A stretch of 64,000 nucleotides of DNA from Poseidonia sp. (GTDB lineage Archaea; Thermoplasmatota; Poseidoniia; Poseidoniales; Poseidoniaceae): assembly GCA_030741355.1 (NCBI GenBank), contig JASLVM010000004.1, positions 1,889-65,888 of the forward strand. Reading direction: 5' to 3'. Position numbers and translations under genes: made by a program. Every line of letters starts with the position of its first letter. Position 1 is the first letter of the stretch. The notes below the pieces were generated by a model that made no database searches, was not told the DNA's origin, and saw only the letters and a list, made by a program, of their open reading frames with translations. Positions 1 through 64,000 of this stretch are shown piece after piece.

Positions 1-1304
1 ACGACCTCAGCGTCCATGGCCTTGGCCAAGTTCCCTGAGAGGCCTGCTTGTTTCAGCGCACCCACCACCTCACCGTTCTCCACCTTGAGAATGGCGCTGG
101 TGGTCACCGAGAAATCGCCGCTCGTAGGGTTGGCCGTGTGGGCCCCCATCACGCTGTTCACCACGTAGCCATCACCCATGTGTTCGAGTAACTGCTCCCA
201 CGAGCGCGTGGCCTCAGAAGTGGTCAAAAACAACTCCGTACATCCTGTTGAGGGAGGCGATTGATGGCCACCAGAGTTCGCTGAACCGGTGGACGCAGCA
301 GCGTCCGTTCGTCCCTCTGCAACCTGTTGTGCAGCATCCCGTGTTGACCACAGCATGTTGGTGAGCTTTCCACCCTCCACCAGGGCTTGGTGGCGACGAG
401 GCACGCCTTCAGCATCCCTTGAACCGGAGGCCATTCCACCTTCGAGAAGGCCGTTGTCGTGGATGGAAAGGGCTGGGTTGATGACACGTTCGTTCATGCG
501 TTCTGACCAGAACGATTCCTTGCGGACCATTTTTTCACCTGACATCGCAGGAGGAACAACCATGGAAAACAGCGGAGAAAACCCTTCACTTGTTAGCAGG
601 ACTGGCGTCTCAATCGCTTGGCTCTCAACCTTAAGTGGGTTTTGAGTTACTTGAGCCCAGTGGACCGCTCGTTCGATACAATTCGGAAGTTCAGGAAGTT
701 GGCTTCTGCTGGATTGACCCTGGTAGGAACTGGTGAGTTGCCCGTCAACATCCAAGGTGACTTGCAACCCAATGCCGTGAGACGTGGTCATCCCTGTTGA
801 GAGAATACCTTCGCTGGTCATCAAACATCCTGCGGTGGCCGAGATCCCGACGCCACCTCCGGTCACGATGGCGCGTTCGTCCAAGGAGGAAACATGCGAA
901 AGAATCGCATCCGCTTGCTCCAGCAGATCCTCTGAACTCAAATCAAGCAGTGATGAGTCCATTCGCCCACCAACTTCTTGCGCTGGTTGTTCACTCGGTA
1001 GAACAAAGCCTTCGATGGAAGGAGATTTCTTGGCAATAGCCACCGCTTGGTCGACGGCCCTTTCTGCTCCCGCTACGTCCACGAGGTGAGCGAAGCCAAA
1101 TCGGCCTTGGTCAACGACACGAACGCCAAATCCACCTTCACCGCCCCCGGCGGCCATCGTGATTTTTCCCGCTTCTATATCCAGTTGGTTTCCGTAGGAT
1201 TGGAAACCGATGAGATCCCATTGTTCAACGCCGCTTTTCCGGCAGGCATCAGCGATGACCTTCGCATTGGCAAGAAGCCGATCCTCTGCTCCATCGGGTA
1301 GCAT
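1..1304 (-). CDS. pmbA: PmbA/TldE-family protease component; C-terminus runs off the window
   Basis: The minus-strand frame is open but absent from the ORF track because no stop lies in the window. ATG at 1302-1304 sits 1 nt after the tldD stop. My translation begins MLPDGAEDRLLANAKVIADACRKSGVEQWDLIGFQSYGNQLDIEAGKITMAAGG, a PmbA-like N-terminus. It is paired with TldD as in known loci. I did not check every codon for stops. Confidence 0.7.
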   Translation of the reverse strand, partial: MLPDGAEDRLLANAKVIADACRKSGVEQWDLIGFQSYGNQLDIEAGKITMAAGGGEGGFGVRVVDQGRFGFAHLVDVAGAERAVDQAVAIAKKSPSIEGFVLPSEQPAQEVGGRMDSSLLDLSSEDLLEQADAILSHVSSLDERAIVTGGGVGISATAGCLMTSEGILSTGMTTSHGIGLQVTLDVDGQLTSSYQGQSSRSQLPELPNCIERAVHWAQVTQNPLKVESQAIETPVLLTSEGFSPLFSMVVPPAMSGEKMVRKESFWSERMNERVINPALSIHDNGLLEGGMASGSRDAEGVPRRHQALVEGGKLTNMLWSTRDAAQQVAEGRTDAAASTGSANSGGHQSPPSTGCTELFLTTSEATRSWEQLLEHMGDGYVVNSVMGAHTANPTSGDFSVTTSAILKVENGEVVGALKQAGLSGNLAKAMDAEV

Positions 1305-1305
1305 A

Positions 1306-2748
1306 TCAGCCCACCAACGCTTCACTGATTCGCATGACGGGGCCACCGTCTCCGACCGGGACGGTTTGGCCTTTGCCGCAGAAGCCGGGTGAGGCGAGCG
1401 AAGCATCCTTTGTCAATCCGTCAACGTTCTTCAAAATCTCAAGGGTGAGCCCGCTGACGCTTACGTCCTTCAGTGGGCGAGTCAATTCGCCGTTTTCGAT
1501 AAGCCATGCCTCCTGAGCAGCAAATTGGAACGAACCACGACCGGTGTCCACTTGCCCACCGCGTGTACCACAAGCGTAAACACCGTACTGAATGTCCTCC
1601 ATCAGGTCATCCAAATCGGCATGCGTACCGCCTTGAATCATGGTGTTGCTCATGCGCACGAGTGGATGATGAAGCCCGTCTTGCGCCCTGGCTCCACCGT
1701 TGGGATCGACACCGAAATGGTGAGCCGTTTCCCGATGATTGAGGTATTCGGTCAACACTCCATTCTTGATGAGAACTTTCTCGCGGGTGTTGACACCTTC
1801 GTCGTCCACCGGATAAGCCCCATAACCTCCCATCATGGTTGGGTCGTCAACCACGGTGACGATGTCGTTTCCAATTTTCTCGCCAAGTTTTCCGACCAAG
1901 CAAGAATCACCAGCAGCGACCAAATCGGCCTCGCATGGGTGACCAAGAGCTTCGTGAATGTAAACGCCAGTCAAATCTTTGTCGGCGATGAGAGGGAGTT
2001 TCCCAGAAGGTGCCCGCTCAGCCTTGAGCAACCGAAGCGCCGCACGTTGGGCGTCCTCACCAAGGCCGACCAAATTCGCTTCCTGGATGATTTCAAGGCC
2101 GCCTTGACCTCCATGGCGGGTGCGATAGGAGACCACTTCACCGTCCCTTCGGGCGGTGACCATGGCGTTGACCAGCGAACGTTGGAAAGACCAGACACGA
2201 TCCATCCCTTCGGTGGTCATCAATTCGGTGTGGATGTGCTCATCGCTCCACCCCGTCCGAATGGATACAATGTCATCGTGCCCACTGGCTCCGTGATACA
2301 TCTCGTTCATCAGGTTGATTTTCTGGTCAAGGTCGGTGTCTCTGACGTCCAATTTTGAGTGCCAGTGCGTCTCGTCTTCGAGGACGGGGATTTCAGCAAG
2401 ACCGATGGGGCGCTCCTTGGGAGAGCGACGTTTAGCGACCGCTTTGGCGAGTCGAGTGGTCGATTCAATCTGGTCGGAGAGGGAGGCGAGGTCGGTGGTT
2501 GAATGAACGCCCCATGCACCGTCGGCGAGCACCCGCAACGTCATGCCCAATTCTTGGCCTGGGATGGCTCGTTCCAAGACGCCGTCTCGCATGGCGACCG
2601 AAGACTCGGTAAGAGCCACAACACGAACTTCGGCGTAACTTGCCCCGTGAGTCTGCGCTGAATCGAGCGCCTTTCGCACCTTTTCTTGGTCCAAATACCG
2701 TCCAGCGCTAGGACGGTGTCCTTCGTTTTGCTTGGCTGCCATCACCAT
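1306..2748 (-). CDS. tldD: TldD-family zinc metalloprotease
   Basis: 480-aa ORF with ATG start. It carries the HEALGHPCEADL metal-binding motif plus GGYGAYPVDDEG and GRGSFQFAAQEAW blocks typical of TldD. Confidence 0.9.
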   Translation of the reverse strand: MVMAAKQNEGHRPSAGRYLDQEKVRKALDSAQTHGASYAEVRVVALTESSVAMRDGVLERAIPGQELGMTLRVLADGAWGVHSTTDLASLSDQIESTTRLAKAVAKRRSPKERPIGLAEIPVLEDETHWHSKLDVRDTDLDQKINLMNEMYHGASGHDDIVSIRTGWSDEHIHTELMTTEGMDRVWSFQRSLVNAMVTARRDGEVVSYRTRHGGQGGLEIIQEANLVGLGEDAQRAALRLLKAERAPSGKLPLIADKDLTGVYIHEALGHPCEADLVAAGDSCLVGKLGEKIGNDIVTVVDDPTMMGGYGAYPVDDEGVNTREKVLIKNGVLTEYLNHRETAHHFGVDPNGGARAQDGLHHPLVRMSNTMIQGGTHADLDDLMEDIQYGVYACGTRGGQVDTGRGSFQFAAQEAWLIENGELTRPLKDVSVSGLTLEILKNVDGLTKDASLASPGFCGKGQTVPVGDGGPVMRISEALVG

Positions 2749-2785
2749 GAGTCAACCAAGAAGCCGGAGCCTTTGAACCCTCCCT

Positions 2786-3361
2786 TCACCGGTGGGAAGA
2801 ACTCTGGTCATCTGCCATCAAAATGTGAGCGATGATGGATTCGGAGACTCGGGGTTCGGACCACCCATCAGCATCGATGCCGAGTTGTTTTGCACCCTCT
2901 ATAGAGAAGGACATATCGGAGGAATCTTCTGGCCATTCAAGTTGACCAAGAAGGTCTGCAAGGTTCGTTTCAAAATCCGAAACATCTTCTGCCACGGGTT
3001 GAAGATGCCCCAAATCGTTCTCCAATCCAGTTACCCCGGGCAAGCAAACGATCCAAGCCGTTGTTTGGCCCTTCTGCAACCCGGCCCGGTTGAAGGCTTC
3101 TGAGATGTGATGAGTGCCTGCCAGGTAGCGGAGAAATTCTGCATCGATGCTTCGAGCCACCATTCGCCCTCTCAATTCGTTTCGAGCGGCTTGTATCCAA
3201 GCCGTCCAAAGTTGTTCATCGCTCATCACAGCGTGGGCGCCCAACAGCACCCAATTCGATGAAGGACGCTGCTTAAGGAAGGCATCGACATTTGATTGGG
3301 GTGAACCACCACCAACACGAACGCCCCGGCAAGGAAAGGCGGGGAAACTCATGTTATGCAC
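2786..3361 (-). CDS. cgi121: KEOPS subunit Cgi121-like protein
   Basis: 191-aa ORF 18 nt downstream of hel308. The block SIDAEFLRYLAGTHHISEAFNRAGL matches the conserved E-x-LL-x-SG-x-x-QI-x-x-A helix pair of archaeal Cgi121. This is a by-eye match only. Confidence 0.5.
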   Translation of the reverse strand: MHNMSFPAFPCRGVRVGGGSPQSNVDAFLKQRPSSNWVLLGAHAVMSDEQLWTAWIQAARNELRGRMVARSIDAEFLRYLAGTHHISEAFNRAGLQKGQTTAWIVCLPGVTGLENDLGHLQPVAEDVSDFETNLADLLGQLEWPEDSSDMSFSIEGAKQLGIDADGWSEPRVSESIIAHILMADDQSSSHR

Positions 3362-3379
3362 CCACCAAGCCCTCGGATT

Positions 3380-5980
3380 TCAATCATCCTCACGTCGCTC
3401 ACCGGCCAAGGGTGCGTCGTCGTCTCGAGGAGTTGACACGGTTTGCTCGGCGGATGAGGTCTTCAGAACTCGGGCAATTTCAACATGAATCTTGTCCAAA
3501 AGGACAGGGCCCCACCCGCGTTTCGCGAGCAAGGCATCACGGTGCTTTGCAGACATGGTGAGCACTTCCTTTGGCTCCCTCATGCCCAAGGCAGCCAGTT
3601 CACGTGCTCGCTGGCGACCGACATGGCGAATGTTGACGAGTTGGAGCAAGTCGGTTTTACAACCGTGTCGAACCCGCTGTTGAAGCGTACTCAACTGTTG
3701 GACGACAGAAGCAACGATCGGGAGGTGTTCCTCCGCAAAGACATCGTCGGTCAACAGGACATGCTGTGCGCCGGCGAGTAACCAACCCATCAAATCGACC
3801 CGGTGATGGACGTCCCCCGGCGAGACGTCAAGTGTTTCCTCAAGTTGACGGAGCGTGATTTCTTCCGTCCATTCTTCAACCATCCAGGCCGACTTGATGT
3901 CGCTCAACAAAGCCTCTGCATAACCCGGTTCAATCAGCAGTTCGTCCTCCGATGCATTGGCCTTGAGCCAGGTGGGGGAATTCACTTCCATATCGGCCGA
4001 TTTCGCCCACAAGGACACGAAATCCGGTGTTGCGACGGCCAAGTGTAAGAACCCAAAATCCGTCACCGGCCCGTCTTGCCGAACAGAACGCCGTACCGCC
4101 CTGCGCAGTCCACGTCGGAGGATGGAGGCAGAGAGCGGGTCAAGATACAGTTGCGTCACCCGTTCACCCATGGGCGTGGCTTCGTAGCGCATGCTGGGGC
4201 CGTCCTCTGCGGCTGGCTGGGCCCAGCCGCCCGTTTGTGGGAGGGTGGTGGCTTTGGAAAAGCCAATCGAAGGTGAGGCGTGCGGACTGGAAGAGCGTTT
4301 TGGAGGCGTTGTGCGGTGACCGCCGGGCGTCCACGAAACGCCTTGAGTTGAACGGGCACTCGACGCCCAGACGGGAACGGTGTCGTCCCAAGCTTCCTCA
4401 TCGTCAAGACCGACGTCGGCCCAACGGGAAGCGTAATGCTCATCCAAGCCGCATTTGCGAATAAATCGCTCCTCAACCAGCCAATCCAACATGGTGGTGA
4501 GGCGTTCTCGCAACTGAGAAGGTGGGAGGCTGGCCCCGAGGAAGGTCGAGGAGAAGAAATGCTCAATCGTCCCTTTGTGAACCAGCCCTCCCGTGGCAAT
4601 GCTGGCCAAAAGGTGCATTCGCAAAGCAGGCTCAGATGCAAGTTTAGAGGTGATATCCTCAATCGGGCCAAAGAAATAGCGGTCGGCTACGGCATCGGCG
4701 ACCTCCCACCCGTCCGTGCCTTTGCAATTGACCCAAGCTTCTCCCTTGGTGTCGTACTTTGGCCGACCTGCCCTACCGAGCATTTGACGCACCTCCATCA
4801 CTGGAAGGGGGCGACTCATGCCATCGTCCCAACGTTTCAAGTCCCTGACCAAAACTCGGCGTGCGGGGAGATTAACCCCCGCCGCAAGCGTGGGCGTAGC
4901 CGTCAGGGCCACCAGTAAACCGGATTTGAAAGCGGCTTCCACATCTTTTCGTTGTGCATTGGTCAACCCCGCGTGATGGAAACCCACCCCCGAAGATAGG
5001 CAAGAAGAGAGTTGCTCAGCAAGGTTCGATTGGCTCCGACCGGTGAGGTTTCCTGCGAAGGCTTCAAGCTTTTCCAACCGCTCAGGATCCTCTTTCAAAA
5101 GTCGCTTGCGAACACGTTTGGCGAGATTTTTAGCCTCCGATTGAGCGCTTCTTCGCGTGCCAACAAACATCAACACCTGTGCCCCTTGGTCCAAACCATC
5201 ACTCACCACACTCCACACGGGGTGGCTTTTGAGGCCAACGAGATCCCGAGGTGGACTGAGTTGTGTCGAAGTTCCTTCCTCTGTAGGCGATTGAATCTTT
5301 CTTGGCTCCACATGGAAATCATGGAAGGTGGCGTATTCCAAAGCAACCGGCCGCCAGTCCGATTGAATCAAATCGGCATCAAGCCATTCAGCCAATTGTG
5401 GAGAGTTTCCAACGGTCGCCGACAAAGCGATGATTTGTGCGTCCGGCTTGATATGACGGAGCCGAGTCAAGTTGATTTCAAGCGTAGGTCCTCGCGTGCC
5501 GTCGTTCATGAGATGGAATTCATCGGCAACAACACAGCAGAGGTCGGAAACCAGTTCTGCACGATGACGCAACAAAGAATCCAATTTTTCAGAAGTGCAC
5601 ACGAGAATGTTGCACTCGTCGATGTTTTTGGCTTCGGCCGTGGCGTCGCCGATTCCCAAACCCACCGAGAGACCGCAGGCCGTCGCTATGGCCTTCAGGT
5701 CCTCGTACTTCTCCATCGCCAAGGCTTTGAGAGGAACGATGTAGACCGCTTTGGAACGTTCATGACCCTCTGAAAGTCGTTTGAGCATGGCCATGTAGGC
5801 CAGCAGTGACTTACCCGAAGCGGTGGGGATAGCAACCAGCGTATTTCGGCCCGACAAGATACTTGGGATGGCCTTTGCTTGAGGAGGGTGTAATCGCTCA
5901 ATACCCCATTCATGACGGAGAAAATCAAGAAATTTCTTGGGCAGGTCAAGACTTGAAACATCCCTGTTGCCCACCTCCAT
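3380..5980 (-). CDS. hel308: Hel308/Ski2-like DNA helicase
   Basis: Helicase motifs AIPTASGKS (I), DEFH (II) and SAT (III) are present, with a C-terminal helix-hairpin-helix region. I trimmed the start to ATG 5978-5980 (MEVGNRDVSSLDLPKKF). The track extension to 6154 is basic junk overlapping the divergent gene. Confidence 0.85.
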   Translation of the reverse strand: MEVGNRDVSSLDLPKKFLDFLRHEWGIERLHPPQAKAIPSILSGRNTLVAIPTASGKSLLAYMAMLKRLSEGHERSKAVYIVPLKALAMEKYEDLKAIATACGLSVGLGIGDATAEAKNIDECNILVCTSEKLDSLLRHRAELVSDLCCVVADEFHLMNDGTRGPTLEINLTRLRHIKPDAQIIALSATVGNSPQLAEWLDADLIQSDWRPVALEYATFHDFHVEPRKIQSPTEEGTSTQLSPPRDLVGLKSHPVWSVVSDGLDQGAQVLMFVGTRRSAQSEAKNLAKRVRKRLLKEDPERLEKLEAFAGNLTGRSQSNLAEQLSSCLSSGVGFHHAGLTNAQRKDVEAAFKSGLLVALTATPTLAAGVNLPARRVLVRDLKRWDDGMSRPLPVMEVRQMLGRAGRPKYDTKGEAWVNCKGTDGWEVADAVADRYFFGPIEDITSKLASEPALRMHLLASIATGGLVHKGTIEHFFSSTFLGASLPPSQLRERLTTMLDWLVEERFIRKCGLDEHYASRWADVGLDDEEAWDDTVPVWASSARSTQGVSWTPGGHRTTPPKRSSSPHASPSIGFSKATTLPQTGGWAQPAAEDGPSMRYEATPMGERVTQLYLDPLSASILRRGLRRAVRRSVRQDGPVTDFGFLHLAVATPDFVSLWAKSADMEVNSPTWLKANASEDELLIEPGYAEALLSDIKSAWMVEEWTEEITLRQLEETLDVSPGDVHHRVDLMGWLLAGAQHVLLTDDVFAEEHLPIVASVVQQLSTLQQRVRHGCKTDLLQLVNIRHVGRQRARELAALGMREPKEVLTMSAKHRDALLAKRGWGPVLLDKIHVEIARVLKTSSAEQTVSTPRDDDAPLAGERREDD

Positions 5981-6068
5981 ATTCCTGCATATCGGGCAGC
6001 GGTTCAAAAGGACAACGCCCTGCTTTTGTTGCCGACACTTACAAGTTCCACCTGTCCATGGTCGGGTC

Positions 6069-6677
6069 ATGAGCGACGAGCGAGACGCCTTGGTCGAAGA
6101 ACGACTTTCGGTCTTTGATGATGAACCCGACCTGAACGATTGGGTCGAAGTCATGTGCGGTGCAGCGATGGTCGTGTTGGGCGTTTTTCATCTCGTTGAA
6201 CCTGGAAATCTCGTTGACCCTGACATCATGCGCTGGTTCGCTGCTGCCGTCGTGGCGGCTGGAGCCGTTTGGGCCGGTCACGGCCTCAAGGACATGGGCG
6301 TGAAAGAAGTCCGCCGTTCGATTGCAATGCTCGATATGGTCAACAACGACCAAGGGGTCGACACCGGTTTGATTCGAGACGTCCTCCTCAACCAAGAAGC
6401 CTACAAGGAATTCCTCGTTCATGCCTACGAATCGGCATGGGAAGACGGTGTCATCACCGAAGCAGAACTCAAGGAGTTGCAATCCTTCCAACAAGCCCTT
6501 GGAATCAGTGATGAAGAGGCAGCTGGCCTCAATGTCAAAGCGGCCATTAAGTCCGCTGCCGCTGACGGAGAGATCACAGAGGAAGAGGCAAAATCCATTG
6601 AAACGGCTGCCAAGGCTGCGAAAATGACGGAAGAGGAAACCGCTGAAGCCGTCAACAAGGAATTGGACAAGGCCTGA
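6069..6677 (+). CDS. Small membrane protein with acidic TerB-like C-terminal repeats
   Basis: ATG at 6069. There are two hydrophobic helices (MCGAAMVVLGVFHLV, WFAAAVVAAGAVWAGHGL). These are followed by repeats DGVITEAELKELQSFQQALGISDEEA and DGEITEEEAKSIETAAKAA. The family call is weak. Confidence 0.45.
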   Translation: MSDERDALVEERLSVFDDEPDLNDWVEVMCGAAMVVLGVFHLVEPGNLVDPDIMRWFAAAVVAAGAVWAGHGLKDMGVKEVRRSIAMLDMVNNDQGVDTGLIRDVLLNQEAYKEFLVHAYESAWEDGVITEAELKELQSFQQALGISDEEAAGLNVKAAIKSAAADGEITEEEAKSIETAAKAAKMTEEETAEAVNKELDKA

Positions 6678-8723
6678 TCAATTCCACTGATTGGTGTTCT
6701 GAGTTGTAAACTCCAGAGCCAGTTGCTCTGCTTTGCTTTTCCGTTGGACTTCCATCCATGTCGCTGCAAGACCCAAAGCCAAACCGCCCAACATCAGGGC
6801 TCCACCGTACGGCAACAAGCCGGAGGCGCTTTTGACACCCCAAGAGGATGGAGGTATATCTCCCAGGTCAAAGCCATCGGAAGGAAGGAACATGACGTCG
6901 AGGAGATCCAAGTCGCAGTCGCACAGTGAAATCGAAATTCGCTCAGGGAACAGCGAGCCCTGCAGACGCACCCAATCGTCGGTGGACACACTTGCTGGTC
7001 GCGTTGACCACGCAGGGGCTGCAAAAGAACCCGTGGCCGGTGCAGCAAGCATTTCGGTATCGATATGAATCACGGAGGATTCTGGTTTATCTTCAACCAC
7101 CAACATCGCTTCAAGGATGAGTAAATCAAGCAAAAGGGAACGGCCTGCGAGTAAGATGAAACGAACCGTTTGGCTTTCCAGCATCCCTTCTTGCGATTGT
7201 TGCGTTTCGCCTTTGGCCACCTGACCAAAGATAGCCTGGTCCAAACGCAAGGATTCCAATTCAGGAACCATCAATTGCCATCGACCATCATCGAGCGGGA
7301 TGGCTTCTTCAATGTCCAATTTCATCTTCAAACGCTCACCTTCCAGCATACCCCAAGTCGCTCCAGTGTGCGTGTAGAGCGTTTGTTCAGGAACACCTTC
7401 AGCAGAGACATCCCAAAGTTGCTGAAGCCTCATCTCAATCAATGTTTCAAGGGTGATTTCATCTTGATGTTGAACTTCATCGGCCATGGCCCAAAGGGGA
7501 TGCAAGATGCCCCCGACCAGCAGCATCAACACGCCGGGAACAAAGAGGCCAAAACGAACACCGTAAGCCGTAGTAGGACGCATAGCGACCACCAAAAACA
7601 AAATCAACATCACCGTGGAAACCAACAACAAACCTGCGCCGTGGGAATTGAGTGCTTCGGCACGGTCCACATCACCGGCAAGGGCGGCGCCTTGTGGGTA
7701 GTAACTCGCTGATGAAAAGCCACTGGGGTCGGTCGGACCAAGCCCTTCGTAGCCAAACACACCGGTCCATGAATAAGATTGAATTTTTTGAGGTGAGCCG
7801 TGCATGCACAAGGTGTAGTCTCCCGTGGGTAAGGCCCGCCAACGGTACGTGATCTTCAGCGATTCACCGTCGTCATCCACCACCACATCCGGGGCAGGGG
7901 AGAGCCGCCCTGCGGCTGTAATGAGGTCGGGAACAGAATGAGGTTGTTCAATTTCAATCGGCACCAACTCCCATTCCACCATCAGTCGGAGCACCTCGTG
8001 GGTTTCCACTTCAAAAGCCCAACAATCATGGTCTTCCCCGACCAATGCACCACGATGGACGTCTTCGAAAACCGTTTCCACAGGTTGAGTGGTTGAGGAG
8101 GGTTCATCCATATCAGCAAGGGCAGCGTCAATCGACCATGGAATGTCAATTTTGAGGAAAGAGGCGCCCCTCATGTTGAGCGACCATGTACCCGGGCGGT
8201 CAAGCGTGACTGAAAACAGCAGGCGAACGGGGTCGCCTTCCCAAAGAACGCGCCCCTCATCGAGGTTCAATGATTCGTAGTAAAGGGCATAATTTTCTGA
8301 AGCAGGTTCGGGGAGTGTGCTGGCATCAAAGGACCATTCGTTGATGTTTTGGCCGAGAATCAAACGGACTTCAAGAGCCGGCCGAAACAGGCTCCCCGAC
8401 TCGGTTTGGTGTTTGAAATCAAGTTGAAACTCCCGTAGGATTTCTGGAAGCAGAGCGATGTGGTACTGGCTGGGGTCCATCTCGAATTCGAAGGTCAAGG
8501 TCTCGGGTTGGACCAGGTTGGCGAAGGTCTGCCCTGAAACCTGCTCCTCACCAATGGGCGTCGGTGTAAGTACGCAGTCGTTGTCGGCACGACAGGAAAG
8601 AAAGAGGTCCCCGTTGTCTTCGGTAAGGTCTGCTGAAGCGGGAACAGCCGGATGAATCATCAACAAAAAGAGACTTAGAAGCAGCAGAAACGGCCTGTGC
8701 TTCAAGACCGACCCTTGCATCAT
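6678..8723 (-). CDS. Secreted/membrane-anchored protein of unknown function
   Basis: 681-aa ORF with ATG-ATG start. It has an N-terminal signal-like segment (RPFLLLLSLFLLMIHPAVPASA), central hydrophobic helices (GLLLVSTVMLILFLVVAM, LFVPGVLMLLVGGILHPLW) and a C-terminal anchor (ALMLGGLALGLAATW). It lies 27 nt downstream of the SprT-like gene. Confidence 0.6.
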   Translation of the reverse strand: MMQGSVLKHRPFLLLLSLFLLMIHPAVPASADLTEDNGDLFLSCRADNDCVLTPTPIGEEQVSGQTFANLVQPETLTFEFEMDPSQYHIALLPEILREFQLDFKHQTESGSLFRPALEVRLILGQNINEWSFDASTLPEPASENYALYYESLNLDEGRVLWEGDPVRLLFSVTLDRPGTWSLNMRGASFLKIDIPWSIDAALADMDEPSSTTQPVETVFEDVHRGALVGEDHDCWAFEVETHEVLRLMVEWELVPIEIEQPHSVPDLITAAGRLSPAPDVVVDDDGESLKITYRWRALPTGDYTLCMHGSPQKIQSYSWTGVFGYEGLGPTDPSGFSSASYYPQGAALAGDVDRAEALNSHGAGLLLVSTVMLILFLVVAMRPTTAYGVRFGLFVPGVLMLLVGGILHPLWAMADEVQHQDEITLETLIEMRLQQLWDVSAEGVPEQTLYTHTGATWGMLEGERLKMKLDIEEAIPLDDGRWQLMVPELESLRLDQAIFGQVAKGETQQSQEGMLESQTVRFILLAGRSLLLDLLILEAMLVVEDKPESSVIHIDTEMLAAPATGSFAAPAWSTRPASVSTDDWVRLQGSLFPERISISLCDCDLDLLDVMFLPSDGFDLGDIPPSSWGVKSASGLLPYGGALMLGGLALGLAATWMEVQRKSKAEQLALEFTTQNTNQWN

Positions 8724-8750
8724 TAAATTGAACCAACATGGGCCAGTATT

Positions 8751-9287
8751 TCATTGGATGTCCTGCATGGGCACATCAACGAGGACGGTTCGACAGGTCC
8801 GGCAGAGGTACCTGCCTCCGCCTCTACGCTGACGGGGGAATCGAAGGTCGCACGTCGAACAGACCCAGTGCCATTTGGCCCGCATCAGGCGGCGCTCGTG
8901 GGTGAACGCCTTGCCTCGTGATGCCCCCGACTGGTCGGGCCATTGTGCCTCCATGTTTCTGAAGAGTGCATCGTGAGCCCGGTGTCCAAGAACATGAAGA
9001 AATTCATGATACATGACAAACAGAGCGTAGTCTCGCCATTCTTCATTCAGCAAGGCAGGATGAAGGTCGACAACATCAACCGCTAACTCCCCCGATGGTT
9101 CAACATTCCAACGGGTGACGCCGTGACGTTGAGTGGCGCTGGACCGCAAAACACCCAACCGTACACCAACCAAAGGCGAGAGGTCGACCGTTCCGAGGAA
9201 CGAGATTTGCGCCATGCTTTCAAGAACTTGACATCGCAGACCTTCAAGGAAGGCTATTTGTTGGTCGTTCGGCTTGACCACCGGCAT
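8751..9287 (-). CDS. SprT-like zinc metalloprotease domain protein with C-terminal zinc ribbon
   Basis: HExxH motif in YHEFLHVLGH. The C-terminus has CSTC...CRTC cysteine pairs. Size (178 aa) and layout fit the SprT/WLM-like family. Confidence 0.6.
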   Translation of the reverse strand: MPVVKPNDQQIAFLEGLRCQVLESMAQISFLGTVDLSPLVGVRLGVLRSSATQRHGVTRWNVEPSGELAVDVVDLHPALLNEEWRDYALFVMYHEFLHVLGHRAHDALFRNMEAQWPDQSGASRGKAFTHERRLMRAKWHWVCSTCDLRFPRQRRGGGRYLCRTCRTVLVDVPMQDIQ

Positions 9288-9290
9288 CCC

Positions 9291-9758
9291 TCATGACCAG
9301 CGATGGTAGGCGGGGTGGCCTTCTTTGACCGCAACGAAAAGTCCGCTTCCCGTGGCGCAAACCTTCCCTTCGGCCTCCAGCGTCAACTGGACGCTTACCC
9401 TGTCCTCCGATACTTCGGTCGTCTGGCTGGTGACCGTAAGCATGGCACCAAGCGGCGTGGGGCGACGAAGTTGAACGTCGTACTTGGCCGTCACCGTGCA
9501 CGGTGGTTCGTCCAAATCTTGAGTGTCCATGAGGGCCACAGCAGCCGTCCAGTTTCCATGGCAGTCGAGCAGCGTCCCAATGATGCCGCCGTTTACCATA
9601 CCGGGGAAGGCTTGGTGATGGTCTTCTGGCATGTATTCCATTCGAAGACCACCCTCAATGCGATAAGAATTGATTTGAAGACCGTGTTTGTTGGCAGGAC
9701 CACACCCGAAGCAAATCGAAGAAGGGGCGTAGATTTGTTGGACACTTTCCTCTTCCAT
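9291..9758 (-). CDS. PaaI/hotdog-fold thioesterase
   Basis: The start was trimmed to ATG 9756-9758 (MEEESVQQIY). The CFGCGPANKHGLQI and GGIIGTLLDCHG blocks are typical of PaaI-type thioesterases. The stop is 3 nt before the SprT-like start. Confidence 0.65.
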   Translation of the reverse strand: MEEESVQQIYAPSSICFGCGPANKHGLQINSYRIEGGLRMEYMPEDHHQAFPGMVNGGIIGTLLDCHGNWTAAVALMDTQDLDEPPCTVTAKYDVQLRRPTPLGAMLTVTSQTTEVSEDRVSVQLTLEAEGKVCATGSGLFVAVKEGHPAYHRWS

Positions 9759-9828
9759 GTGCGGATGAGGAGGAATTCGCTTCTTGGTTCTTCCCTCCCT
9801 CCTCCAGCGGAGTGTTGATGACGGAGGC

Positions 9829-11157
9829 ATGCTTGGAAGTTTCATGGCCGGGCGGAAGAAGAAAACCGTCCGCAAGGTTCGTGTCGCCCATGAACTTCCA
9901 AAACGCCGTCGAATGGCCATTGACGAAGCGATGAAAGCTCACAAAACCGAAGACAGGCCTGAGTGGGACCGTGGCTCGGATTGGGGCGATGTTCGCTTTT
10001 ACAGAAAGCGGATCAAGCCGGGAACCTTGCGAACCATTCACCTCCCTCTGCTCGATGTCAGCCTTGGTGATTCCTGGCCCATTCCTGTCACCATCATCCA
10101 CGGCGCCCGGCCGGGACCCTGCATCACGGTCTTGGGTGGAACACACGGTGATGAGTTAACCGGGCCCTCGGCCTGTACTCATCTGCTGAGCAACGCGTTT
10201 ACCGATGAAGGGAAGCCCCTCGATCCAAAAACCATGGCGGGGACGTTGCGAATCGTTCCCGTGGTCAACCTCCCCGGCTATCGCATGAAATCACGTTATT
10301 TCCCAGACGGCCGAGATTTGAACCGACAATTCCCCGGCGACCCCACGGGCTCGACGACACGACGGGTTGCTGCTCAGGTTTGGAACCATTTGGTGGAAGA
10401 CAGTGACGGCATCATCGACCTTCACAGCGCAGCGAAAGGTCGCAAAAACATGCCACAAGTTCGTGTTGACCTCACACATACAAGTTCATACTTACTCGCA
10501 AAATCCTTTGGCATCGAGATCATTCTGGATTCCGTCCCCCCCAAAGGTACGCTACGACGAACCGCCAACAGAGCCGACATCCCCGTCATCACCTACGAAG
10601 GAGGGGGCGCAGATACGCTTGGCGACCAATCGGTCAAGGTGGCCGTCCACGGGGTCATGAACGCCCTGCGTTCCATGCGCATGGTACCAGGAAACCCACA
10701 ACGTCCAAGATTCCGAATCATGGCCAGCGGCTCAACTTGGCTCCGAGCAGGCGAGGGTGGTCTGCTCGATATGTTTGTGCAGGCCGGTAGCGTCATGCGA
10801 GAAGGCGAAGTGGTGGCGACCATTTCCGACCCCGCCACGCCGGGTATGACCGTTGATATCGTGGCCCCAGAAGACGGCCTCATCATCGGTGCGGCCACCA
10901 ATCCGTTTACCGCTGCAGGCATGCCCGTTGGTCATTTCCTCCCGATTTCCAAGCACTTTGGTTTGCTGGAAGAACAAATCGATGAAAACGGCCACTTCAT
11001 CGTAAACGGAAGCCTCGAAGAACGGGTTTGGCGAGAAGAGCACGAAGTTGACGAAGTCTCGCTTGAAGGCGAATGGAGCGGCGGGAACGTTGACTCTGAA
11101 TGGGTGGGCTCAAAGTCGTCGAGTGATGAGAAAGAATTCGAAGAAGAAGGCGCTTGA
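9829..11157 (+). CDS. Succinylglutamate desuccinylase/aspartoacylase (AstE/AspA, M14-like) family protein
   Basis: VLGGTHGDELTG and DLHSA blocks are characteristic of the AstE/AspA family, and the tail is acidic. The start is uncertain: ATG at 9829 or 9844, versus 9784 in the track. Confidence 0.7.
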   Translation: MLGSFMAGRKKKTVRKVRVAHELPKRRRMAIDEAMKAHKTEDRPEWDRGSDWGDVRFYRKRIKPGTLRTIHLPLLDVSLGDSWPIPVTIIHGARPGPCITVLGGTHGDELTGPSACTHLLSNAFTDEGKPLDPKTMAGTLRIVPVVNLPGYRMKSRYFPDGRDLNRQFPGDPTGSTTRRVAAQVWNHLVEDSDGIIDLHSAAKGRKNMPQVRVDLTHTSSYLLAKSFGIEIILDSVPPKGTLRRTANRADIPVITYEGGGADTLGDQSVKVAVHGVMNALRSMRMVPGNPQRPRFRIMASGSTWLRAGEGGLLDMFVQAGSVMREGEVVATISDPATPGMTVDIVAPEDGLIIGAATNPFTAAGMPVGHFLPISKHFGLLEEQIDENGHFIVNGSLEERVWREEHEVDEVSLEGEWSGGNVDSEWVGSKSSSDEKEFEEEGA

Positions 11158-12414
11158 TCACGAAGCGCTGAACGCAGCAACCGCAGCGTGAATTTCCTCA
11201 TCCAACATGTTCCTCTTTTGGCTCTTGGCCACCTCAAAGAGATGGGCGACGAGGTCATCCTGAGCTTCAATGCCCTGTTGCTCAAGCCACCAAATGATGT
11301 TTGAACGACCGGACATATGGCCGATGCGGATGACTTGCTTCAGGCCGAAATCGCCAGCAGGCACACCGGAGTAAACACGGTCTGCAAGCCAATCGTCACC
11401 TTTTCTCATGGCCTTGATAACAGCGGAAGCGTGAACGCCAGTGCCGGTTTCAAAAGCATCCTCACCAAAGACGGGGTAGTTTCTGGGAAGTGGAACTTCG
11501 ATGTATTCGTTGGCTTTCTGCATGTACGTGTCGAGCAAGGTCAAGTCGTTGTCGATGACACCCATGAGTTTGAGATTCACCAGCGTTTGGTCAAGCGGTG
11601 CATTGCCTGCACGCTCACCCACACCCAGGGCTGTTCCGTGAATGACATCCGCACCTGCTTCAACAGCAGCGATGTTGTTGGCCACACCTAGGCCACGGTC
11701 TTGGTGACCGTGCCAATTGACCTCAATATCTCGGCGCTGATATCCAGCGTCTTTGATGACCTCCTCGTCAATGAAAGAAAGGAGTTTTTTCACGCCGTTT
11801 GGTGTTACGTGGCCGCACGTATCGCAAACGCAGAGGCGGCGGACACCGAGTTCCATGGCTCGCTGATAGATCATTTTCACATCTTCTGGGTTCGAACGCG
11901 TGGTGTCCTCGGTTACAAACATGACCGGCACGTCGTTTTCCACGGCATAGGAAACCGCCTTTTCCATGGTGCTGATGAGCTTCTCCATGGTCCAGCCTTC
12001 GGTGTATTGGCGAATTGGACTCGTGCCAAGGAAAGCCGAGGCTTGAATCTCCATCTCGTGCTTGGCCTGCATCTCCACCAGGGGTTCAATGTCGCCCATC
12101 AAGGTTCGAACAGCCGCACCTGGCCTGATAGCGTAGTCGTTCTCGCTGATGTGCGTGAGCATGGCGTCGATGTGAGACCGGTGGAAAGGACCTGCCCCCG
12201 GCAATCCCAAGTCAACCTTCTGGAGCCCGAGTTGTTCCATGTAACTCAGCAGTTCGATTTTTTGTTCAATCGTCGGGTTGCGTGCACTCGGGCTTTGCAA
12301 TCCGTCTCGCAACGTTTCATCGTCAAACCAAACGCCATGCGGGTGGTTGGATGCATCCCGCTTGAAGTCGTACTCAACCGTGTTCCAATCGTAAATCAAA
12401 GAACGCTCGTCCAT
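11158..12414 (-). CDS. HMGL-like 2-isopropylmalate/homocitrate/citramalate synthase family enzyme
   Basis: DETLRDGLQSP, CDTCGH and HGHQDRGLGVANNIAAVEAGA blocks are present. No long LeuA regulatory domain is seen. I prefer ATG at 12412-12414 with an upstream GGTGA. The alternative is GTG at 12534, overlapping the gyrA stop. Confidence 0.8.
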   Translation of the reverse strand: MDERSLIYDWNTVEYDFKRDASNHPHGVWFDDETLRDGLQSPSARNPTIEQKIELLSYMEQLGLQKVDLGLPGAGPFHRSHIDAMLTHISENDYAIRPGAAVRTLMGDIEPLVEMQAKHEMEIQASAFLGTSPIRQYTEGWTMEKLISTMEKAVSYAVENDVPVMFVTEDTTRSNPEDVKMIYQRAMELGVRRLCVCDTCGHVTPNGVKKLLSFIDEEVIKDAGYQRRDIEVNWHGHQDRGLGVANNIAAVEAGADVIHGTALGVGERAGNAPLDQTLVNLKLMGVIDNDLTLLDTYMQKANEYIEVPLPRNYPVFGEDAFETGTGVHASAVIKAMRKGDDWLADRVYSGVPAGDFGLKQVIRIGHMSGRSNIIWWLEQQGIEAQDDLVAHLFEVAKSQKRNMLDEEIHAAVAAFSAS

Positions 12415-12530
12415 CAATCTCACCGCTGAGGTGAAGACCCCCAGCACGCTTGAGAACACGCCTTCCCGTTTGAATGCGTCGCTTCCACCCACTGGTTGTG
12501 CTGAAGCACAACGCAGGCTGAGGAGGGAGC

Positions 12531-17229
<4,699 letters not shown>

Positions 17230-17279
17230 CTAAATCGCAAACGTGCCGTTTCTCTCCTCTAAATTCTACTGCTCGTTAC

Positions 17280-17297
17280 GGGGTATAAAGATACCCC
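17280..17297. promoter_or_regulatory. Perfect 7-bp-arm palindrome GGGGTAT-AAAG-ATACCCC containing TATAAA
   Basis: Read directly in the 298-bp gyrB/aroD divergent spacer, the largest non-coding gap in the window. Its function (TATA box versus regulator site) is not established. Confidence 0.4.
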
Positions 17298-17479
17298 AAT
17301 CGCACCCTGAAAAACGAGGTATTGCGGACCATTTTACCGCCTCCAAAACCGTGTGGAACGCCTTGGATTTCATCGGGTGAAAATCATGGCGGAAATCGGA
17401 CAGAATATCGGATATATCGAAGACATCTTGTTGGAACCCGATGCGTGAGCGTTAAGAAGAGGGCACAAATGGAGCGGTC

Positions 17480-18277
17480 ATGGCTGACCCAAAAGTGTGC
17501 GTCTCGCTGGAAGGCACGACCGTGAAGGAAATGGCTGATGAAGCAGCACGGGCCAACCTAGCCGGTGCTGACTTTGTTGAAGTTCGATTTGACCGTTTGT
17601 ACCTCAAGCGACCCGAAGCCGAGGCAGTGGAAGATGAAGATGGCGAAGTCAAGCACATCATGCCCCCTGACAATGAATGGCCGGTCCGAGAGATGGACAG
17701 CATCGATGTTGATGAATCGATCCAGAACCTCAAGGAGAGCATCCCCCTTCCCGTTATTTTCACCGTCCGCCCCAAAGAAGAAGGCGGCTACTACCCAGGT
17801 GGAGAAGACGAGCGAATCGCTGTTCTTGAGAAAGCCATCGATTCCGGAGTCAATTCCATTGACCTTGAATTGTCCATTGAGGAAGGTGCAAGGTCATCGC
17901 TCCTTGAGAAGGCCACTTCAAGCAAGGTGAGCATCATCTCATCCATCCACAACACATCAACCACACCAAGTGCGGATGAACTGGTCAGCATGGTCAAGGA
18001 ACACGCCAAGGAAGGCGAGATTTTCAAATTCTGTGGCACGGTCAACGACCACCAGGATGCACTCCAAATCGTGGAAGCCAGCCATGAGCTCAAGACCTCT
18101 TCACACGCCTATGCCATGATGGCACTCGGAAACGGTGGCGACTGGGCACGCCTCCACGCTCCTGTTCTGGGTCAATCCCTTGTCTACGCAACCTTGCGTT
18201 CGGAATTCAAACTCTCAAACAAAGGACTTGTGAACATTCGAGACCTCAAGAACGCTTGGACGCTCATGGAATACTGA
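17480..18277 (+). CDS. aroD: 3-dehydroquinate dehydratase, type I
   Basis: It aligns by eye along its length with type I DHQase: VCVSLEG, EVRFDRL, LPVIFTVRPKEEGG, SIHNTSTTP (His region) and IFKFCG (Schiff-base Lys region). Confidence 0.8.
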   Translation: MADPKVCVSLEGTTVKEMADEAARANLAGADFVEVRFDRLYLKRPEAEAVEDEDGEVKHIMPPDNEWPVREMDSIDVDESIQNLKESIPLPVIFTVRPKEEGGYYPGGEDERIAVLEKAIDSGVNSIDLELSIEEGARSSLLEKATSSKVSIISSIHNTSTTPSADELVSMVKEHAKEGEIFKFCGTVNDHQDALQIVEASHELKTSSHAYAMMALGNGGDWARLHAPVLGQSLVYATLRSEFKLSNKGLVNIRDLKNAWTLMEY

Positions 18278-19310
18278 GATCGACTTCGGTTTCTGAAGCG
18301 GCTTCCTGCTCGAGATACGGCACCGATTTCTCGTTGACCGGCGAGGAGTCGCCCAAACCTGATTCCATGTATCGCTTGTTCAAGACCACTGGAACGACAA
18401 CAACAGCCGCCAAGGCAACAAAGAGTGTGAGCGGTACGGTCCACGGTGGCAGAAGGGCTGTACGTTCAACGGGTATGACGGTCACATCGGCCACCAAAAC
18501 ACTGCTGATTGGGGCTGCATCGCCGTCGTTGGTGTTGTCCCAACCGTCAATGACCAAATAGAAATCTTGCCACTCCGAACCTCCGAACAGAGAATTGTAG
18601 ACCTCCGGCCCGTCCATGGCGATGGAGAAGGTTACTTGCTGCGTGGATTCATACTGATGGACATCTCGGTAGCTCTGCCACCCCAATGGATTGAAACTGC
18701 GCCATTCAGGTGGAATGTCGCTGAGGAGTTCGGAATCATCTCCCCCGATGTCAAAATCGCCCCACCACCAGCCTCCGTGCATCATACGATAGACTTCTTC
18801 ATACGAGTTGTACTGAGAGGTGGTCATAAGGTAAACATCGGCATCTGCCGGAACGGTGTTGTTGTCAACCAACTCGTACAACGAGACACAAAACGTGGTT
18901 CGATGAGCGCTGGAGAGATTAAATCGAAGCATCCCCGAACTGTCGTTGCCAATTTGCAGGGAGGTGTATTGACCGGTCGTTAACGGGTCAAGCGTTGGCA
19001 ACGGGTACGTTGGATTGTACATCCACTGCTCCTCAGGATGGAGGTTTGGATCCCACGCACCCGAAGACATGCTTTGCGATTTACCAGAATCCCCCTCATC
19101 TTCCTCGTAGTACATGTCTTCGTACATGTAGGGCATGCCCCAGTTGGAAAAGGGCACAAGCGCCATTCGTTGAGCCGTCGTGTTCCAGTCGGGTGCAAGG
19201 ACCTCTCCTTCGCAAGCAGAGGCCGCTTGAGCGGGCTGAATCGTCCCCATCGAGGACGAGAAAATCGCAGCGATGAGCACAAACAACATCGCCTTGCTGC
19301 TCAGTTGCAT
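18264..19310 (-). CDS. Secreted, C-terminally anchored protein of unknown function
   Basis: It has a signal-like N-terminus (AMLFVLIAAIFSSSMGTIQPAQA), a Trp/Tyr/acidic-rich body and a C-terminal helix (LTLFVALAAVVVVPVVL). It lies 46 nt downstream of the PKD metalloprotease gene. Confidence 0.55.
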   Translation of the reverse strand: MQLSSKAMLFVLIAAIFSSSMGTIQPAQAASACEGEVLAPDWNTTAQRMALVPFSNWGMPYMYEDMYYEEDEGDSGKSQSMSSGAWDPNLHPEEQWMYNPTYPLPTLDPLTTGQYTSLQIGNDSSGMLRFNLSSAHRTTFCVSLYELVDNNTVPADADVYLMTTSQYNSYEEVYRMMHGGWWWGDFDIGGDDSELLSDIPPEWRSFNPLGWQSYRDVHQYESTQQVTFSIAMDGPEVYNSLFGGSEWQDFYLVIDGWDNTNDGDAAPISSVLVADVTVIPVERTALLPPWTVPLTLFVALAAVVVVPVVLNKRYMESGLGDSSPVNEKSVPYLEQEAASETEVDLSIP

Positions 19311-19356
19311 GCTGCCACCGGTGCCTTGTTGTTGCCGCCGGCTTTAGGACATTGCC

Positions 19357-22300
19357 TCAACGACGACGAAGGGGGCGAACATATCCACTGTCGTCGCTGC
19401 GCCGTTCCTCCTTCGAAAGAATCTTGGGCGCAGGCGGAGGCATGTGATGGTCCATACCGAGTAAGCCGCCTTGTGTCTCGACGTGTTCAATGTCCGTGTA
19501 GGTCTCGGCTGCATCTTTGGCGTCCTCTTCAATCGACGATGGTTCACGCATGACCAGCCAGCCAAGCACGAGAGCGACAACGATGAGGGCGATGAACGTC
19601 GCCAGGTCAGAACCCGCATCGGCGACCCAAGACTTCCATTCATCTGCACTGAAATCTGAGAGGGAAGGCGGTCCCTCGGGCTCCGGTACGACCTCAATAT
19701 CCTCGGTCAAGACGTCGCATTGACCCATGCCATCACAGACTTCGACCAGAACGGTGTAGAAGCCGGTGGCGTCCCACGTGTTGATGGTTCTTACCGGTGA
19801 ACCGGCGATGGGCGTCAGCCAGTCGTTCATCGGGTCGCCATCTTCGTCCGTATCGGTTTCAATATCGAAATCCCAGCGAACGGTGTATTCGGTTGAAATT
19901 CGTTCATCTCGCTCGGTGATCGAGCCGTCGTCAACGTCTAGGTCTCGGTAGATCTCCATCTCAGACCCTGCTTCTTCGTCGAAAACATCTGCGTCAAATG
20001 AGATTGACGAGCCGACAAAGATGTTCTCAGGGACGTAGATTTCACGAGCCATCGGTGGATGGTCCACGATGACCGTGAAGGTCTCTCGTGACACGTCCCC
20101 CGTGCCGAAGCCATCTCGAACCGTTAACGAAACCGTGTAGGTTCCCGGGAGCGTGTAGGCGTGCCAGGGAGTGGCTTCGTGGACCAGCGGCGTTGCATCG
20201 CCAAAGTCCCAAGTGTACTGGACCAATCCGTTCCAATCGGGAGATTCAACTTCAAAGGGCACGTATTTCCCTTCGAATTGTCGGTCGCCGTCTCGGGTGC
20301 CAGAGGAGTCAAAATACAGCATTCGTTCAGGCGCAGTGACCACCGCTCCGTCTTCGTTGAACGTGTGAGACCACCCGTCGGGTACGGAACCTTCTGGGAA
20401 GACCGATGAGGTCGTGATCAATTCACCACCGAGGTAGCCATCCAGAATTCGGACTTGAATGAGCGGAAGCGGGTTTGAAATTCGAACCGTCATGGTGCGT
20501 GGGAAGCTCTCAAGGCCGTCCTTATCGGTCACGATGAGGGTCACGGTGTGGACACCCGGCGTGGTAAAGGTGTGCGTGACTTGAGGGCGGTCGCCAAATG
20601 TTCCGTCGGAGAAGGTCCAATTCCACACTTCGATGTCCGTTGAATCACCGACACCACCGTCCGGGTCGCTGCTGTCGAGGCCGTCAAAGACGTAAGCGAC
20701 ATCAACATCACCGTCTTCCTCTCTGAAATCAACTTCTTTGGATCCCGTGGCCGAGAGCGTACGCACATCGAAAGTTGCAACAGGCATTTGATTCAGGACC
20801 ACGATGGTCAATACTGCTGTGGCTTGGCTACCGTCGTCGTCGGTGACCGTCAGCGTGATCGTTTTGTTCCCCGGGACATCCCAAGCCACGATGGGGTTGA
20901 CAGCACTGCTTGTGATGGCCGAAAAATCATCGTTTCTTGTGGGCGTTCCGGTGCCAACTCGGACCCCATCGGGGAAGGACCAGTCGTAGGTCAGAATTTC
21001 TCCATCATCGTCCACAAAGACATCTGGCAACACCAAACTTGTGTAGGTCATGGTGGTCATGGTTTCGGCAAAGATTTGCACAGGAACCCTGTTGTTGACA
21101 CTGACCTGTATGGTTTTGACCCCGGCGTTGATGCCATCGGAAACGGTAAGGGTGAGGTTGAAGACGGCGCTCTCACCGTTGATTTCACTCCACTCATGCT
21201 GTTCAGCATAGGCTCCCATGCCTCCGCTGGTCGTTCCATCGCCCCAATTCCACTGGAAGTCCAGATTTTGAATGGGAACGTTGTCAACGGTCCGTCCTGC
21301 TGAGAACAGGATTCTCTGGCCGGTCAGCAACGAGATGTTATTCTCAATGACCACGTTGTTGACCGTGATGATTGGCACGGGTTCGGAATCGTCGCTCACG
21401 TTGATGAGGTGCACCTGCGTTTCCGACCACGTACCTCCTCGGTCTTGCACACGTAATGTGGCGTTGTAGGACCCCACATCGGTGTACGAACGAAGAGGTG
21501 ATTTGAGGTTGGAAGAGGCGTTGTCTCCGAAGACCCAAGCATAGGCGGTTGGTGCATCGAGGTAGGGTAAGCTGTTGTTGGACAGCGACAAGCCCCAAGC
21601 ATCAAATCCAGCGCCTTGGAATTGGATGTTTTCCCAGGTCTGAACCTCGGTGAGGGAAACGCTACCGTTGGCCACGGGTTTCATGTTATTCAGCATCTGA
21701 GGTGAAGTTTGGAGGGTGTCGACGACTTCCCCGAGCATGTCCTTCATGACCATCTCAAAGGCGTACTGGTCAGCGAGCGGAGCCGTGAAGAAGACTTGTC
21801 CGTCAACCGACACGCCACCGCCGGCGGCCACACGGTCGGTGGTTGAATCAACGAGTTGGCCGCTGCTATCTCGGACATTGATTTGAACGTCCAAGTCCTC
21901 GAAGAACGCATTGGAAAGGACGCCGTAGTTGATGGACACCGTATCCTCCATCCCGTCGCCGTCACGGTCAGAGAGAACCGTATTGTTCAAAGAAAGCGTT
22001 GCAGGCGACGTGATGCGAGCCGCTTCAATATCGACGATACCCTCTGGATAGGACGGTCCACAGGACGTGTAATCGCAATCGGCCACCGTTGAAGCATACC
22101 AGGTGATGACCCAGACTTCGTCGGTCAGGTTTCCGAACCCGGGAACGAGTCCCGTTGCGATGTTGTTGACGAAATCGAGGTCGGTCACGCTCCAAAGGCC
22201 ATCGGAGACGGCCTTGGTCACGATCACTCCGTCAAATTGGTTCCTGTCGGCGGTTAAGCGGAGCGTAAGCGGTGCTGGAGAAGCACTGCCTGGCGTGAAC

Positions 22301-23562
22301 TTGAACGAACGAATTCCCCAGCCTTCGAGGGTGTTTCCAGTGGATGACCAAGGCGTGGACCAATCGCTGTTGATTTCGGTTGGCTGGGCACGACAGAACG
22401 TACCTCCGCTGCACTGCGGATTCAAATTGAGGTTTGGATAGCCGTAAATGCCTTGGTCGGAATCGAGGGTCGCTGCGATGCTAAAATTGGCAAAGATTTC
22501 GCCCATGGTTCTGCCAAGAAGGCCAACTTGGCCTGCCTGTGGCGAGAGAGCGAGGTTCTCAACGCCTCGTCCTCCAGTAGCGGAATCTTGAACGAGTTGG
22601 CGAACAGCAGGACCGCCTCCGAGGTGTTCTGCAAGGTACATTGTAAACATGTAGCCAGCCCCATAATCGGCGATGCGTTGGTTCCACCACCGCACCGATT
22701 GTTCAGGGGCTGCGGTCCAAGCGTTGACGTGCCCGGTGAGGGTGGAATCTGCACCAAAGCAGAGGTAGATGGCAACATCGGCGTTGCCTTCGTCAATCCA
22801 AAGGTTCTCGTAGGGATCCAAGGCGTTGTGCAACAAATGTTCGAGTTCGTGGGCAAGAATGGAACGTCCCCAAGACAAGGTGATGTCTGCGTAGTCAACG
22901 AAGACCGATTCGGTAGAACTTGAAAGCGAGGGGGCAAAATATCCTCCTGTGTTGTAGGCTCCATCTATATCGTAGATGACAATCTGGACTTGGCAGTTGT
23001 TGTCAATGTCGGGTGGAGCCAGTCCACGCCCGTCTTGGTAGTCCTTTCCGTAGTAGGTTGTCATGGTGGGGTAAATGGTTGAATCCCACGTGCTTGCGAG
23101 GTTGTTGAGGACCGTGGAAGATAGCGTTCGGCCGCTTTGTACGATGAAGGCGACGGTGTTGGTGGTTTTGGCGACATAGGCAGAAATCGACCCGCCTGAA
23201 ATGGGCACGGTCAAGGTGTCGCCGACGGAGTGAGGCGTACAAGCACGTCCACTTGAACGGGCCATGGAAGGTTCGACCACCATGTCATCAACACCGGGGC
23301 GGCCAGCGTCAACCCATGCTTGTCGCATGAATTGCGTGGCCGAAACCACGGGTTCATCTTCGTGAATAAACAAGTACTCACTTCCATCACCGGGATTGAA
23401 TTCTTCGAGATCTCCGATGATGGTTCCTCCGGCGTTGTAGGTCGGCGTGGATGAAGATTCCTCTCCACCTTCAGCCGCGACGGAGAGCAACAACGGCGCC
23501 GTGCTCGAGAGGAGCATGAGGAGCATGAACGCAATGGCTGGACTGGAGCGTCGTTCCGACAT
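19357..23562 (-). CDS. Giant extracellular zinc metalloprotease with multiple PKD-like repeats and a C-terminal membrane anchor
   Basis: The start was trimmed to ATG 23560-23562 (MSERRSSPAIAFMLLMLLSS signal). A gluzincin-like motif AHELEHLLHNALDPYENLWIDEGNAD is present. PKD-type W-x-(W/F)-(G/S)-DG motifs recur (WNWGDGTT, YDWSFPDGV, WNWTFSDGT, YTWDFGDAT). The anchor is LATFIALIVVALVLGWLVM. Confidence 0.8.
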   Translation of the reverse strand: MSERRSSPAIAFMLLMLLSSTAPLLLSVAAEGGEESSSTPTYNAGGTIIGDLEEFNPGDGSEYLFIHEDEPVVSATQFMRQAWVDAGRPGVDDMVVEPSMARSSGRACTPHSVGDTLTVPISGGSISAYVAKTTNTVAFIVQSGRTLSSTVLNNLASTWDSTIYPTMTTYYGKDYQDGRGLAPPDIDNNCQVQIVIYDIDGAYNTGGYFAPSLSSSTESVFVDYADITLSWGRSILAHELEHLLHNALDPYENLWIDEGNADVAIYLCFGADSTLTGHVNAWTAAPEQSVRWWNQRIADYGAGYMFTMYLAEHLGGGPAVRQLVQDSATGGRGVENLALSPQAGQVGLLGRTMGEIFANFSIAATLDSDQGIYGYPNLNLNPQCSGGTFCRAQPTEINSDWSTPWSSTGNTLEGWGIRSFKFTPGSASPAPLTLRLTADRNQFDGVIVTKAVSDGLWSVTDLDFVNNIATGLVPGFGNLTDEVWVITWYASTVADCDYTSCGPSYPEGIVDIEAARITSPATLSLNNTVLSDRDGDGMEDTVSINYGVLSNAFFEDLDVQINVRDSSGQLVDSTTDRVAAGGGVSVDGQVFFTAPLADQYAFEMVMKDMLGEVVDTLQTSPQMLNNMKPVANGSVSLTEVQTWENIQFQGAGFDAWGLSLSNNSLPYLDAPTAYAWVFGDNASSNLKSPLRSYTDVGSYNATLRVQDRGGTWSETQVHLINVSDDSEPVPIITVNNVVIENNISLLTGQRILFSAGRTVDNVPIQNLDFQWNWGDGTTSGGMGAYAEQHEWSEINGESAVFNLTLTVSDGINAGVKTIQVSVNNRVPVQIFAETMTTMTYTSLVLPDVFVDDDGEILTYDWSFPDGVRVGTGTPTRNDDFSAITSSAVNPIVAWDVPGNKTITLTVTDDDGSQATAVLTIVVLNQMPVATFDVRTLSATGSKEVDFREEDGDVDVAYVFDGLDSSDPDGGVGDSTDIEVWNWTFSDGTFGDRPQVTHTFTTPGVHTVTLIVTDKDGLESFPRTMTVRISNPLPLIQVRILDGYLGGELITTSSVFPEGSVPDGWSHTFNEDGAVVTAPERMLYFDSSGTRDGDRQFEGKYVPFEVESPDWNGLVQYTWDFGDATPLVHEATPWHAYTLPGTYTVSLTVRDGFGTGDVSRETFTVIVDHPPMAREIYVPENIFVGSSISFDADVFDEEAGSEMEIYRDLDVDDGSITERDERISTEYTVRWDFDIETDTDEDGDPMNDWLTPIAGSPVRTINTWDATGFYTVLVEVCDGMGQCDVLTEDIEVVPEPEGPPSLSDFSADEWKSWVADAGSDLATFIALIVVALVLGWLVMREPSSIEEDAKDAAETYTDIEHVETQGGLLGMDHHMPPPAPKILSKEERRSDDSGYVRPLRRR

Positions 23563-23649
23563 AAAAAACACCAAGAAGAATCGTAAGACTGATTCCCAAT
23601 TCTACCAGAAGAAAGGAGGTATTTAAGAGTCCGTGGTTGAGGCATCATC

Positions 23650-24843
23650 ATGGAACAGGGGATTGTAACTCGAAAGGCACCCCGTTCAGCCCTCTATGCC
23701 TGCATAACAATGATGTTGGTGGCGACGATGGCCCAGGGGTCTTTGACGACCAACGCACCCTACCATCAGGTCGACCGCTGCGCGTTGGTCGATGACCTGC
23801 AATTCGACGGACAAGCAGCCAATGCTTCGGTTCAATGGCAAGTGGACCTCGGGCCACGCCTTCCGGGCAGCAATGTCTCCAAGGCCTTTCGACAAACCAT
23901 CACCGACCATTTGACAACGCTTGGCTACGAGGTAACCCAACAGGAGCACCAGCGCTATGACATGAATTTGACCAATGTATTTGCAACCTGGACGCCCAAC
24001 GGAACCTCCACGGGCACCCTCGTGTTGTCCGCTCATTATGACTCAAGAAACATGGCCGACCAAGATGATAACGAGAACAACCGTACACTCCCGGTCCCCG
24101 GCGCTAACGATGCCGCCAGTGGCGTTGCCGTCCTGCTTGAACTCGCCAACCACATTCCTTCAATGGGCTTGGACCACGAGGTCGTCTTGTTCTTCAACGA
24201 TGCAGAAGATCAAGACCAACAATACACCCTGGGTGCCGAAGCATGGGCCGAAAATTTGACCCAAAGTGAAATCGCCTCAACCCACGCGTTTGTGTTGTTG
24301 GATATGGTGGGCGATGCAGACCTTCAACTTCACAATGTCCTCCCCGGTAATGAAACGCTGAAATCTCGAGTGGTAGAATTGGGAACCGACCTCGGCCTCG
24401 TGAACGGCACCGTTGACTGCCGTGGAGGGGCCGGCCTTGATGTGGTTCAATACGATACACTCGTCGGCGTTCTGGACGACCACGTCCATGCTGATGCCCT
24501 CGGCATCCCGAGCATCGACATCATGGACACCTCGTACGGCGAACCGAAACCCTACACCTTCGGAAGCTATTGGCACACCATGGAAGATACACCCGACAAG
24601 GTCAGCGCTGAATCCTTGGGCGCTGTTGGGAGGTTGGTTGAATTGGGATTGCGAACCCAAGCCTTTGTTAATCTTGGAGAGGAAAATGAAAGCGGTGATG
24701 ACCATCCATCACACGCAGGTTCAGGTGCAGATGTTGAAGATGAGGTTTCAACGGGTTCGAAGACGCTTGCATCGCTTGCCGCCGTCGGTTTATTCTCCAT
24801 CATTGGGTGCATTCTCCTGGTCGAATGGAAGGGGAAGCCCTGA
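23650..24843 (+). CDS. M28-family aminopeptidase, membrane anchored
   Basis: SAHYDSR and GANDAASGVAVLLELA blocks are typical of M28. There is a hydrophobic N-terminus and a C-terminal helix (LAAVGLFSIIGCILLV). Confidence 0.8.
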   Translation: MEQGIVTRKAPRSALYACITMMLVATMAQGSLTTNAPYHQVDRCALVDDLQFDGQAANASVQWQVDLGPRLPGSNVSKAFRQTITDHLTTLGYEVTQQEHQRYDMNLTNVFATWTPNGTSTGTLVLSAHYDSRNMADQDDNENNRTLPVPGANDAASGVAVLLELANHIPSMGLDHEVVLFFNDAEDQDQQYTLGAEAWAENLTQSEIASTHAFVLLDMVGDADLQLHNVLPGNETLKSRVVELGTDLGLVNGTVDCRGGAGLDVVQYDTLVGVLDDHVHADALGIPSIDIMDTSYGEPKPYTFGSYWHTMEDTPDKVSAESLGAVGRLVELGLRTQAFVNLGEENESGDDHPSHAGSGADVEDEVSTGSKTLASLAAVGLFSIIGCILLVEWKGKP

Positions 24844-24912
24844 TGCAGGTACGCGGTGCACAAGCAAAGAGGTATTATCCGCGCACGCATTGGCCGTAAC
24901 AGGAGGGCCACC

Positions 24913-25758
24913 ATGGACAGCGACCGTGAACAACGTATGGAAGCCCTCCGTGCAAGGGTGAAGGCAAAAAAAGAAGCCTCCCTAGCCGGCGAACCAGAGG
25001 AGGAACTGGTGGTTAGCACGGCAGAAATTGAGGCCGTCACCACGGAGGCAGAGGACGATTGGTACGCCATGATCGACCGAGATGCTGACCGGTGGAGAAA
25101 CCTCGCTGCAGCGCTCATCTTCATCGGGAGTCTTCTCGGGATGATCAGTGGTGCTTTGATTCTTCAAGGCAATCCAGCGGAACTGCTCAACACCTCGTTT
25201 TTCGCAGAAAGCGACACGGTTGACATCTCCGGCACAGCCTTGGAAGATGTGGATGGAAACGGGGTCGAAAACGTGTCTGTAGAACTCTTGGATGCGACAT
25301 CCAAAGCGGTCCTTCAGACAACCAGTACCGATGCTTTCGGCTATTTTTTGATGAGCAACGTGCAACAGGAAGTCCATGTCATCGTTTTCTCGAAAGAAGG
25401 CTACACGACCGTTGAACGGACGTTTGTACCCGATAACGTCGGCCTTGACCCTGTGACGATGAAGCCCGGAAACGGCACGAGGCAAGAAAACGACCAACAA
25501 TCCACCTCGGGTTGGACCTTGGATAACGCCGTTGGCCTCTCGACCGCCATTGGTTTGTTGACCATGGGTACGGCGCTGCTCGGCGTTCAAGCCGCTGCAG
25601 AAATCAGGAGAGGAAAGCACTACCGACGTAGTCAATACCTCGCAGCAGGTGCCCTCTTTAGTCGTGGCCTCATCATTGTAGGACCTGCCTTAATCCTGTT
25701 TGGAATGATTGTCAACCTCTTTGCAAAAGAGGACTTTGAAGACCAGCGAGAGGACTGA
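24913..25758 (+). CDS. Membrane protein with carboxypeptidase-regulatory-like (CarboxypepD_reg) beta-sandwich domain
   Basis: ATG at 24913 is preceded by AGGAGGG. The segment ISGTALEDVDGNGVENVSVELLD...TDAFGYFLMSNV...FSKEGY fits the CarboxypepD_reg pattern. It is flanked by transmembrane helices. Confidence 0.55.
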   Translation: MDSDREQRMEALRARVKAKKEASLAGEPEEELVVSTAEIEAVTTEAEDDWYAMIDRDADRWRNLAAALIFIGSLLGMISGALILQGNPAELLNTSFFAESDTVDISGTALEDVDGNGVENVSVELLDATSKAVLQTTSTDAFGYFLMSNVQQEVHVIVFSKEGYTTVERTFVPDNVGLDPVTMKPGNGTRQENDQQSTSGWTLDNAVGLSTAIGLLTMGTALLGVQAAAEIRRGKHYRRSQYLAAGALFSRGLIIVGPALILFGMIVNLFAKEDFEDQRED

Positions 25759-25760
25759 GC

Positions 25761-27128
25761 ATGTACCTGATCTCAGTCGAGGGTGGCGACGGGTCAGGAA
25801 AAGGCGAAGCCGCAAGAATTCTCGGTGAGCTGTTGAGTGAATTCCCGTTCCCAGAGGTCATGATGACCCACGAGCCACGGCGCCACAGCGAGTTGGGAAA
25901 GTTGGCCTTGCAATCGGTTAAACTTGGCAACAAAACACCGCTCGAGGAGGCTGGTCTCTTCGCCGCTGATCGGCTCGACCATTCCCACACCTTCATCCGC
26001 CCTTACCTCACCAAAGGGGCGGTCGTGATTTCGGACAGAAACATCCACTCCTCGCTCATTTACCAGGGTGTCGTGGGCGATTTGGGACTTGAAAAAGTGG
26101 CGAGCATGAACGCTGCAGCGATGATTCCAGATTTGGTCTTCTGGATCGATTGCGACCCAAAAAAAGCCATGAAACGCATCAAGTCAGGCACGCTGAGGAT
26201 GACCAGTCAAAAGCAGGAATATTTTGAAACACAGGAGATTCAAACCACCATACGCCAAGGATTCCACGACCTGTTCGGGCCATCGGGCGTAGTTCCAGCG
26301 CCGTTCAACCAGTGCTGCATCGTTGGCCCCATCATGAACGAGGGGGGACTGGACGAACTGAAAACAAAATTGAGAACCGAACTTCGCCGATTCTTCAACA
26401 AAAAACCGCTCCCCTTGAACGTAGACAGGGACGAAGTGGACCGAAATTTACTGAACGCCCTCGTACGGGATGTGAAGAAACAGCGTCGACTTCCAGGGGC
26501 CCCCCAAGAAAAGACCGCCATCCATATTGGCTGGTTGGGAGGAAAGTCTCCGGCTCACTGGATGCTGGAGGCCGAAGAAAATTGGCCGGTTGAATCAGCT
26601 CAGGAACACGACGTCCCCGCATCGCCTCTCGCTCATTCATGCTGGTCCATTCTTGGAACATTATCGCTCATGGTTGGTTCCAGCGAGGTCCCTCGCCTTC
26701 ACGCTGCCCTGGGGCCCGTTCGAATGGTCACCCAACGCCACACACAACGACTCATCAAATGGATGCTGGTAGAACATTGGGTTCACAAGCAACAAAACCA
26801 CACACCGTTCAGCGATGCTCAACTCTTCAAACTCCGAGAAGAACGCCTCGGTTTCGCCCGGCTCACCCTTGCCATGTGGCCACTTCGAACCCAACTTGCC
26901 TCATGGCGTCGAGCCAATCAGGACAAAGCATGGACATTGGCCCTCGATGACCTCTTCCATGTTGAAGAGGGACGCGAACTTTCCACGCACCTGAAGAAGG
27001 CCGTCCACGACATCAATCAGAGACTTGCCATCCTGACAAGTGGACACGAGGGGTGCCCGTTGCCAACAACGGCGCAAGAACTTCGTGCTTGGTGGTCGCT
27101 TGAGCCACCGAATCACTCGGATTCTTGA
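25761..27128 (+). CDS. Thymidylate kinase-like domain fused to a roughly 240-aa uncharacterised C-terminal region
   Basis: The N-terminus MYLISVEGGDGSGKGEAA is a P-loop, and SDRNIHSSLIYQG matches the Tmk DR(Y/F)xxSxxAYQ motif. The rest of the 455-aa ORF (Trp/His-rich) has no motif I recognise. Confidence 0.65.
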   Translation: MYLISVEGGDGSGKGEAARILGELLSEFPFPEVMMTHEPRRHSELGKLALQSVKLGNKTPLEEAGLFAADRLDHSHTFIRPYLTKGAVVISDRNIHSSLIYQGVVGDLGLEKVASMNAAAMIPDLVFWIDCDPKKAMKRIKSGTLRMTSQKQEYFETQEIQTTIRQGFHDLFGPSGVVPAPFNQCCIVGPIMNEGGLDELKTKLRTELRRFFNKKPLPLNVDRDEVDRNLLNALVRDVKKQRRLPGAPQEKTAIHIGWLGGKSPAHWMLEAEENWPVESAQEHDVPASPLAHSCWSILGTLSLMVGSSEVPRLHAALGPVRMVTQRHTQRLIKWMLVEHWVHKQQNHTPFSDAQLFKLREERLGFARLTLAMWPLRTQLASWRRANQDKAWTLALDDLFHVEEGRELSTHLKKAVHDINQRLAILTSGHEGCPLPTTAQELRAWWSLEPPNHSDS

Positions 27129-27883
27129 TCGGCGTTTCGGACCAGTGTGAACGAAGCATTTCCCGGCAGGAGTACTTGTCCTGCGCCATGGAATGCTTCT
27201 GCACGAGCGGAAAACATTGAGCACATCAAAATCCCCAAGCCCAATCCAAAGGGAATGCCGGTCAGGACGCGCTTGATGTTGGTGGATTCATACGGCGTCA
27301 ACAGTTGAAGGAAGCCATCAGCGATGAGCGGGAGGCAAAGCAGCATGCCGCAAGCCAACCAGAGCAACGTGCGTTGATTCTTCGCATAAACAGTGTGAAG
27401 CATCTGTTCGGGCAATAAGGAAAGGCAGGTGTCCCTGACCGTCCACCGATTCCAACCTCGTCTGGTAAAGACAGCACCGCCCAAAAATAGCCCGAAGAAA
27501 ATCCCGACATCGCGGGTACATACTGGAAGTTGGTTGTTGTTTACTTCCCACGAACGCTCGTGTTTTTGATGGCAGTTGACATCACCAAATGCGTAAATGA
27601 AAGCGGCATATGGGTTCACATCCGTCCACGAAAAAGACTCGTGCGTGTGGTTGCCCTCTCCCTCGTGCTCGTGAGGCATTTGGTTTTGATTTCCAGTAGA
27701 ACCAAAGCCGTCCTCATCGTAAAAATCGACGGCGTTTGCTCGACCCTCTATCGGACCAACCGTGCCCGCTTCGAGGGTGAAGGGGGCAAGAAAAAAAGAA
27801 ACCAGAAAAAAGGCGGAAACTCCCAGAACCCAATTCCCAACCTTTCTTTCTTTGCCACGGTCCTCGAGTCCGTTGCGCTCCAT
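27113..27883 (-). CDS. DUF2085-family membrane protein
   Basis: NCHQKHERSW...LPVCTRDVGIFFGLFLG matches the CHQ...R(S/T)...C-x-R-x-x-G signature of DUF2085. It has a His-rich loop PHEHEGEGNHTHES. The start was trimmed to ATG 27881-27883; the track start is TTG. Confidence 0.6.
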   Translation of the reverse strand: MERNGLEDRGKERKVGNWVLGVSAFFLVSFFLAPFTLEAGTVGPIEGRANAVDFYDEDGFGSTGNQNQMPHEHEGEGNHTHESFSWTDVNPYAAFIYAFGDVNCHQKHERSWEVNNNQLPVCTRDVGIFFGLFLGGAVFTRRGWNRWTVRDTCLSLLPEQMLHTVYAKNQRTLLWLACGMLLCLPLIADGFLQLLTPYESTNIKRVLTGIPFGLGLGILMCSMFSARAEAFHGAGQVLLPGNASFTLVRNADQESE

Positions 27884-27965
27884 ATTACGAACACCACTCC
27901 AAACCCTTTGATTCTTTTTGCGACCAAGCAAGCCTTCAATTCCCCCTTCCCTTTGAATCGGCTAC

Positions 27966-28598
27966 ATGGCCGAGGATGAACGACCCCGCATCGGCCTCAA
28001 AACCGGCCTCCAAGCCGGTGCATTCATCGGGTTGTTTCTCGGGTTTTCTCTCGCTGTTGTTTCGGCCCTGACGCAACCAGAAGCCCTCGTTCAATTGGTG
28101 CAATTGATGTGCATCACCCCGATCGCCTGCGCCATCTTTTTGGGACCGTTTCTTGGATGGCGACGTGCCCCGCAGGTGTCCAATGAAGACCCGATTGACA
28201 CCCTCCGAGAGTTGTTGAAACCCTTCAACGAAGGCCAGGGAAAATGGAGGGTTCTGAGCCACGTGAGAAGCGATGGTCGAACGGTTCGCATCGACCTCCA
28301 CAATTCCACCCAGCCGCTGACGATCGTCGCCGCCACCTTGGACCTGACCGAGCAACACCCGATTCGATACATCGTTGGACGTGGCGAATCGAGGAGCAGG
28401 GATCCCAAACTTCGGCAAAGCGTCCTGACCTACATTGAGCAGCATGTACCACTCAACCGTCGTCGACGAACGTCCTCGTCCGTCGAGGTCCTCCCTCCTT
28501 CTATCATCGAACACATGGAAGCCACTCACCGCATGCACCGTCGCCTGTTCTATCTCTTGCCCATCATCCTGTTCTTTGCCTGGCTCGAAATGCGATGA
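27966..28598 (+). CDS. Hypothetical membrane protein
   Basis: ATG start. There are two N-terminal hydrophobic helices and a C-terminal helix (LFYLLPIILFFAWL). The opposite-strand 310-aa ORF looks like an antisense shadow. Confidence 0.45.
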   Translation: MAEDERPRIGLKTGLQAGAFIGLFLGFSLAVVSALTQPEALVQLVQLMCITPIACAIFLGPFLGWRRAPQVSNEDPIDTLRELLKPFNEGQGKWRVLSHVRSDGRTVRIDLHNSTQPLTIVAATLDLTEQHPIRYIVGRGESRSRDPKLRQSVLTYIEQHVPLNRRRRTSSSVEVLPPSIIEHMEATHRMHRRLFYLLPIILFFAWLEMR

Positions 28599-28640
28599 GC
28601 CAACGCAACAGGCTATGAGGGAGGGGGGAATCCCCACAGC

Positions 28641-29633
28641 ATGGCGAACGACATCGGGCGAGCCATGGCCCGGCTCAAGCATCGTGATATCCGCACCCGT
28701 CGGCGTGCGGTTCGCACTTTGTTTGAACACGATGACCCTAATGTGTTGGAGGCCTTCAAGCCCCTGCTCGATGACGAGGACGGGTGGTTTGTTTCCAAAG
28801 CCCTCGATGCTTACCGTCAATGGGCCGCTCATGCCGGCCCGGGTGCCGTGGCCACCTTGCTTGAACATCGCTCATTGGAGGTCCGCAGAGCTGGTGCAAA
28901 CCTCCTCCCTTCCTTGGGCGAATCTGCCAAAGCCCCCGCCCTCTCAGCCTTGGAAGACGATGATGGTGTGGTGCAGAAAAAAGCAGCCCGTGCACTCCTT
29001 GTGTTTGATGAGGAAGAGATTGCTAATCGATTATCTGAGCATCCAAATGACGCCGTGCGTCTTCTCGGGATGAAACACCCCTCCGTATCCCACACGCATC
29101 TCAAAACGGCCCTCAACGACCGCAGTGATGGCGTTCGTTCAGCCGCTTTGGAATCGGTTCTGCAACACGGTATTGAAGTGGAGATTGAATCCCTCATCCC
29201 GTTTCTTCAAGCCAATCTCCAAACCGTCAAGATTCTGGCTTGGGTTGGTCAACATGCTCCCGAACGCTTGACTGAATTCACACCTCATCTCCATCGCCAA
29301 CACCTCAAATCTCTCAGCGACCACCTGCGAGAAAACGCAAAAGACAGCGAGGATGCTTTTCTTTCCAGCCTCTTGAATTCAGGCATGCTCGAACCGGTCG
29401 CCCGTTGGGTGCTTCGACAAGGTGCGTCTGAGGACGAACTCCGGTGGCAACTCATCAACGATGACCGCTTGGATATCATTGAACGCTCGAAACTCCTTGA
29501 GCGCTTGATTGGACGGGCACACGAACCGAGCATCATCGAGAAGGCAGCGGCCCTGTTGGCTTCCACGGATGAAGAACTCCTGAAGGTGGCGTGCGAGAAC
29601 CTATCAACCGCCGCATCCGAAGTTTCATCATGA
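28641..29633 (+). CDS. HEAT-repeat (PBS-lyase type) protein
   Basis: Repeated D-x-x-VR-x-x-A units are present (DIRTRRRAVRTL, SLEVRRAGANLL, DGVVQKKAARAL, NDAVRLLG, SDGVRSAALESV). The stop overlaps the next gene start (ATGA at 29630-29633). Confidence 0.65.
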   Translation: MANDIGRAMARLKHRDIRTRRRAVRTLFEHDDPNVLEAFKPLLDDEDGWFVSKALDAYRQWAAHAGPGAVATLLEHRSLEVRRAGANLLPSLGESAKAPALSALEDDDGVVQKKAARALLVFDEEEIANRLSEHPNDAVRLLGMKHPSVSHTHLKTALNDRSDGVRSAALESVLQHGIEVEIESLIPFLQANLQTVKILAWVGQHAPERLTEFTPHLHRQHLKSLSDHLRENAKDSEDAFLSSLLNSGMLEPVARWVLRQGASEDELRWQLINDDRLDIIERSKLLERLIGRAHEPSIIEKAAALLASTDEELLKVACENLSTAASEVSS

Positions 29634-31438
29634 GCGAGCAAGCGTCAGGACTCTGCTTCACGGCCGACGCCACACAAGGGGCACAACACCACCTACGTGC
29701 CGGTTTACGCATCGAGGGGCCGTTCACCTCAACTCGACTCGTGTTTCGCTTTCCACGTTGGGTTCCGGGCTCCTACTTTCTTCGGGAACCCATCCAACAC
29801 ATGTTTAATTTCACTGCGGTCGACCAAAACGACCGAGAATTGAACTGGAAACGAGTTGGCGTCGACGGCCTATCGGTCACGCTGAGAAAAGGCAGCACCG
29901 CCGTTTCCATCGAGTACATGCTGTTGGCCAAGGAATTGTCGGTTCGCTCCAACCACCTCGACACCACCCACCTTCATCTGATGCCTCCGTTCACCTGGTT
30001 TTGGCCCGAGCGAGGTGTTGACCCTGCCCGCTTGAACATGCTTCACAGCGTTGAACTCACCGCCCCAAGCGCATGGAGCCCTGCAACCCAACTCACGCTG
30101 GTTGACCAATCCACATCGGGGCCCAACGGTCGTTGGTCATTCACGGCCCAGGGCAGAGATCTGCTGTTGGACAGCATCATGGAAGTCAACCCGAACAAAG
30201 CCATCACCCACGACATTGATGGAAGGGTACACCACTTCAAGTGGTGGGACAGCGGAGGCCACCAACCCAACGCTGAACGGCTCCAAACCTTCGTTGATGA
30301 TATGGAAAAGATCGCCAAAGAACACCACGCACTTTTCGGAGTACCGGATTGGCCGGATTACACCACGGTGTTACACCTCACGGACACCGGCCGTGGTGGC
30401 TTGGAGCACATGAACTCGCAGACGTCAATGATGCCGAGAGCGTGCTTGTTTCCCGACCATGAGGACGAGTACAGGGACCTTGTCAGCCTCTTCTCCCACG
30501 AATATCTCCACCAGTGGAACGTCAAACGATTGCGCCCAAAGTGCTTCCTGGATTACGACCTCCAAAGCGAGGTACACACCGACCTCTTGTGGTGGTTTGA
30601 AGGCGGCACTTCGTGGTTGGGCGACATGATCTGCGTGCGTTCAGGTGCTTGGTCTGAAAAGGACTGGAGGCTTGATTTCGAACGAAAAATGAAGCGACAC
30701 ACCAATAGCAACGGCATGCACCGTGAATCGCTGGCTGAATCGAGTCATGATGCGTGGATACACCTCTATAGAAGCGGCCCTTACACGAGAGAGAGTCAAA
30801 TATCCTACTACCTCGAGGGCGAGTTGGCGATGATGTGCCTTGACGTTGAACTACGTCGCCGCAACGACAACACCTTCGGCGCTTGCGACCTCATGGCGGA
30901 ACTCGTCCGTCGGTTTTCCATCGACGCTGAGGAAGCCGAGGACCCCGGCGTGGACTACAACGACATTCGTGAAACGCTGAAAGCATCGCCTGGCGGAGCC
31001 TCCATGGGCCCGTATCTGGACCGCCTCGTCCGCCAACGCAACCTTCCAAACATACAACGCGCCCTGTCGTCCTTCCGTCTGAAATTGGTGCCTCACACCA
31101 GCGACAAGGAAGGGAAAGCCTGGCTGGGCGTGAACCTCCGCGAAACGGCTGGTCGCGTGCTCATCAGCACCTATCACGCTGGCTCTCCCCTTCGAGAATG
31201 CACGCAGGTTGGCGATGAACTCGTTGCCGTTGACGGCGTCCGAATCAAATCCTCTGCCCACTTGAAAAAACTCATCTCGGGTCGAACCGGCGACACCATC
31301 GAGCTTGAGGTTGTCCACGAAGGCATCGTTTCAAGCGTGACCGTCACCCTTCCCCCATCCCCACAACACGGAGTGACCCTCAGTGGAAAGGGCAATGCAC
31401 GCTGGAAGGCGTGGATTACAACGCGTCAGACGAACTGA
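29630..31438 (+). CDS. M61 glycyl-aminopeptidase-family protein with C-terminal PDZ domain
   Basis: HEYLHQWNVKRLRP matches the M61 HExxHxWN motif. The C-terminus has a PDZ-like segment (GVNLRETAGRVLISTYHAGSPLRECTQVGDELVAVDG). Confidence 0.8.
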   Translation: MSEQASGLCFTADATQGAQHHLRAGLRIEGPFTSTRLVFRFPRWVPGSYFLREPIQHMFNFTAVDQNDRELNWKRVGVDGLSVTLRKGSTAVSIEYMLLAKELSVRSNHLDTTHLHLMPPFTWFWPERGVDPARLNMLHSVELTAPSAWSPATQLTLVDQSTSGPNGRWSFTAQGRDLLLDSIMEVNPNKAITHDIDGRVHHFKWWDSGGHQPNAERLQTFVDDMEKIAKEHHALFGVPDWPDYTTVLHLTDTGRGGLEHMNSQTSMMPRACLFPDHEDEYRDLVSLFSHEYLHQWNVKRLRPKCFLDYDLQSEVHTDLLWWFEGGTSWLGDMICVRSGAWSEKDWRLDFERKMKRHTNSNGMHRESLAESSHDAWIHLYRSGPYTRESQISYYLEGELAMMCLDVELRRRNDNTFGACDLMAELVRRFSIDAEEAEDPGVDYNDIRETLKASPGGASMGPYLDRLVRQRNLPNIQRALSSFRLKLVPHTSDKEGKAWLGVNLRETAGRVLISTYHAGSPLRECTQVGDELVAVDGVRIKSSAHLKKLISGRTGDTIELEVVHEGIVSSVTVTLPPSPQHGVTLSGKGNARWKAWITTRQTN

Positions 31439-31859
31439 AGTCCGCAAAGGACTCGAGCGTGGCCAAGGGAACAAAAATTGGAGGCGAGTGATCTGAGAGC
31501 GTGTGTCGACTCGTTTTTGGTGGGAAACATTCACCCGAAAGCGCCATTTCGAGGACTTCGGTTTTGGTCAATGAATCTCGGCCACATCCAGGCCAAACGC
31601 TCACGTTGATACGCTCATCGTTGAGGTAATCAACGCAGAGTGCAGGCACTTGTTTGAGATTGAGCATGACAGCGATGGAATGGCGATGATGGCCGTCAAG
31701 AATGGTTCCTGTTTGCTTGTCCACCAACAAAGGCTTGGTGTAACCGCCCCAACGCTTGGTCATCTCGAGCAATTTGTCTCGATTTTTCTCCTTGATTTCC
31801 TCGTGAGGCTTCAACCATGCCAAAGGAACAAGGGTGACGTCTTCTTCATTCCACGACAT
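31416..31859 (-). CDS. ParB/sulfiredoxin-like N-terminal domain protein
   Basis: 147 aa with ATG start. LKPHEEI...LLVDKQTGTILDGHHRH is the ParB/Srx-fold signature (DGHHR). Confidence 0.65.
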   Translation of the reverse strand: MSWNEEDVTLVPLAWLKPHEEIKEKNRDKLLEMTKRWGGYTKPLLVDKQTGTILDGHHRHSIAVMLNLKQVPALCVDYLNDERINVSVWPGCGRDSLTKTEVLEMALSGECFPPKTSRHTLSDHSPPIFVPLATLESFADFSSSDAL

Positions 31860-31931
31860 TGCCCTTCGGAACCGCCCTCGTCACATAATGCTTTTTCATG
31901 GTCAGTCAAACAGAGCGAAAAGAGGGGAGGT

Positions 31932-33296
31932 ATGGTGGAAGGTCCGACACTGACCCGTGGTCTCTCTGCCGACCTTGATGGCGAACCTTGTCCACCACAA
32001 CTGATTCGCTGGCTTGCAACGCTTGACAATGACCTCCTTTCCCTGCTCGAGACCATCGCCGAGGAAGGCGAAGGGGCATGGCTCGTTGGTGGCTGTGTTC
32101 GCGATGCTTGGCTGGGAGCGCCATCGACCGATATTGACCTCTGCACCACCTGCACCCCCGACCGTTTGTTGACTCTTTTTGGCGAACGGGCCATCCCTAC
32201 AGGCGTGGACTTTGGCACGGTGACGATCAAAGGGCAAAACGGCCATTATGAAGTCACCACACTGCGTACAGAATCGCTCTACAGGGACGGGAGGAGGCCC
32301 GATCAGGTTGAGTGGGGTACCTCGCTCAGGGAAGATTTGAGTCGACGCGATTTCACCTTCAACAGCATGGCGGTTGATGTCGCACGTCAATTGCTGTACG
32401 ACCCTTACAACGGGATAAGCGACCTCCATACGAGAACCGTACGCGCCGTGGGCGATGCTGTTCTTCGATGCGAGGAAGACGCCCTTCGTATTCTGCGTGC
32501 ATATCGCTTCATGCGGCGGGACGACGGCCCCCTGTGGACCATGGAGCCGATGTTGCATGCGGCCATCATCAGACACCGTAACCGCTTGAACATGGTGGCC
32601 GTTGAACGACGTTGGATGGAGCTGAGAAAGATGCTCAACGCCTCTCGGCCCGGCGAAGTTCTTCAGCGGATGCAAGACGATGGCGTCCTGCGGTTTGTTT
32701 TCACAGATTTGGCCGTGCTCAACCCAACGCTCTTCCATCTTCTTGACCAACCGGCCCTTGATTCGCTGTCGCTGGCCCAACGGCTAGCGCTCTTGATGTG
32801 CGAACACGAAACAAAAAACGCTGTTTCACAATTGAACGCCTTACGAACATCCAGAGAACTGCAACGTTCGACCGCTTCATTCCATGAACAACTCGGGTAT
32901 TTGCCGGAGCCAAGAAAAGGCGCCCTTCGTGTGTTCAATCATGTGTTAGGGAGCGCAGCAAAACACCATCTTGATGTTCATCGAGCCATGACCGAACACA
33001 GCATCAACCTCCATACCGGTCTTCGCACATCCCTGGATGAGGTCGAAGAGCTGACCATGTTATGGAAGGAGATCGAACCTCCAACGGAGCCTCAAGCATG
33101 CTTGGTCGATGGGCACTGGTTGATGGCGAGAACCGGTACCGTTCAGGGCATGCGCTTGGGTCGCTTGAAGCAGTGGTTACACCGAATTCAAATCGAAGAG
33201 AACCTGAAAACCCTCGCTGATATGGAGGCTGCTCTAAGTAGACTTCCCTATGAACACGGCGAAGTTGATTCTTGGCCGAGACCTGCATTTCCCTGA
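31932..33296 (+). CDS. cca: Class II (bacterial/eukaryal-type) tRNA nucleotidyltransferase / CCA-adding enzyme family
   Basis: ATG at 31932 after GGGGAGG. GGCVRDAWLGAPSTDIDLCT, EVTTLRTESLYRDGRRP, RRDFTFNSMA and EDALRILRAYRF are class II Pol-beta nucleotidyltransferase motifs. Confidence 0.8.
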   Translation: MVEGPTLTRGLSADLDGEPCPPQLIRWLATLDNDLLSLLETIAEEGEGAWLVGGCVRDAWLGAPSTDIDLCTTCTPDRLLTLFGERAIPTGVDFGTVTIKGQNGHYEVTTLRTESLYRDGRRPDQVEWGTSLREDLSRRDFTFNSMAVDVARQLLYDPYNGISDLHTRTVRAVGDAVLRCEEDALRILRAYRFMRRDDGPLWTMEPMLHAAIIRHRNRLNMVAVERRWMELRKMLNASRPGEVLQRMQDDGVLRFVFTDLAVLNPTLFHLLDQPALDSLSLAQRLALLMCEHETKNAVSQLNALRTSRELQRSTASFHEQLGYLPEPRKGALRVFNHVLGSAAKHHLDVHRAMTEHSINLHTGLRTSLDEVEELTMLWKEIEPPTEPQACLVDGHWLMARTGTVQGMRLGRLKQWLHRIQIEENLKTLADMEAALSRLPYEHGEVDSWPRPAFP

Positions 33297-33340
33297 AAAT
33301 CCGGCATCAATTTGATGGGGGAAAGCGTATTGGTTGAAAC

Positions 33341-34399
33341 ATGGCGACCATTGAATTGCCCGAAAAAGCCATTTTTGAACAACGAGTCCAATCGATTTCA
33401 AATCGTATCAACGGGATCACAAAAAGCAACACGATGGCGGGTTTACTCAACTCCAATTTCAAGAAATGGCTTTCCAATTCAGCCATGTCGCCGGTCGCCC
33501 TCACCGAGGAACTTGACACCAACAACGACATGCGTATCTCTGGTGATGAATTCGCCTCTCTGCTTGGAAAAATGACCGGTGAGCGACCCCCCGAATGGGT
33601 GGTTGAAATCGTGTTTTCTTTTGTCGAAGCCAACCCGAAGGACGGCATCCCCATCGATGATTGGATGGCGTTTCTCGCAGCAAGTGGATTGGACATCCCC
33701 GATGAATTGTTTGAGGAGAAAATCGTAATTTCCGGTAGCATTGCGATTCTCGAGGAGAACATTGTGGCCGGTGAAACTTTCTCCGTCACGGTTTCCTTCA
33801 ACCATGATGTCGTGGCCTACGAGTTTGCGGTCGTGGACCAAAACTCAGGCCAATCCTTGGACAACATGCTGACCCCTAACGCGGATATGGATCGTCCTGA
33901 TTTTGATGAATTTACGCTAGAAATCGACGAACCTGGTTCCTATCTTGCTGAATTGAAGCACCTTGGCACTCGTTTGGACGCCCAAACCTTCGTGGTGGCG
34001 GCCAAGCCAACCCCTGAAGGCATGGCGCAGGATGCGCCGGAAGAAGTGGAGAAAGAAGAGCACCAAGTTCACGTTGAAATTGATGCCGAGGAAGGGTTTG
34101 ATGGCTTCATTGCCATGGTAGAAACAGCCAAACTTCGCAGCGATGCTCAGGCCATGATCGCCAAGGCACCCGCTTACATCGTCCACAGCAACATCAACGC
34201 CATCTCACGAACCTTGTTGGGTGAAGGCGAGTACAGGAATGGATACACAGCCCATTGCACCAACGATGGCGGAGCACAGTTCAGGGTGATGCTGAAACCC
34301 ACCGATGTTTTGCCTACCGTTGGGGAACGCTTTGAGAAAAACGTGGCGTTGCACAACTGGGATGTCGCTCTGAAGCAACTGATTTGCCGTGAACTCTGA
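33341..34399 (+). CDS. Hypothetical protein with EF-hand-like calcium-binding loop
   Basis: DTNNDMRISGDEFASLL fits the D-x-(D/N)-x-D-x-x-x-x-x-x-E EF-hand loop. The rest is acidic with no recognised domain. Confidence 0.5.
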   Translation: MATIELPEKAIFEQRVQSISNRINGITKSNTMAGLLNSNFKKWLSNSAMSPVALTEELDTNNDMRISGDEFASLLGKMTGERPPEWVVEIVFSFVEANPKDGIPIDDWMAFLAASGLDIPDELFEEKIVISGSIAILEENIVAGETFSVTVSFNHDVVAYEFAVVDQNSGQSLDNMLTPNADMDRPDFDEFTLEIDEPGSYLAELKHLGTRLDAQTFVVAAKPTPEGMAQDAPEEVEKEEHQVHVEIDAEEGFDGFIAMVETAKLRSDAQAMIAKAPAYIVHSNINAISRTLLGEGEYRNGYTAHCTNDGGAQFRVMLKPTDVLPTVGERFEKNVALHNWDVALKQLICREL

Positions 34400-34405
34400 G
34401 CGGGT

Positions 34406-35575
34406 TCACTTCAAGGCACGGGCAATGACGATGCGTTGGACCTCTTGCGTCCCTTCGTAGATTTGCGTGATTTTTGCATCTCGGAAAAAGCGCTCGACGG
34501 GGAATTCCTTGGTGTAGCCGTAACCGCCCAAGACTTGAATGGCCCGTTCTGACACCCACATGGCGGTGTCTCCGGCAAACAACTTCGCCATGCTTGCTTC
34601 CTTGGAATGGCGAGGACCGTCGGCATGGTAGTGTTGCTCCTTGGTCCAAGCCGCTTTGTAGACGAGAAGACGTGCAGCTTCGATTTGCGTGGCCATGTCC
34701 GCAAGATAGGCCATGATCATTTGGTGGTAAGCGATCGGTTTGCCGAAGGCCTCTCGCTCATGGGCGTATTGCAAGGCGGACTCGTACGCACCCTGAGCGA
34801 TGCCGAGGGCTTGGGCTGCGATACCGATTCGGCTGTTGTCGAGCGCATTCATGGCGATGGGGAAGCCGTTGCCAACGCCCTTGATGACGTTTTCAACGGG
34901 CACTTTGCAATCGTTGAGCACAAGGGTACAGGTATCGGAGGATCGGATGCCGAGTTTGTCTTCCTTCTTTCCAACAGAGTATCCTTCGTAGTCAGCATCA
35001 ACGATGAAGGCCGTGGTGCCACCGTGCTTTTTCACACCGTAATCGGGATGGTCAACGTCTTTGGCAAACAACACCAGGAGTTGAGCCTGAGCCCCGTTGG
35101 TCACCCACATCTTTTCACCGTTCAGGAGGTAATGTGTTCCGTCTTCGGAAAGTTTGGCTTTGCACGACATAGCTGCTGCATCGGTCCCTGCGCCTGCTTC
35201 GGAAAGTGAGTATGCGCCCACTTCGCCTGCTGCGAGGCGGGGAAGGAAAGTTTTCTTTTGATATTCATCACCGTGAAGAGCGATGGTCATGGAACATAGG
35301 CCGACGTGGACGCAGTACATGACGGCAAAGGAAGGATCCACCCGAGCCAACTCCTCGATGATGATGGCTTCAGATACATCATCAATCGGAGATCCGCCGT
35401 AATCTTCCGGGATTGTGATTCCGTGCAGCCCGTATTCAAGGAAGGCTTGCCACTCTTCGGATGGAGGGATTTGGTTTTGGTCTCGGTGCTCAACCGTTGG
35501 AGCCAGCACCGTCTCAGCGAAGTCCCTTACCAGTTCACGAATCATTTGTTGCTCGTCGCTTTCGCCGAAGTTCAT
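34406..35575 (-). CDS. Acyl-CoA dehydrogenase (short/medium-chain type)
   Basis: 389 aa. Full-length ACAD pattern: GAYSLSEAGAGTDAA, KMWVTNG, QALGIAQGA, QVLGGYGYTKEFPVERFFRDAKITQIYEGTQEVQ. Confidence 0.92.
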   Translation of the reverse strand: MNFGESDEQQMIRELVRDFAETVLAPTVEHRDQNQIPPSEEWQAFLEYGLHGITIPEDYGGSPIDDVSEAIIIEELARVDPSFAVMYCVHVGLCSMTIALHGDEYQKKTFLPRLAAGEVGAYSLSEAGAGTDAAAMSCKAKLSEDGTHYLLNGEKMWVTNGAQAQLLVLFAKDVDHPDYGVKKHGGTTAFIVDADYEGYSVGKKEDKLGIRSSDTCTLVLNDCKVPVENVIKGVGNGFPIAMNALDNSRIGIAAQALGIAQGAYESALQYAHEREAFGKPIAYHQMIMAYLADMATQIEAARLLVYKAAWTKEQHYHADGPRHSKEASMAKLFAGDTAMWVSERAIQVLGGYGYTKEFPVERFFRDAKITQIYEGTQEVQRIVIARALK

Positions 35576-35693
35576 GCCCTCACCAATCCTCCCAACATGA
35601 GGACTTTCTTAACCCGTTTGATTGGTAAAAATTACATTTTTTCCCTCAGTCTTCATATACCACCTGTGGAAGCCGCGTCTTGAGGCAGATAAC

Positions 35694-36119
35694 ATGGATG
35701 ACGACATCATTGAATTTGTGATTGCTCAAGACAGGAAATATTCGATGGACCACCTTTGGTTCCAGCAAAAAGACCAGAAACTCATGATCGGCGTGAGCGA
35801 GTTCATGCGTGTCGAAATCGGCGATGTGCTCCGAGTTATCCTGCCGCAAGCCGAGACCGAGGTCGACGAAGGAGGCAGCCTTTTCTCACTCTGGACTGCT
35901 GAAGAAAAAGTCTCGTTGACCTCTCCTTTCTCCGGCGTCATTTCCGACGTGAACGGAGAAGTTGAGATCAACCCCGATTTGGTCAACGATTCCGCCTACA
36001 ACGACGGGTGGATCATTCTGCTGGAACCTCACGAATTGCAAGTCAATCCCGATGACAAGCAATTCTTGGAGAACCTCATGGAACACGACGAGTACGTCGA
36101 GTACCTGGCGGAACTCTGA
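35694..36119 (+). CDS. Glycine-cleavage H (GcvH)-like lipoyl-domain protein
   Basis: ATG at 35694. It aligns without gaps to E. coli GcvH from KYS-x-x-H-x-W through P-x-SG and GW. The canonical lipoyl-Lys column is Glu here (see findings). Confidence 0.6.
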   Translation: MDDDIIEFVIAQDRKYSMDHLWFQQKDQKLMIGVSEFMRVEIGDVLRVILPQAETEVDEGGSLFSLWTAEEKVSLTSPFSGVISDVNGEVEINPDLVNDSAYNDGWIILLEPHELQVNPDDKQFLENLMEHDEYVEYLAEL

Positions 36120-36181
36120 GACCGCCATCCCGCATTGGACCTTGAGCGAAGGATGATGAACTCAAACCTCAAGCCTCCATC

Positions 36182-36757
36182 ATGACCGACGCCATGGACC
36201 AACTCAAGGCCAGTTTACAATCCGCTCCGGTCATTTGGAAAGGAGACTATCCCTACTTCATCCATCCCGTGACTGACGGCGTTCCACGCATGGACCCCGG
36301 CGTCCTTCAAGCCATCACCGAACTGGTCACGGACCGAGTCGACTGGAGCAACGTGGATTTGCTCCTCGGCATTGAGGCCATGGGGCTGCCCCTCACCGCT
36401 CCATTGAGCGTGTCCACGGGAATTCCTTTGGTCATCGCACGCAAGCGCTCCTACGGTTTGGAAGGAGAAATCGAAATTGACCAATCAACCGGTTATTCGA
36501 AGGGCGCCATGTACCTCAACGACCTGCGAGAAGGCGAGCGTATCGCCATCGTTGACGATGTCCTCTCGACAGGTGGTACGCTTGAAGCCGTCATCGAAGG
36601 GGTTCGACGAGCAAAGGCGGATGTCACCGATGTCATTGCCGTCATCGAAAAGGGCGAAGGCCTCAACCGCCTGCAGGAACTTTACCCCGAGATACGAATC
36701 CAATCCCTCGTCCGACTGGTCATGGACGGCGATACCATCGTCCTCTTGGATGATTGA
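36182..36757 (+). CDS. hpt: Archaeal-type hypoxanthine/guanine (purine) phosphoribosyltransferase
   Basis: N-terminus LKASLQSAPVIWKGDYPYFIHPVTDGVP and PRPP-binding loop IAIVDDVLSTGGT are present. Confidence 0.75.
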   Translation: MTDAMDQLKASLQSAPVIWKGDYPYFIHPVTDGVPRMDPGVLQAITELVTDRVDWSNVDLLLGIEAMGLPLTAPLSVSTGIPLVIARKRSYGLEGEIEIDQSTGYSKGAMYLNDLREGERIAIVDDVLSTGGTLEAVIEGVRRAKADVTDVIAVIEKGEGLNRLQELYPEIRIQSLVRLVMDGDTIVLLDD

Positions 36758-36821
36758 ACAACCCCTGAACGAATGGGTGGCTTCATGAGGGAGAGGCCAC
36801 GCCCTTACGCTGAGGGGAAGC

Positions 36822-37931
36822 ATGGACCTTGACCGCCACGACTTTGAATTGGACGAGTTAATGGAGCGAATCCGCTCCAACGACAATCGTTTGATTGCGC
36901 TTCAAGTTCCTGAGGGACTCAAGATGCAAGCGCTTGAAATGATGGACACCATTGAAACCGAAACCAGCGCCCAAGTTGTCCTTGCAGCGGACCCTTGCTA
37001 CGGCGCCTGCGACCTTGTCCACGATAAAATGCAGTTGATGGGCGTTGAATTGGTGGCTCACATGGGTCATTCTCAAATGAACATCGATTCCGGCATGCCC
37101 ACCCAATTCATCAACGTCACTTATGATGGCGACCCGGAACTCAAACCTGTGCTTCCTTGGCTTGAACAGCACCGGGCAATGGCACAGCAACGCTTGGACC
37201 AACAAGGTGAAGCCACAAAGTTGTCCGAAGAAGAGGCACAAGAGAAGTTCATGGATGCGGTGGGCCGCATGGCACCGTTGACCGACACGAAACTCGGTCT
37301 TGTCGGTTCCATTCAACACCTTCATCTCCTTCCAGACTTCCACGACCGCCTCGAACAAGCAGGCTTTGATGTGACCGTGCCCGTTGGTGGAGCTCGACTC
37401 TCCTTCCCGGGCCAGGTACTCGGATGCAATTACTCAGGCGACGACCCTTCCATTGGCCACTACCTCTTCCTTGGGAGTGGTGATTTCCACCCCATCGGTT
37501 TGGTCCTGCACACCGGCAAGCCCCTTGCCATGCTGGATCCTTACACTGGCGAAGCAGAAGAGATGTCCTTACAGCGCATTGAACGCATCCTCCGTCAGCG
37601 TTTTGGCCTCATCATGAGCGTTCAAGACGCCAACTCCTTTGGTATCCTCATCGGCGAAAAACCCGGACAAATGCGACGTACGCTCGCCCTCCGCATGAAG
37701 CGCATGCTGGCCAAGCACGGGAAGAAGGGTTACTTGCTGGCTCTCGAACATGTCGGACCCGAACTCATTGACTTCTATCCCGTTGATGCCTTTGTCAACA
37801 CCGCTTGCCCTCGTATCGCCATCGATGACGCCGTCAAGTACCGCAAGCCGCTCATCACCCCGTTTGAGCTTGAAGTCGCTCTGGGCGAAAAGAAATGGGA
37901 AACCGGATACCAATTCGATGAGATTCCCTGA
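36822..37931 (+). CDS. dph2: 2-(3-amino-3-carboxypropyl)histidine synthase (diphthamide synthesis Dph2)
   Basis: IALQVPEGLK, ADPCYGACD and NTACPRIA cysteine-containing blocks are typical of archaeal Dph2. Confidence 0.8.
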   Translation: MDLDRHDFELDELMERIRSNDNRLIALQVPEGLKMQALEMMDTIETETSAQVVLAADPCYGACDLVHDKMQLMGVELVAHMGHSQMNIDSGMPTQFINVTYDGDPELKPVLPWLEQHRAMAQQRLDQQGEATKLSEEEAQEKFMDAVGRMAPLTDTKLGLVGSIQHLHLLPDFHDRLEQAGFDVTVPVGGARLSFPGQVLGCNYSGDDPSIGHYLFLGSGDFHPIGLVLHTGKPLAMLDPYTGEAEEMSLQRIERILRQRFGLIMSVQDANSFGILIGEKPGQMRRTLALRMKRMLAKHGKKGYLLALEHVGPELIDFYPVDAFVNTACPRIAIDDAVKYRKPLITPFELEVALGEKKWETGYQFDEIP

Positions 37932-38020
37932 ACCGACCCCTTTCGACTCCAAGAAGCGGGTTTGGAACCTCGGTTTGAGACCACATCTTTTAGAACGGTT
38001 GACATCAGCATTCCCTTGAT

Positions 38021-39226
38021 ATGGCAGACTATCTTGACCGAATCGGCGCTGGGCTCATCATCGCCCACCCAGAGCGGTTGGATTTTGACTTCGTCCCTGA
38101 GGAACTGGTGGGAAGAGAGGAGATTCAGCGTGAATTGGCCTCTAAATTTTCCAACGTAGCGACCCCAGAGGGCGCCGCTAGAGCCGTCATCACCGGACCC
38201 GTTGGAAGTGGCAAAACGGTGCTCGCCAAGACCTTCTGCCGAGACCTTCAACGCCATCTCTCCGGAAAACGAGAGCTCAAGGTGGCTCACATCAATTGTC
38301 GAAACGCTTCGACCAGCATGCGAGTAGCACAACGCATCCTGCACCAGTTTGACCCGGGACATCCGGACCGAGGACTTTCTCTTGGCGAAATGCTCCTCAG
38401 TCTGCGAAAAATGCTCCGTCGAACATCCACGCACCTGATCGTGGTGTTGGACGAGGTCGATCACATGCTGCGTCGTTCGGGCGACGAATTGCTGTATCAA
38501 CTCCTCCGAATTGACGAAGACCAAGACGGTACCGGCACCTTGTCGTTGATGCTCATCAGCCAAGAGCAGGTCCTTGATGTGCTTGAGACAGCCGTGCTTT
38601 CGAAGTTTGGTCAATCCAATCATTTGCGCATTCAACCTTACACTGTTGATGGATTGGAAGCCATCGCTCGCCAACGGGCGGAATTGGCCCTGGTCCCAGG
38701 AACCTGGAGCGACGCCACCGTACGATTGCTGGCTGAGCGGGCGGCGGGCAGCGGCGATGCACGAAGAGTCATCGAATATCTCAGCAGCGCCGCAGAGCGT
38801 TGTGAGTTCCGACAAGACGGTCATACCGAGCAGGTCATCACGGTTGAAGACATTCACGCCATGAGCGATACGGTGGCCGTCGACACGCAAACACGGCTCG
38901 AAGTGGTGGACGACCTTCCGGCTCAAGGCATGCTGGTCTTGTTGGCCATGTGCCGACGACTTCGAACCGAGGAAAGCATGACCATGGGCGACGTCGAGCG
39001 TCTTTACGCCGTGGTGTGCGAGGAATACGACCAAAAACCAAAGAGCCACACAACGCTTTGGAAATACGCCAAACAAATCGAACGCGAGGGCGTCATCAGC
39101 ACCCGCGTGGCCACTGTACCCGGCGGACGTGGCCGCACCACCCATCTGAGCATGCCGCACTTCCTCCCCGCAGACATCGCAAGCCGGCTTGAATTGCTCA
39201 TACCGAAGCGACTTCGCCGGCGTTGA
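38021..39226 (+). CDS. cdc6: Orc1/Cdc6 replication initiator (canonical)
   Basis: Walker A ITGPVGSGKT and Walker B LIVVLDEVD are present. The C-terminal winged helix carries GGRGRTTHLSM. Confidence 0.9.
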   Translation: MADYLDRIGAGLIIAHPERLDFDFVPEELVGREEIQRELASKFSNVATPEGAARAVITGPVGSGKTVLAKTFCRDLQRHLSGKRELKVAHINCRNASTSMRVAQRILHQFDPGHPDRGLSLGEMLLSLRKMLRRTSTHLIVVLDEVDHMLRRSGDELLYQLLRIDEDQDGTGTLSLMLISQEQVLDVLETAVLSKFGQSNHLRIQPYTVDGLEAIARQRAELALVPGTWSDATVRLLAERAAGSGDARRVIEYLSSAAERCEFRQDGHTEQVITVEDIHAMSDTVAVDTQTRLEVVDDLPAQGMLVLLAMCRRLRTEESMTMGDVERLYAVVCEEYDQKPKSHTTLWKYAKQIEREGVISTRVATVPGGRGRTTHLSMPHFLPADIASRLELLIPKRLRRR

Positions 39227-39293
39227 ACCCGGCAAGCGAGACGATGGGGCTAAATACGGGTCTTGAGTCGGAGAAATCCCGAGAGGTGCTCCT

Positions 39294-39770
39294 ATGGCAG
39301 AATTCATCGCAGTGGTCAACGATACAGACCCCAAGAACGGCGGAAAGTCGTACGCCCTGAAAATCACTGGAAACAACCACGCTCAAATGCTCGGAAAGCG
39401 CATTGGCGATGTGGTGGACGGTCTCTTCGTTGGCGAAGGCGACAAGACCCTCTCCGGCTACAAACTCGAAATCACGGGTGGCTCGGACAAAACCGGCACC
39501 CCCATGCGTCGAGATCTTGAAGGCGGCAACCGCCAATCGATCCTTGTGACTCAATCCACCGGATACAAGGGTGAAGTGGTTGTTCACAAGAAGAAAGGCG
39601 GCGACAAGAAGCGTTTCCGATACAAGCCTGATGGCCTTCGCAAGCGACGAAACTTCCGTGGAAACACGGTGACGCAAGACACCCGTCAAATCAATCTCCG
39701 AGTGGTTGAGTCTGGAAAGAAGCCGCTCGCCACCATCCTCGGCGCCGAGGGCGAGGAAGCATCGGAGTGA
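39294..39770 (+). CDS. rps6e: 30S ribosomal protein S6e
   Basis: KITGGSDKTGTPMRRDL matches the S6e signature. ATG is preceded by GAGAGGTG. Confidence 0.85.
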   Translation: MAEFIAVVNDTDPKNGGKSYALKITGNNHAQMLGKRIGDVVDGLFVGEGDKTLSGYKLEITGGSDKTGTPMRRDLEGGNRQSILVTQSTGYKGEVVVHKKKGGDKKRFRYKPDGLRKRRNFRGNTVTQDTRQINLRVVESGKKPLATILGAEGEEASE

Positions 39771-39809
39771 ACCCGAGAGGGTAATCGCAGCACATGAGGA
39801 GGGGGAAGC

Positions 39810-41048
39810 ATGGCACGAAAGCTTCCCGCTCAACCTGAAGTCAACATTGGCTTGGTCGGCCACGTCGACCACGGGAAGACCACCTTGACACAGGCGCTCT
39901 CTGGCGTTTGGACCGACACGCATTCCGAGGAACGAAAGCGAGGCATCTCCATCAAACTCGGCTACGCTGACACGGCCTTCTACAAGGACGACAACGGACG
40001 GTTCTATGCCACCGGGAAGCGACCTGATGGTGGTAAAGACGTGGAAAAAGAACTCGAGCGAGTTGTTTCCTTCGTCGATGCGCCAGGCCACGAGACGCTC
40101 ATGGCCATCATGATCACCGGCGCATCCATCATGGACGGCGCCATGCTGATGGTCGCTGCCAACGAGACCTGTCCACAGCCCCAAACCCGTGAACACCTCA
40201 TGGCTTTGGAGATTGCTGGCATCAAAAACATCGTCATCGTTCAGAACAAAATCGATCTCGTCTCAAAAGAGCGTGCGATGGAATCGCACGCTGAAATCAA
40301 AGCATTCCTAAAGGGCACCATTGCAGAGCAGGCCCCCATCATCCCGGTTTCAGCTCACCACGACGTCAACTTGGACGTGTTGATCGAAGCCATCGAAGCA
40401 ACCATTCCAACACCTGACCGGTCCGAAGACAAGCGTTCCATCATGCACGTTGCTCGCTCCTTTGACATCAACCGGCCGGGCACCCGTCCCGCAAAATTGC
40501 GAGGAGGCGTTATCGGTGGAAGCATCGTTGAAGGTGAATTCTCCGAAGGCGACGAAATCGTCATTGGCCCAGGACGGAAAATAGAGAAGGGCAACAAAGC
40601 GACTTGGGAGCCCATCGAAGCCGTTGTCAGCACCATGCAAGGTGGCGGCCTCAACCTCGACACCATGCATGCTGGAGGCCTCTGCGGCATGGCCACGTTC
40701 CTCGACCCCTCCATCACAACCTCCGACAACCTTTCCGGCCAGGTCGTCGCTCGCAAGGGTGACCTTCCCGAAGTGCACAGCAAAGTTTCCATCAGCGTGA
40801 ACCTCATGTCGCACATGGTGGCAGGAGACGGTCAAGCACCGGAAAAGATTCAGCCGCTTCGAAACAACGAGATGCTCATGCTCAACGTGGCCACGGCCAC
40901 TTCTGTTGGAACCACGCGAAACGCCGAAAAAGGCCGCACTGACCTCGAATTGCGCCTGCCAATTTGTGCTGATAAAGGCCAACGAATCTCGCTCTCCCGC
41001 CGAATCGGCTCCCGCTGGCGCTTGATTGGCTACGGTACCATCGAGTGA
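39810..41048 (+). CDS. eif2g: Translation initiation factor aIF2 gamma subunit
   Basis: GTPase motifs GHVDHGKTT, DAPGHE and NKID are present, with the archaeal aIF2-gamma pattern along the full length. Confidence 0.95.
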   Translation: MARKLPAQPEVNIGLVGHVDHGKTTLTQALSGVWTDTHSEERKRGISIKLGYADTAFYKDDNGRFYATGKRPDGGKDVEKELERVVSFVDAPGHETLMAIMITGASIMDGAMLMVAANETCPQPQTREHLMALEIAGIKNIVIVQNKIDLVSKERAMESHAEIKAFLKGTIAEQAPIIPVSAHHDVNLDVLIEAIEATIPTPDRSEDKRSIMHVARSFDINRPGTRPAKLRGGVIGGSIVEGEFSEGDEIVIGPGRKIEKGNKATWEPIEAVVSTMQGGGLNLDTMHAGGLCGMATFLDPSITTSDNLSGQVVARKGDLPEVHSKVSISVNLMSHMVAGDGQAPEKIQPLRNNEMLMLNVATATSVGTTRNAEKGRTDLELRLPICADKGQRISLSRRIGSRWRLIGYGTIE

Positions 41049-41057
41049 GGGTCGCTG

Positions 41058-41435
41058 ATGCAGCATGTGCTCATCGATGCTTGCGGTTGGGTCGCCTGCA
41101 TGGATGCACAACTGAATGTCCAAGCCGAGATGGAAGCGCTTCTGGGACCTTGCACCTGGGTGTTGTTGCCCAGTGTTGAGCGAGAACTTCAGCGCCTCGC
41201 TAATGAACTTGGCAAAAAGAAACCTCTCCTTCTCGACCTGCTTCAAAGCAGATCGCAGTACCACGTGGTTGAAGAAAGCGGTCATGCCGATGATGACCTC
41301 TTTGCTTGCGCCCAACAAAATCAATGGGCAACCCTCACGGTGGACACCCAACTCAAGCGCCGACTTTACGAAGCAAATCTACGCGTTTTGGAAGTTCGTC
41401 AAAACAACCACATGCACTTGGTCGATGCTCTATAG
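41058..41435 (+). CDS. PIN-domain protein (Fcf1/Utp24-like placement next to aIF2-gamma)
   Basis: 125 aa. The N-terminal VLIDACGW and later acidic positions (SVERE, HADDD) fit a PIN fold. A small PIN-domain gene occurs next to eif2g in other archaea, as far as I recall. The sequence-level call is weak. Confidence 0.5.
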   Translation: MQHVLIDACGWVACMDAQLNVQAEMEALLGPCTWVLLPSVERELQRLANELGKKKPLLLDLLQSRSQYHVVEESGHADDDLFACAQQNQWATLTVDTQLKRRLYEANLRVLEVRQNNHMHLVDAL

Positions 41436-41440
41436 AGCGA

Positions 41441-41740
41441 TTATGGAAGCGTGAATAGAACGTCATCTCCGTGCCCGTCAAGCCATCCAATTTTCACACC
41501 TGCATCAATCCAAGCATGGGCATAGTTGATCGCTCCAAAGGCCCGAACAAGGTCCCCCGTGGTCAAGAAATGCTGGGCGTCTGAAGCATAATCATCTGCC
41601 ATCCTCATCATCGTCGCCAGATGCATGCCCTCTGGGCTTTCAGCCTCCACCAGGGGCGTCGCCTTGGCTCTGGCCCGCCGAGTGATATCGAGGTACGACG
41701 CTACGCGTTCAACCGTAAGGGTTTGGAGACCTTCACTCAT
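41441..41740 (-). CDS. DUF357-like small helical protein
   Basis: 99 aa. DYASDAQHFLTTGDLVRAFGAINYAHAWIDAG resembles the DUF357 core. The start overlaps the upstream stop (ATGA at 41737-41740). Confidence 0.5.
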   Translation of the reverse strand: MSEGLQTLTVERVASYLDITRRARAKATPLVEAESPEGMHLATMMRMADDYASDAQHFLTTGDLVRAFGAINYAHAWIDAGVKIGWLDGHGDDVLFTLP

Positions 41741-42786
41741 TCACCGCCCTCCTTCTGTCGCTTAAGGAGCCGGCGTGCGTCTTCTGCCCGACCGAGCGCC
41801 TCGTAGAGTTCAATGGCCAAGGACAACTTGCCCATATCCTCTGCTTCCTGAGCGCGGAGGAACATTTGACGGCGTTCCTCCCAATTACGAGCCATGGCCG
41901 CATCGGCCGCTGCTTTGTAGCGGCCCTCCCGTTCGGCATCAGCAAGGTGTGGTGCTGTCCATCGACGAACCAATCCGTCTCGAGTAGCGGTAGCCATGGC
42001 ATCCGGCGTGCACAAGACGAGTAAATCACCCAGGTTCATGCCCTGTGTGAGCGGCGTTTCACCGTCCTCTTCGTTCGATTCTGTCATGGAAAGGAGATGC
42101 CCTTCAATCCCCAGCACCCACCATCCGTCTCCGGTTCGTACCGCACTCATCGGCTCAACGCTGTCGTATTCCAACCGGTTGAGGGCGTCCCACCCAAACG
42201 GATGCGGAATACCCTCCCAAAGACCTCCATCGCTGCTCTGCAGGAGTAAACGGCCATCTGCGAGGGAAGAGCACCAACTCCAAGGACGCTCTTCTAGCCT
42301 GCGTTTGCGATCCTCTCCCGTCAGTCGGCCACACCAGAGATGCCCTTCAGGGTCTTGCCAAAGAAGGTGTTCTCGGTCCAGCCATCCAATGAGTCGTCGG
42401 ACCGGCCCGCTTTCCACGCGGCGAATACCTCGGCCGTGTTGTGAGAAGAGATGGATTTCGCCACGACGCCCTGCGAGGGCCCATCCGCCTCCGGGTCGTG
42501 GCCGGAGGTCACTAAATCCTCCAGGTGCACTGCGGCCCTCGTTCACCATCGAACCATCACCGGTGTTCATCAAAAAGAAACCATGAGCAGCGAGGATGCC
42601 CACCGTGCCTTGCGATGCACGGGCTGCATGGACTTTGAACGGAACATCAACAGCCCATCGCGACGAGCCATCTGCCTCGAGAAGTTCCAACCGCAAACCT
42701 GAGCTGACCAACAGGCCACCCTCAACGGCTGCGAGGGCGGCGATACGACCCTGTGCCTGCCATGACCATGCCACGTTCCATGTCAT
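41737..42786 (-). CDS. Beta-propeller-like (PQQ/WD-like repeat) protein with helical Ala/Glu/Arg-rich tail
   Basis: About seven repeats of a DG-x-x-W/L strand motif are present (ADGSSRWAV, GDGSMV, GGGWALAG, DPEGHLWCG, SDGGLWEG, GDGWWVLG, RDGLVRRW). The start overlaps the upstream stop (ATGA at 42783-42786). Confidence 0.45.
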   Translation of the reverse strand: MTWNVAWSWQAQGRIAALAAVEGGLLVSSGLRLELLEADGSSRWAVDVPFKVHAARASQGTVGILAAHGFFLMNTGDGSMVNEGRSAPGGFSDLRPRPGGGWALAGRRGEIHLFSQHGRGIRRVESGPVRRLIGWLDREHLLWQDPEGHLWCGRLTGEDRKRRLEERPWSWCSSLADGRLLLQSSDGGLWEGIPHPFGWDALNRLEYDSVEPMSAVRTGDGWWVLGIEGHLLSMTESNEEDGETPLTQGMNLGDLLVLCTPDAMATATRDGLVRRWTAPHLADAEREGRYKAAADAAMARNWEERRQMFLRAQEAEDMGKLSLAIELYEALGRAEDARRLLKRQKEGGE

Positions 42787-44696
42787 TGGACACCACCTCC
42801 CTCAAGGGCGCCCCAGGCAATCAATTGGGCCCGTGCTGCTTGAGTAAGCGAAAACTTGCGTGAGCGACCTACCTGTCGGACTTGGAGAATTCCATGTTTC
42901 AGTAATCGGTTGCTGATTTGTGAAAGCCTGGCTCTTTTGATGCGAAGGTGTTGAAGCATGGAGGAGTCAGAAGGAGAATAATCGCGCTCTTGAGCGATGG
43001 CGACCACGTAGCCCTCAGAAGGGTTCAGGGAACCAAGCACCAACGGATTGAGGCCGTGAATCTCTTTGGGCCCCTGACGCTCTTGAAAGCGCTCTTCAAA
43101 GAAAGCAACCAGAGCCTCGTGGGATGATGCATGAACGGACGGCTGCATCAAGGCCATCATGGCTTGAAGGGTATCAAGAACGGTGGCTTCCATCGCAGGA
43201 GCCTTGTATGAAACATCTTGAGCATCATCTGGCTCTTCAAATTCAACATGATGGTCATCGACGATGCCGCCCTCCACCATTCCGACTTCATCGTGGAGCA
43301 TAACGGCGGATTCTTCTTCGGGAACAGGATCGGCAGGCGATGGAGAAAGTAAATCCCCATCCACCCAGTACTGATTGCCGTCAAAGGAGGCCACCAACTC
43401 ATGTTGGCCTTCATCATCCTTGTTTTTTCGTTCCTCTGCACCTCGTACGGTGTCCTTACCACGTTGCGCAATCCCCCGAAACATTCCCGAGAGTTGGGTG
43501 GTGGATGAAGCAGCGACGGCGTCTGCATCGATGATTGGAGGATTGAACGGGCTTTCTTGGAGTGGGTCGTCTGAATTTTTTTCTTCGTCCAACCGGCCGA
43601 TGTCCAAATCAAAATTGAAGTCAGGGAAGGGGACATCGGGTTCTTCAGGAGCCTCCTCGTGAGTCCTGAGCGCTGGCCGTTCCGTCCAAGGCATTGAAGC
43701 GTCGATAACATCGGAAAGCGGCTCATCTTGTGCTGGCAGCTCCTCCAAGGACTCCAGACCGGCATGGCCGAATCCTTGTTCTTCTGGCTGTTCTTGCTCC
43801 AACTTCGCACCTTCATCCATCAGTTGGTGAAGCGAATCAGGCTCATCTCTTGGGAAGATCTTCGCCGAGGTATCAACGTACTGTACGGGCAAGCCCTCCG
43901 GGTTTTGCATTCGTATACCGTCGACTGTATCCCTCAGAACGGTGATGACTTGGGAGGGGAAACCGTCGCAATCTTCGAGGATTTCGGCTGCATCATGCAT
44001 CGAAAAATCACTGTCCATCACGCCCACGGAGGCCAAACGTTGCCGCACCAAGGAAAGAACATCATTTGCACTGAACGGCATCAAACGTTGGACTTCAAAC
44101 CCTTCAATCACGGTTTGAGGAAGATGATGACGTTCTTTGACATCGCAAACCAAGACCAAGAGCGCATTCAGGCGCTCCAATGACGAATGGGCGTCTCGTA
44201 AAGCGACCTCCAACACAGAGAGGTCACTGGCTGGTACGTCGATGACGATCATGGGTAGCTTGTTTGGATGACTGTACATCTCGTTCACAAGACCGTTGAC
44301 CAGTTCTGTTCGGTTTTTGGGTGGCTCTCCACCGATCATCTGCCGATAGCACATGCTCAGAAGGGCCGTGGCTGGTGCCTGGGCGGGCAGATGGTCAATG
44401 GTGGCTGAAGCGCCAGCATAGGGCATTAAACAGCGTGCAAGCGAGGTGCGACCCGATCCCAGAGGCCCGAGCAACATGACTTTACGAGCCGTGCCAAGTT
44501 GGAGATAGGTCTTCAGTCGAGTGAAGACTTCTGCCCTCCCGATGAGTTTTCCTGACTCTCCCGATTCAAGTGGACGGATAGAAAACGGATTCACATTCAA
44601 GGACGGTAAGCCGTAAGCATGCGTTTCTCGAACCATGGCCGTCAAACGATGTCCTGGTATATCATGTTTCAGCGGAACCGAGGCTTGGAGAGACAT
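42783..44696 (-). CDS. Divergent Orc1/Cdc6-like AAA+ protein with degenerate Walker motifs, acidic linker and C-terminal winged helix
   Basis: Walker A position reads GPLGSGRTS and Walker B position reads MIVIDVPASD. The Orc1-like lid is RLMPFSANDVLSLVRQRL, and the wHTH is RLSQISNRLLKHGILQVRQVGRSRKFSL. I prefer ATG at 44694-44696; the track start at 44753 is a TTG inside the TTAAC array. Confidence 0.6.
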   Translation of the reverse strand: MSLQASVPLKHDIPGHRLTAMVRETHAYGLPSLNVNPFSIRPLESGESGKLIGRAEVFTRLKTYLQLGTARKVMLLGPLGSGRTSLARCLMPYAGASATIDHLPAQAPATALLSMCYRQMIGGEPPKNRTELVNGLVNEMYSHPNKLPMIVIDVPASDLSVLEVALRDAHSSLERLNALLVLVCDVKERHHLPQTVIEGFEVQRLMPFSANDVLSLVRQRLASVGVMDSDFSMHDAAEILEDCDGFPSQVITVLRDTVDGIRMQNPEGLPVQYVDTSAKIFPRDEPDSLHQLMDEGAKLEQEQPEEQGFGHAGLESLEELPAQDEPLSDVIDASMPWTERPALRTHEEAPEEPDVPFPDFNFDLDIGRLDEEKNSDDPLQESPFNPPIIDADAVAASSTTQLSGMFRGIAQRGKDTVRGAEERKNKDDEGQHELVASFDGNQYWVDGDLLSPSPADPVPEEESAVMLHDEVGMVEGGIVDDHHVEFEEPDDAQDVSYKAPAMEATVLDTLQAMMALMQPSVHASSHEALVAFFEERFQERQGPKEIHGLNPLVLGSLNPSEGYVVAIAQERDYSPSDSSMLQHLRIKRARLSQISNRLLKHGILQVRQVGRSRKFSLTQAARAQLIAWGALEGGGVQ

Positions 44697-44742
44697 GTTA
44701 CGAGGCGTTAACCCGTCAGCCGCACGGAAGATTTCAGTGGAA

Positions 44743-44798
44743 TTAACGGCCAATTAACAGTAAATTAACGCGTTAACTGATGCGTTAATCCCGTTAAC
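44743..44798. repeat. Array of six (A/G)TTAA(C/T) boxes at 8-12 bp spacing in a divergent intergenic spacer
   Basis: TTAAC/TTAAT boxes begin at 44743, 44754, 44765, 44773, 44785 and 44794. A further GTTAAC lies at 44707-44712. All were read directly from the sequence. Confidence 0.85.
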
Positions 44799-44872
44799 GC
44801 CCACCAACCAACGACACCCGCACAGCGATTGATTCAAGGAACGCAGCCCCCACCCTCCACACGGGAAGCACC

Positions 44873-46171
44873 ATGCCGGTCGAGAACAGTCGGGTCAAAG
44901 GATTGTACAAATTGACCGTGGAGGAGCGCCGAAACCTTGTTGCAGATGCTGCAAATCTTACCGAGGAGCACCTTTCAGCCCTCTCTCAGCACGGAGAGTT
45001 GGATGAAACAGCCGCCGATCGAATGATTGAGAACGTGATTGGAACCATGTCCCTCCCCGTTGGCGTCGCAACCAACTTCGTCATCGACAAGAAGCACTAC
45101 CTCATCCCGTTTTGCTTGGAAGAATCAAGCGTTGTGGCCGCTGCATCCAACATGGCCAAGCGTTGCCTCTCCAATGGAGGATTTACCACGCAAAACGATG
45201 ATCCCATCATGATTGGACAGATTCAATTGCTCGACATCCAGGACATCGAGGGAGCCGAGCAAGCCATCCTTGCGGCCAAAGACGACCTGATGGCCTTCTG
45301 CAACGATGTCCCGTCGCGAATGATTTCGTTGGGAGGAGGTTGCAAGAACATCGAACTCAGGCAACTCTCCACCCCTCTTGGAACGATGCTCATTGCCCAT
45401 TTGCTCGTTGATTGCAGGGACGCCATGGGAGCCAACGCCGTCAACACGATGGCAGAACGGGTCGCACCACGACTGGAGGCGTTGAGTGGGGGGCGAGCCC
45501 ACCTCCGGATTCTTTCCAACCTCGCAGGCCACCGATTAGCACGGGTAAAAGCGACGTTTTCACCCGAAGAAATGTCCTCTGATGGAACGAAGGAAGACGG
45601 TTTAGCCGTCATCCAAGGCATCCTTGAAGCGCATGCTTTCGCCGTTGAGGACCCGTACCGGGCTGCAACACACAACAAGGGCATCATGAACGCCATCAGC
45701 AGCGTGGCGCTTGCCTGTGGCCAGGATTGGCGAGCCATTGAGGCGGGTTGCCACGCATGGACGACCATGGCAGATGGACGCTATACATCGATGTCAAGGT
45801 GGGAACGAGACGAAGATGGCAATCTCGTGGGCAGGATGGAACTCCCCATGGCCGTTGGCATTGTCGGAGGGGCCTCGAAGGTTCATCCTGCTGCCAAGGC
45901 TAACCTTGCCATCTTGGGCGTAGAGACTGCCCAGGAACTTGCCGGCATCATCCTCTGCGCCGGCCTCGCTCAGAACTTAGGCGCCCTTCGTGCGCTTTCA
46001 ACCAAGGGCATCCAAGCAGGCCACATGAAACTTCACGCCAAGAACATGGCCGTGAGCGCTGGTGCGGTGGGCGAGGAAGTTGAAGTGCTTGCAGCACGCC
46101 TCCAGGCCCACGATGGACACCGAACGCAAAGCCTTGTTGAGACGTGGCTTGATGAGATGCGAAGAGATTGA
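44873..46171 (+). CDS. hmgA: HMG-CoA reductase, class II
   Basis: ENVIGTMSLPVGVATNFVIDKKHYLIPFCLEESSVVAAASN and DAMGANAVNT blocks are typical of class II (NAD(P)H, bacterial-type) HMGR. Confidence 0.9.
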   Translation: MPVENSRVKGLYKLTVEERRNLVADAANLTEEHLSALSQHGELDETAADRMIENVIGTMSLPVGVATNFVIDKKHYLIPFCLEESSVVAAASNMAKRCLSNGGFTTQNDDPIMIGQIQLLDIQDIEGAEQAILAAKDDLMAFCNDVPSRMISLGGGCKNIELRQLSTPLGTMLIAHLLVDCRDAMGANAVNTMAERVAPRLEALSGGRAHLRILSNLAGHRLARVKATFSPEEMSSDGTKEDGLAVIQGILEAHAFAVEDPYRAATHNKGIMNAISSVALACGQDWRAIEAGCHAWTTMADGRYTSMSRWERDEDGNLVGRMELPMAVGIVGGASKVHPAAKANLAILGVETAQELAGIILCAGLAQNLGALRALSTKGIQAGHMKLHAKNMAVSAGAVGEEVEVLAARLQAHDGHRTQSLVETWLDEMRRD

Positions 46172-46173
46172 AC

Positions 46174-46785
46174 TCACTCTTCTTCTTGAACGGGAAGTGA
46201 AGATTGGACGGTTCCTGTTTCGTCGGCTTCTTCTCGGAGTATTTCTTTCCGGTCGCCCAACTCATCGAGCAGGCCACTGGATTGGACTTGCTCTCTGAAC
46301 CACGCCTTGACCTTCTTTCGGTCGGTGTGAGGACAACCAAAGGCTTCAGAAAAACGTCGGGTCGTGGCCAGGCGTCGTGTATTCCCGTCTTTCCTCCGGT
46401 CGATCATACCGTGCTGGGCAAGTTCACGAACGTAATCGTAAGCCTTCTGACCCAGCAATTCAACCAGCCGTGATTGGGGCATGGGCTGGTGGTAAGCAAT
46501 GAGGGCTGCAGCTTTGAGCAACTTGGGAGGCATGTCGGTCTTCGTCTCTCTCGGCAGGTGTTCTGCGATGCTTGGTTTCACCTCAAGGGCCCACCTATCG
46601 CCAACCTCTGCGAGTTGGAGTGCACCGCCTTTTCTCCGCTTCAACGTGGCCTGGAGCGACCCGAGACAATCCAACATTTCGTCTTCATCATAGCCCAAGA
46701 CTTTGGAAAGTTCATCCACGGACATGGATTTCCCGGAACTGAACAGGGTGGCTTCAATCAAGGATTCCAACGGTAATTCAGCCAT
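46174..46785 (-). CDS. scpB: Segregation and condensation protein B
   Basis: The start was trimmed to ATG 46783-46785 (MAELPLESLIEATLFSSGKSMSVDEL, classic ScpB N-terminus), preceded by GGAGGG. Tandem winged-helix pattern. It lies downstream of scpA. Confidence 0.8.
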   Translation of the reverse strand: MAELPLESLIEATLFSSGKSMSVDELSKVLGYDEDEMLDCLGSLQATLKRRKGGALQLAEVGDRWALEVKPSIAEHLPRETKTDMPPKLLKAAALIAYHQPMPQSRLVELLGQKAYDYVRELAQHGMIDRRKDGNTRRLATTRRFSEAFGCPHTDRKKVKAWFREQVQSSGLLDELGDRKEILREEADETGTVQSSLPVQEEE

Positions 46786-46795
46786 GTTCTCCCTC

Positions 46796-48019
46796 CTATT
46801 CCACCAACCAATCGTGTTCGTCAAGCATGTTTGCAGGAGAGGGGTTGACTTCCATCTCCTCCGATGAGTCGAGTTCCACCTTGGTCGCTTCCTTCGCAGC
46901 CTTAGCCTCCAATTTGGCTTGACGGCGAGCTGCACGTTCTTCAGCGACACGGGCCCGCTCGGCGATGGCTTCCATCCGGTGCTCTGAACCCGTGGTTTCA
47001 CCGTCCAAGGCTTCGGCGTCTTCTGCCATCAACGACTCCACCGCCTCCAAGACATCTTCAAACACTGAAAGTTGGGGCCAAAGGTCTTCGATCATGATGT
47101 TCTCAACGGCTTCACCATCCTGAGAAATGCTGGCCATACGACGATGTGTCAAAAATAGCCCTGCGATGAACGACGCCACAAAGGCCTCGCTTTGTGGGTC
47201 TTCAAGCGCCTCACCAAAGGTGGCTTTGAGCACGGGTTTGAGTTTTGCAATGACGGCCACCAAAGGAACGGTTGCTGAACCGGCTTCGGCGCACGTTGAC
47301 TTGAGGGCCATCCAGCAGCGCTCAATATCGCCTTCAAGATCTTCGTTGTGCATGCGGCCACCAACATTGTCGAGGTATTCGCTCAACTCACGTTCGTGCT
47401 CTTGTCGATTGATTTCCCGTTGTTTGAGGGCTTCGGCGTCGTCGGCTGCGTCCTTGAACGCAGAGAGTAATTCTGCCAAAGTGACCGGACGACCTTCGTC
47501 TCTTCGGACCCGCTCATCAAACAGCGATGACAACACATCATCGGCACCACCGTCCAAAACAGATTGGGTGAAGAAGAAGGCTTCGTCGTCGTATTCAGTT
47601 TCCCAACCAAAGCCGCCATCGTCCTCCCAAACCTCGTCTTCCACCGGTTGAATCTTGTCAAAGAGAACAGCTGATTGGTGATGCAGGACTTCCCAGGAAA
47701 GGCGAATAAGTCGCCCACAGGCTGGCAAATCGAGGTTTTCACCTTCCTTTACGCGCTGTGCGAAGACGTTCAAGAAGGCAGAAAGGTCAACGTCCCAAGG
47801 ATTGAATTCCTCTTCTCGAACCAAAGAGAGAACCAACGCCACCGAACGGTCAAAGGGGTCGTGAAGACTCTGGTGTTCTGCCTCTTCCGTGGCAGCGATG
47901 GCAGCAATCCGCTGTCCAAACTCAACGGCATCCTCTCGCTCCTCGCCTTGACCGAGGAGTTGGTCGATGACTTCCTGCTGGAGGAACCATCGATCGAGCA
48001 TGCTCTGTTGTTCTGCCAT
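46796..48019 (-). CDS. scpA: Segregation and condensation protein A (kleisin)
   Basis: It lies between smc and scpB. N-terminal LVREEEFNPWDVDLSAFL resembles the ScpA helical SMC-neck-binding motif. The protein is very acidic. ATG at 48017-48019. Confidence 0.7.
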   Translation of the reverse strand: MAEQQSMLDRWFLQQEVIDQLLGQGEEREDAVEFGQRIAAIAATEEAEHQSLHDPFDRSVALVLSLVREEEFNPWDVDLSAFLNVFAQRVKEGENLDLPACGRLIRLSWEVLHHQSAVLFDKIQPVEDEVWEDDGGFGWETEYDDEAFFFTQSVLDGGADDVLSSLFDERVRRDEGRPVTLAELLSAFKDAADDAEALKQREINRQEHERELSEYLDNVGGRMHNEDLEGDIERCWMALKSTCAEAGSATVPLVAVIAKLKPVLKATFGEALEDPQSEAFVASFIAGLFLTHRRMASISQDGEAVENIMIEDLWPQLSVFEDVLEAVESLMAEDAEALDGETTGSEHRMEAIAERARVAEERAARRQAKLEAKAAKEATKVELDSSEEMEVNPSPANMLDEHDWLVE

Positions 48020-48028
48020 CAATTCACC

Positions 48029-51000
48029 TCACTGTTCATCTGTTTCGACCGTTGTTTCCGGAACTTCGACGGCGTTTGCATCCTGTCCGTTCTCTTCTTC
48101 AGCAATTTTTGAGGCCACTTCGGCTCGCTCGTTGATGTCTTCCGTCAATTCCTGAGTGCGCTCCATCAAGCCACCCAACGGAGCCTCCGCAGTTGCGTCC
48201 TCATGCATGTGTGATAGCAAACCACCCAAACTTTTGGGAACTGAAAGCGGGTCAGGAACCGTCGGCATGTCTTCGGCCGCAGCAACAGCGTCCATGATGC
48301 GAGATTCATTCTTGGCAGCATCCTTCTGGGCCTCCTTGAGAGCCGCTTCACCCAAGGCGATGGCACGCTCTCTGTCAAAGTCAAGAATACGACGACTGCA
48401 ACCGTCGCCACCGTGAGTGATTCCAATGTGGTGGTCGGCGAGTTTGAGGGAAACCTTGCGAAGCGTGACCATGATGAATTGGGCTCGCTTGCTACGCTTT
48501 CGACACATCTTGGCGATACGCTCAGCGTTGTAGGCGTCCAAGTTTTGGTCAACCTCATCAAAGTAATAGAACGGACTTGGGTCGTAATCCTGAATAGCAA
48601 AGATCAGCGCCAAAGCCGCCATGGATTGCTCACCACCCGAAAGTTGCTGACGGCTTACCTTCGAGGATTTTCCACGTGGTTGAGCCCACAATTCCAAGCC
48701 GCCCTTGAACGGTTCATCGGGGTTTTCGAGGAAGAGTTCTCCCCGGCCACCGTCAGACAATTCATGGTAGGATTTCTTGAAGTTCTCATTGACCTTTTCG
48801 AGGACGTTGAGCAGCCGCTCCTTGCGCTGGGATTCGAGTTGTTCGGTGACCTCAATCAGGTGTTTTCGGCGAGACTGGAGGGTGGCGAATTCATCCTTCA
48901 TCAAATCGAGTCGCGCCTGACATTCATCGTACTGCTCGATGGCCATCATGTTGACGTTTCCGAAGTTGTCCATCTTGCGCTGCAACCCTCGGAGTTGTCG
49001 CTCCAATTCACCGACGTTCTTGAGGTCGTCAGGCAAATCCTCCAAAGAGAGGTCAGCCTGAATCAACTCCTGCGCCATCAATTGAACTTCAGCTTCTTTC
49101 TCGCTGATGGTTCGCATCAACTCTTCGGCAAGACGACGATGATTTTGCGCTTGGTTGAGGCGGTCCTCGTTGCGAACCCGAAGCGTTGCACGCTGGTCGC
49201 TCAATTCTTGTCGCTCTTGTTCAAGGCCTTGGTTTTCCTCCAAGTAAACGGCCTGCTCGTCTTTCTTGGCCTTCAGAGCCACCTTGTCGGTGGCCAACGT
49301 GGCCTCTAGTTCGTCAACTCGAATCATGCGGGCTTCTTTGCTCTCATGAAGCGTTTCCAACCGAAGTTGGGTCTCATCCACCCTTCGTTGAAGCACCGTT
49401 TGGTGAGTGGCGCCGCTGGCGATGATCTCCTCGGACTTTTCTTTCGCACCGGTCGCTTTCACGCGGAGAAGGTTGGCAGCATGCATGCGTTCACGAAGAT
49501 GCTCGGGGCTGGCTGCTTCCAAAGCGGACTTCGCTGCTTCGTGCGCTTCTTGGGCGCTGCTGAGTGTGCGGTCCGCTGCGTCGAGGGCTCGAATCGCTTC
49601 CTGGGCACTGAGGCGAACCTCGTCCAATTTGCCTTCCAAACCTGCGACGACGTCCATCGCTTTTCGATGTGCGAGCCCCACCTGCTTCTTTTCCGCTTTG
49701 AGTTCACGCAACTCCGTTGCATAAGTATCATCGACCATGGCGTTGATTTTGTTGCGGATGCTCTGCTGATTGGTTCTTGCCTCACGAAGGGCCTCGGAGA
49801 CTGTACGTTCCATCAAGTGGTATTTCTCCACCTCTGCAGTGTATTTCTCAACTTCAGTGGCGCCTTGGATTCGCCCTCCGAAGGAGATGTTCATTTTCCG
49901 CTTTGCACCACCGACCATGGCGCCACCGGATTCAATGACATCACCACGAAGCGTGACAAATCGTGTCCCACCCATGTGCTTGCGAGCGATGCTCATGTTT
50001 TCGACAATGAGTGTGTTGCGAAGTACAAAGCGTACGGCGACATCGATGCGAGGGTCGTAATCCAGCATTTCGTGGGCGAAGCCAAGAACGCCATCTTTCC
50101 TTGCGGTCATGACGGTTTTTCCTCCCGCACGAGAACTGGCGAGTTTGTTCAACGGCAGGAAGGTTGCTCGGCCAGCACGGTTTTCAGCCAGCCACCGAAT
50201 AGCATTGGCAGCATCTTGGTCGGTCTCCACAACCACCGAGGCCATACCTGCTCCGATAGCGGTGGCGAGCGAGACGTCGTGTGAACTGTCCTTTGGCGCA
50301 CACAGCTCAGCCACGGTTCCGATAATGCCTTGCAATTGTTGGTTATCTCGAGCGGCAAGAACGGCGCTCGCACCACCAGCCAAGCCTTTTGCACCAGACT
50401 TTTGCTCCATTTCTGCTTTGGCCAGAGAGAGTGAACGCTCTGCCTCTCGTAGTTTGATTTCAATACGCGTCCGGTCCTCGGCCAGTTGAGATTCTGCCCG
50501 TTGGGCTTCGTTCAATTGTTGCGCAAGCGATGCACGGTCGTATTCCGGGGCATCCTCGGCCATTTCTTGTAAGCGAATATCCAACTCGCCAAGAGCAAGT
50601 CGTATCTCCTCACTTTCTTGTTGAGCTTTGGCCAATTGGTCCCCAACCAAGTCCGCTTCCACAGCAAGTTTGTCAACGTCCGTTTGCGCTTCTTGGCGAT
50701 GTGATTCATGAGTTTGAACCACGCCCTCTGCGGATGCCAACGCATCCGTTAGGTGTTGGTTTTGTTCGCCAGCCGTGGCGAGAGCCGCTCTGATGCGCTG
50801 TTCTTCATCTTGAGCCTCTTGAAGTTCGTTCAGTGCTTCTGCAAGGGCCTCGTTGGCTGATTGAAGCCCAGTGATGAACGTCTCGAGTTCTTCCTTTGCT
50901 TCGTCGAGTTGCTGGGTGACAGTCAACGCTTCCTCGTCTTCTTCCTCTTCTTCCCGAGCCGCTTCCAGCAGTCGGTCGTTGTTGAGTTCGATCGCCACTT

Positions 51001-51931
51001 GAAGAGCCTGAATGGCTTGGCCCAACTCAGAGGTTTCTCCGCCGGTAAGCAGGTTGATCTCCTTTTGAATTTCTGCGATTTTATCATCGAGTTCCAACAG
51101 CGTCTTTTCGGTTGCTTTGTGGTCATCCAACAGGTCCTGGCTTTCATCGAGATACTTTTGGCGCTGCTCAATGTGGAACTTCAATTCGTTCTTCATGGTG
51201 GCATAGCGTGATTGAAGAAGCATGGCGTTGGTCATTTGAATCGCATCGCTGACCTCTTTGGCCTGTTGCGCAACATGACGTTCTTTCGCAAGAGTAGAGA
51301 GGCGTTCAAGTTGCTCTTTTTCGAGCAATCCGATGCGGTCAAGGTAATTTTCAACCATCTCTTTCTGTTTGTTGGCTTTGCGAATTTCATCATCGTAAGA
51401 GGTGACGCCAGCGACATTGTCCAAGACCTTGCGGCGTTCGTTTGCTGTCATCTTTGCGAGGCTGGTCACGTCGCCTTGGAGCACGATGTTGTAGCCGTCC
51501 GGACGTGCGTTTGCTGCGCCAAGAAGTCGGTGGAACACCTTCTGTGTGCTGTCTTCTCCGTTGAGTTTGTAGGTTGTAACCGGGTTGTTTGAGGCGGTCA
51601 AGCGAATGCTGCGAGACATTCGAATCTCTTCCTTGTCCAGTGGAAGACGGCGCCGGCCGTTGCTCATGACAGGGTTGGCAAAGACCAGGGTGACCGAGCA
51701 ATCACGGGCGGGTTTGGAATTCTTGCCGCCATTGAAGATGAGATCGGTGGAATTCTGGGCCCGAATGACCCGGTTAGATTTGGGCCCAAGAACGAATTGA
51801 ATCGCGTCGCCACAATTGGATTTACCCGAGCCATTTGGCCCGGTGATGGCGGTAAAACCGCGGTCCAGCGGGACGGTCACCTCGCCCTTGAACGATTTGA
51901 AATTCAGCACCTCAAGTGATTTCAGATACAT
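48029..51931 (-). CDS. smc: SMC chromosome segregation ATPase
   Basis: N-terminal FKSF...ITGPNGSGKSN, long coiled coils, a hinge (GIIGTVAELC...), signature LSGGEQS and Walker B FYYFDEVD are present. Confidence 0.95.
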   Translation of the reverse strand: MYLKSLEVLNFKSFKGEVTVPLDRGFTAITGPNGSGKSNCGDAIQFVLGPKSNRVIRAQNSTDLIFNGGKNSKPARDCSVTLVFANPVMSNGRRRLPLDKEEIRMSRSIRLTASNNPVTTYKLNGEDSTQKVFHRLLGAANARPDGYNIVLQGDVTSLAKMTANERRKVLDNVAGVTSYDDEIRKANKQKEMVENYLDRIGLLEKEQLERLSTLAKERHVAQQAKEVSDAIQMTNAMLLQSRYATMKNELKFHIEQRQKYLDESQDLLDDHKATEKTLLELDDKIAEIQKEINLLTGGETSELGQAIQALQVAIELNNDRLLEAAREEEEEDEEALTVTQQLDEAKEELETFITGLQSANEALAEALNELQEAQDEEQRIRAALATAGEQNQHLTDALASAEGVVQTHESHRQEAQTDVDKLAVEADLVGDQLAKAQQESEEIRLALGELDIRLQEMAEDAPEYDRASLAQQLNEAQRAESQLAEDRTRIEIKLREAERSLSLAKAEMEQKSGAKGLAGGASAVLAARDNQQLQGIIGTVAELCAPKDSSHDVSLATAIGAGMASVVVETDQDAANAIRWLAENRAGRATFLPLNKLASSRAGGKTVMTARKDGVLGFAHEMLDYDPRIDVAVRFVLRNTLIVENMSIARKHMGGTRFVTLRGDVIESGGAMVGGAKRKMNISFGGRIQGATEVEKYTAEVEKYHLMERTVSEALREARTNQQSIRNKINAMVDDTYATELRELKAEKKQVGLAHRKAMDVVAGLEGKLDEVRLSAQEAIRALDAADRTLSSAQEAHEAAKSALEAASPEHLRERMHAANLLRVKATGAKEKSEEIIASGATHQTVLQRRVDETQLRLETLHESKEARMIRVDELEATLATDKVALKAKKDEQAVYLEENQGLEQERQELSDQRATLRVRNEDRLNQAQNHRRLAEELMRTISEKEAEVQLMAQELIQADLSLEDLPDDLKNVGELERQLRGLQRKMDNFGNVNMMAIEQYDECQARLDLMKDEFATLQSRRKHLIEVTEQLESQRKERLLNVLEKVNENFKKSYHELSDGGRGELFLENPDEPFKGGLELWAQPRGKSSKVSRQQLSGGEQSMAALALIFAIQDYDPSPFYYFDEVDQNLDAYNAERIAKMCRKRSKRAQFIMVTLRKVSLKLADHHIGITHGGDGCSRRILDFDRERAIALGEAALKEAQKDAAKNESRIMDAVAAAEDMPTVPDPLSVPKSLGGLLSHMHEDATAEAPLGGLMERTQELTEDINERAEVASKIAEEENGQDANAVEVPETTVETDEQ

Positions 51932-52065
51932 CCCTATCCCTCCTGCAATGGAAGTTTCATTCCATCACTTTCTTGCCACCGGCGCTTTACAGGTTTTAAA
52001 CAATACGAAGAATCAAGGCTCAGTGCCTCGGTTTTCGGGACTCTCTTCGCTTCGCCGAAACGGCA

Positions 52066-52818
52066 TCAAAAGACACCGTTTTGGTTGCACTTCTTACATC
52101 CCGCACCCTGACAATACGGACAGGTGGCCATCACGAGCAACTTGCTGCGTCGTCGGCTCATGGCAAGGCCCTTGTCGGATTGCAAGAAGCGTGAGCGCTC
52201 AACACGTTCCATGGTTCGCTTGTCGTGCTTTTCTGCGTTGAAGAATGACGTACGGAAGACCCCGGCTTTTTCACGGCGGCGATCGAGTTTGTCTCGAGTT
52301 TGTGCGACCGCTTCAGCCTCCCAATATTTGGGTCCACGAATCATAATGACACCCAAAACGGCAAACATGATCTGGACAACCCAAGGCTGGACGGGGAAAG
52401 GAAACATGGTAGCCAAACCCTCGGAGCTGGCCGATGTGGGTAGCAACGAAAGTCGATCCAGGACGGCAAGCGTACACAGGACCGAGCCCATGATGAAACC
52501 CAACTTTCGCAATCGGCGTGCCCATCCTTTGTTTTGTGGAAGTTCAAAACCGTAAACGAACAAAAACAGGCCCTCCATGAGCATGAGGACATCTGCCCCC
52601 GACCACTGACCCACTTCACCGAGGCAATAGGAGGTCCCTGTGTCTTTGAGTTCCTGCTCGACCGTGTCAAACGCACAACTGGGGTCGAACATCAAAAAAG
52701 CATCCAGTTTGTAGCCGTCGGCTCCGTCGATGACTTGAGGAGCAACGCTACCAAACTGGACATTAACGATGACAAACAACATCATCAAGAGGCCGAAAAG
52801 CGTGATAATTTTCCTCAT
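52066..52818 (-). CDS. Membrane protein with C-terminal DnaJ-type CxxCxGxG zinc-finger motif
   Basis: Several hydrophobic helices are present. The cytoplasmic basic tail ends in CPYCQGAGCKKCNQNG. ATG at 52816-52818 (GTG at 52833 is possible). Confidence 0.5.
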   Translation of the reverse strand: MRKIITLFGLLMMLFVIVNVQFGSVAPQVIDGADGYKLDAFLMFDPSCAFDTVEQELKDTGTSYCLGEVGQWSGADVLMLMEGLFLFVYGFELPQNKGWARRLRKLGFIMGSVLCTLAVLDRLSLLPTSASSEGLATMFPFPVQPWVVQIMFAVLGVIMIRGPKYWEAEAVAQTRDKLDRRREKAGVFRTSFFNAEKHDKRTMERVERSRFLQSDKGLAMSRRRSKLLVMATCPYCQGAGCKKCNQNGVF

Positions 52819-52907
52819 CGGCAGACGAAACACGCTAGGACCTCATCGTTTCCAACCCGCCATGATTCATAGTGATTACGAGAAAGAGGTCGTACGAGCA
52901 AGCCATC

Positions 52908-54611
52908 ATGGTCAAGAAGGGGAAAGCGGAGGCTGAACCACGGGAGGAGAAGGCCTTGGCCCACATCGCCATCATCGGAAGCGGCATCGCGGGTTTGTTT
53001 GCCGCCTCAAAACTGGCTGAAGCAGGCCACAACGTCTCCGTCATCACCAAACAACGCCCCAAAGATTCCTCGACCAACTGGGCACAGGGTGGCATCGCTG
53101 CCATTTTGGATAAAACAAACCAAGAGGGCATGGAAGCGCATGTCCAAGACACGCTTCGTTCGGGAGATGGCGGATGTGATGAAGCGGTGGTTCGGTCGAT
53201 CATCAGCGAAGCTGGCGACCGGATTCGTGATCTGATTCAAATCGGGGTTGAGTTTGAGAAAACATCCGATGGCTCCTATTCCTTCATCCGAGAGGGGGGC
53301 CACTCCAGTAAGCGAATATTGCACGCAAAAGACGCCACTGGAAAAGAGATTGAGCGGGCCTTAACCGCTTTTGCACGCCAACACCCAAACATCACACTCA
53401 GACCCAACACGCTCGCCATTGATTTGATTCAACGCCAACACGGAAACCCTGAGATGGGGGTTGCTGGCGTGTGGTGTTTGGACCAAGAAACGCAAAACGT
53501 CGTGAACATCGAGGCCGACGCCATCGTGCTCGCTACGGGCGGCGTTGGGCGTCTTTGGAAAGAGACCACTAACCCCGATGTCGCCACCGGAGATGGTTTG
53601 GCCATGGCCTATAGAACGGGCGCCAGCGTCGACCACTTGGCCTTTATCCAGTTTCATCCGACCGCGCTTGCCACGGAGGCTGAACGGCCGTTTCTCGTCT
53701 CAGAAGCCGTTCGAGGCGTGGGCGCTGTTTTGCTGGACGAGGAAGGTCTGGCATCATGGAACAAGGCCTGTGAATCAGCCCGCAAGCAAGGCGAAGTCGC
53801 ACCAGCGCCGGATCCGTTTTCCTTCACGCTGAAATACACGCCCGAAGGCTCGATGGCCACCCGGGATATCGTCGCTCGGGCCATCGATCAACAAATGAAA
53901 AAACACGGAACAAACCATGTCTATCTCATCACCTCACACCTTGATGAACCACTGAGCGAGAAGTTTCCCAATATCGCTCGCCGATTAGCGGAGGAGGGGT
54001 TGAGACTTGGAGAGGACCCGATACCGGTCGTTCCCGCTGCACATTACATGGTAGGGGGCGTTCGAGTTGATGATATCGGCCGCGCCTTTGTCCGTGAGCG
54101 AAATGAAATCATGCCCCACCTCTATGCGATTGGTGAAGTGGCAAGCACGGGAATGCACGGTGCAAACCGACTGGCTTCAAACAGCCTTCTCGAAGCGGTT
54201 GTTTTCGCTGAACGTGTGGCGCAACACCTCATTCAACATCCACCCCCACCGTACATTGGCACCCATCCTTCATGGCGGGCGGACGGCTTGGGGGCGCTGA
54301 AAGAACACGCCCCCATCATCCACGACCGCACCAGTTTGGTGAGAACCATGTCAGAAGAAGTGGGGATCGTCCGCTCCAATCAACGGTTGAAGCGAGCAAA
54401 ACGACGCTTGGACCTCCTGCAAAAAGAAGTGGACATGATGTGGAAGGGTTCACTCCCTACTCGGGAAATCGTGGAACTCCGCAACTTGTGTCTCATCGGT
54501 CAATTGGTCGTCCATGATGCACTCGGTCAAACCGAAAACAAAGGACTCCACTACAACGTGGACCTGTTCAAGGATGACACGCACGAACAAGTGAAGCCAG
54601 CATCTGATTGA
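52908..54611 (+). CDS. nadB: L-aspartate oxidase
   Basis: FAD fold IAIIGSGIAGLFAA, plus WAQGGIAA, HPTAL and RLASNSLLE blocks are present. ATG at 52908 is preferred over the track GTG at 52872. Confidence 0.9.
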   Translation: MVKKGKAEAEPREEKALAHIAIIGSGIAGLFAASKLAEAGHNVSVITKQRPKDSSTNWAQGGIAAILDKTNQEGMEAHVQDTLRSGDGGCDEAVVRSIISEAGDRIRDLIQIGVEFEKTSDGSYSFIREGGHSSKRILHAKDATGKEIERALTAFARQHPNITLRPNTLAIDLIQRQHGNPEMGVAGVWCLDQETQNVVNIEADAIVLATGGVGRLWKETTNPDVATGDGLAMAYRTGASVDHLAFIQFHPTALATEAERPFLVSEAVRGVGAVLLDEEGLASWNKACESARKQGEVAPAPDPFSFTLKYTPEGSMATRDIVARAIDQQMKKHGTNHVYLITSHLDEPLSEKFPNIARRLAEEGLRLGEDPIPVVPAAHYMVGGVRVDDIGRAFVRERNEIMPHLYAIGEVASTGMHGANRLASNSLLEAVVFAERVAQHLIQHPPPPYIGTHPSWRADGLGALKEHAPIIHDRTSLVRTMSEEVGIVRSNQRLKRAKRRLDLLQKEVDMMWKGSLPTREIVELRNLCLIGQLVVHDALGQTENKGLHYNVDLFKDDTHEQVKPASD

Positions 54612-55497
54612 TGGGTGCCGCCAACCCGTGGTGTTCAGCTCGCTCCACCACTGCTTGGTTCAGCGCACCGATTTCTGTTTGGCGCCCGGCCTTCACGTCC
54701 TGTAGCATGCTGCAAGTGTTGTCCCGTGTTTGTTCAAGGACGGTTCTCAATTGCTGTTCGAACACGTGCTCATCAGGGAGTTCAACTCGTTCCATCACGG
54801 CCACCGCCGAGGCTTCACGATAGACCATCATGCAAGCAGCAAACAGGTCGGGTTCAAGCAATTCTCCGTTTTTCAGCCCACCAAGCGCAGCCAAGGGATT
54901 GATGGCGAGATTGAGCATGACCTTTTTCCAAATCAAAGCAACAGGGTCAACCTCCACGAGGGCGTTCAATTGAGCCTCGTTGAGGAGATGAACCACGCGT
55001 TGAAGTTGATCGGATGGAGGACCAAGCGGCGTGGTGGCCATCGCTACAGCCCCATAACCCGCCCAAAAGGTGGGTCGGTCGGATTGAGTAAACGCCCCGT
55101 GAGTGGTGCTGGCAGCCAGTACACGCGTGGGACCGAGGATTCGAGACAGGACCTCGACATGACCCAAGCCGTTGGAAAGGGCGAACGCAACACCGTTCGG
55201 CTTCAAAAACGCCGTTGCCCGTTGAGCCAAATGAGGTACATCGTACGATTTACAGGCAAGAATCACAAGGTCCGACCCTTGATTCAGTTCGAGTTCATGT
55301 GGAAGCTCCTCGCATGAATACAGAAACCGGTTGGGCTCAAAGTTGAGGGTGCGGTGACCTTCAATCCCGAGGCCCTCGAGCATTTGTTGAGCCCCTCGCT
55401 CCCCACGAACATGAAGATGGACCTCAGCCGTGGTTGAGGCAAGACTTGAGGCAACGATGCTGCCGATGGAACCAACGCCCAAAACGGAAACTCGCAT
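54568..55497 (-). CDS. panE: 2-dehydropantoate 2-reductase (ketopantoate reductase, PanE/ApbA family)
   Basis: Rossmann VLGVGSIGS, plus WKKVMLNLAINPLAAL and SMLQDVKAGRQTEIGALNQAVV blocks are present. Confidence 0.75.
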   Translation of the reverse strand: MRVSVLGVGSIGSIVASSLASTTAEVHLHVRGERGAQQMLEGLGIEGHRTLNFEPNRFLYSCEELPHELELNQGSDLVILACKSYDVPHLAQRATAFLKPNGVAFALSNGLGHVEVLSRILGPTRVLAASTTHGAFTQSDRPTFWAGYGAVAMATTPLGPPSDQLQRVVHLLNEAQLNALVEVDPVALIWKKVMLNLAINPLAALGGLKNGELLEPDLFAACMMVYREASAVAVMERVELPDEHVFEQQLRTVLEQTRDNTCSMLQDVKAGRQTEIGALNQAVVERAEHHGLAAPINQMLASLVRACHP

Positions 55498-55506
55498 ACC
55501 ATCACC

Positions 55507-58044
55507 TCACTGATAACTCGATAGATGCAGGACGACGGAGCCCGCCTCGTAGGTCAACCACATGGTGGCAAGCGGAGCATCAGGGGGCGTTAACGTGAAG
55601 GTGGTGTCGCCGGGGCTCAAAGCGTTCCCATCCCAGTTGTGGACCCAATCTTCACCAAAACTACCACCTCGGTCAAGTCTGAAGGGGACCGTCTCGTTGG
55701 CCGGGTTGTGAAGGGTAAAGGTCGTCATGCCGGTGTTGAGAAGGGTCCCGTTGGTGGCGAGAGCCCAAGGCGTGGTCCAAAACCGAGAAGTGGAATTCAT
55801 CCACGTCACCATCAATTCGGGACCTTGGACGACTTTGAAAGAGAGGTCCGGGTATGGATTGTAAGCGTCTCTGCAAAGCGTGAGGTTGGCTCCATCGGGG
55901 ACCAGGAGCGTCAAATTCTGCGTGGGTTGAAGAGAGGGGAGTTGGGCAGCCGTTCGCAAATTCATGTCCCAAATCCACGGACCGGATTCAGGTCGAACCG
56001 GGGTGTTCAAACTCGCATTGAGCGGGCAATGCTCTGCGTCCATTGACAAAACTCCCTCGCCGTCAAACAAAGCACCCCAACCGGTTGGATGGCCAGGGGC
56101 GATCTGCCAGCCCTCGGCAGGCACATGGGCCACCAACGGCCTTCGCTCGGGCAACGACGGCGAGAAGGTGTGGTTGTTGAGATGGAGAATGGCCATTGAT
56201 GGGTCAAACACCATCGGGTCAAGACCGGCCAAACAAAATTGAGGGGGGACTTCGGTGAGGTTCACTTCCATGGTTGACTCACCGGGTATGTTGACGAGTT
56301 GCGTTTGGAGACCGTCATGTGGCGTAAAACCCGTGCTGATGTTGAGCGAGGTTGAATTCATCAAACTCCCGTCCAAATCAATGCAGCGGTGGACATAGGA
56401 CCCTGCCGGGACATCGTACCATTGCGATGCAGGTACCACCTCAAGAGAGGGACGCACTTGAACGGGAACGGCTTCGTGCTCTCCGTTGATGGCCACGACA
56501 TAACTGAGGTTCGCCATCGTAGGTTGGTTTGCCCCGGACCATGTGAGGTTCATCCAGAAAAACGCCGTCCGTTTTGGAAGAAGATCAGAACCGCAACCCA
56601 GGCCGTCAATCGTGTATGTTTCTTCACCGTCGCAGTCCCAAGAAATGCTCCATGCCTGATCGGGTTGCTCGAGGTAGGCCGAAACAGCGTACGGCTTCAT
56701 CAGCGCCGAGGGGTTTGCCACGCGGACTTCCGTGGTGGAAAGCCACGTACCGTCCTCTTGGAGAGTGGCTGGTTCTGGTGAAATCAACTGATGCGTCAAC
56801 GGGTCATCCCATCCCGTCTCATGGAATACGGGTTGGCCAGCAGGAAGGAGAAGGACGAAGACAAAGAGGAGGAGCAATCCCATTCGACTGTGTTCGGTTT
56901 CGCTAAGCCCGGTTGTCTCGTCTAAAATAAGCGGTATTCGGAGGTCATTACCAAAGAAAAACAACAGGGGCAATAGCAAAGCGAAAACCAGGAACCAAAG
57001 TGAAAACTGTTCGAACACGCCGAAAACATAAGCGGTGAATAAACCGAGCACAAGAATCAGACTTTGCGTGCTTGAACTGCGGGCATCAAAGAGACCCATG
57101 CGTGCAATGAGAAGACGCCCTCCCGGCAAGGTGGGAACGGGCAGGACCGAAATCCAAGCGAAAAGCATCAGCATGCCTCCAACATGGACCCAGGGGTGCG
57201 CCCACAAGATACGGACAAAGGCGTCGTTTTGTCCAAATCCGTCAGCGAGCAACGAAAGGAAGAGAGGAGGTGCAGAAACCAGAGGCATCGTGGCGGACGC
57301 CAAATATTCCGGCGTCATCGAAATTCCTGCAAACATCAACATGGCTCCCGCCCCACCCAGCATCAGCGGTACGCTCAGAGCCGTATAGCCCAGAGACGCT
57401 CTGTTGGGCCAAGGGCGAGCATCCATTCTCGGCATCGTTGGAAGAAGCAGAATCCCAAAAGGCCAGACCAACCATGAGGAGGGGAAAAGCCCGAGGGCGT
57501 ACAGGGCGATGGTGAAATCGGGCACGGGCAGGAGGTGGCCACTCCGAACACCAAATCGCTTGGCGACCCTGCGCTGAAGAGTTGAAGCAAGGAACAAGAC
57601 GAGAAGGGCTGGCAGCGTGTAACCGATGAGGGCGTCGACCAAAGAGGAGGAATGAAACCAGCCCTCAGCAGGGCGTGCGCCAGCCATCCAAAGATCGCCT
57701 GCGAGGGTGAGCGTCAAAAAAGAAAGAGCCCAAAAGAGAACAACCGTATTGAGGCGAGGGAATTGGCGTTCAGGGGCCGGAAAGACGGTCACTACCCAAT
57801 CTTCGTCCTTGGTCAATTTCGCCATCCAACCCAAGCGGTCAAGGTGAGCGTTGAGGCGAATCAAGTCATCATGAACGTCATCGTCAAGAGCCGCAACACA
57901 CCATGAAGGCCAACGGCCTCCGTTTTTTCGTAGGACGGTGAAGTAGGATTGAAGGGTCGAACCGAGCAATTCGTGTTGCGACCATGCTTTTTTGTGATGC
58001 GGCAATCCAGAGGGAGAAGTTGACGAATCTTCGCTCACGGTCAA
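55507..58044 (-). CDS. M50 (site-2 protease)-like polytopic membrane protein with large glycosylation-sequon-rich ectodomain; zinc ligands apparently lost
   Basis: The segment LASTLQRRVAKRFGV aligns with HExxHxxxAxxxGV of M50. The segment LPVPTLPGGRLL aligns with LPxxPLDGG. The C-terminal roughly 430 aa carry at least 12 N-x-S/T sequons. The start is uncertain: TTG at 58044 or GTG at 58038 after GGGGGG. Confidence 0.55.
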   Translation of the reverse strand: MTVSEDSSTSPSGLPHHKKAWSQHELLGSTLQSYFTVLRKNGGRWPSWCVAALDDDVHDDLIRLNAHLDRLGWMAKLTKDEDWVVTVFPAPERQFPRLNTVVLFWALSFLTLTLAGDLWMAGARPAEGWFHSSSLVDALIGYTLPALLVLFLASTLQRRVAKRFGVRSGHLLPVPDFTIALYALGLFPSSWLVWPFGILLLPTMPRMDARPWPNRASLGYTALSVPLMLGGAGAMLMFAGISMTPEYLASATMPLVSAPPLFLSLLADGFGQNDAFVRILWAHPWVHVGGMLMLFAWISVLPVPTLPGGRLLIARMGLFDARSSSTQSLILVLGLFTAYVFGVFEQFSLWFLVFALLLPLLFFFGNDLRIPLILDETTGLSETEHSRMGLLLLFVFVLLLPAGQPVFHETGWDDPLTHQLISPEPATLQEDGTWLSTTEVRVANPSALMKPYAVSAYLEQPDQAWSISWDCDGEETYTIDGLGCGSDLLPKRTAFFWMNLTWSGANQPTMANLSYVVAINGEHEAVPVQVRPSLEVVPASQWYDVPAGSYVHRCIDLDGSLMNSTSLNISTGFTPHDGLQTQLVNIPGESTMEVNLTEVPPQFCLAGLDPMVFDPSMAILHLNNHTFSPSLPERRPLVAHVPAEGWQIAPGHPTGWGALFDGEGVLSMDAEHCPLNASLNTPVRPESGPWIWDMNLRTAAQLPSLQPTQNLTLLVPDGANLTLCRDAYNPYPDLSFKVVQGPELMVTWMNSTSRFWTTPWALATNGTLLNTGMTTFTLHNPANETVPFRLDRGGSFGEDWVHNWDGNALSPGDTTFTLTPPDAPLATMWLTYEAGSVVLHLSSYQ

Positions 58045-58108
58045 CCCCCCTTGTCGTCATGGTGTGGGCCCTCCTCCATGAATCCCTCGTAAAGGGGTGG
58101 AGAAAGAA

Positions 58109-58726
58109 TCACTTGTTCTTGAATCGCTTCAGACGGAAAGTTTCCTCGCGTTCCATTTCTTCAAGACGAAGTTGAATGAAGACCTTGGCTTCCTCAAGTT
58201 CTGGGATGACCTTGAACTCGAGGGCATTGACACGACGCTTGGTAGCTTCAATTTCAGCCAAAAGGCGCTTCAACGTGGCTTCCATTTCGGATGCCGTTAC
58301 GATTTTTTCAATCAATTCGCTGAAGGAATCGCTGGCTTCATCGATGTAAGGCGATGAGCCGATGAAACCAATCCCTCGCTCGGCAAAGGTGGACTTGAGG
58401 TTGCTTCCGCTGACGCTTGGAACAACCACACCCATGATGTTGCGGCGTTCAACCTCAACTTCTGGGTGGGCGGAGTTTGCGATGGCCGCAGCACGAACAG
58501 CCAAACCACCTTCGATGGCGTTGGCCAAGTCAATACGAGTCTTGGCAAGACGATAGGCGTCGGTCAGATCTCGCTTCGCTTCAATCATCTCCGAAAGAAG
58601 GGTACGGAACTCGTGGAAGAGACCGTCTCGCTTCATTTTCAGCAACTTGTAACCGTTCTTGGTCTGCTTGATTCGAGCCTTGAGTTTGATGAGTTCGCTG
58701 CGGGTTGGTTTGATGTCCAATGCCAT
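58109..58726 (-). CDS. atpD: A-type ATP synthase subunit D
   Basis: MALDIKPTRSELIKLKARIKQTKNGYKLLKMKRDGL is the typical V/A-ATPase D N-terminus. It is the last gene of the operon. Confidence 0.9.
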   Translation of the reverse strand: MALDIKPTRSELIKLKARIKQTKNGYKLLKMKRDGLFHEFRTLLSEMIEAKRDLTDAYRLAKTRIDLANAIEGGLAVRAAAIANSAHPEVEVERRNIMGVVVPSVSGSNLKSTFAERGIGFIGSSPYIDEASDSFSELIEKIVTASEMEATLKRLLAEIEATKRRVNALEFKVIPELEEAKVFIQLRLEEMEREETFRLKRFKNK

Positions 58727-58761
58727 GCTTTCTCACCTCCGTCATTCGAATTTTGGAACGC

Positions 58762-60147
58762 TCACTCGCGGTTGTCTGGGTGGTACTTCTCAATCCACTT
58801 TTGGTCAAGACGGACGAGGTACTTCGTGTCGATGGAAGACATCAGCGTCCAGCACAAGTCAAGGGTTTCGTTGATCGAGCGGTCTTCGTCTCGAGATTGT
58901 CGAAGGAACTGGTCTTCGAACACACCGGAGAAGTCCAAGAGTTGCTTATCACGCTCGTTGAGGGCATCTTCACCAACAATGGCGACCAATCCACGAAGTT
59001 CTCGACCCTGAGCGTACGCAGCGTACATCTGGTCGGAAACCGATTTGTGGTCCTCACGGGTGGTTTCGGCACCAATACAGGAACCCATCAGTCGAGACAA
59101 TGAAGGCAAGACGTTGATGGGCGGATAGATACCCTGCTGATGGAGTTCACGACTGATAACAATCTGACCTTCAGTGATGTATCCGGAAAGGTCGGGAATC
59201 GGGTGCGTGATGTCATCACCAGGCATGGTGAGAATGGGGAATTGGGTGATGGACCCCTTCTTGCCCTTCACGATACCAGCACGCTCGTAGAGCATGGCCA
59301 AATCCGTGTACATGTATCCGGGGTAGCCACGTCGACCAGGCACTTCTTCACGAGCAGCACCAATTTGTCGCAGTGCATCACAGTAGTTCGTCATGTCCGT
59401 GTAGATGACCAGAACGTGGTAGTCCTTCTCAAAGGCGAGGTATTCAGCCGCGGTCAAAGCAAGACGAGGCGTAATGATTCGCTCAACAGCTGGGTCGTCG
59501 GCAAGGTTGACGAACAACACAGCGTTTTCGAGAGCACCGGTTCGCTCCAAGTCAGAACGGAAGAAGTTGTATTCTTCAGCGGTGATACCCATGGCGCAGA
59601 ACACCACAATGAACTCCTCATCGGAATCCTTGAGCTTGGCTTGGCGAGCAATCTGCAAGGCGATGTCGTTGTGGGGCAGACCCGATGCTGAAAAGATCGG
59701 GAGTTTCTGTCCACGAACAAGCGTCGTACAACAGTCAATGGCAGAGATACCCGTCTGAATGAAGTCGTGGGGTGATTGTCGGCTGTAGGGGTTGATGGCC
59801 GCACCGATGATGTCTGCTTTTTCGTCAGCCACGATTTCTGGGCCACCATCACGAGGACGGCCGGCACCATCGAGAATTCGTCCAACCAAATCGGTGCTCA
59901 CGGGGAGTTTGAAGACATCGCCCATGAAGGTGACACCGGTTTCTCGGTTGATTTTAGCCGTGCCTTCAAACACTTGAACGATGACAAGGTCGTCCGAGGT
60001 GTCAAGCACTTGGCCGTTCTTGATGTCGCCGTTGGCGAGTCGGAGGGTAACGATTTCACCAAACGCAACGGGCTCGGTTTTGTTCAAAAAGACCAAGGGG
60101 CCCTTCACGTCGGTAATGGTTCGGTATTCTTTTCCAGTCATCTTCAT
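58762..60147 (-). CDS. atpB: A-type ATP synthase subunit B
   Basis: 461 aa. The V/A-type B subunit pattern holds along the full length ([37 protein letters not shown]). Confidence 0.95.
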
Positions 60148-60154
60148 CCTCTCC

Positions 60155-61894
60155 TCAGTTGGCCTCCACGGCGTTGGCGATTTGTTCGTTCATTTCCTTG
60201 ACCATCTCTTCGATGCGGTCAATGTAGCCCTTTTCGAATCGGCCACGCATCAAGTCTGAGCGGGCGGGCACGTTCACAACATCGTTGAGCAGAGCACCGT
60301 CTGCCATGGCACCCTTTGCTGCTTCTTGGAAGGAAAGGATGGCCTTGGCCATGTGGTACTGCAGGTGAATGTCGCAGTATGCATCGACATCGTGGAACCC
60401 GTTTTGCTGCAAGAAGAACTCACGAATCATACGGGCGACTTCCAAGGTCAACTGCTGGTCAACAGGCAGGGCATCGGAACCGACCAACTGGACGATTTCT
60501 TGCAACTCAGCCTCAATTTGGAGCAATCCGCTGATTTGGGTACGGATTTCGGGGAAATCCTGTGCGATGTTGTCTCGGAACCACTGGTCGAGACTCTGCG
60601 GGTAGAGCGAATAGGAGTTCAGCCAGTTGATGGCGGGGAAGTGGCGTTGTCGAGCCAGACCGGCGTCAAGTCCCCAGAACACCTTCACGATACGAAGGGT
60701 ACCTTGGGACACCGGTTCGGAGATGTCTCCACCAGGTGGCGACACAGCACCGATGACCGTGACCGAGCCGTCGTCGCCGTTGAGGGTTTCAACACGACCT
60801 GCTCGTTCGTAGAACTCGGCAATTCGAGAAGAAAGGTAAGCAGGGTAGCCTTCCTCACCGGGCATCTCTTCCAAACGGGACGAAATCTCACGCATGGCTT
60901 CAGCCCAACGGGAGGTTGAATCGGCCATGAGGGCCACGTCGTAGCCCATGTCTCGGAAGTACTCGGCGATGGTGATTCCGGTGTACACGGAAGCCTCACG
61001 GGCAGCCACAGGCATGTTGGAGGTGTTGGCGATCATGACGGTTCGGTTCATGAGCGGCTTACCGGTGTTTGGGTCAATCAAGTGAGGGAACTCGTCCAAC
61101 ACTTCGGTCATCTCGTTTCCACGTTCACCGCAGCCGATGTAAACAACAAGCTGTGCGTCAGAATACTTGGCTAGAGACTGCTGAGTGACGGTCTTTCCTG
61201 AACCGAACGGACCAGGAATACCTGCAGCACCGCCCTTGGCGAGCGGGAACAGGAAGTCCAGAATGCGCATACCGGTCACCAGTGGGGTGTCGGGTGCGTA
61301 CTTCTGGGTGTAAGGACGAGGGGAACGGACGGGCCACTTCTGCATCATCTGCAACTCTGTGCCGTCTTCGAACACACAAACGGTTTGTGTGACGTTGAAA
61401 TCGCCTGACTCGATGGACTTGACCTTGCCGGACTTGCCGGGTGGGACCATGATCTTGTGAACGATGGTTTCGGTCTCTTGGACGTGGCCAATCACTTGGC
61501 CGCTGACCACTTCATCGCCCTTGGCCACTTGAGGTTCAAACGTCCAGGTCTTCTCCATGTCGAAAGCGTCGGCATCAACACCACGAGTGATGAAAACACC
61601 CATGACTTCCTCAAGGGTAGCAAGAGGTCGCTGAATACCGTCGTAAATCTGGGTCAGGAGGCCAGGCCCAAGGGAAACGGACAACGTCTCTTCGGTGTTC
61701 AACACGGGCTCGCCAGGTCGAATACCCGAGGTGTCTTCGTACACCTGGATAACAGCCTTGTCGCCGTGCAGTTCAATCACTTCGCCCATCAAACCTTCAT
61801 GGCCAACACGCACAACGTCATACATTGCTGCGTTCATGCCCGTCGCGGTTACGACAGGTCCCGAAATTCGGTAAATCACTCCTTCATTGCTCAT
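60155..61894 (-). CDS. atpA: A-type ATP synthase catalytic subunit A
   Basis: 579 aa. Walker [10 protein letters not shown] and [10 protein letters not shown] are present. There is no intein insertion. Confidence 0.96.
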
Positions 61895-61924
61895 TTTTTC
61901 TTCCTCCTGTTTTTGGTTGGAACT

Positions 61925-62224
61925 TCACTTCCACAAATCGACTCCTATGGCCTTACGAATGGTATCTCGCAAGGTGGTGTCTTCCTCCGTTCCGATGCCG
62001 AGCACGGTGGGAGAAACGGACGCCGACAATTGATCTCTCAATCGGTCGGGCAACGTGGTCATCACGGCGGAGTCGACCACCACGATACCAACGCTTTTGC
62101 TGTTGAGGAGCGAACGAAGTGCGGCGTGCAATTCGTCATCGCTCTCGGGATTATGAAGATTGGACACTCCAGCAAGCTGGAAGCCAAGGGTAAAGGCGGG
62201 TGAACCAACGACTGCGATATCCAT
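61925..62224 (-). CDS. atpF: A-type ATP synthase subunit F
   Basis: 99 aa. MDIAVVGSPAFTLGFQLAGV is the typical subunit F start. It sits between C and A. Confidence 0.85.
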   Translation of the reverse strand: MDIAVVGSPAFTLGFQLAGVSNLHNPESDDELHAALRSLLNSKSVGIVVVDSAVMTTLPDRLRDQLSASVSPTVLGIGTEEDTTLRDTIRKAIGVDLWK

Positions 62225-62233
62225 GATTTCACC

Positions 62234-63274
62234 TCAGAGTACGTGCGCCTCAAGCACTTCGGCAGACAGACCGGCAAGCCGGCCACGCACGATCAATCGC
62301 AAGTCGGAAACTTCCTGAACCTTCATGGCGATGTAGTGGATGATGGGAAGGGCCGATACAGGATGGAGGTAGCTCATCCGTTGCATCATGGCGTATTCCC
62401 TTGCTTTCATCCACGTCACGACGGGATCTAGACTGCGGGTAGCATCGGCTTCTTCAAGCACGGACTCAAACGCAGCGTTGTCAAACCGGTCGCCTGCTCG
62501 AAGCAAATCAAGCATTGCATCCTTGCCACCGGTGGCGATGGCTGAGAACGCTCGTTTTGGAACGAGGCGCCCACCGGGAATCAACAACGAGACCAATTGT
62601 TCGTTGGAGATTCCAACAGCACTGGCTTCCAGGATGTTGACGATGTTTTTGTGGTCGATTTCTGCGGCGAACAATCGAGACAAGAAGCGAGCAGGTGCTC
62701 CCTTGGATTGGAGCAAGGCTCGTTGCGATGCGGCGTAGTAATGGCGGTCAAGAGCGTCTTCATAGTCAGCCAGCGTTCCGTTTTCAGGGACTTTGGCAAG
62801 GGCTGAGCCGAAGGACTTTCGTCGCATCAAGGCAGCAGCGGATTTCATGTCGTCGCAACTTTCAACCACTTTGAGCCACGGCGTGTTGACGTCGTTGATC
62901 TCTGGAAGGATGCTGTTACCAACTTCCTCAACAGAAACCTCGTTATGGATGGCACGGAACACCGCTTTGGCGTTCTGGTACTCAAACCGGGACGTGTAAA
63001 TCTCAATGAGCGGGCGAATGGTTCTGTTGGCCATGTTGACCATCTCGGTCAGTTCACCTTCGAGATTGTGCGTCAGTGCCGCTTCAACCAAGTCGCCACC
63101 GGAGAGTTTTCCAGCGTACAAGTCGATTTCTGTTCGGTACCCGATATCACCCACTGCCACCGTCAACTGGTCGACGGATTGGTTGATGAGTTGGCGAAGG
63201 CGAGCTCGGTCAGCCAACTTCTGTCGTCGTGCCTTGGCACGAGAGACGACATAAGGGGTGTTTCCGAGCATCAT
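62234..63274 (-). CDS. atpC: A-type ATP synthase subunit C
   Basis: About 346 aa and helical. The position between E and F matches the conserved operon order. The start was trimmed to ATG 63272-63274; the track start is TTG. Confidence 0.8.
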   Translation of the reverse strand: MMLGNTPYVVSRAKARRQKLADRARLRQLINQSVDQLTVAVGDIGYRTEIDLYAGKLSGGDLVEAALTHNLEGELTEMVNMANRTIRPLIEIYTSRFEYQNAKAVFRAIHNEVSVEEVGNSILPEINDVNTPWLKVVESCDDMKSAAALMRRKSFGSALAKVPENGTLADYEDALDRHYYAASQRALLQSKGAPARFLSRLFAAEIDHKNIVNILEASAVGISNEQLVSLLIPGGRLVPKRAFSAIATGGKDAMLDLLRAGDRFDNAAFESVLEEADATRSLDPVVTWMKAREYAMMQRMSYLHPVSALPIIHYIAMKVQEVSDLRLIVRGRLAGLSAEVLEAHVL

Positions 63275-63287
63275 GTGTTCACCTTCT

Positions 63288-63851
63288 TCATCCAAACAGT
63301 GTTTCGTTCACAGCAGCGAGTTGGTTGGACCAGGCTCGCTCAAGCATGTTGTCAAATCGCATGTCAAAGGAGACAGAGCCGTCTTCAGCTTCCAAAACGA
63401 AGCCGCCCAAGCCGTCCACGCTTTCGCCAACCTTACGGTCGCCTGCCTCTTTCGAGATGGCGGCCCGGTCAACTTCGACAGGACGGATCACGTACTTGCC
63501 TTTGGCGAGTTTCTTGGAACTGGCCAGCAAGGATTTGAGAAGAGCTGCTCGTCCTTTCATCCCTGGGTCGGCAATGTGCGTTCGTGCAGCCTCGAGGGTT
63601 GCATCGAGCACTTTGCGACGGGCAATCAGAACATCCTTTTGGTTGGATTGTCGAGCGCTCGCCACGGTTTCTCGGGCGATTTGCTCGGCTTCTTTCTCAG
63701 CACGCTGCTGGGCTTGTTCTCGCAAGGCTGAGGCTTTGGCCTCGGCGTCCGCAAGCAATTGCTTGGCTTCGGCTTTGGCTTCTGCAATCAGCGCTTTTGC
63801 GTCGCTTTCAGCGGCCGCAGCGATGTCGTTGGCAAGTGTTTCTAGGGTCAT
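63288..63851 (-). CDS. atpE: A-type ATP synthase subunit E
   Basis: 187 aa. It has an N-terminal Ala/Glu/Lys coiled coil and a C-terminal globular part (GGFVLEAEDGSVSFDMRFD). Confidence 0.85.
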   Translation of the reverse strand: MTLETLANDIAAAAESDAKALIAEAKAEAKQLLADAEAKASALREQAQQRAEKEAEQIARETVASARQSNQKDVLIARRKVLDATLEAARTHIADPGMKGRAALLKSLLASSKKLAKGKYVIRPVEVDRAAISKEAGDRKVGESVDGLGGFVLEAEDGSVSFDMRFDNMLERAWSNQLAAVNETLFG

Positions 63852-63912
63852 CGTATCGTCTCCATTGTTCGTCGTTCAAATTTGGGCAGAGCCCAACGGT
63901 CGACCGTCGTCC

Positions 63913-64000
63913 TCAGTTGAGGAAGAGCGGTAGGGCACCGAGAATCACGATGGATTCTGGGAGAGCGGTGAAGATCAAAGCGACACCGAACTTGCTGCCG
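63913..64000 (-). CDS. atpK: A-type ATP synthase proteolipid subunit K (C-terminal fragment only; gene continues beyond window)
   Basis: My translation of the minus strand gives ...GSKFGVALIFTALPESIVILGALPLFLN-stop, with the conserved ion-binding Glu in the PES context. Stop at 63913-63915. Confidence 0.8.
   Translation of the reverse strand, partial: GSKFGVALIFTALPESIVILGALPLFLN

What the first reader, a model, noticed from the sequence alone, without database searches (positions are those of the whole stretch)
41441..44696. ATGA-coupled three-gene module: degenerate Orc1/Cdc6-like AAA+/wHTH protein, beta-propeller protein and DUF357 protein
Counted from ATG 44696, the first product is 637 aa and has Orc1/Cdc6 architecture. 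It has an AAA+ core, a lid segment VLVCDVKERHHLPQTVIEGFEVQRLMPFSANDVLSLVRQRL, and a C-terminal winged helix RLSQISNRLLKHGILQVRQVGRSRKFSLTQ. Its Walker A reads GPLGSGRTS, with an Arg codon CGC at 44448-44450 where the invariant Lys belongs. The Walker B position reads MIVIDVPASD with no Asp-Glu pair, so ATP hydrolysis is probably lost. A roughly 250-aa strongly acidic linker separates the AAA+ part from the wHTH. The canonical Orc1/Cdc6 only 3.5 kb away (38021-39226; GPVGSGKT, VVLDEVD) has no such linker. The stop of the first gene overlaps the start of a 349-aa protein (ATGA at 42783-42786). That protein has about seven DG-x-x-W/L strand repeats (propeller-like) and a helical tail. Its stop in turn overlaps the start of a DUF357-like 99-aa protein (ATGA at 41737-41740). 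Two consecutive translational couplings suggest stoichiometric co-production, that is, a complex. I know of no described role for an initiator-derived pseudo-ATPase coupled to a propeller protein in archaea. Possible roles are an origin or chromatin regulator, or a transcription factor acting on the TTAAC array immediately upstream.
Basis: partly seen in the sequence, partly recalled or inferred. Interest (0 to 1): 0.7.

Follow-up and report, generated by a model that had tools for sequence, protein, structure and literature searches.

The report
ORC-like DNA binder with propeller partner
Marine Group II archaea all carry a tightly coupled three-gene operon whose first protein is a much-altered relative of the replication-origin proteins and very probably binds a strictly conserved array of eight TAACG repeats in front of its own gene; what the system does is unknown, so it is a well-defined target for experiment, not a solved case.

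Summary
Three minus-strand genes are joined by ATGA overlaps, the P-loop reads GPLGSGRTS with Arg codon CGC at 44448-44450, and no Asp-Glu Walker B exists. One correction: the real start is almost certainly ATG 44636 (617 aa, leaderless, TATA-like box at -33..-20).

Protein A has a confident AAA+ core and lid, a 270-aa acidic disordered linker and an ArsR/MarR-type winged helix. Profile and fold searches put it in the ORC/Cdc6-RFC part of AAA+ (hhalign to the neighbouring Orc1: 94.5%, E 8e-8). It fails every curated Orc1/Cdc6 model. Its closest relatives are about 390-aa archaeal "ORC-CDC6-like" ATPases with normal Walker motifs and no linker.

B is a beta-propeller with a helical tail. C is DUF357, a near-universal archaeal housekeeping protein.

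Gene order, couplings and neighbourhood (SMC-ScpAB-HMGR | A-B-C | PIN-aIF2gamma-S6e-Orc1) are conserved in about 75 Poseidoniales species. The repeat array, three TAACG, a TAACGCGTTA dyad, three CGTTA, then two promoter-proximal TAAC, sits 134-135 nt from the start codon in 65 of 72 loci.

Best reading: A binds this array, autoregulates the operon and nucleates a complex with B. An origin or centromere-like role is not excluded.

The parts
42783..44636 (-). It is a derived ORC/Cdc6-like AAA+ protein with an acidic linker and a C-terminal winged helix.
   Evidence: ORF. The start is inferred from homologue alignments and the conserved promoter box. More than 130 homologues, all in Poseidoniales.
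43902..44549 (-). AAA+ core plus three-helix lid of A (residues 30-245 in 617-aa numbering). Two helices lie between beta2 and beta3, as in the initiator-specific motif.
   Evidence: AlphaFold2 pLDDT is about 80-92 over this part. Foldseek matches Cdc6, ORC, RFC, Hda and RuvB at 5e-8 to 1e-6. hhalign to the Orc1 alignment: 94.5%, E 8e-8. AAA_16 hits in 46 of 49 members and AAA_22 in 22 of 49.
44442..44468 (-). Non-canonical P-loop GPLGSGRTS, with the Arg codon CGC at 44448-44450 where the Walker A Lys normally sits.
   Evidence: Arg in all 54 close loci and also in the 25 divergent ones. 43 Arg and 6 Lys among 49 family representatives, with the Gly, Ser and Thr positions invariant.
44223..44252 (-). 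Walker B region MIVIDVPASD. The Asp is invariant and is followed by a hydrophobic residue and Pro, never by Glu.
   Evidence: D133: 49 of 49; position +1 is V, Y, F, L, A or H; position +2 is Pro in 40 of 49.
43077..43886 (-). Acidic, predicted disordered linker of 270 aa. It carries conserved short motifs: IDAS-x-PW, DEPLQ-x-PF, G-x-F-x-G-L-x-x-R-x-[KR], and a near-invariant Trp.
   Evidence: pLDDT is mostly below 60. 65 Asp+Glu against 17 Lys+Arg. Motif conservation. Linker length varies from about 250 to about 650 aa across the family.
42807..43076 (-). C-terminal winged helix-turn-helix of A. Its family signature is SPSD...[KG]R-x-R[LM]SQ[IL]-x-N-x-L...G[IL]L...GR-x-R.
   Evidence: pLDDT 86-95. 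A profile against PDB gives BigR/ArsR at 2.4e-5. MarR_2 hits in 10 of 22 members and weak Cdc6_C hits in 5 of 22. Invariant residues.
41737..42786 (-). Gene B (349 aa): a cytoplasmic beta-propeller of about seven blades with a four-helix C-terminal tail. Its start overlaps the stop of A (ATGA).
   Evidence: AlphaFold2 pLDDT 88.3. Foldseek matches BamB, WD40 and Ycf48 propellers, E 1.6e-13 to 1e-10. No Pfam or NCBIfam hit. The A/B overlap is 4 nt in 31 loci and 1 nt in 36 loci.
41441..41740 (-). Gene C (99 aa): a DUF357 protein whose start overlaps the stop of B (ATGA).
   Evidence: PF04010 at 1.1e-19. PDB 2OO2 (AF_1782) at 4e-8. The B/C overlap is 4 nt in 58 loci and 1 nt in 3 loci. Belongs to arCOG01224, which is near-universal in archaea (PMC6393860).
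44744..44798 (.). Distal repeat array. Read on the gene strand it is TAACG-N4-TAACG-N7-TAACGCGTTA-N7-GTTA-N7-GTTA: three half-sites, a dyad (44766-44775), then three inverted half-sites, spaced 9-12 nt apart.
   Evidence: It is the only such cluster in the window and in each related locus. The dyad centre lies 134-135 nt from the A start in 65 of 72 loci.
44697..44712 (.). Promoter-proximal pair of half-sites (gene strand GTTAAC-N5-GTAAC) at about -62 to -77 from the corrected start.
   Evidence: consensus atTAAC-N6-TAACg, with more than 90% conservation of the TAAC cores.
44656..44669 (-). Candidate BRE/TATA box AAACATGATATACC, 20-33 nt upstream of ATG 44636. This placement implies a leaderless transcript.
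   Evidence: Conserved as T.AAAcAT.AtATAC in 67 unique upstream sequences. The promoter function is inferred from position only.

Best explanation
Gene A encodes a site-specific DNA-binding protein. It descends from an archaeal ORC/Cdc6-like AAA+ winged-helix ATPase.

Shown by computation:
- A has an AAA+ core and lid, a disordered acidic linker and an ArsR/MarR-type winged helix.
- Its nearest relatives are about 390-aa 'ORC-CDC6-like' proteins with normal Walker motifs and no linker.
- Its gene is always preceded, at a fixed distance, by an array of TAACG half-sites spaced about one helical turn apart.

Inferred:
- The invariant recognition helix of the winged helix reads the TAACG half-sites.
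- Several A molecules line up on one face of the DNA. They are held together by the AAA+ modules, which still bind nucleotide (P-loop glycines, Ser/Thr and the Walker B Asp are invariant) but hydrolyse it slowly or not at all (Arg or Lys in Walker A, no catalytic Glu).
- Binding at the distal array (-108 to -163) and the proximal pair (-62 to -77) controls the leaderless A-B-C promoter, that is, autoregulation.
- The long acidic linker carries conserved short motifs that dock the co-translated beta-propeller protein B. The array thus becomes the assembly point of an A-B nucleoprotein complex.
- DUF357 (C) is co-expressed, but it may only share the transcript.

What the complex does beyond autoregulation is unknown.
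For: Homology and architecture:
- AlphaFold2 model.
- Foldseek top hits are Cdc6, ORC, RFC and archaeal Orc1.
- hhalign of A against Orc1: 94.5%, E 8e-8.
- hhalign of A against P0422: AAA+ part 97.2%, E 3e-11; winged helix 83%, E 9e-6.
- P0422 passes the Pfam cut-offs of AAA_22, ATPase_2 and ORC-CDC6-like.
- The winged helix matches ArsR/BigR at 2.4e-5.

Motifs: P-loop and Walker B statistics.

Array and gene linkage:
- The same architecture occurs in about 70 Poseidoniaceae loci in which A identity falls to 32%.
- The spacing is fixed at 134-135 nt from the A start, while the distance to the divergent HMG-CoA reductase gene varies from 69 to 148 nt.
- 2+2 or 3+2 versions of the array are still present upstream of the most divergent members.
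- The array stays with A when a peroxiredoxin gene is inserted between A and HMGR.
- The array is unique in the window and in every locus.

Operon: A-B-C order and overlapping stop/start codons are conserved.

Parallel case: the canonical relative P0422 also has phased 11-bp repeats upstream of its gene.

Precedent: Orc1-2 is an ORC-family transcription regulator (PMC6061795).
Against: - No binding data exist. Another factor could read the array.
- The A-B interaction is inferred only from translational coupling and linker motifs. No multimer prediction was possible.
- A 617-aa protein with a dedicated propeller partner, conserved across an order, seems more than an autoregulator needs.
- Only 64 kb plus syntenic loci were searched, so further genomic TAACG arrays (a regulon or other sites) cannot be excluded.
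- Arg in Walker A usually weakens nucleotide binding, so the 'binds but does not hydrolyse' step is conjecture.
Confidence: 0.5

Rival explanations
1. The TAACG array is a chromosomal cis-acting site, not an operator. It would be part of the replication origin, or a centromere-like or SMC-loading site. A, with B, would be its dedicated ORC-derived recognition complex, and autoregulation would be a side effect.
For: - A derives from ORC/Cdc6-like proteins.
- Two sets of half-sites face each other, like origin recognition boxes around an origin.
- In divergent lineages an AT-rich spacer of 16-24 nt separates the two sets.
- The locus lies 5.5 kb from orc1 and 1.4 kb from the scpB-scpA-smc operon, in a block conserved order-wide.
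- orc1 itself has only an intergenic region of about 85 nt, with a promoter-like box and no repeats.
- No canonical ORB consensus is enriched anywhere in the window.
- The canonical relative P0422 sits next to a 1.1-kb AT-rich region full of phased repeats that looks like an origin.
Against: - In most species the two sets meet at TAACGCGTTA, with no AT-rich unwinding element. AT content peaks at 65%.
- The whole intergenic region is only about 240 bp and holds two promoters.
- The exact phasing with the A start codon points to promoter control.
- The GC-skew minimum in the window is near 50-52 kb, not 44.7 kb, and is weak.
- The ATPase motifs that initiators need are altered.
Confidence: 0.15
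2. A and B together form a split STAND-type signalling NTPase of the MalT/LuxR-LAL/AfsR kind. B would be the propeller/TPR sensor, and A the NTPase plus HTH output that regulates transcription in response to a ligand or protein signal. Given the conserved divergent neighbour, this could include HMG-CoA reductase.
For: - Pfam hits of family members are to AAA_16 (46 of 49), nSTAND1 (14 of 49), ATPase_2 and NACHT.
- STAND proteins typically combine an NTPase with WD40 or TPR sensors and an HTH.
- B is a propeller with a TPR-like helical tail.
- HMGR is the divergent neighbour in 71 of 71 loci with enough DNA.
Against: - The model shows a plain AAA+ three-helix lid followed by disorder. It lacks the helical and winged-helix arm that follows STAND NTPase domains.
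- The top 50 Foldseek hits are AAA+ initiators, clamp loaders, RuvB and the like, with no STAND protein among them.
- The array is phased with A, not with HMGR.
- The array stays with A when another gene is inserted between A and HMGR.
Confidence: 0.15
3. The array is the operator of an unrelated transcription factor that controls the divergent HMGR and A-B-C promoters. A acts elsewhere or does not bind DNA specifically, and the trio is just a conserved transcript of functionally unrelated genes.
For: - DUF357 is a near-universal archaeal gene linked elsewhere to DUF555 and a cytidylyltransferase (PMC6393860). This shows that unrelated genes do share this operon.
- The array lies between two divergent promoters.
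- No binding was tested.
Against: - The array co-occurs with A across the whole family, including members with 20-25% identity, and it follows A when the neighbourhood changes.
- The recognition helix is the most conserved part of A, matching the invariant half-site.
- A-B coupling is kept in 67 of 68 loci.
Confidence: 0.15

Closest known systems
Archaeal Orc1/Cdc6 initiators (TIGR02928; for example the neighbour at 38021-39226 and PDB 2QBY)
   Same: - An AAA+ core with two helices between beta2 and beta3, a helical lid and a C-terminal winged helix.
- Sequence-pattern parallels across the whole AAA+ module.
- hhalign 94.5%, E 8e-8.
- Cdc6 and ORC are among the top fold matches.
- The gene lies next to an array of oppositely oriented short repeats.
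   Different: - No hit to any curated Orc1/Cdc6 model.
- Arg, rarely Lys, in Walker A, and no Walker B Glu.
- GDAR in the lid is replaced by GG-x-P.
- A disordered acidic linker of 250-650 aa separates the lid from the winged helix.
- The winged helix scores with ArsR/MarR, not Cdc6_C.
- The repeats are TAACG, not ORB-like, and have no clear unwinding element.
Archaeal 'ORC-CDC6-like' / ATPase_2 / AAA_22 proteins of about 390 aa (P0420, P0422; PF24389, PF01637; some annotated ExeA-like)
   Same: - These are the closest detectable relatives: hhalign 97.2%, E 3e-11 for the AAA+ part and 83%, E 9e-6 for the winged helix.
- They share an N-terminal NPF motif, a GG-F-P lid motif and a C-terminal winged helix.
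- Phased short repeats lie upstream of the gene.
   Different: - They have canonical GPTGSGKTT and LLLDEAHE motifs.
- They have no linker.
- No propeller or DUF357 gene follows them.
- Their upstream region is 1.1 kb, very AT-rich and origin-like.
Orc1-2 of Saccharolobus islandicus (the DNA-damage-response regulator)
   Same: An ORC-family AAA+ winged-helix protein that acts as a sequence-specific transcription regulator and not as an initiator (PMC6061795, PMC9738581).
   Different: Orc1-2 is a bona fide Orc1/Cdc6 family member. It has canonical length and no linker, and it is not reported with a propeller partner or an array of this kind. Homology to A is only at superfamily level.
STAND-type regulators with AAA_16 NTPase, TPR or WD40 sensor and HTH (MalT, LuxR-LAL, AfsR)
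   Same: The parts list summed over A and B: a P-loop NTPase hitting AAA_16/nSTAND profiles, a beta-propeller with TPR-like helices, and an HTH output.
   Different: - The parts are split over two proteins.
- The fold matches are AAA+ initiators and clamp loaders, not STAND.
- No STAND arm domain is present.
- The NTPase motifs are altered.

Membership tests
Orc1/Cdc6 replication initiators (TIGR02928 / NF0016xx; Pfam Cdc6_lid + Cdc6_C) | Scores above the curated cut-off of the family models | tested here: not met
   A has no NCBIfam or Pfam Orc1/Cdc6 hit. The neighbouring Orc1 scores 212 bits on TIGR02928 and hits Cdc6_lid and Cdc6_C. None of 49 family members hits Cdc6_lid.
Orc1/Cdc6 replication initiators | Canonical Walker A (GxxGxGK[ST]) and Walker B (hhhhDE) | tested here: not met
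   The window protein reads GPLGSGRTS and VIDVP. Family-wide, Walker A has 43 Arg and 6 Lys, and the Walker B Asp is never followed by an acidic residue.
Orc1/Cdc6 replication initiators | AAA+ fold of the initiator clade, with an extra helix between beta2 and beta3 (initiator-specific motif) and a helical lid | tested here: inconclusive
   The model has two helices (108-120 and 129-140 in 637-aa numbering) between beta2 and beta3, and a three-helix lid. Foldseek ranks Cdc6 and ORC first, but RFC, Hda and RuvB score equally at about 1e-7. No control profile of another AAA+ clade was available for hhalign.
Orc1/Cdc6 replication initiators | A Cdc6-type winged helix directly after the lid | tested here: not met
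   A 270-aa linker intervenes. hhalign of the winged helix against the Orc1 alignment gives 0.7% probability. Cdc6_C is hit weakly by 5 of 22 members, whereas ArsR/MarR profiles score better.
Orc1/Cdc6 replication initiators | Binds origin recognition boxes and loads MCM at an origin | not testable with these tools
   No ORB consensus is enriched in the window. Origin position is unknown.
AAA+ superfamily (P-loop alpha/beta core plus lid) | A five-stranded core with P-loop, Walker B Asp and a C-terminal helical lid; significant profile and fold matches to AAA+ proteins | tested here: met
   Model. 523 PDB chains at E<=1e-3, the top ones all AAA+. A profile against PDB gives RuvB, RFC and Cdc6. 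AAA_16 hits in 46 of 49 members.
Archaeal ORC-CDC6-like / ATPase_2 group (PF24389, PF01637) | Scores above the Pfam gathering cut-off | tested here: not met
   A scores 11 bits on PF24389 against a cut-off of 27, and only 2-3 of 49 members reach E<0.01. The relative P0422 passes both cut-offs and is clearly homologous to A. A is therefore a divergent sister, not a recognised member.
STAND NTPases | NTPase followed by a helical arm and winged-helix arm; fold matches to APAF-1, MalT or NLR proteins | tested here: not met
   nSTAND1 hits are weak, in 14 of 49 members. No STAND structure appears among the top 50 fold matches, and the lid is followed by disorder.
ArsR/MarR-type winged helix-turn-helix DNA-binding domains | Profile match over the recognition helix and wing | tested here: met
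   BigR at 2.4e-5, with ArsR, HlyU and CadC at 3e-4 to 1e-3. MarR_2 hits in 10 of 22 members. Model pLDDT exceeds 86.
Beta-propeller proteins (WD40 / PQQ-BamB-like), for protein B | Propeller fold; membership of a sequence family | tested here: inconclusive
   The fold is met: Foldseek probability 1.0, E 1.6e-13 to BamB, and WD40 TM-scores up to 0.63-0.73. No Pfam or NCBIfam repeat family is hit. The blade count of about seven is read from secondary structure only.
DUF357 (PF04010, arCOG01224), for protein C | Scores above the Pfam gathering cut-off | tested here: met
   70.6 bits against 29.4. PDB 2OO2 at 4e-8.

The most novel reading that the evidence does not exclude
The TAACG array with the A-B complex is a single-copy chromosomal landmark of Marine Group II archaea. 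An ORC-derived, non-hydrolysing recognition complex would mark the replication origin, or act as a centromere-like or SMC-loading site, next to orc1 and smc-scpAB. That would make it an archaeal counterpart of ParB-parS or of ORC accessory factors such as WD40 ORC-associated proteins.
Probability: 0.12. Interest if true: 0.85.

Novelty: new variant of a known kind. Interest (0 to 1): 0.6.

Why it matters
Poseidoniales (Marine Group II) are among the most abundant archaea in the surface ocean and are uncultured. Almost nothing is known about how they organise, replicate or regulate their chromosome.

This locus offers a clean, order-wide conserved protein-DNA pair. One partner is a derived ORC-like protein with an unusual Arg P-loop. 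The other is a precisely phased eight-site array. They come with a dedicated beta-propeller partner, all inside the orc1/smc neighbourhood.

The pair can be tested directly in vitro with recombinant protein and a 120-bp DNA fragment. It shows how an initiator-type AAA+ winged-helix protein can be remodelled through a linker insertion and loss of the catalytic residues. If the array proves to be an origin or a segregation site, it would identify a new kind of chromosomal landmark in Euryarchaeota.

Tried and rejected
- **Single-sequence and profile searches of A against PDB sequences** gave only P-loop-level matches. The best was a RuvB Lys-to-Arg mutant, which is uninformative for clade assignment.
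- **An exhaustive HMMER search of 1.8 billion representatives** found 189 hits. Those inspected were family members or fragments of them, with no bridge to a named family.
- **hhalign of the winged helix against the Orc1 winged helix** aligned the equivalent helix and wing, but with no statistical support.
- **A canonical ORB consensus scan** gave 39 matches against 40 expected and no cluster. A mini-ORB-like string at 44730-44742 is not conserved in other loci, so it was rejected as chance.
- **A repeat search over 35-53 kb** found no other convincing repeat family.
- **A metagenome-wide scan for the array pattern** returned 80 loci. 27 of them carry A and/or HMGR. The rest come from unrelated contigs, and I estimate that a database of this size would give about that many chance matches for 18 specified bases. 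The scan therefore cannot show whether a genome holds second sites.
- **PADLOC** gave no defence-system match, and the housekeeping synteny also argues against a defence island.
- **The GC-skew profile of the window** was too short and too gene-strand dependent to place an origin.
- **A control profile from another AAA+ clade** was wanted for hhalign. The window and the loci contain no RFC, MCM or Cdc48 gene, so the ORC-versus-RFC question stays open.

Full report
**1. The observation**

The three minus-strand ORFs exist as described. The junctions are ATGA overlaps at 42783-42786 and 41737-41740. The codon at 44448-44450 is CGC, giving GPLGSGRTS. The Walker B position reads MIVIDVPASD. The segment between the AAA+ part and the C-terminal domain has 65 acidic against 17 basic residues in 270 aa. 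The neighbouring gene at 38021-39226 is a textbook Orc1/Cdc6: TIGR02928 at 212 bits, plus AAA_22, Cdc6_lid and Cdc6_C hits. The window is from a Poseidoniaceae (Marine Group II) archaeon. All homologues carry Poseidoniales or 'Euryarchaeota archaeon' labels.

**2. Corrected start and promoter**

The amino-acid 'conservation' upstream of it (KHDIPG, LTxxN) is really DNA conservation. About 70 loci share the box T.AAAcAT.AtATAC 20-33 nt before this ATG (window 44656-44669), and a TAAC-N6-TAAC pair further up. I therefore take ATG 44634-44636 as the start, giving 617 aa. The box position suggests an archaeal TATA/BRE with a leaderless mRNA; this is inferred from position only.

**3. Protein A**

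*Model.* AlphaFold2 with 67 homologues gives confident structure for residues about 50-265 and 540-630 (637-aa numbering) and low confidence in between. The first block is a P-loop alpha/beta core with five strands, two helices between beta2 and beta3, and a three-helix lid. The last block is a winged helix-turn-helix.

*Fold and family searches.*
- Foldseek against the PDB returns yeast and human Cdc6, Drosophila and human ORC subunits and Sulfolobus Cdc6/Orc1 (2QBY). RFC subunits, Hda, RuvB, MgsA, TnsC and MuB also appear, all at 5e-8 to 1e-6.
- Pfam gives only a sub-threshold AAA_16 hit for the window protein.
- Over 49 diverse members, AAA_16 is hit by 46, AAA_22 by 22 and nSTAND1 by 14. 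Cdc6_lid and PF00004 are hit by none.
- A profile of the AAA+ part aligns with a profile of Poseidoniales Orc1 over 212 columns that span core and lid (probability 94.5%, E 8e-8). No other AAA+ clade was available as a control.
- The winged helix matches ArsR-family structures (BigR 2.4e-5) and MarR_2. It matches Cdc6_C only weakly.

*Conclusion.* A belongs to the ORC/Cdc6-clamp-loader part of AAA+ and has ORC-like architecture. It is not a member of the Orc1/Cdc6 family.

**4. Nearest relatives**

A profile search of 5.8 billion proteins with the AAA+ part found, beyond the family itself, a few archaeal proteins of about 390 aa (P0420 at E 7e-7, P0422 at 1e-5). They share several features with A:
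- the N-terminal NPF motif;
- a GG-F-P lid motif;
- a C-terminal winged helix.

They also differ. They have GPTGSGKTT and LLLDEAHE motifs and no linker.

hhalign gives 97.2% (E 3e-11) for the AAA+ part and 83% (E 9e-6) for the winged helix. P0422 aligns with Orc1 at 71% (E 4e-5). P0422 passes the Pfam cut-offs of AAA_22, ATPase_2 and ORC-CDC6-like.

A is therefore best described as a derived offshoot of this ORC-CDC6-like group. It gained a 250-650-aa acidic linker and lost the catalytic residues.

**5. Are the ATPase changes conserved?**

In all Poseidoniaceae loci the P-loop is G-x-x-G-S-G-R-[TS]-S, even at 32% identity. Among 49 representatives of the whole family, 43 have Arg and 6 have Lys. 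G57, G60, G62, S65 and the Walker B Asp are invariant. The residue after that Asp is never acidic and is usually followed by Pro.

Such strict conservation of the nucleotide-binding scaffold argues against a dead site. Loss of the catalytic Glu, and the Arg-for-Lys change, argue for slow or absent hydrolysis. This step is inference.

**6. Proteins B and C**

*Protein B.* B has no family hit. It is predicted with pLDDT 88 as a propeller of about seven blades closed by the N-terminal strand, followed by four helices. Foldseek matches BamB, WD40 and Ycf48 propellers. B is more conserved than A, at 64-94% identity in loci where A falls to 32%.

*Protein C.* C is DUF357 (PDB 2OO2). DUF357 is arCOG01224. 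It is present in 463 of 524 archaeal genomes and elsewhere is 'tightly linked' to DUF555 and a cytidylyltransferase (PMC6393860). It is also one of 76 archaeal single-copy markers (PMC12680538). Its place in this operon may therefore be a lineage-specific transcript fusion and not evidence of a shared complex.

**7. Conservation of the module**

- A scan of one genome per GTDB species gave 154 relatives, of which 76 loci were kept. Every locus with enough DNA has A-B-C in this order.
- The A/B junction is a 4-nt overlap in 31 loci and a 1-nt overlap in 36. The B/C junction is a 4-nt overlap in 58 loci and a 1-nt overlap in 3.
- The wider block SMC-ScpA-ScpB-HMGR | A-B-C | PIN-aIF2gamma-S6e-Orc1-Dph2 is kept even for very divergent members.

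**8. The upstream array**

On the gene strand the consensus of 67 distinct upstream regions is:

tTAACG-N3-tTAACGc-N6-TAACGCGTTAat-N3-gcGTTAAt-N3-gcGTTAat, about 26 nt, atTAAC-N6-TAACg, about 22 nt, TATA-like box, about 20 nt, ATG.

In the window the distal array is 44744-44798, with its dyad at 44766-44775. The proximal pair is 44697-44712. Half-sites are 9-12 nt apart, that is, on one face of the helix.

- *Fixed phasing with A.* The dyad centre lies 134 or 135 nt from the start codon in 65 of 72 loci. Its distance to the divergent HMG-CoA reductase start ranges from 69 to 148 nt.
- *Uniqueness.* The cluster is the only one in the 64-kb window and in each of the roughly 18-kb loci.
- *Divergent members.* These keep 2+2 or 3+2 versions, sometimes with an AT-rich spacer.
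- *Array follows A.* In a lineage where a peroxiredoxin gene separates A from HMGR, the array stays with A.
- *Match to the protein.* The most conserved part of A is the recognition helix and wing ([KG]R-x-R-[LM]-S-Q...G-R-x-R).

Together these make A the obvious candidate reader of the array, but binding was not tested.

**9. Mechanism proposed**

A binds the half-sites through its winged helix and oligomerises along the array through its nucleotide-bound AAA+ modules. It thereby controls its own leaderless promoter. Its acidic linker carries conserved short motifs (IDAS-PW, DEPLQ-x-PF, G-x-F-x-G-L-x-x-R, a near-invariant Trp) that recruit the co-translated propeller B.

*Rivals.*
- An origin or centromere-like landmark is favoured by ORC ancestry, by the facing repeat sets and by the orc1/smc neighbourhood. 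It is also favoured by the lack of any ORB-type element near orc1 and by the origin-like region beside P0422.
- It is disfavoured by the absence of an unwinding element and by the tight promoter phasing.
- A split STAND-type sensor-regulator is the second rival.
- An unrelated factor reading the array is the third.

**10. Novelty and verdict**

The family is annotated only as 'hypothetical' or 'ATP-binding protein'. A search for Poseidoniales together with Orc1 returned no paper, and a search for marine group II, origin of replication and cdc6 returned three papers, none read as describing this family.

ORC-family proteins that act as regulators are known (Orc1-2, PMC6061795), so the kind is not new. 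The following features are new:
- the Arg P-loop;
- the giant acidic linker;
- the dedicated propeller partner;
- the phased eight-site array.

I rate the finding as a new variant of a known kind, with interest 0.6.

Noticed in passing
L205:4980-5960 (also L204 and L206), upstream of the gene for P0422: A 1.1-kb, very AT-rich non-coding region lies upstream of the canonical ORC-CDC6-like relative in a low-GC archaeon that also encodes histone, RPA and RadA. It holds many GTGAAC repeats at an 11-bp period, in direct runs that flip at TTCACGTGAA palindromes and flank an AT-rich core. It looks like a replication origin and mirrors the TAACG array architecture.
   Followed up: partly
L003 (NZEQ01000054.1, 'Verrucomicrobiales bacterium ARS100'): This contig is 97-99% identical at protein level to the window's archaeal A-B-C genes and shares their synteny. 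It is almost certainly a Poseidoniaceae contig mis-binned into a bacterial MAG.
   Followed up: no
window 44825-44843: The element GCGATTGATTCAAGGAACG lies 30-48 nt upstream of the HMG-CoA reductase start (44873). It is conserved across Poseidoniaceae loci as cgttccttgaatcaatcgc on the other strand. It is probably the hmgA promoter, and its core TGATTCA resembles the TGATATA of the A promoter.
   Followed up: partly
window 37930-38020: orc1 has an upstream intergenic region of only about 85 nt, with a conserved box CACATCTTTTAGAACGGTTGACA and no repeats. No ORB-type consensus is enriched anywhere in the 64 kb. The replication origin of this organism is therefore not where it usually lies in archaea, or it uses unfamiliar elements.
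   Followed up: partly
L082:7214-7678 and 11040-12076; L083: In one divergent lineage, where A is 1012 aa, a peroxiredoxin (AhpC/Redoxin) gene is inserted between HMGR and A. The B gene appears broken in one contig but intact in a second contig with the same A, so an assembly frameshift is likely.
   Followed up: partly
window 37775-39376 (-): A 533-aa ORF runs antisense to orc1. It is a spurious long antisense frame and misleads naive longest-ORF gene calling.
   Followed up: no
L115:1621-1670, L161:288-345, L135:167-197 (metagenome contigs): Unrelated organisms (soil and freshwater samples) carry other mirror-symmetric arrays of 10-12-bp repeats that meet at the same palindrome, TAACGCGTTA. 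An example is TATAACTCTAGG x3 facing its inverse. These are possibly iterons or operators of other winged-helix proteins.
   Followed up: no
window 12531-17181 and 58109-63274: From N-terminal sequence alone, gyrase A and B genes appear to lie at 12.5-17.2 kb and a V/A-type ATPase operon at 58-63 kb. This fits a core chromosomal region and not a mobile element.
   Followed up: no
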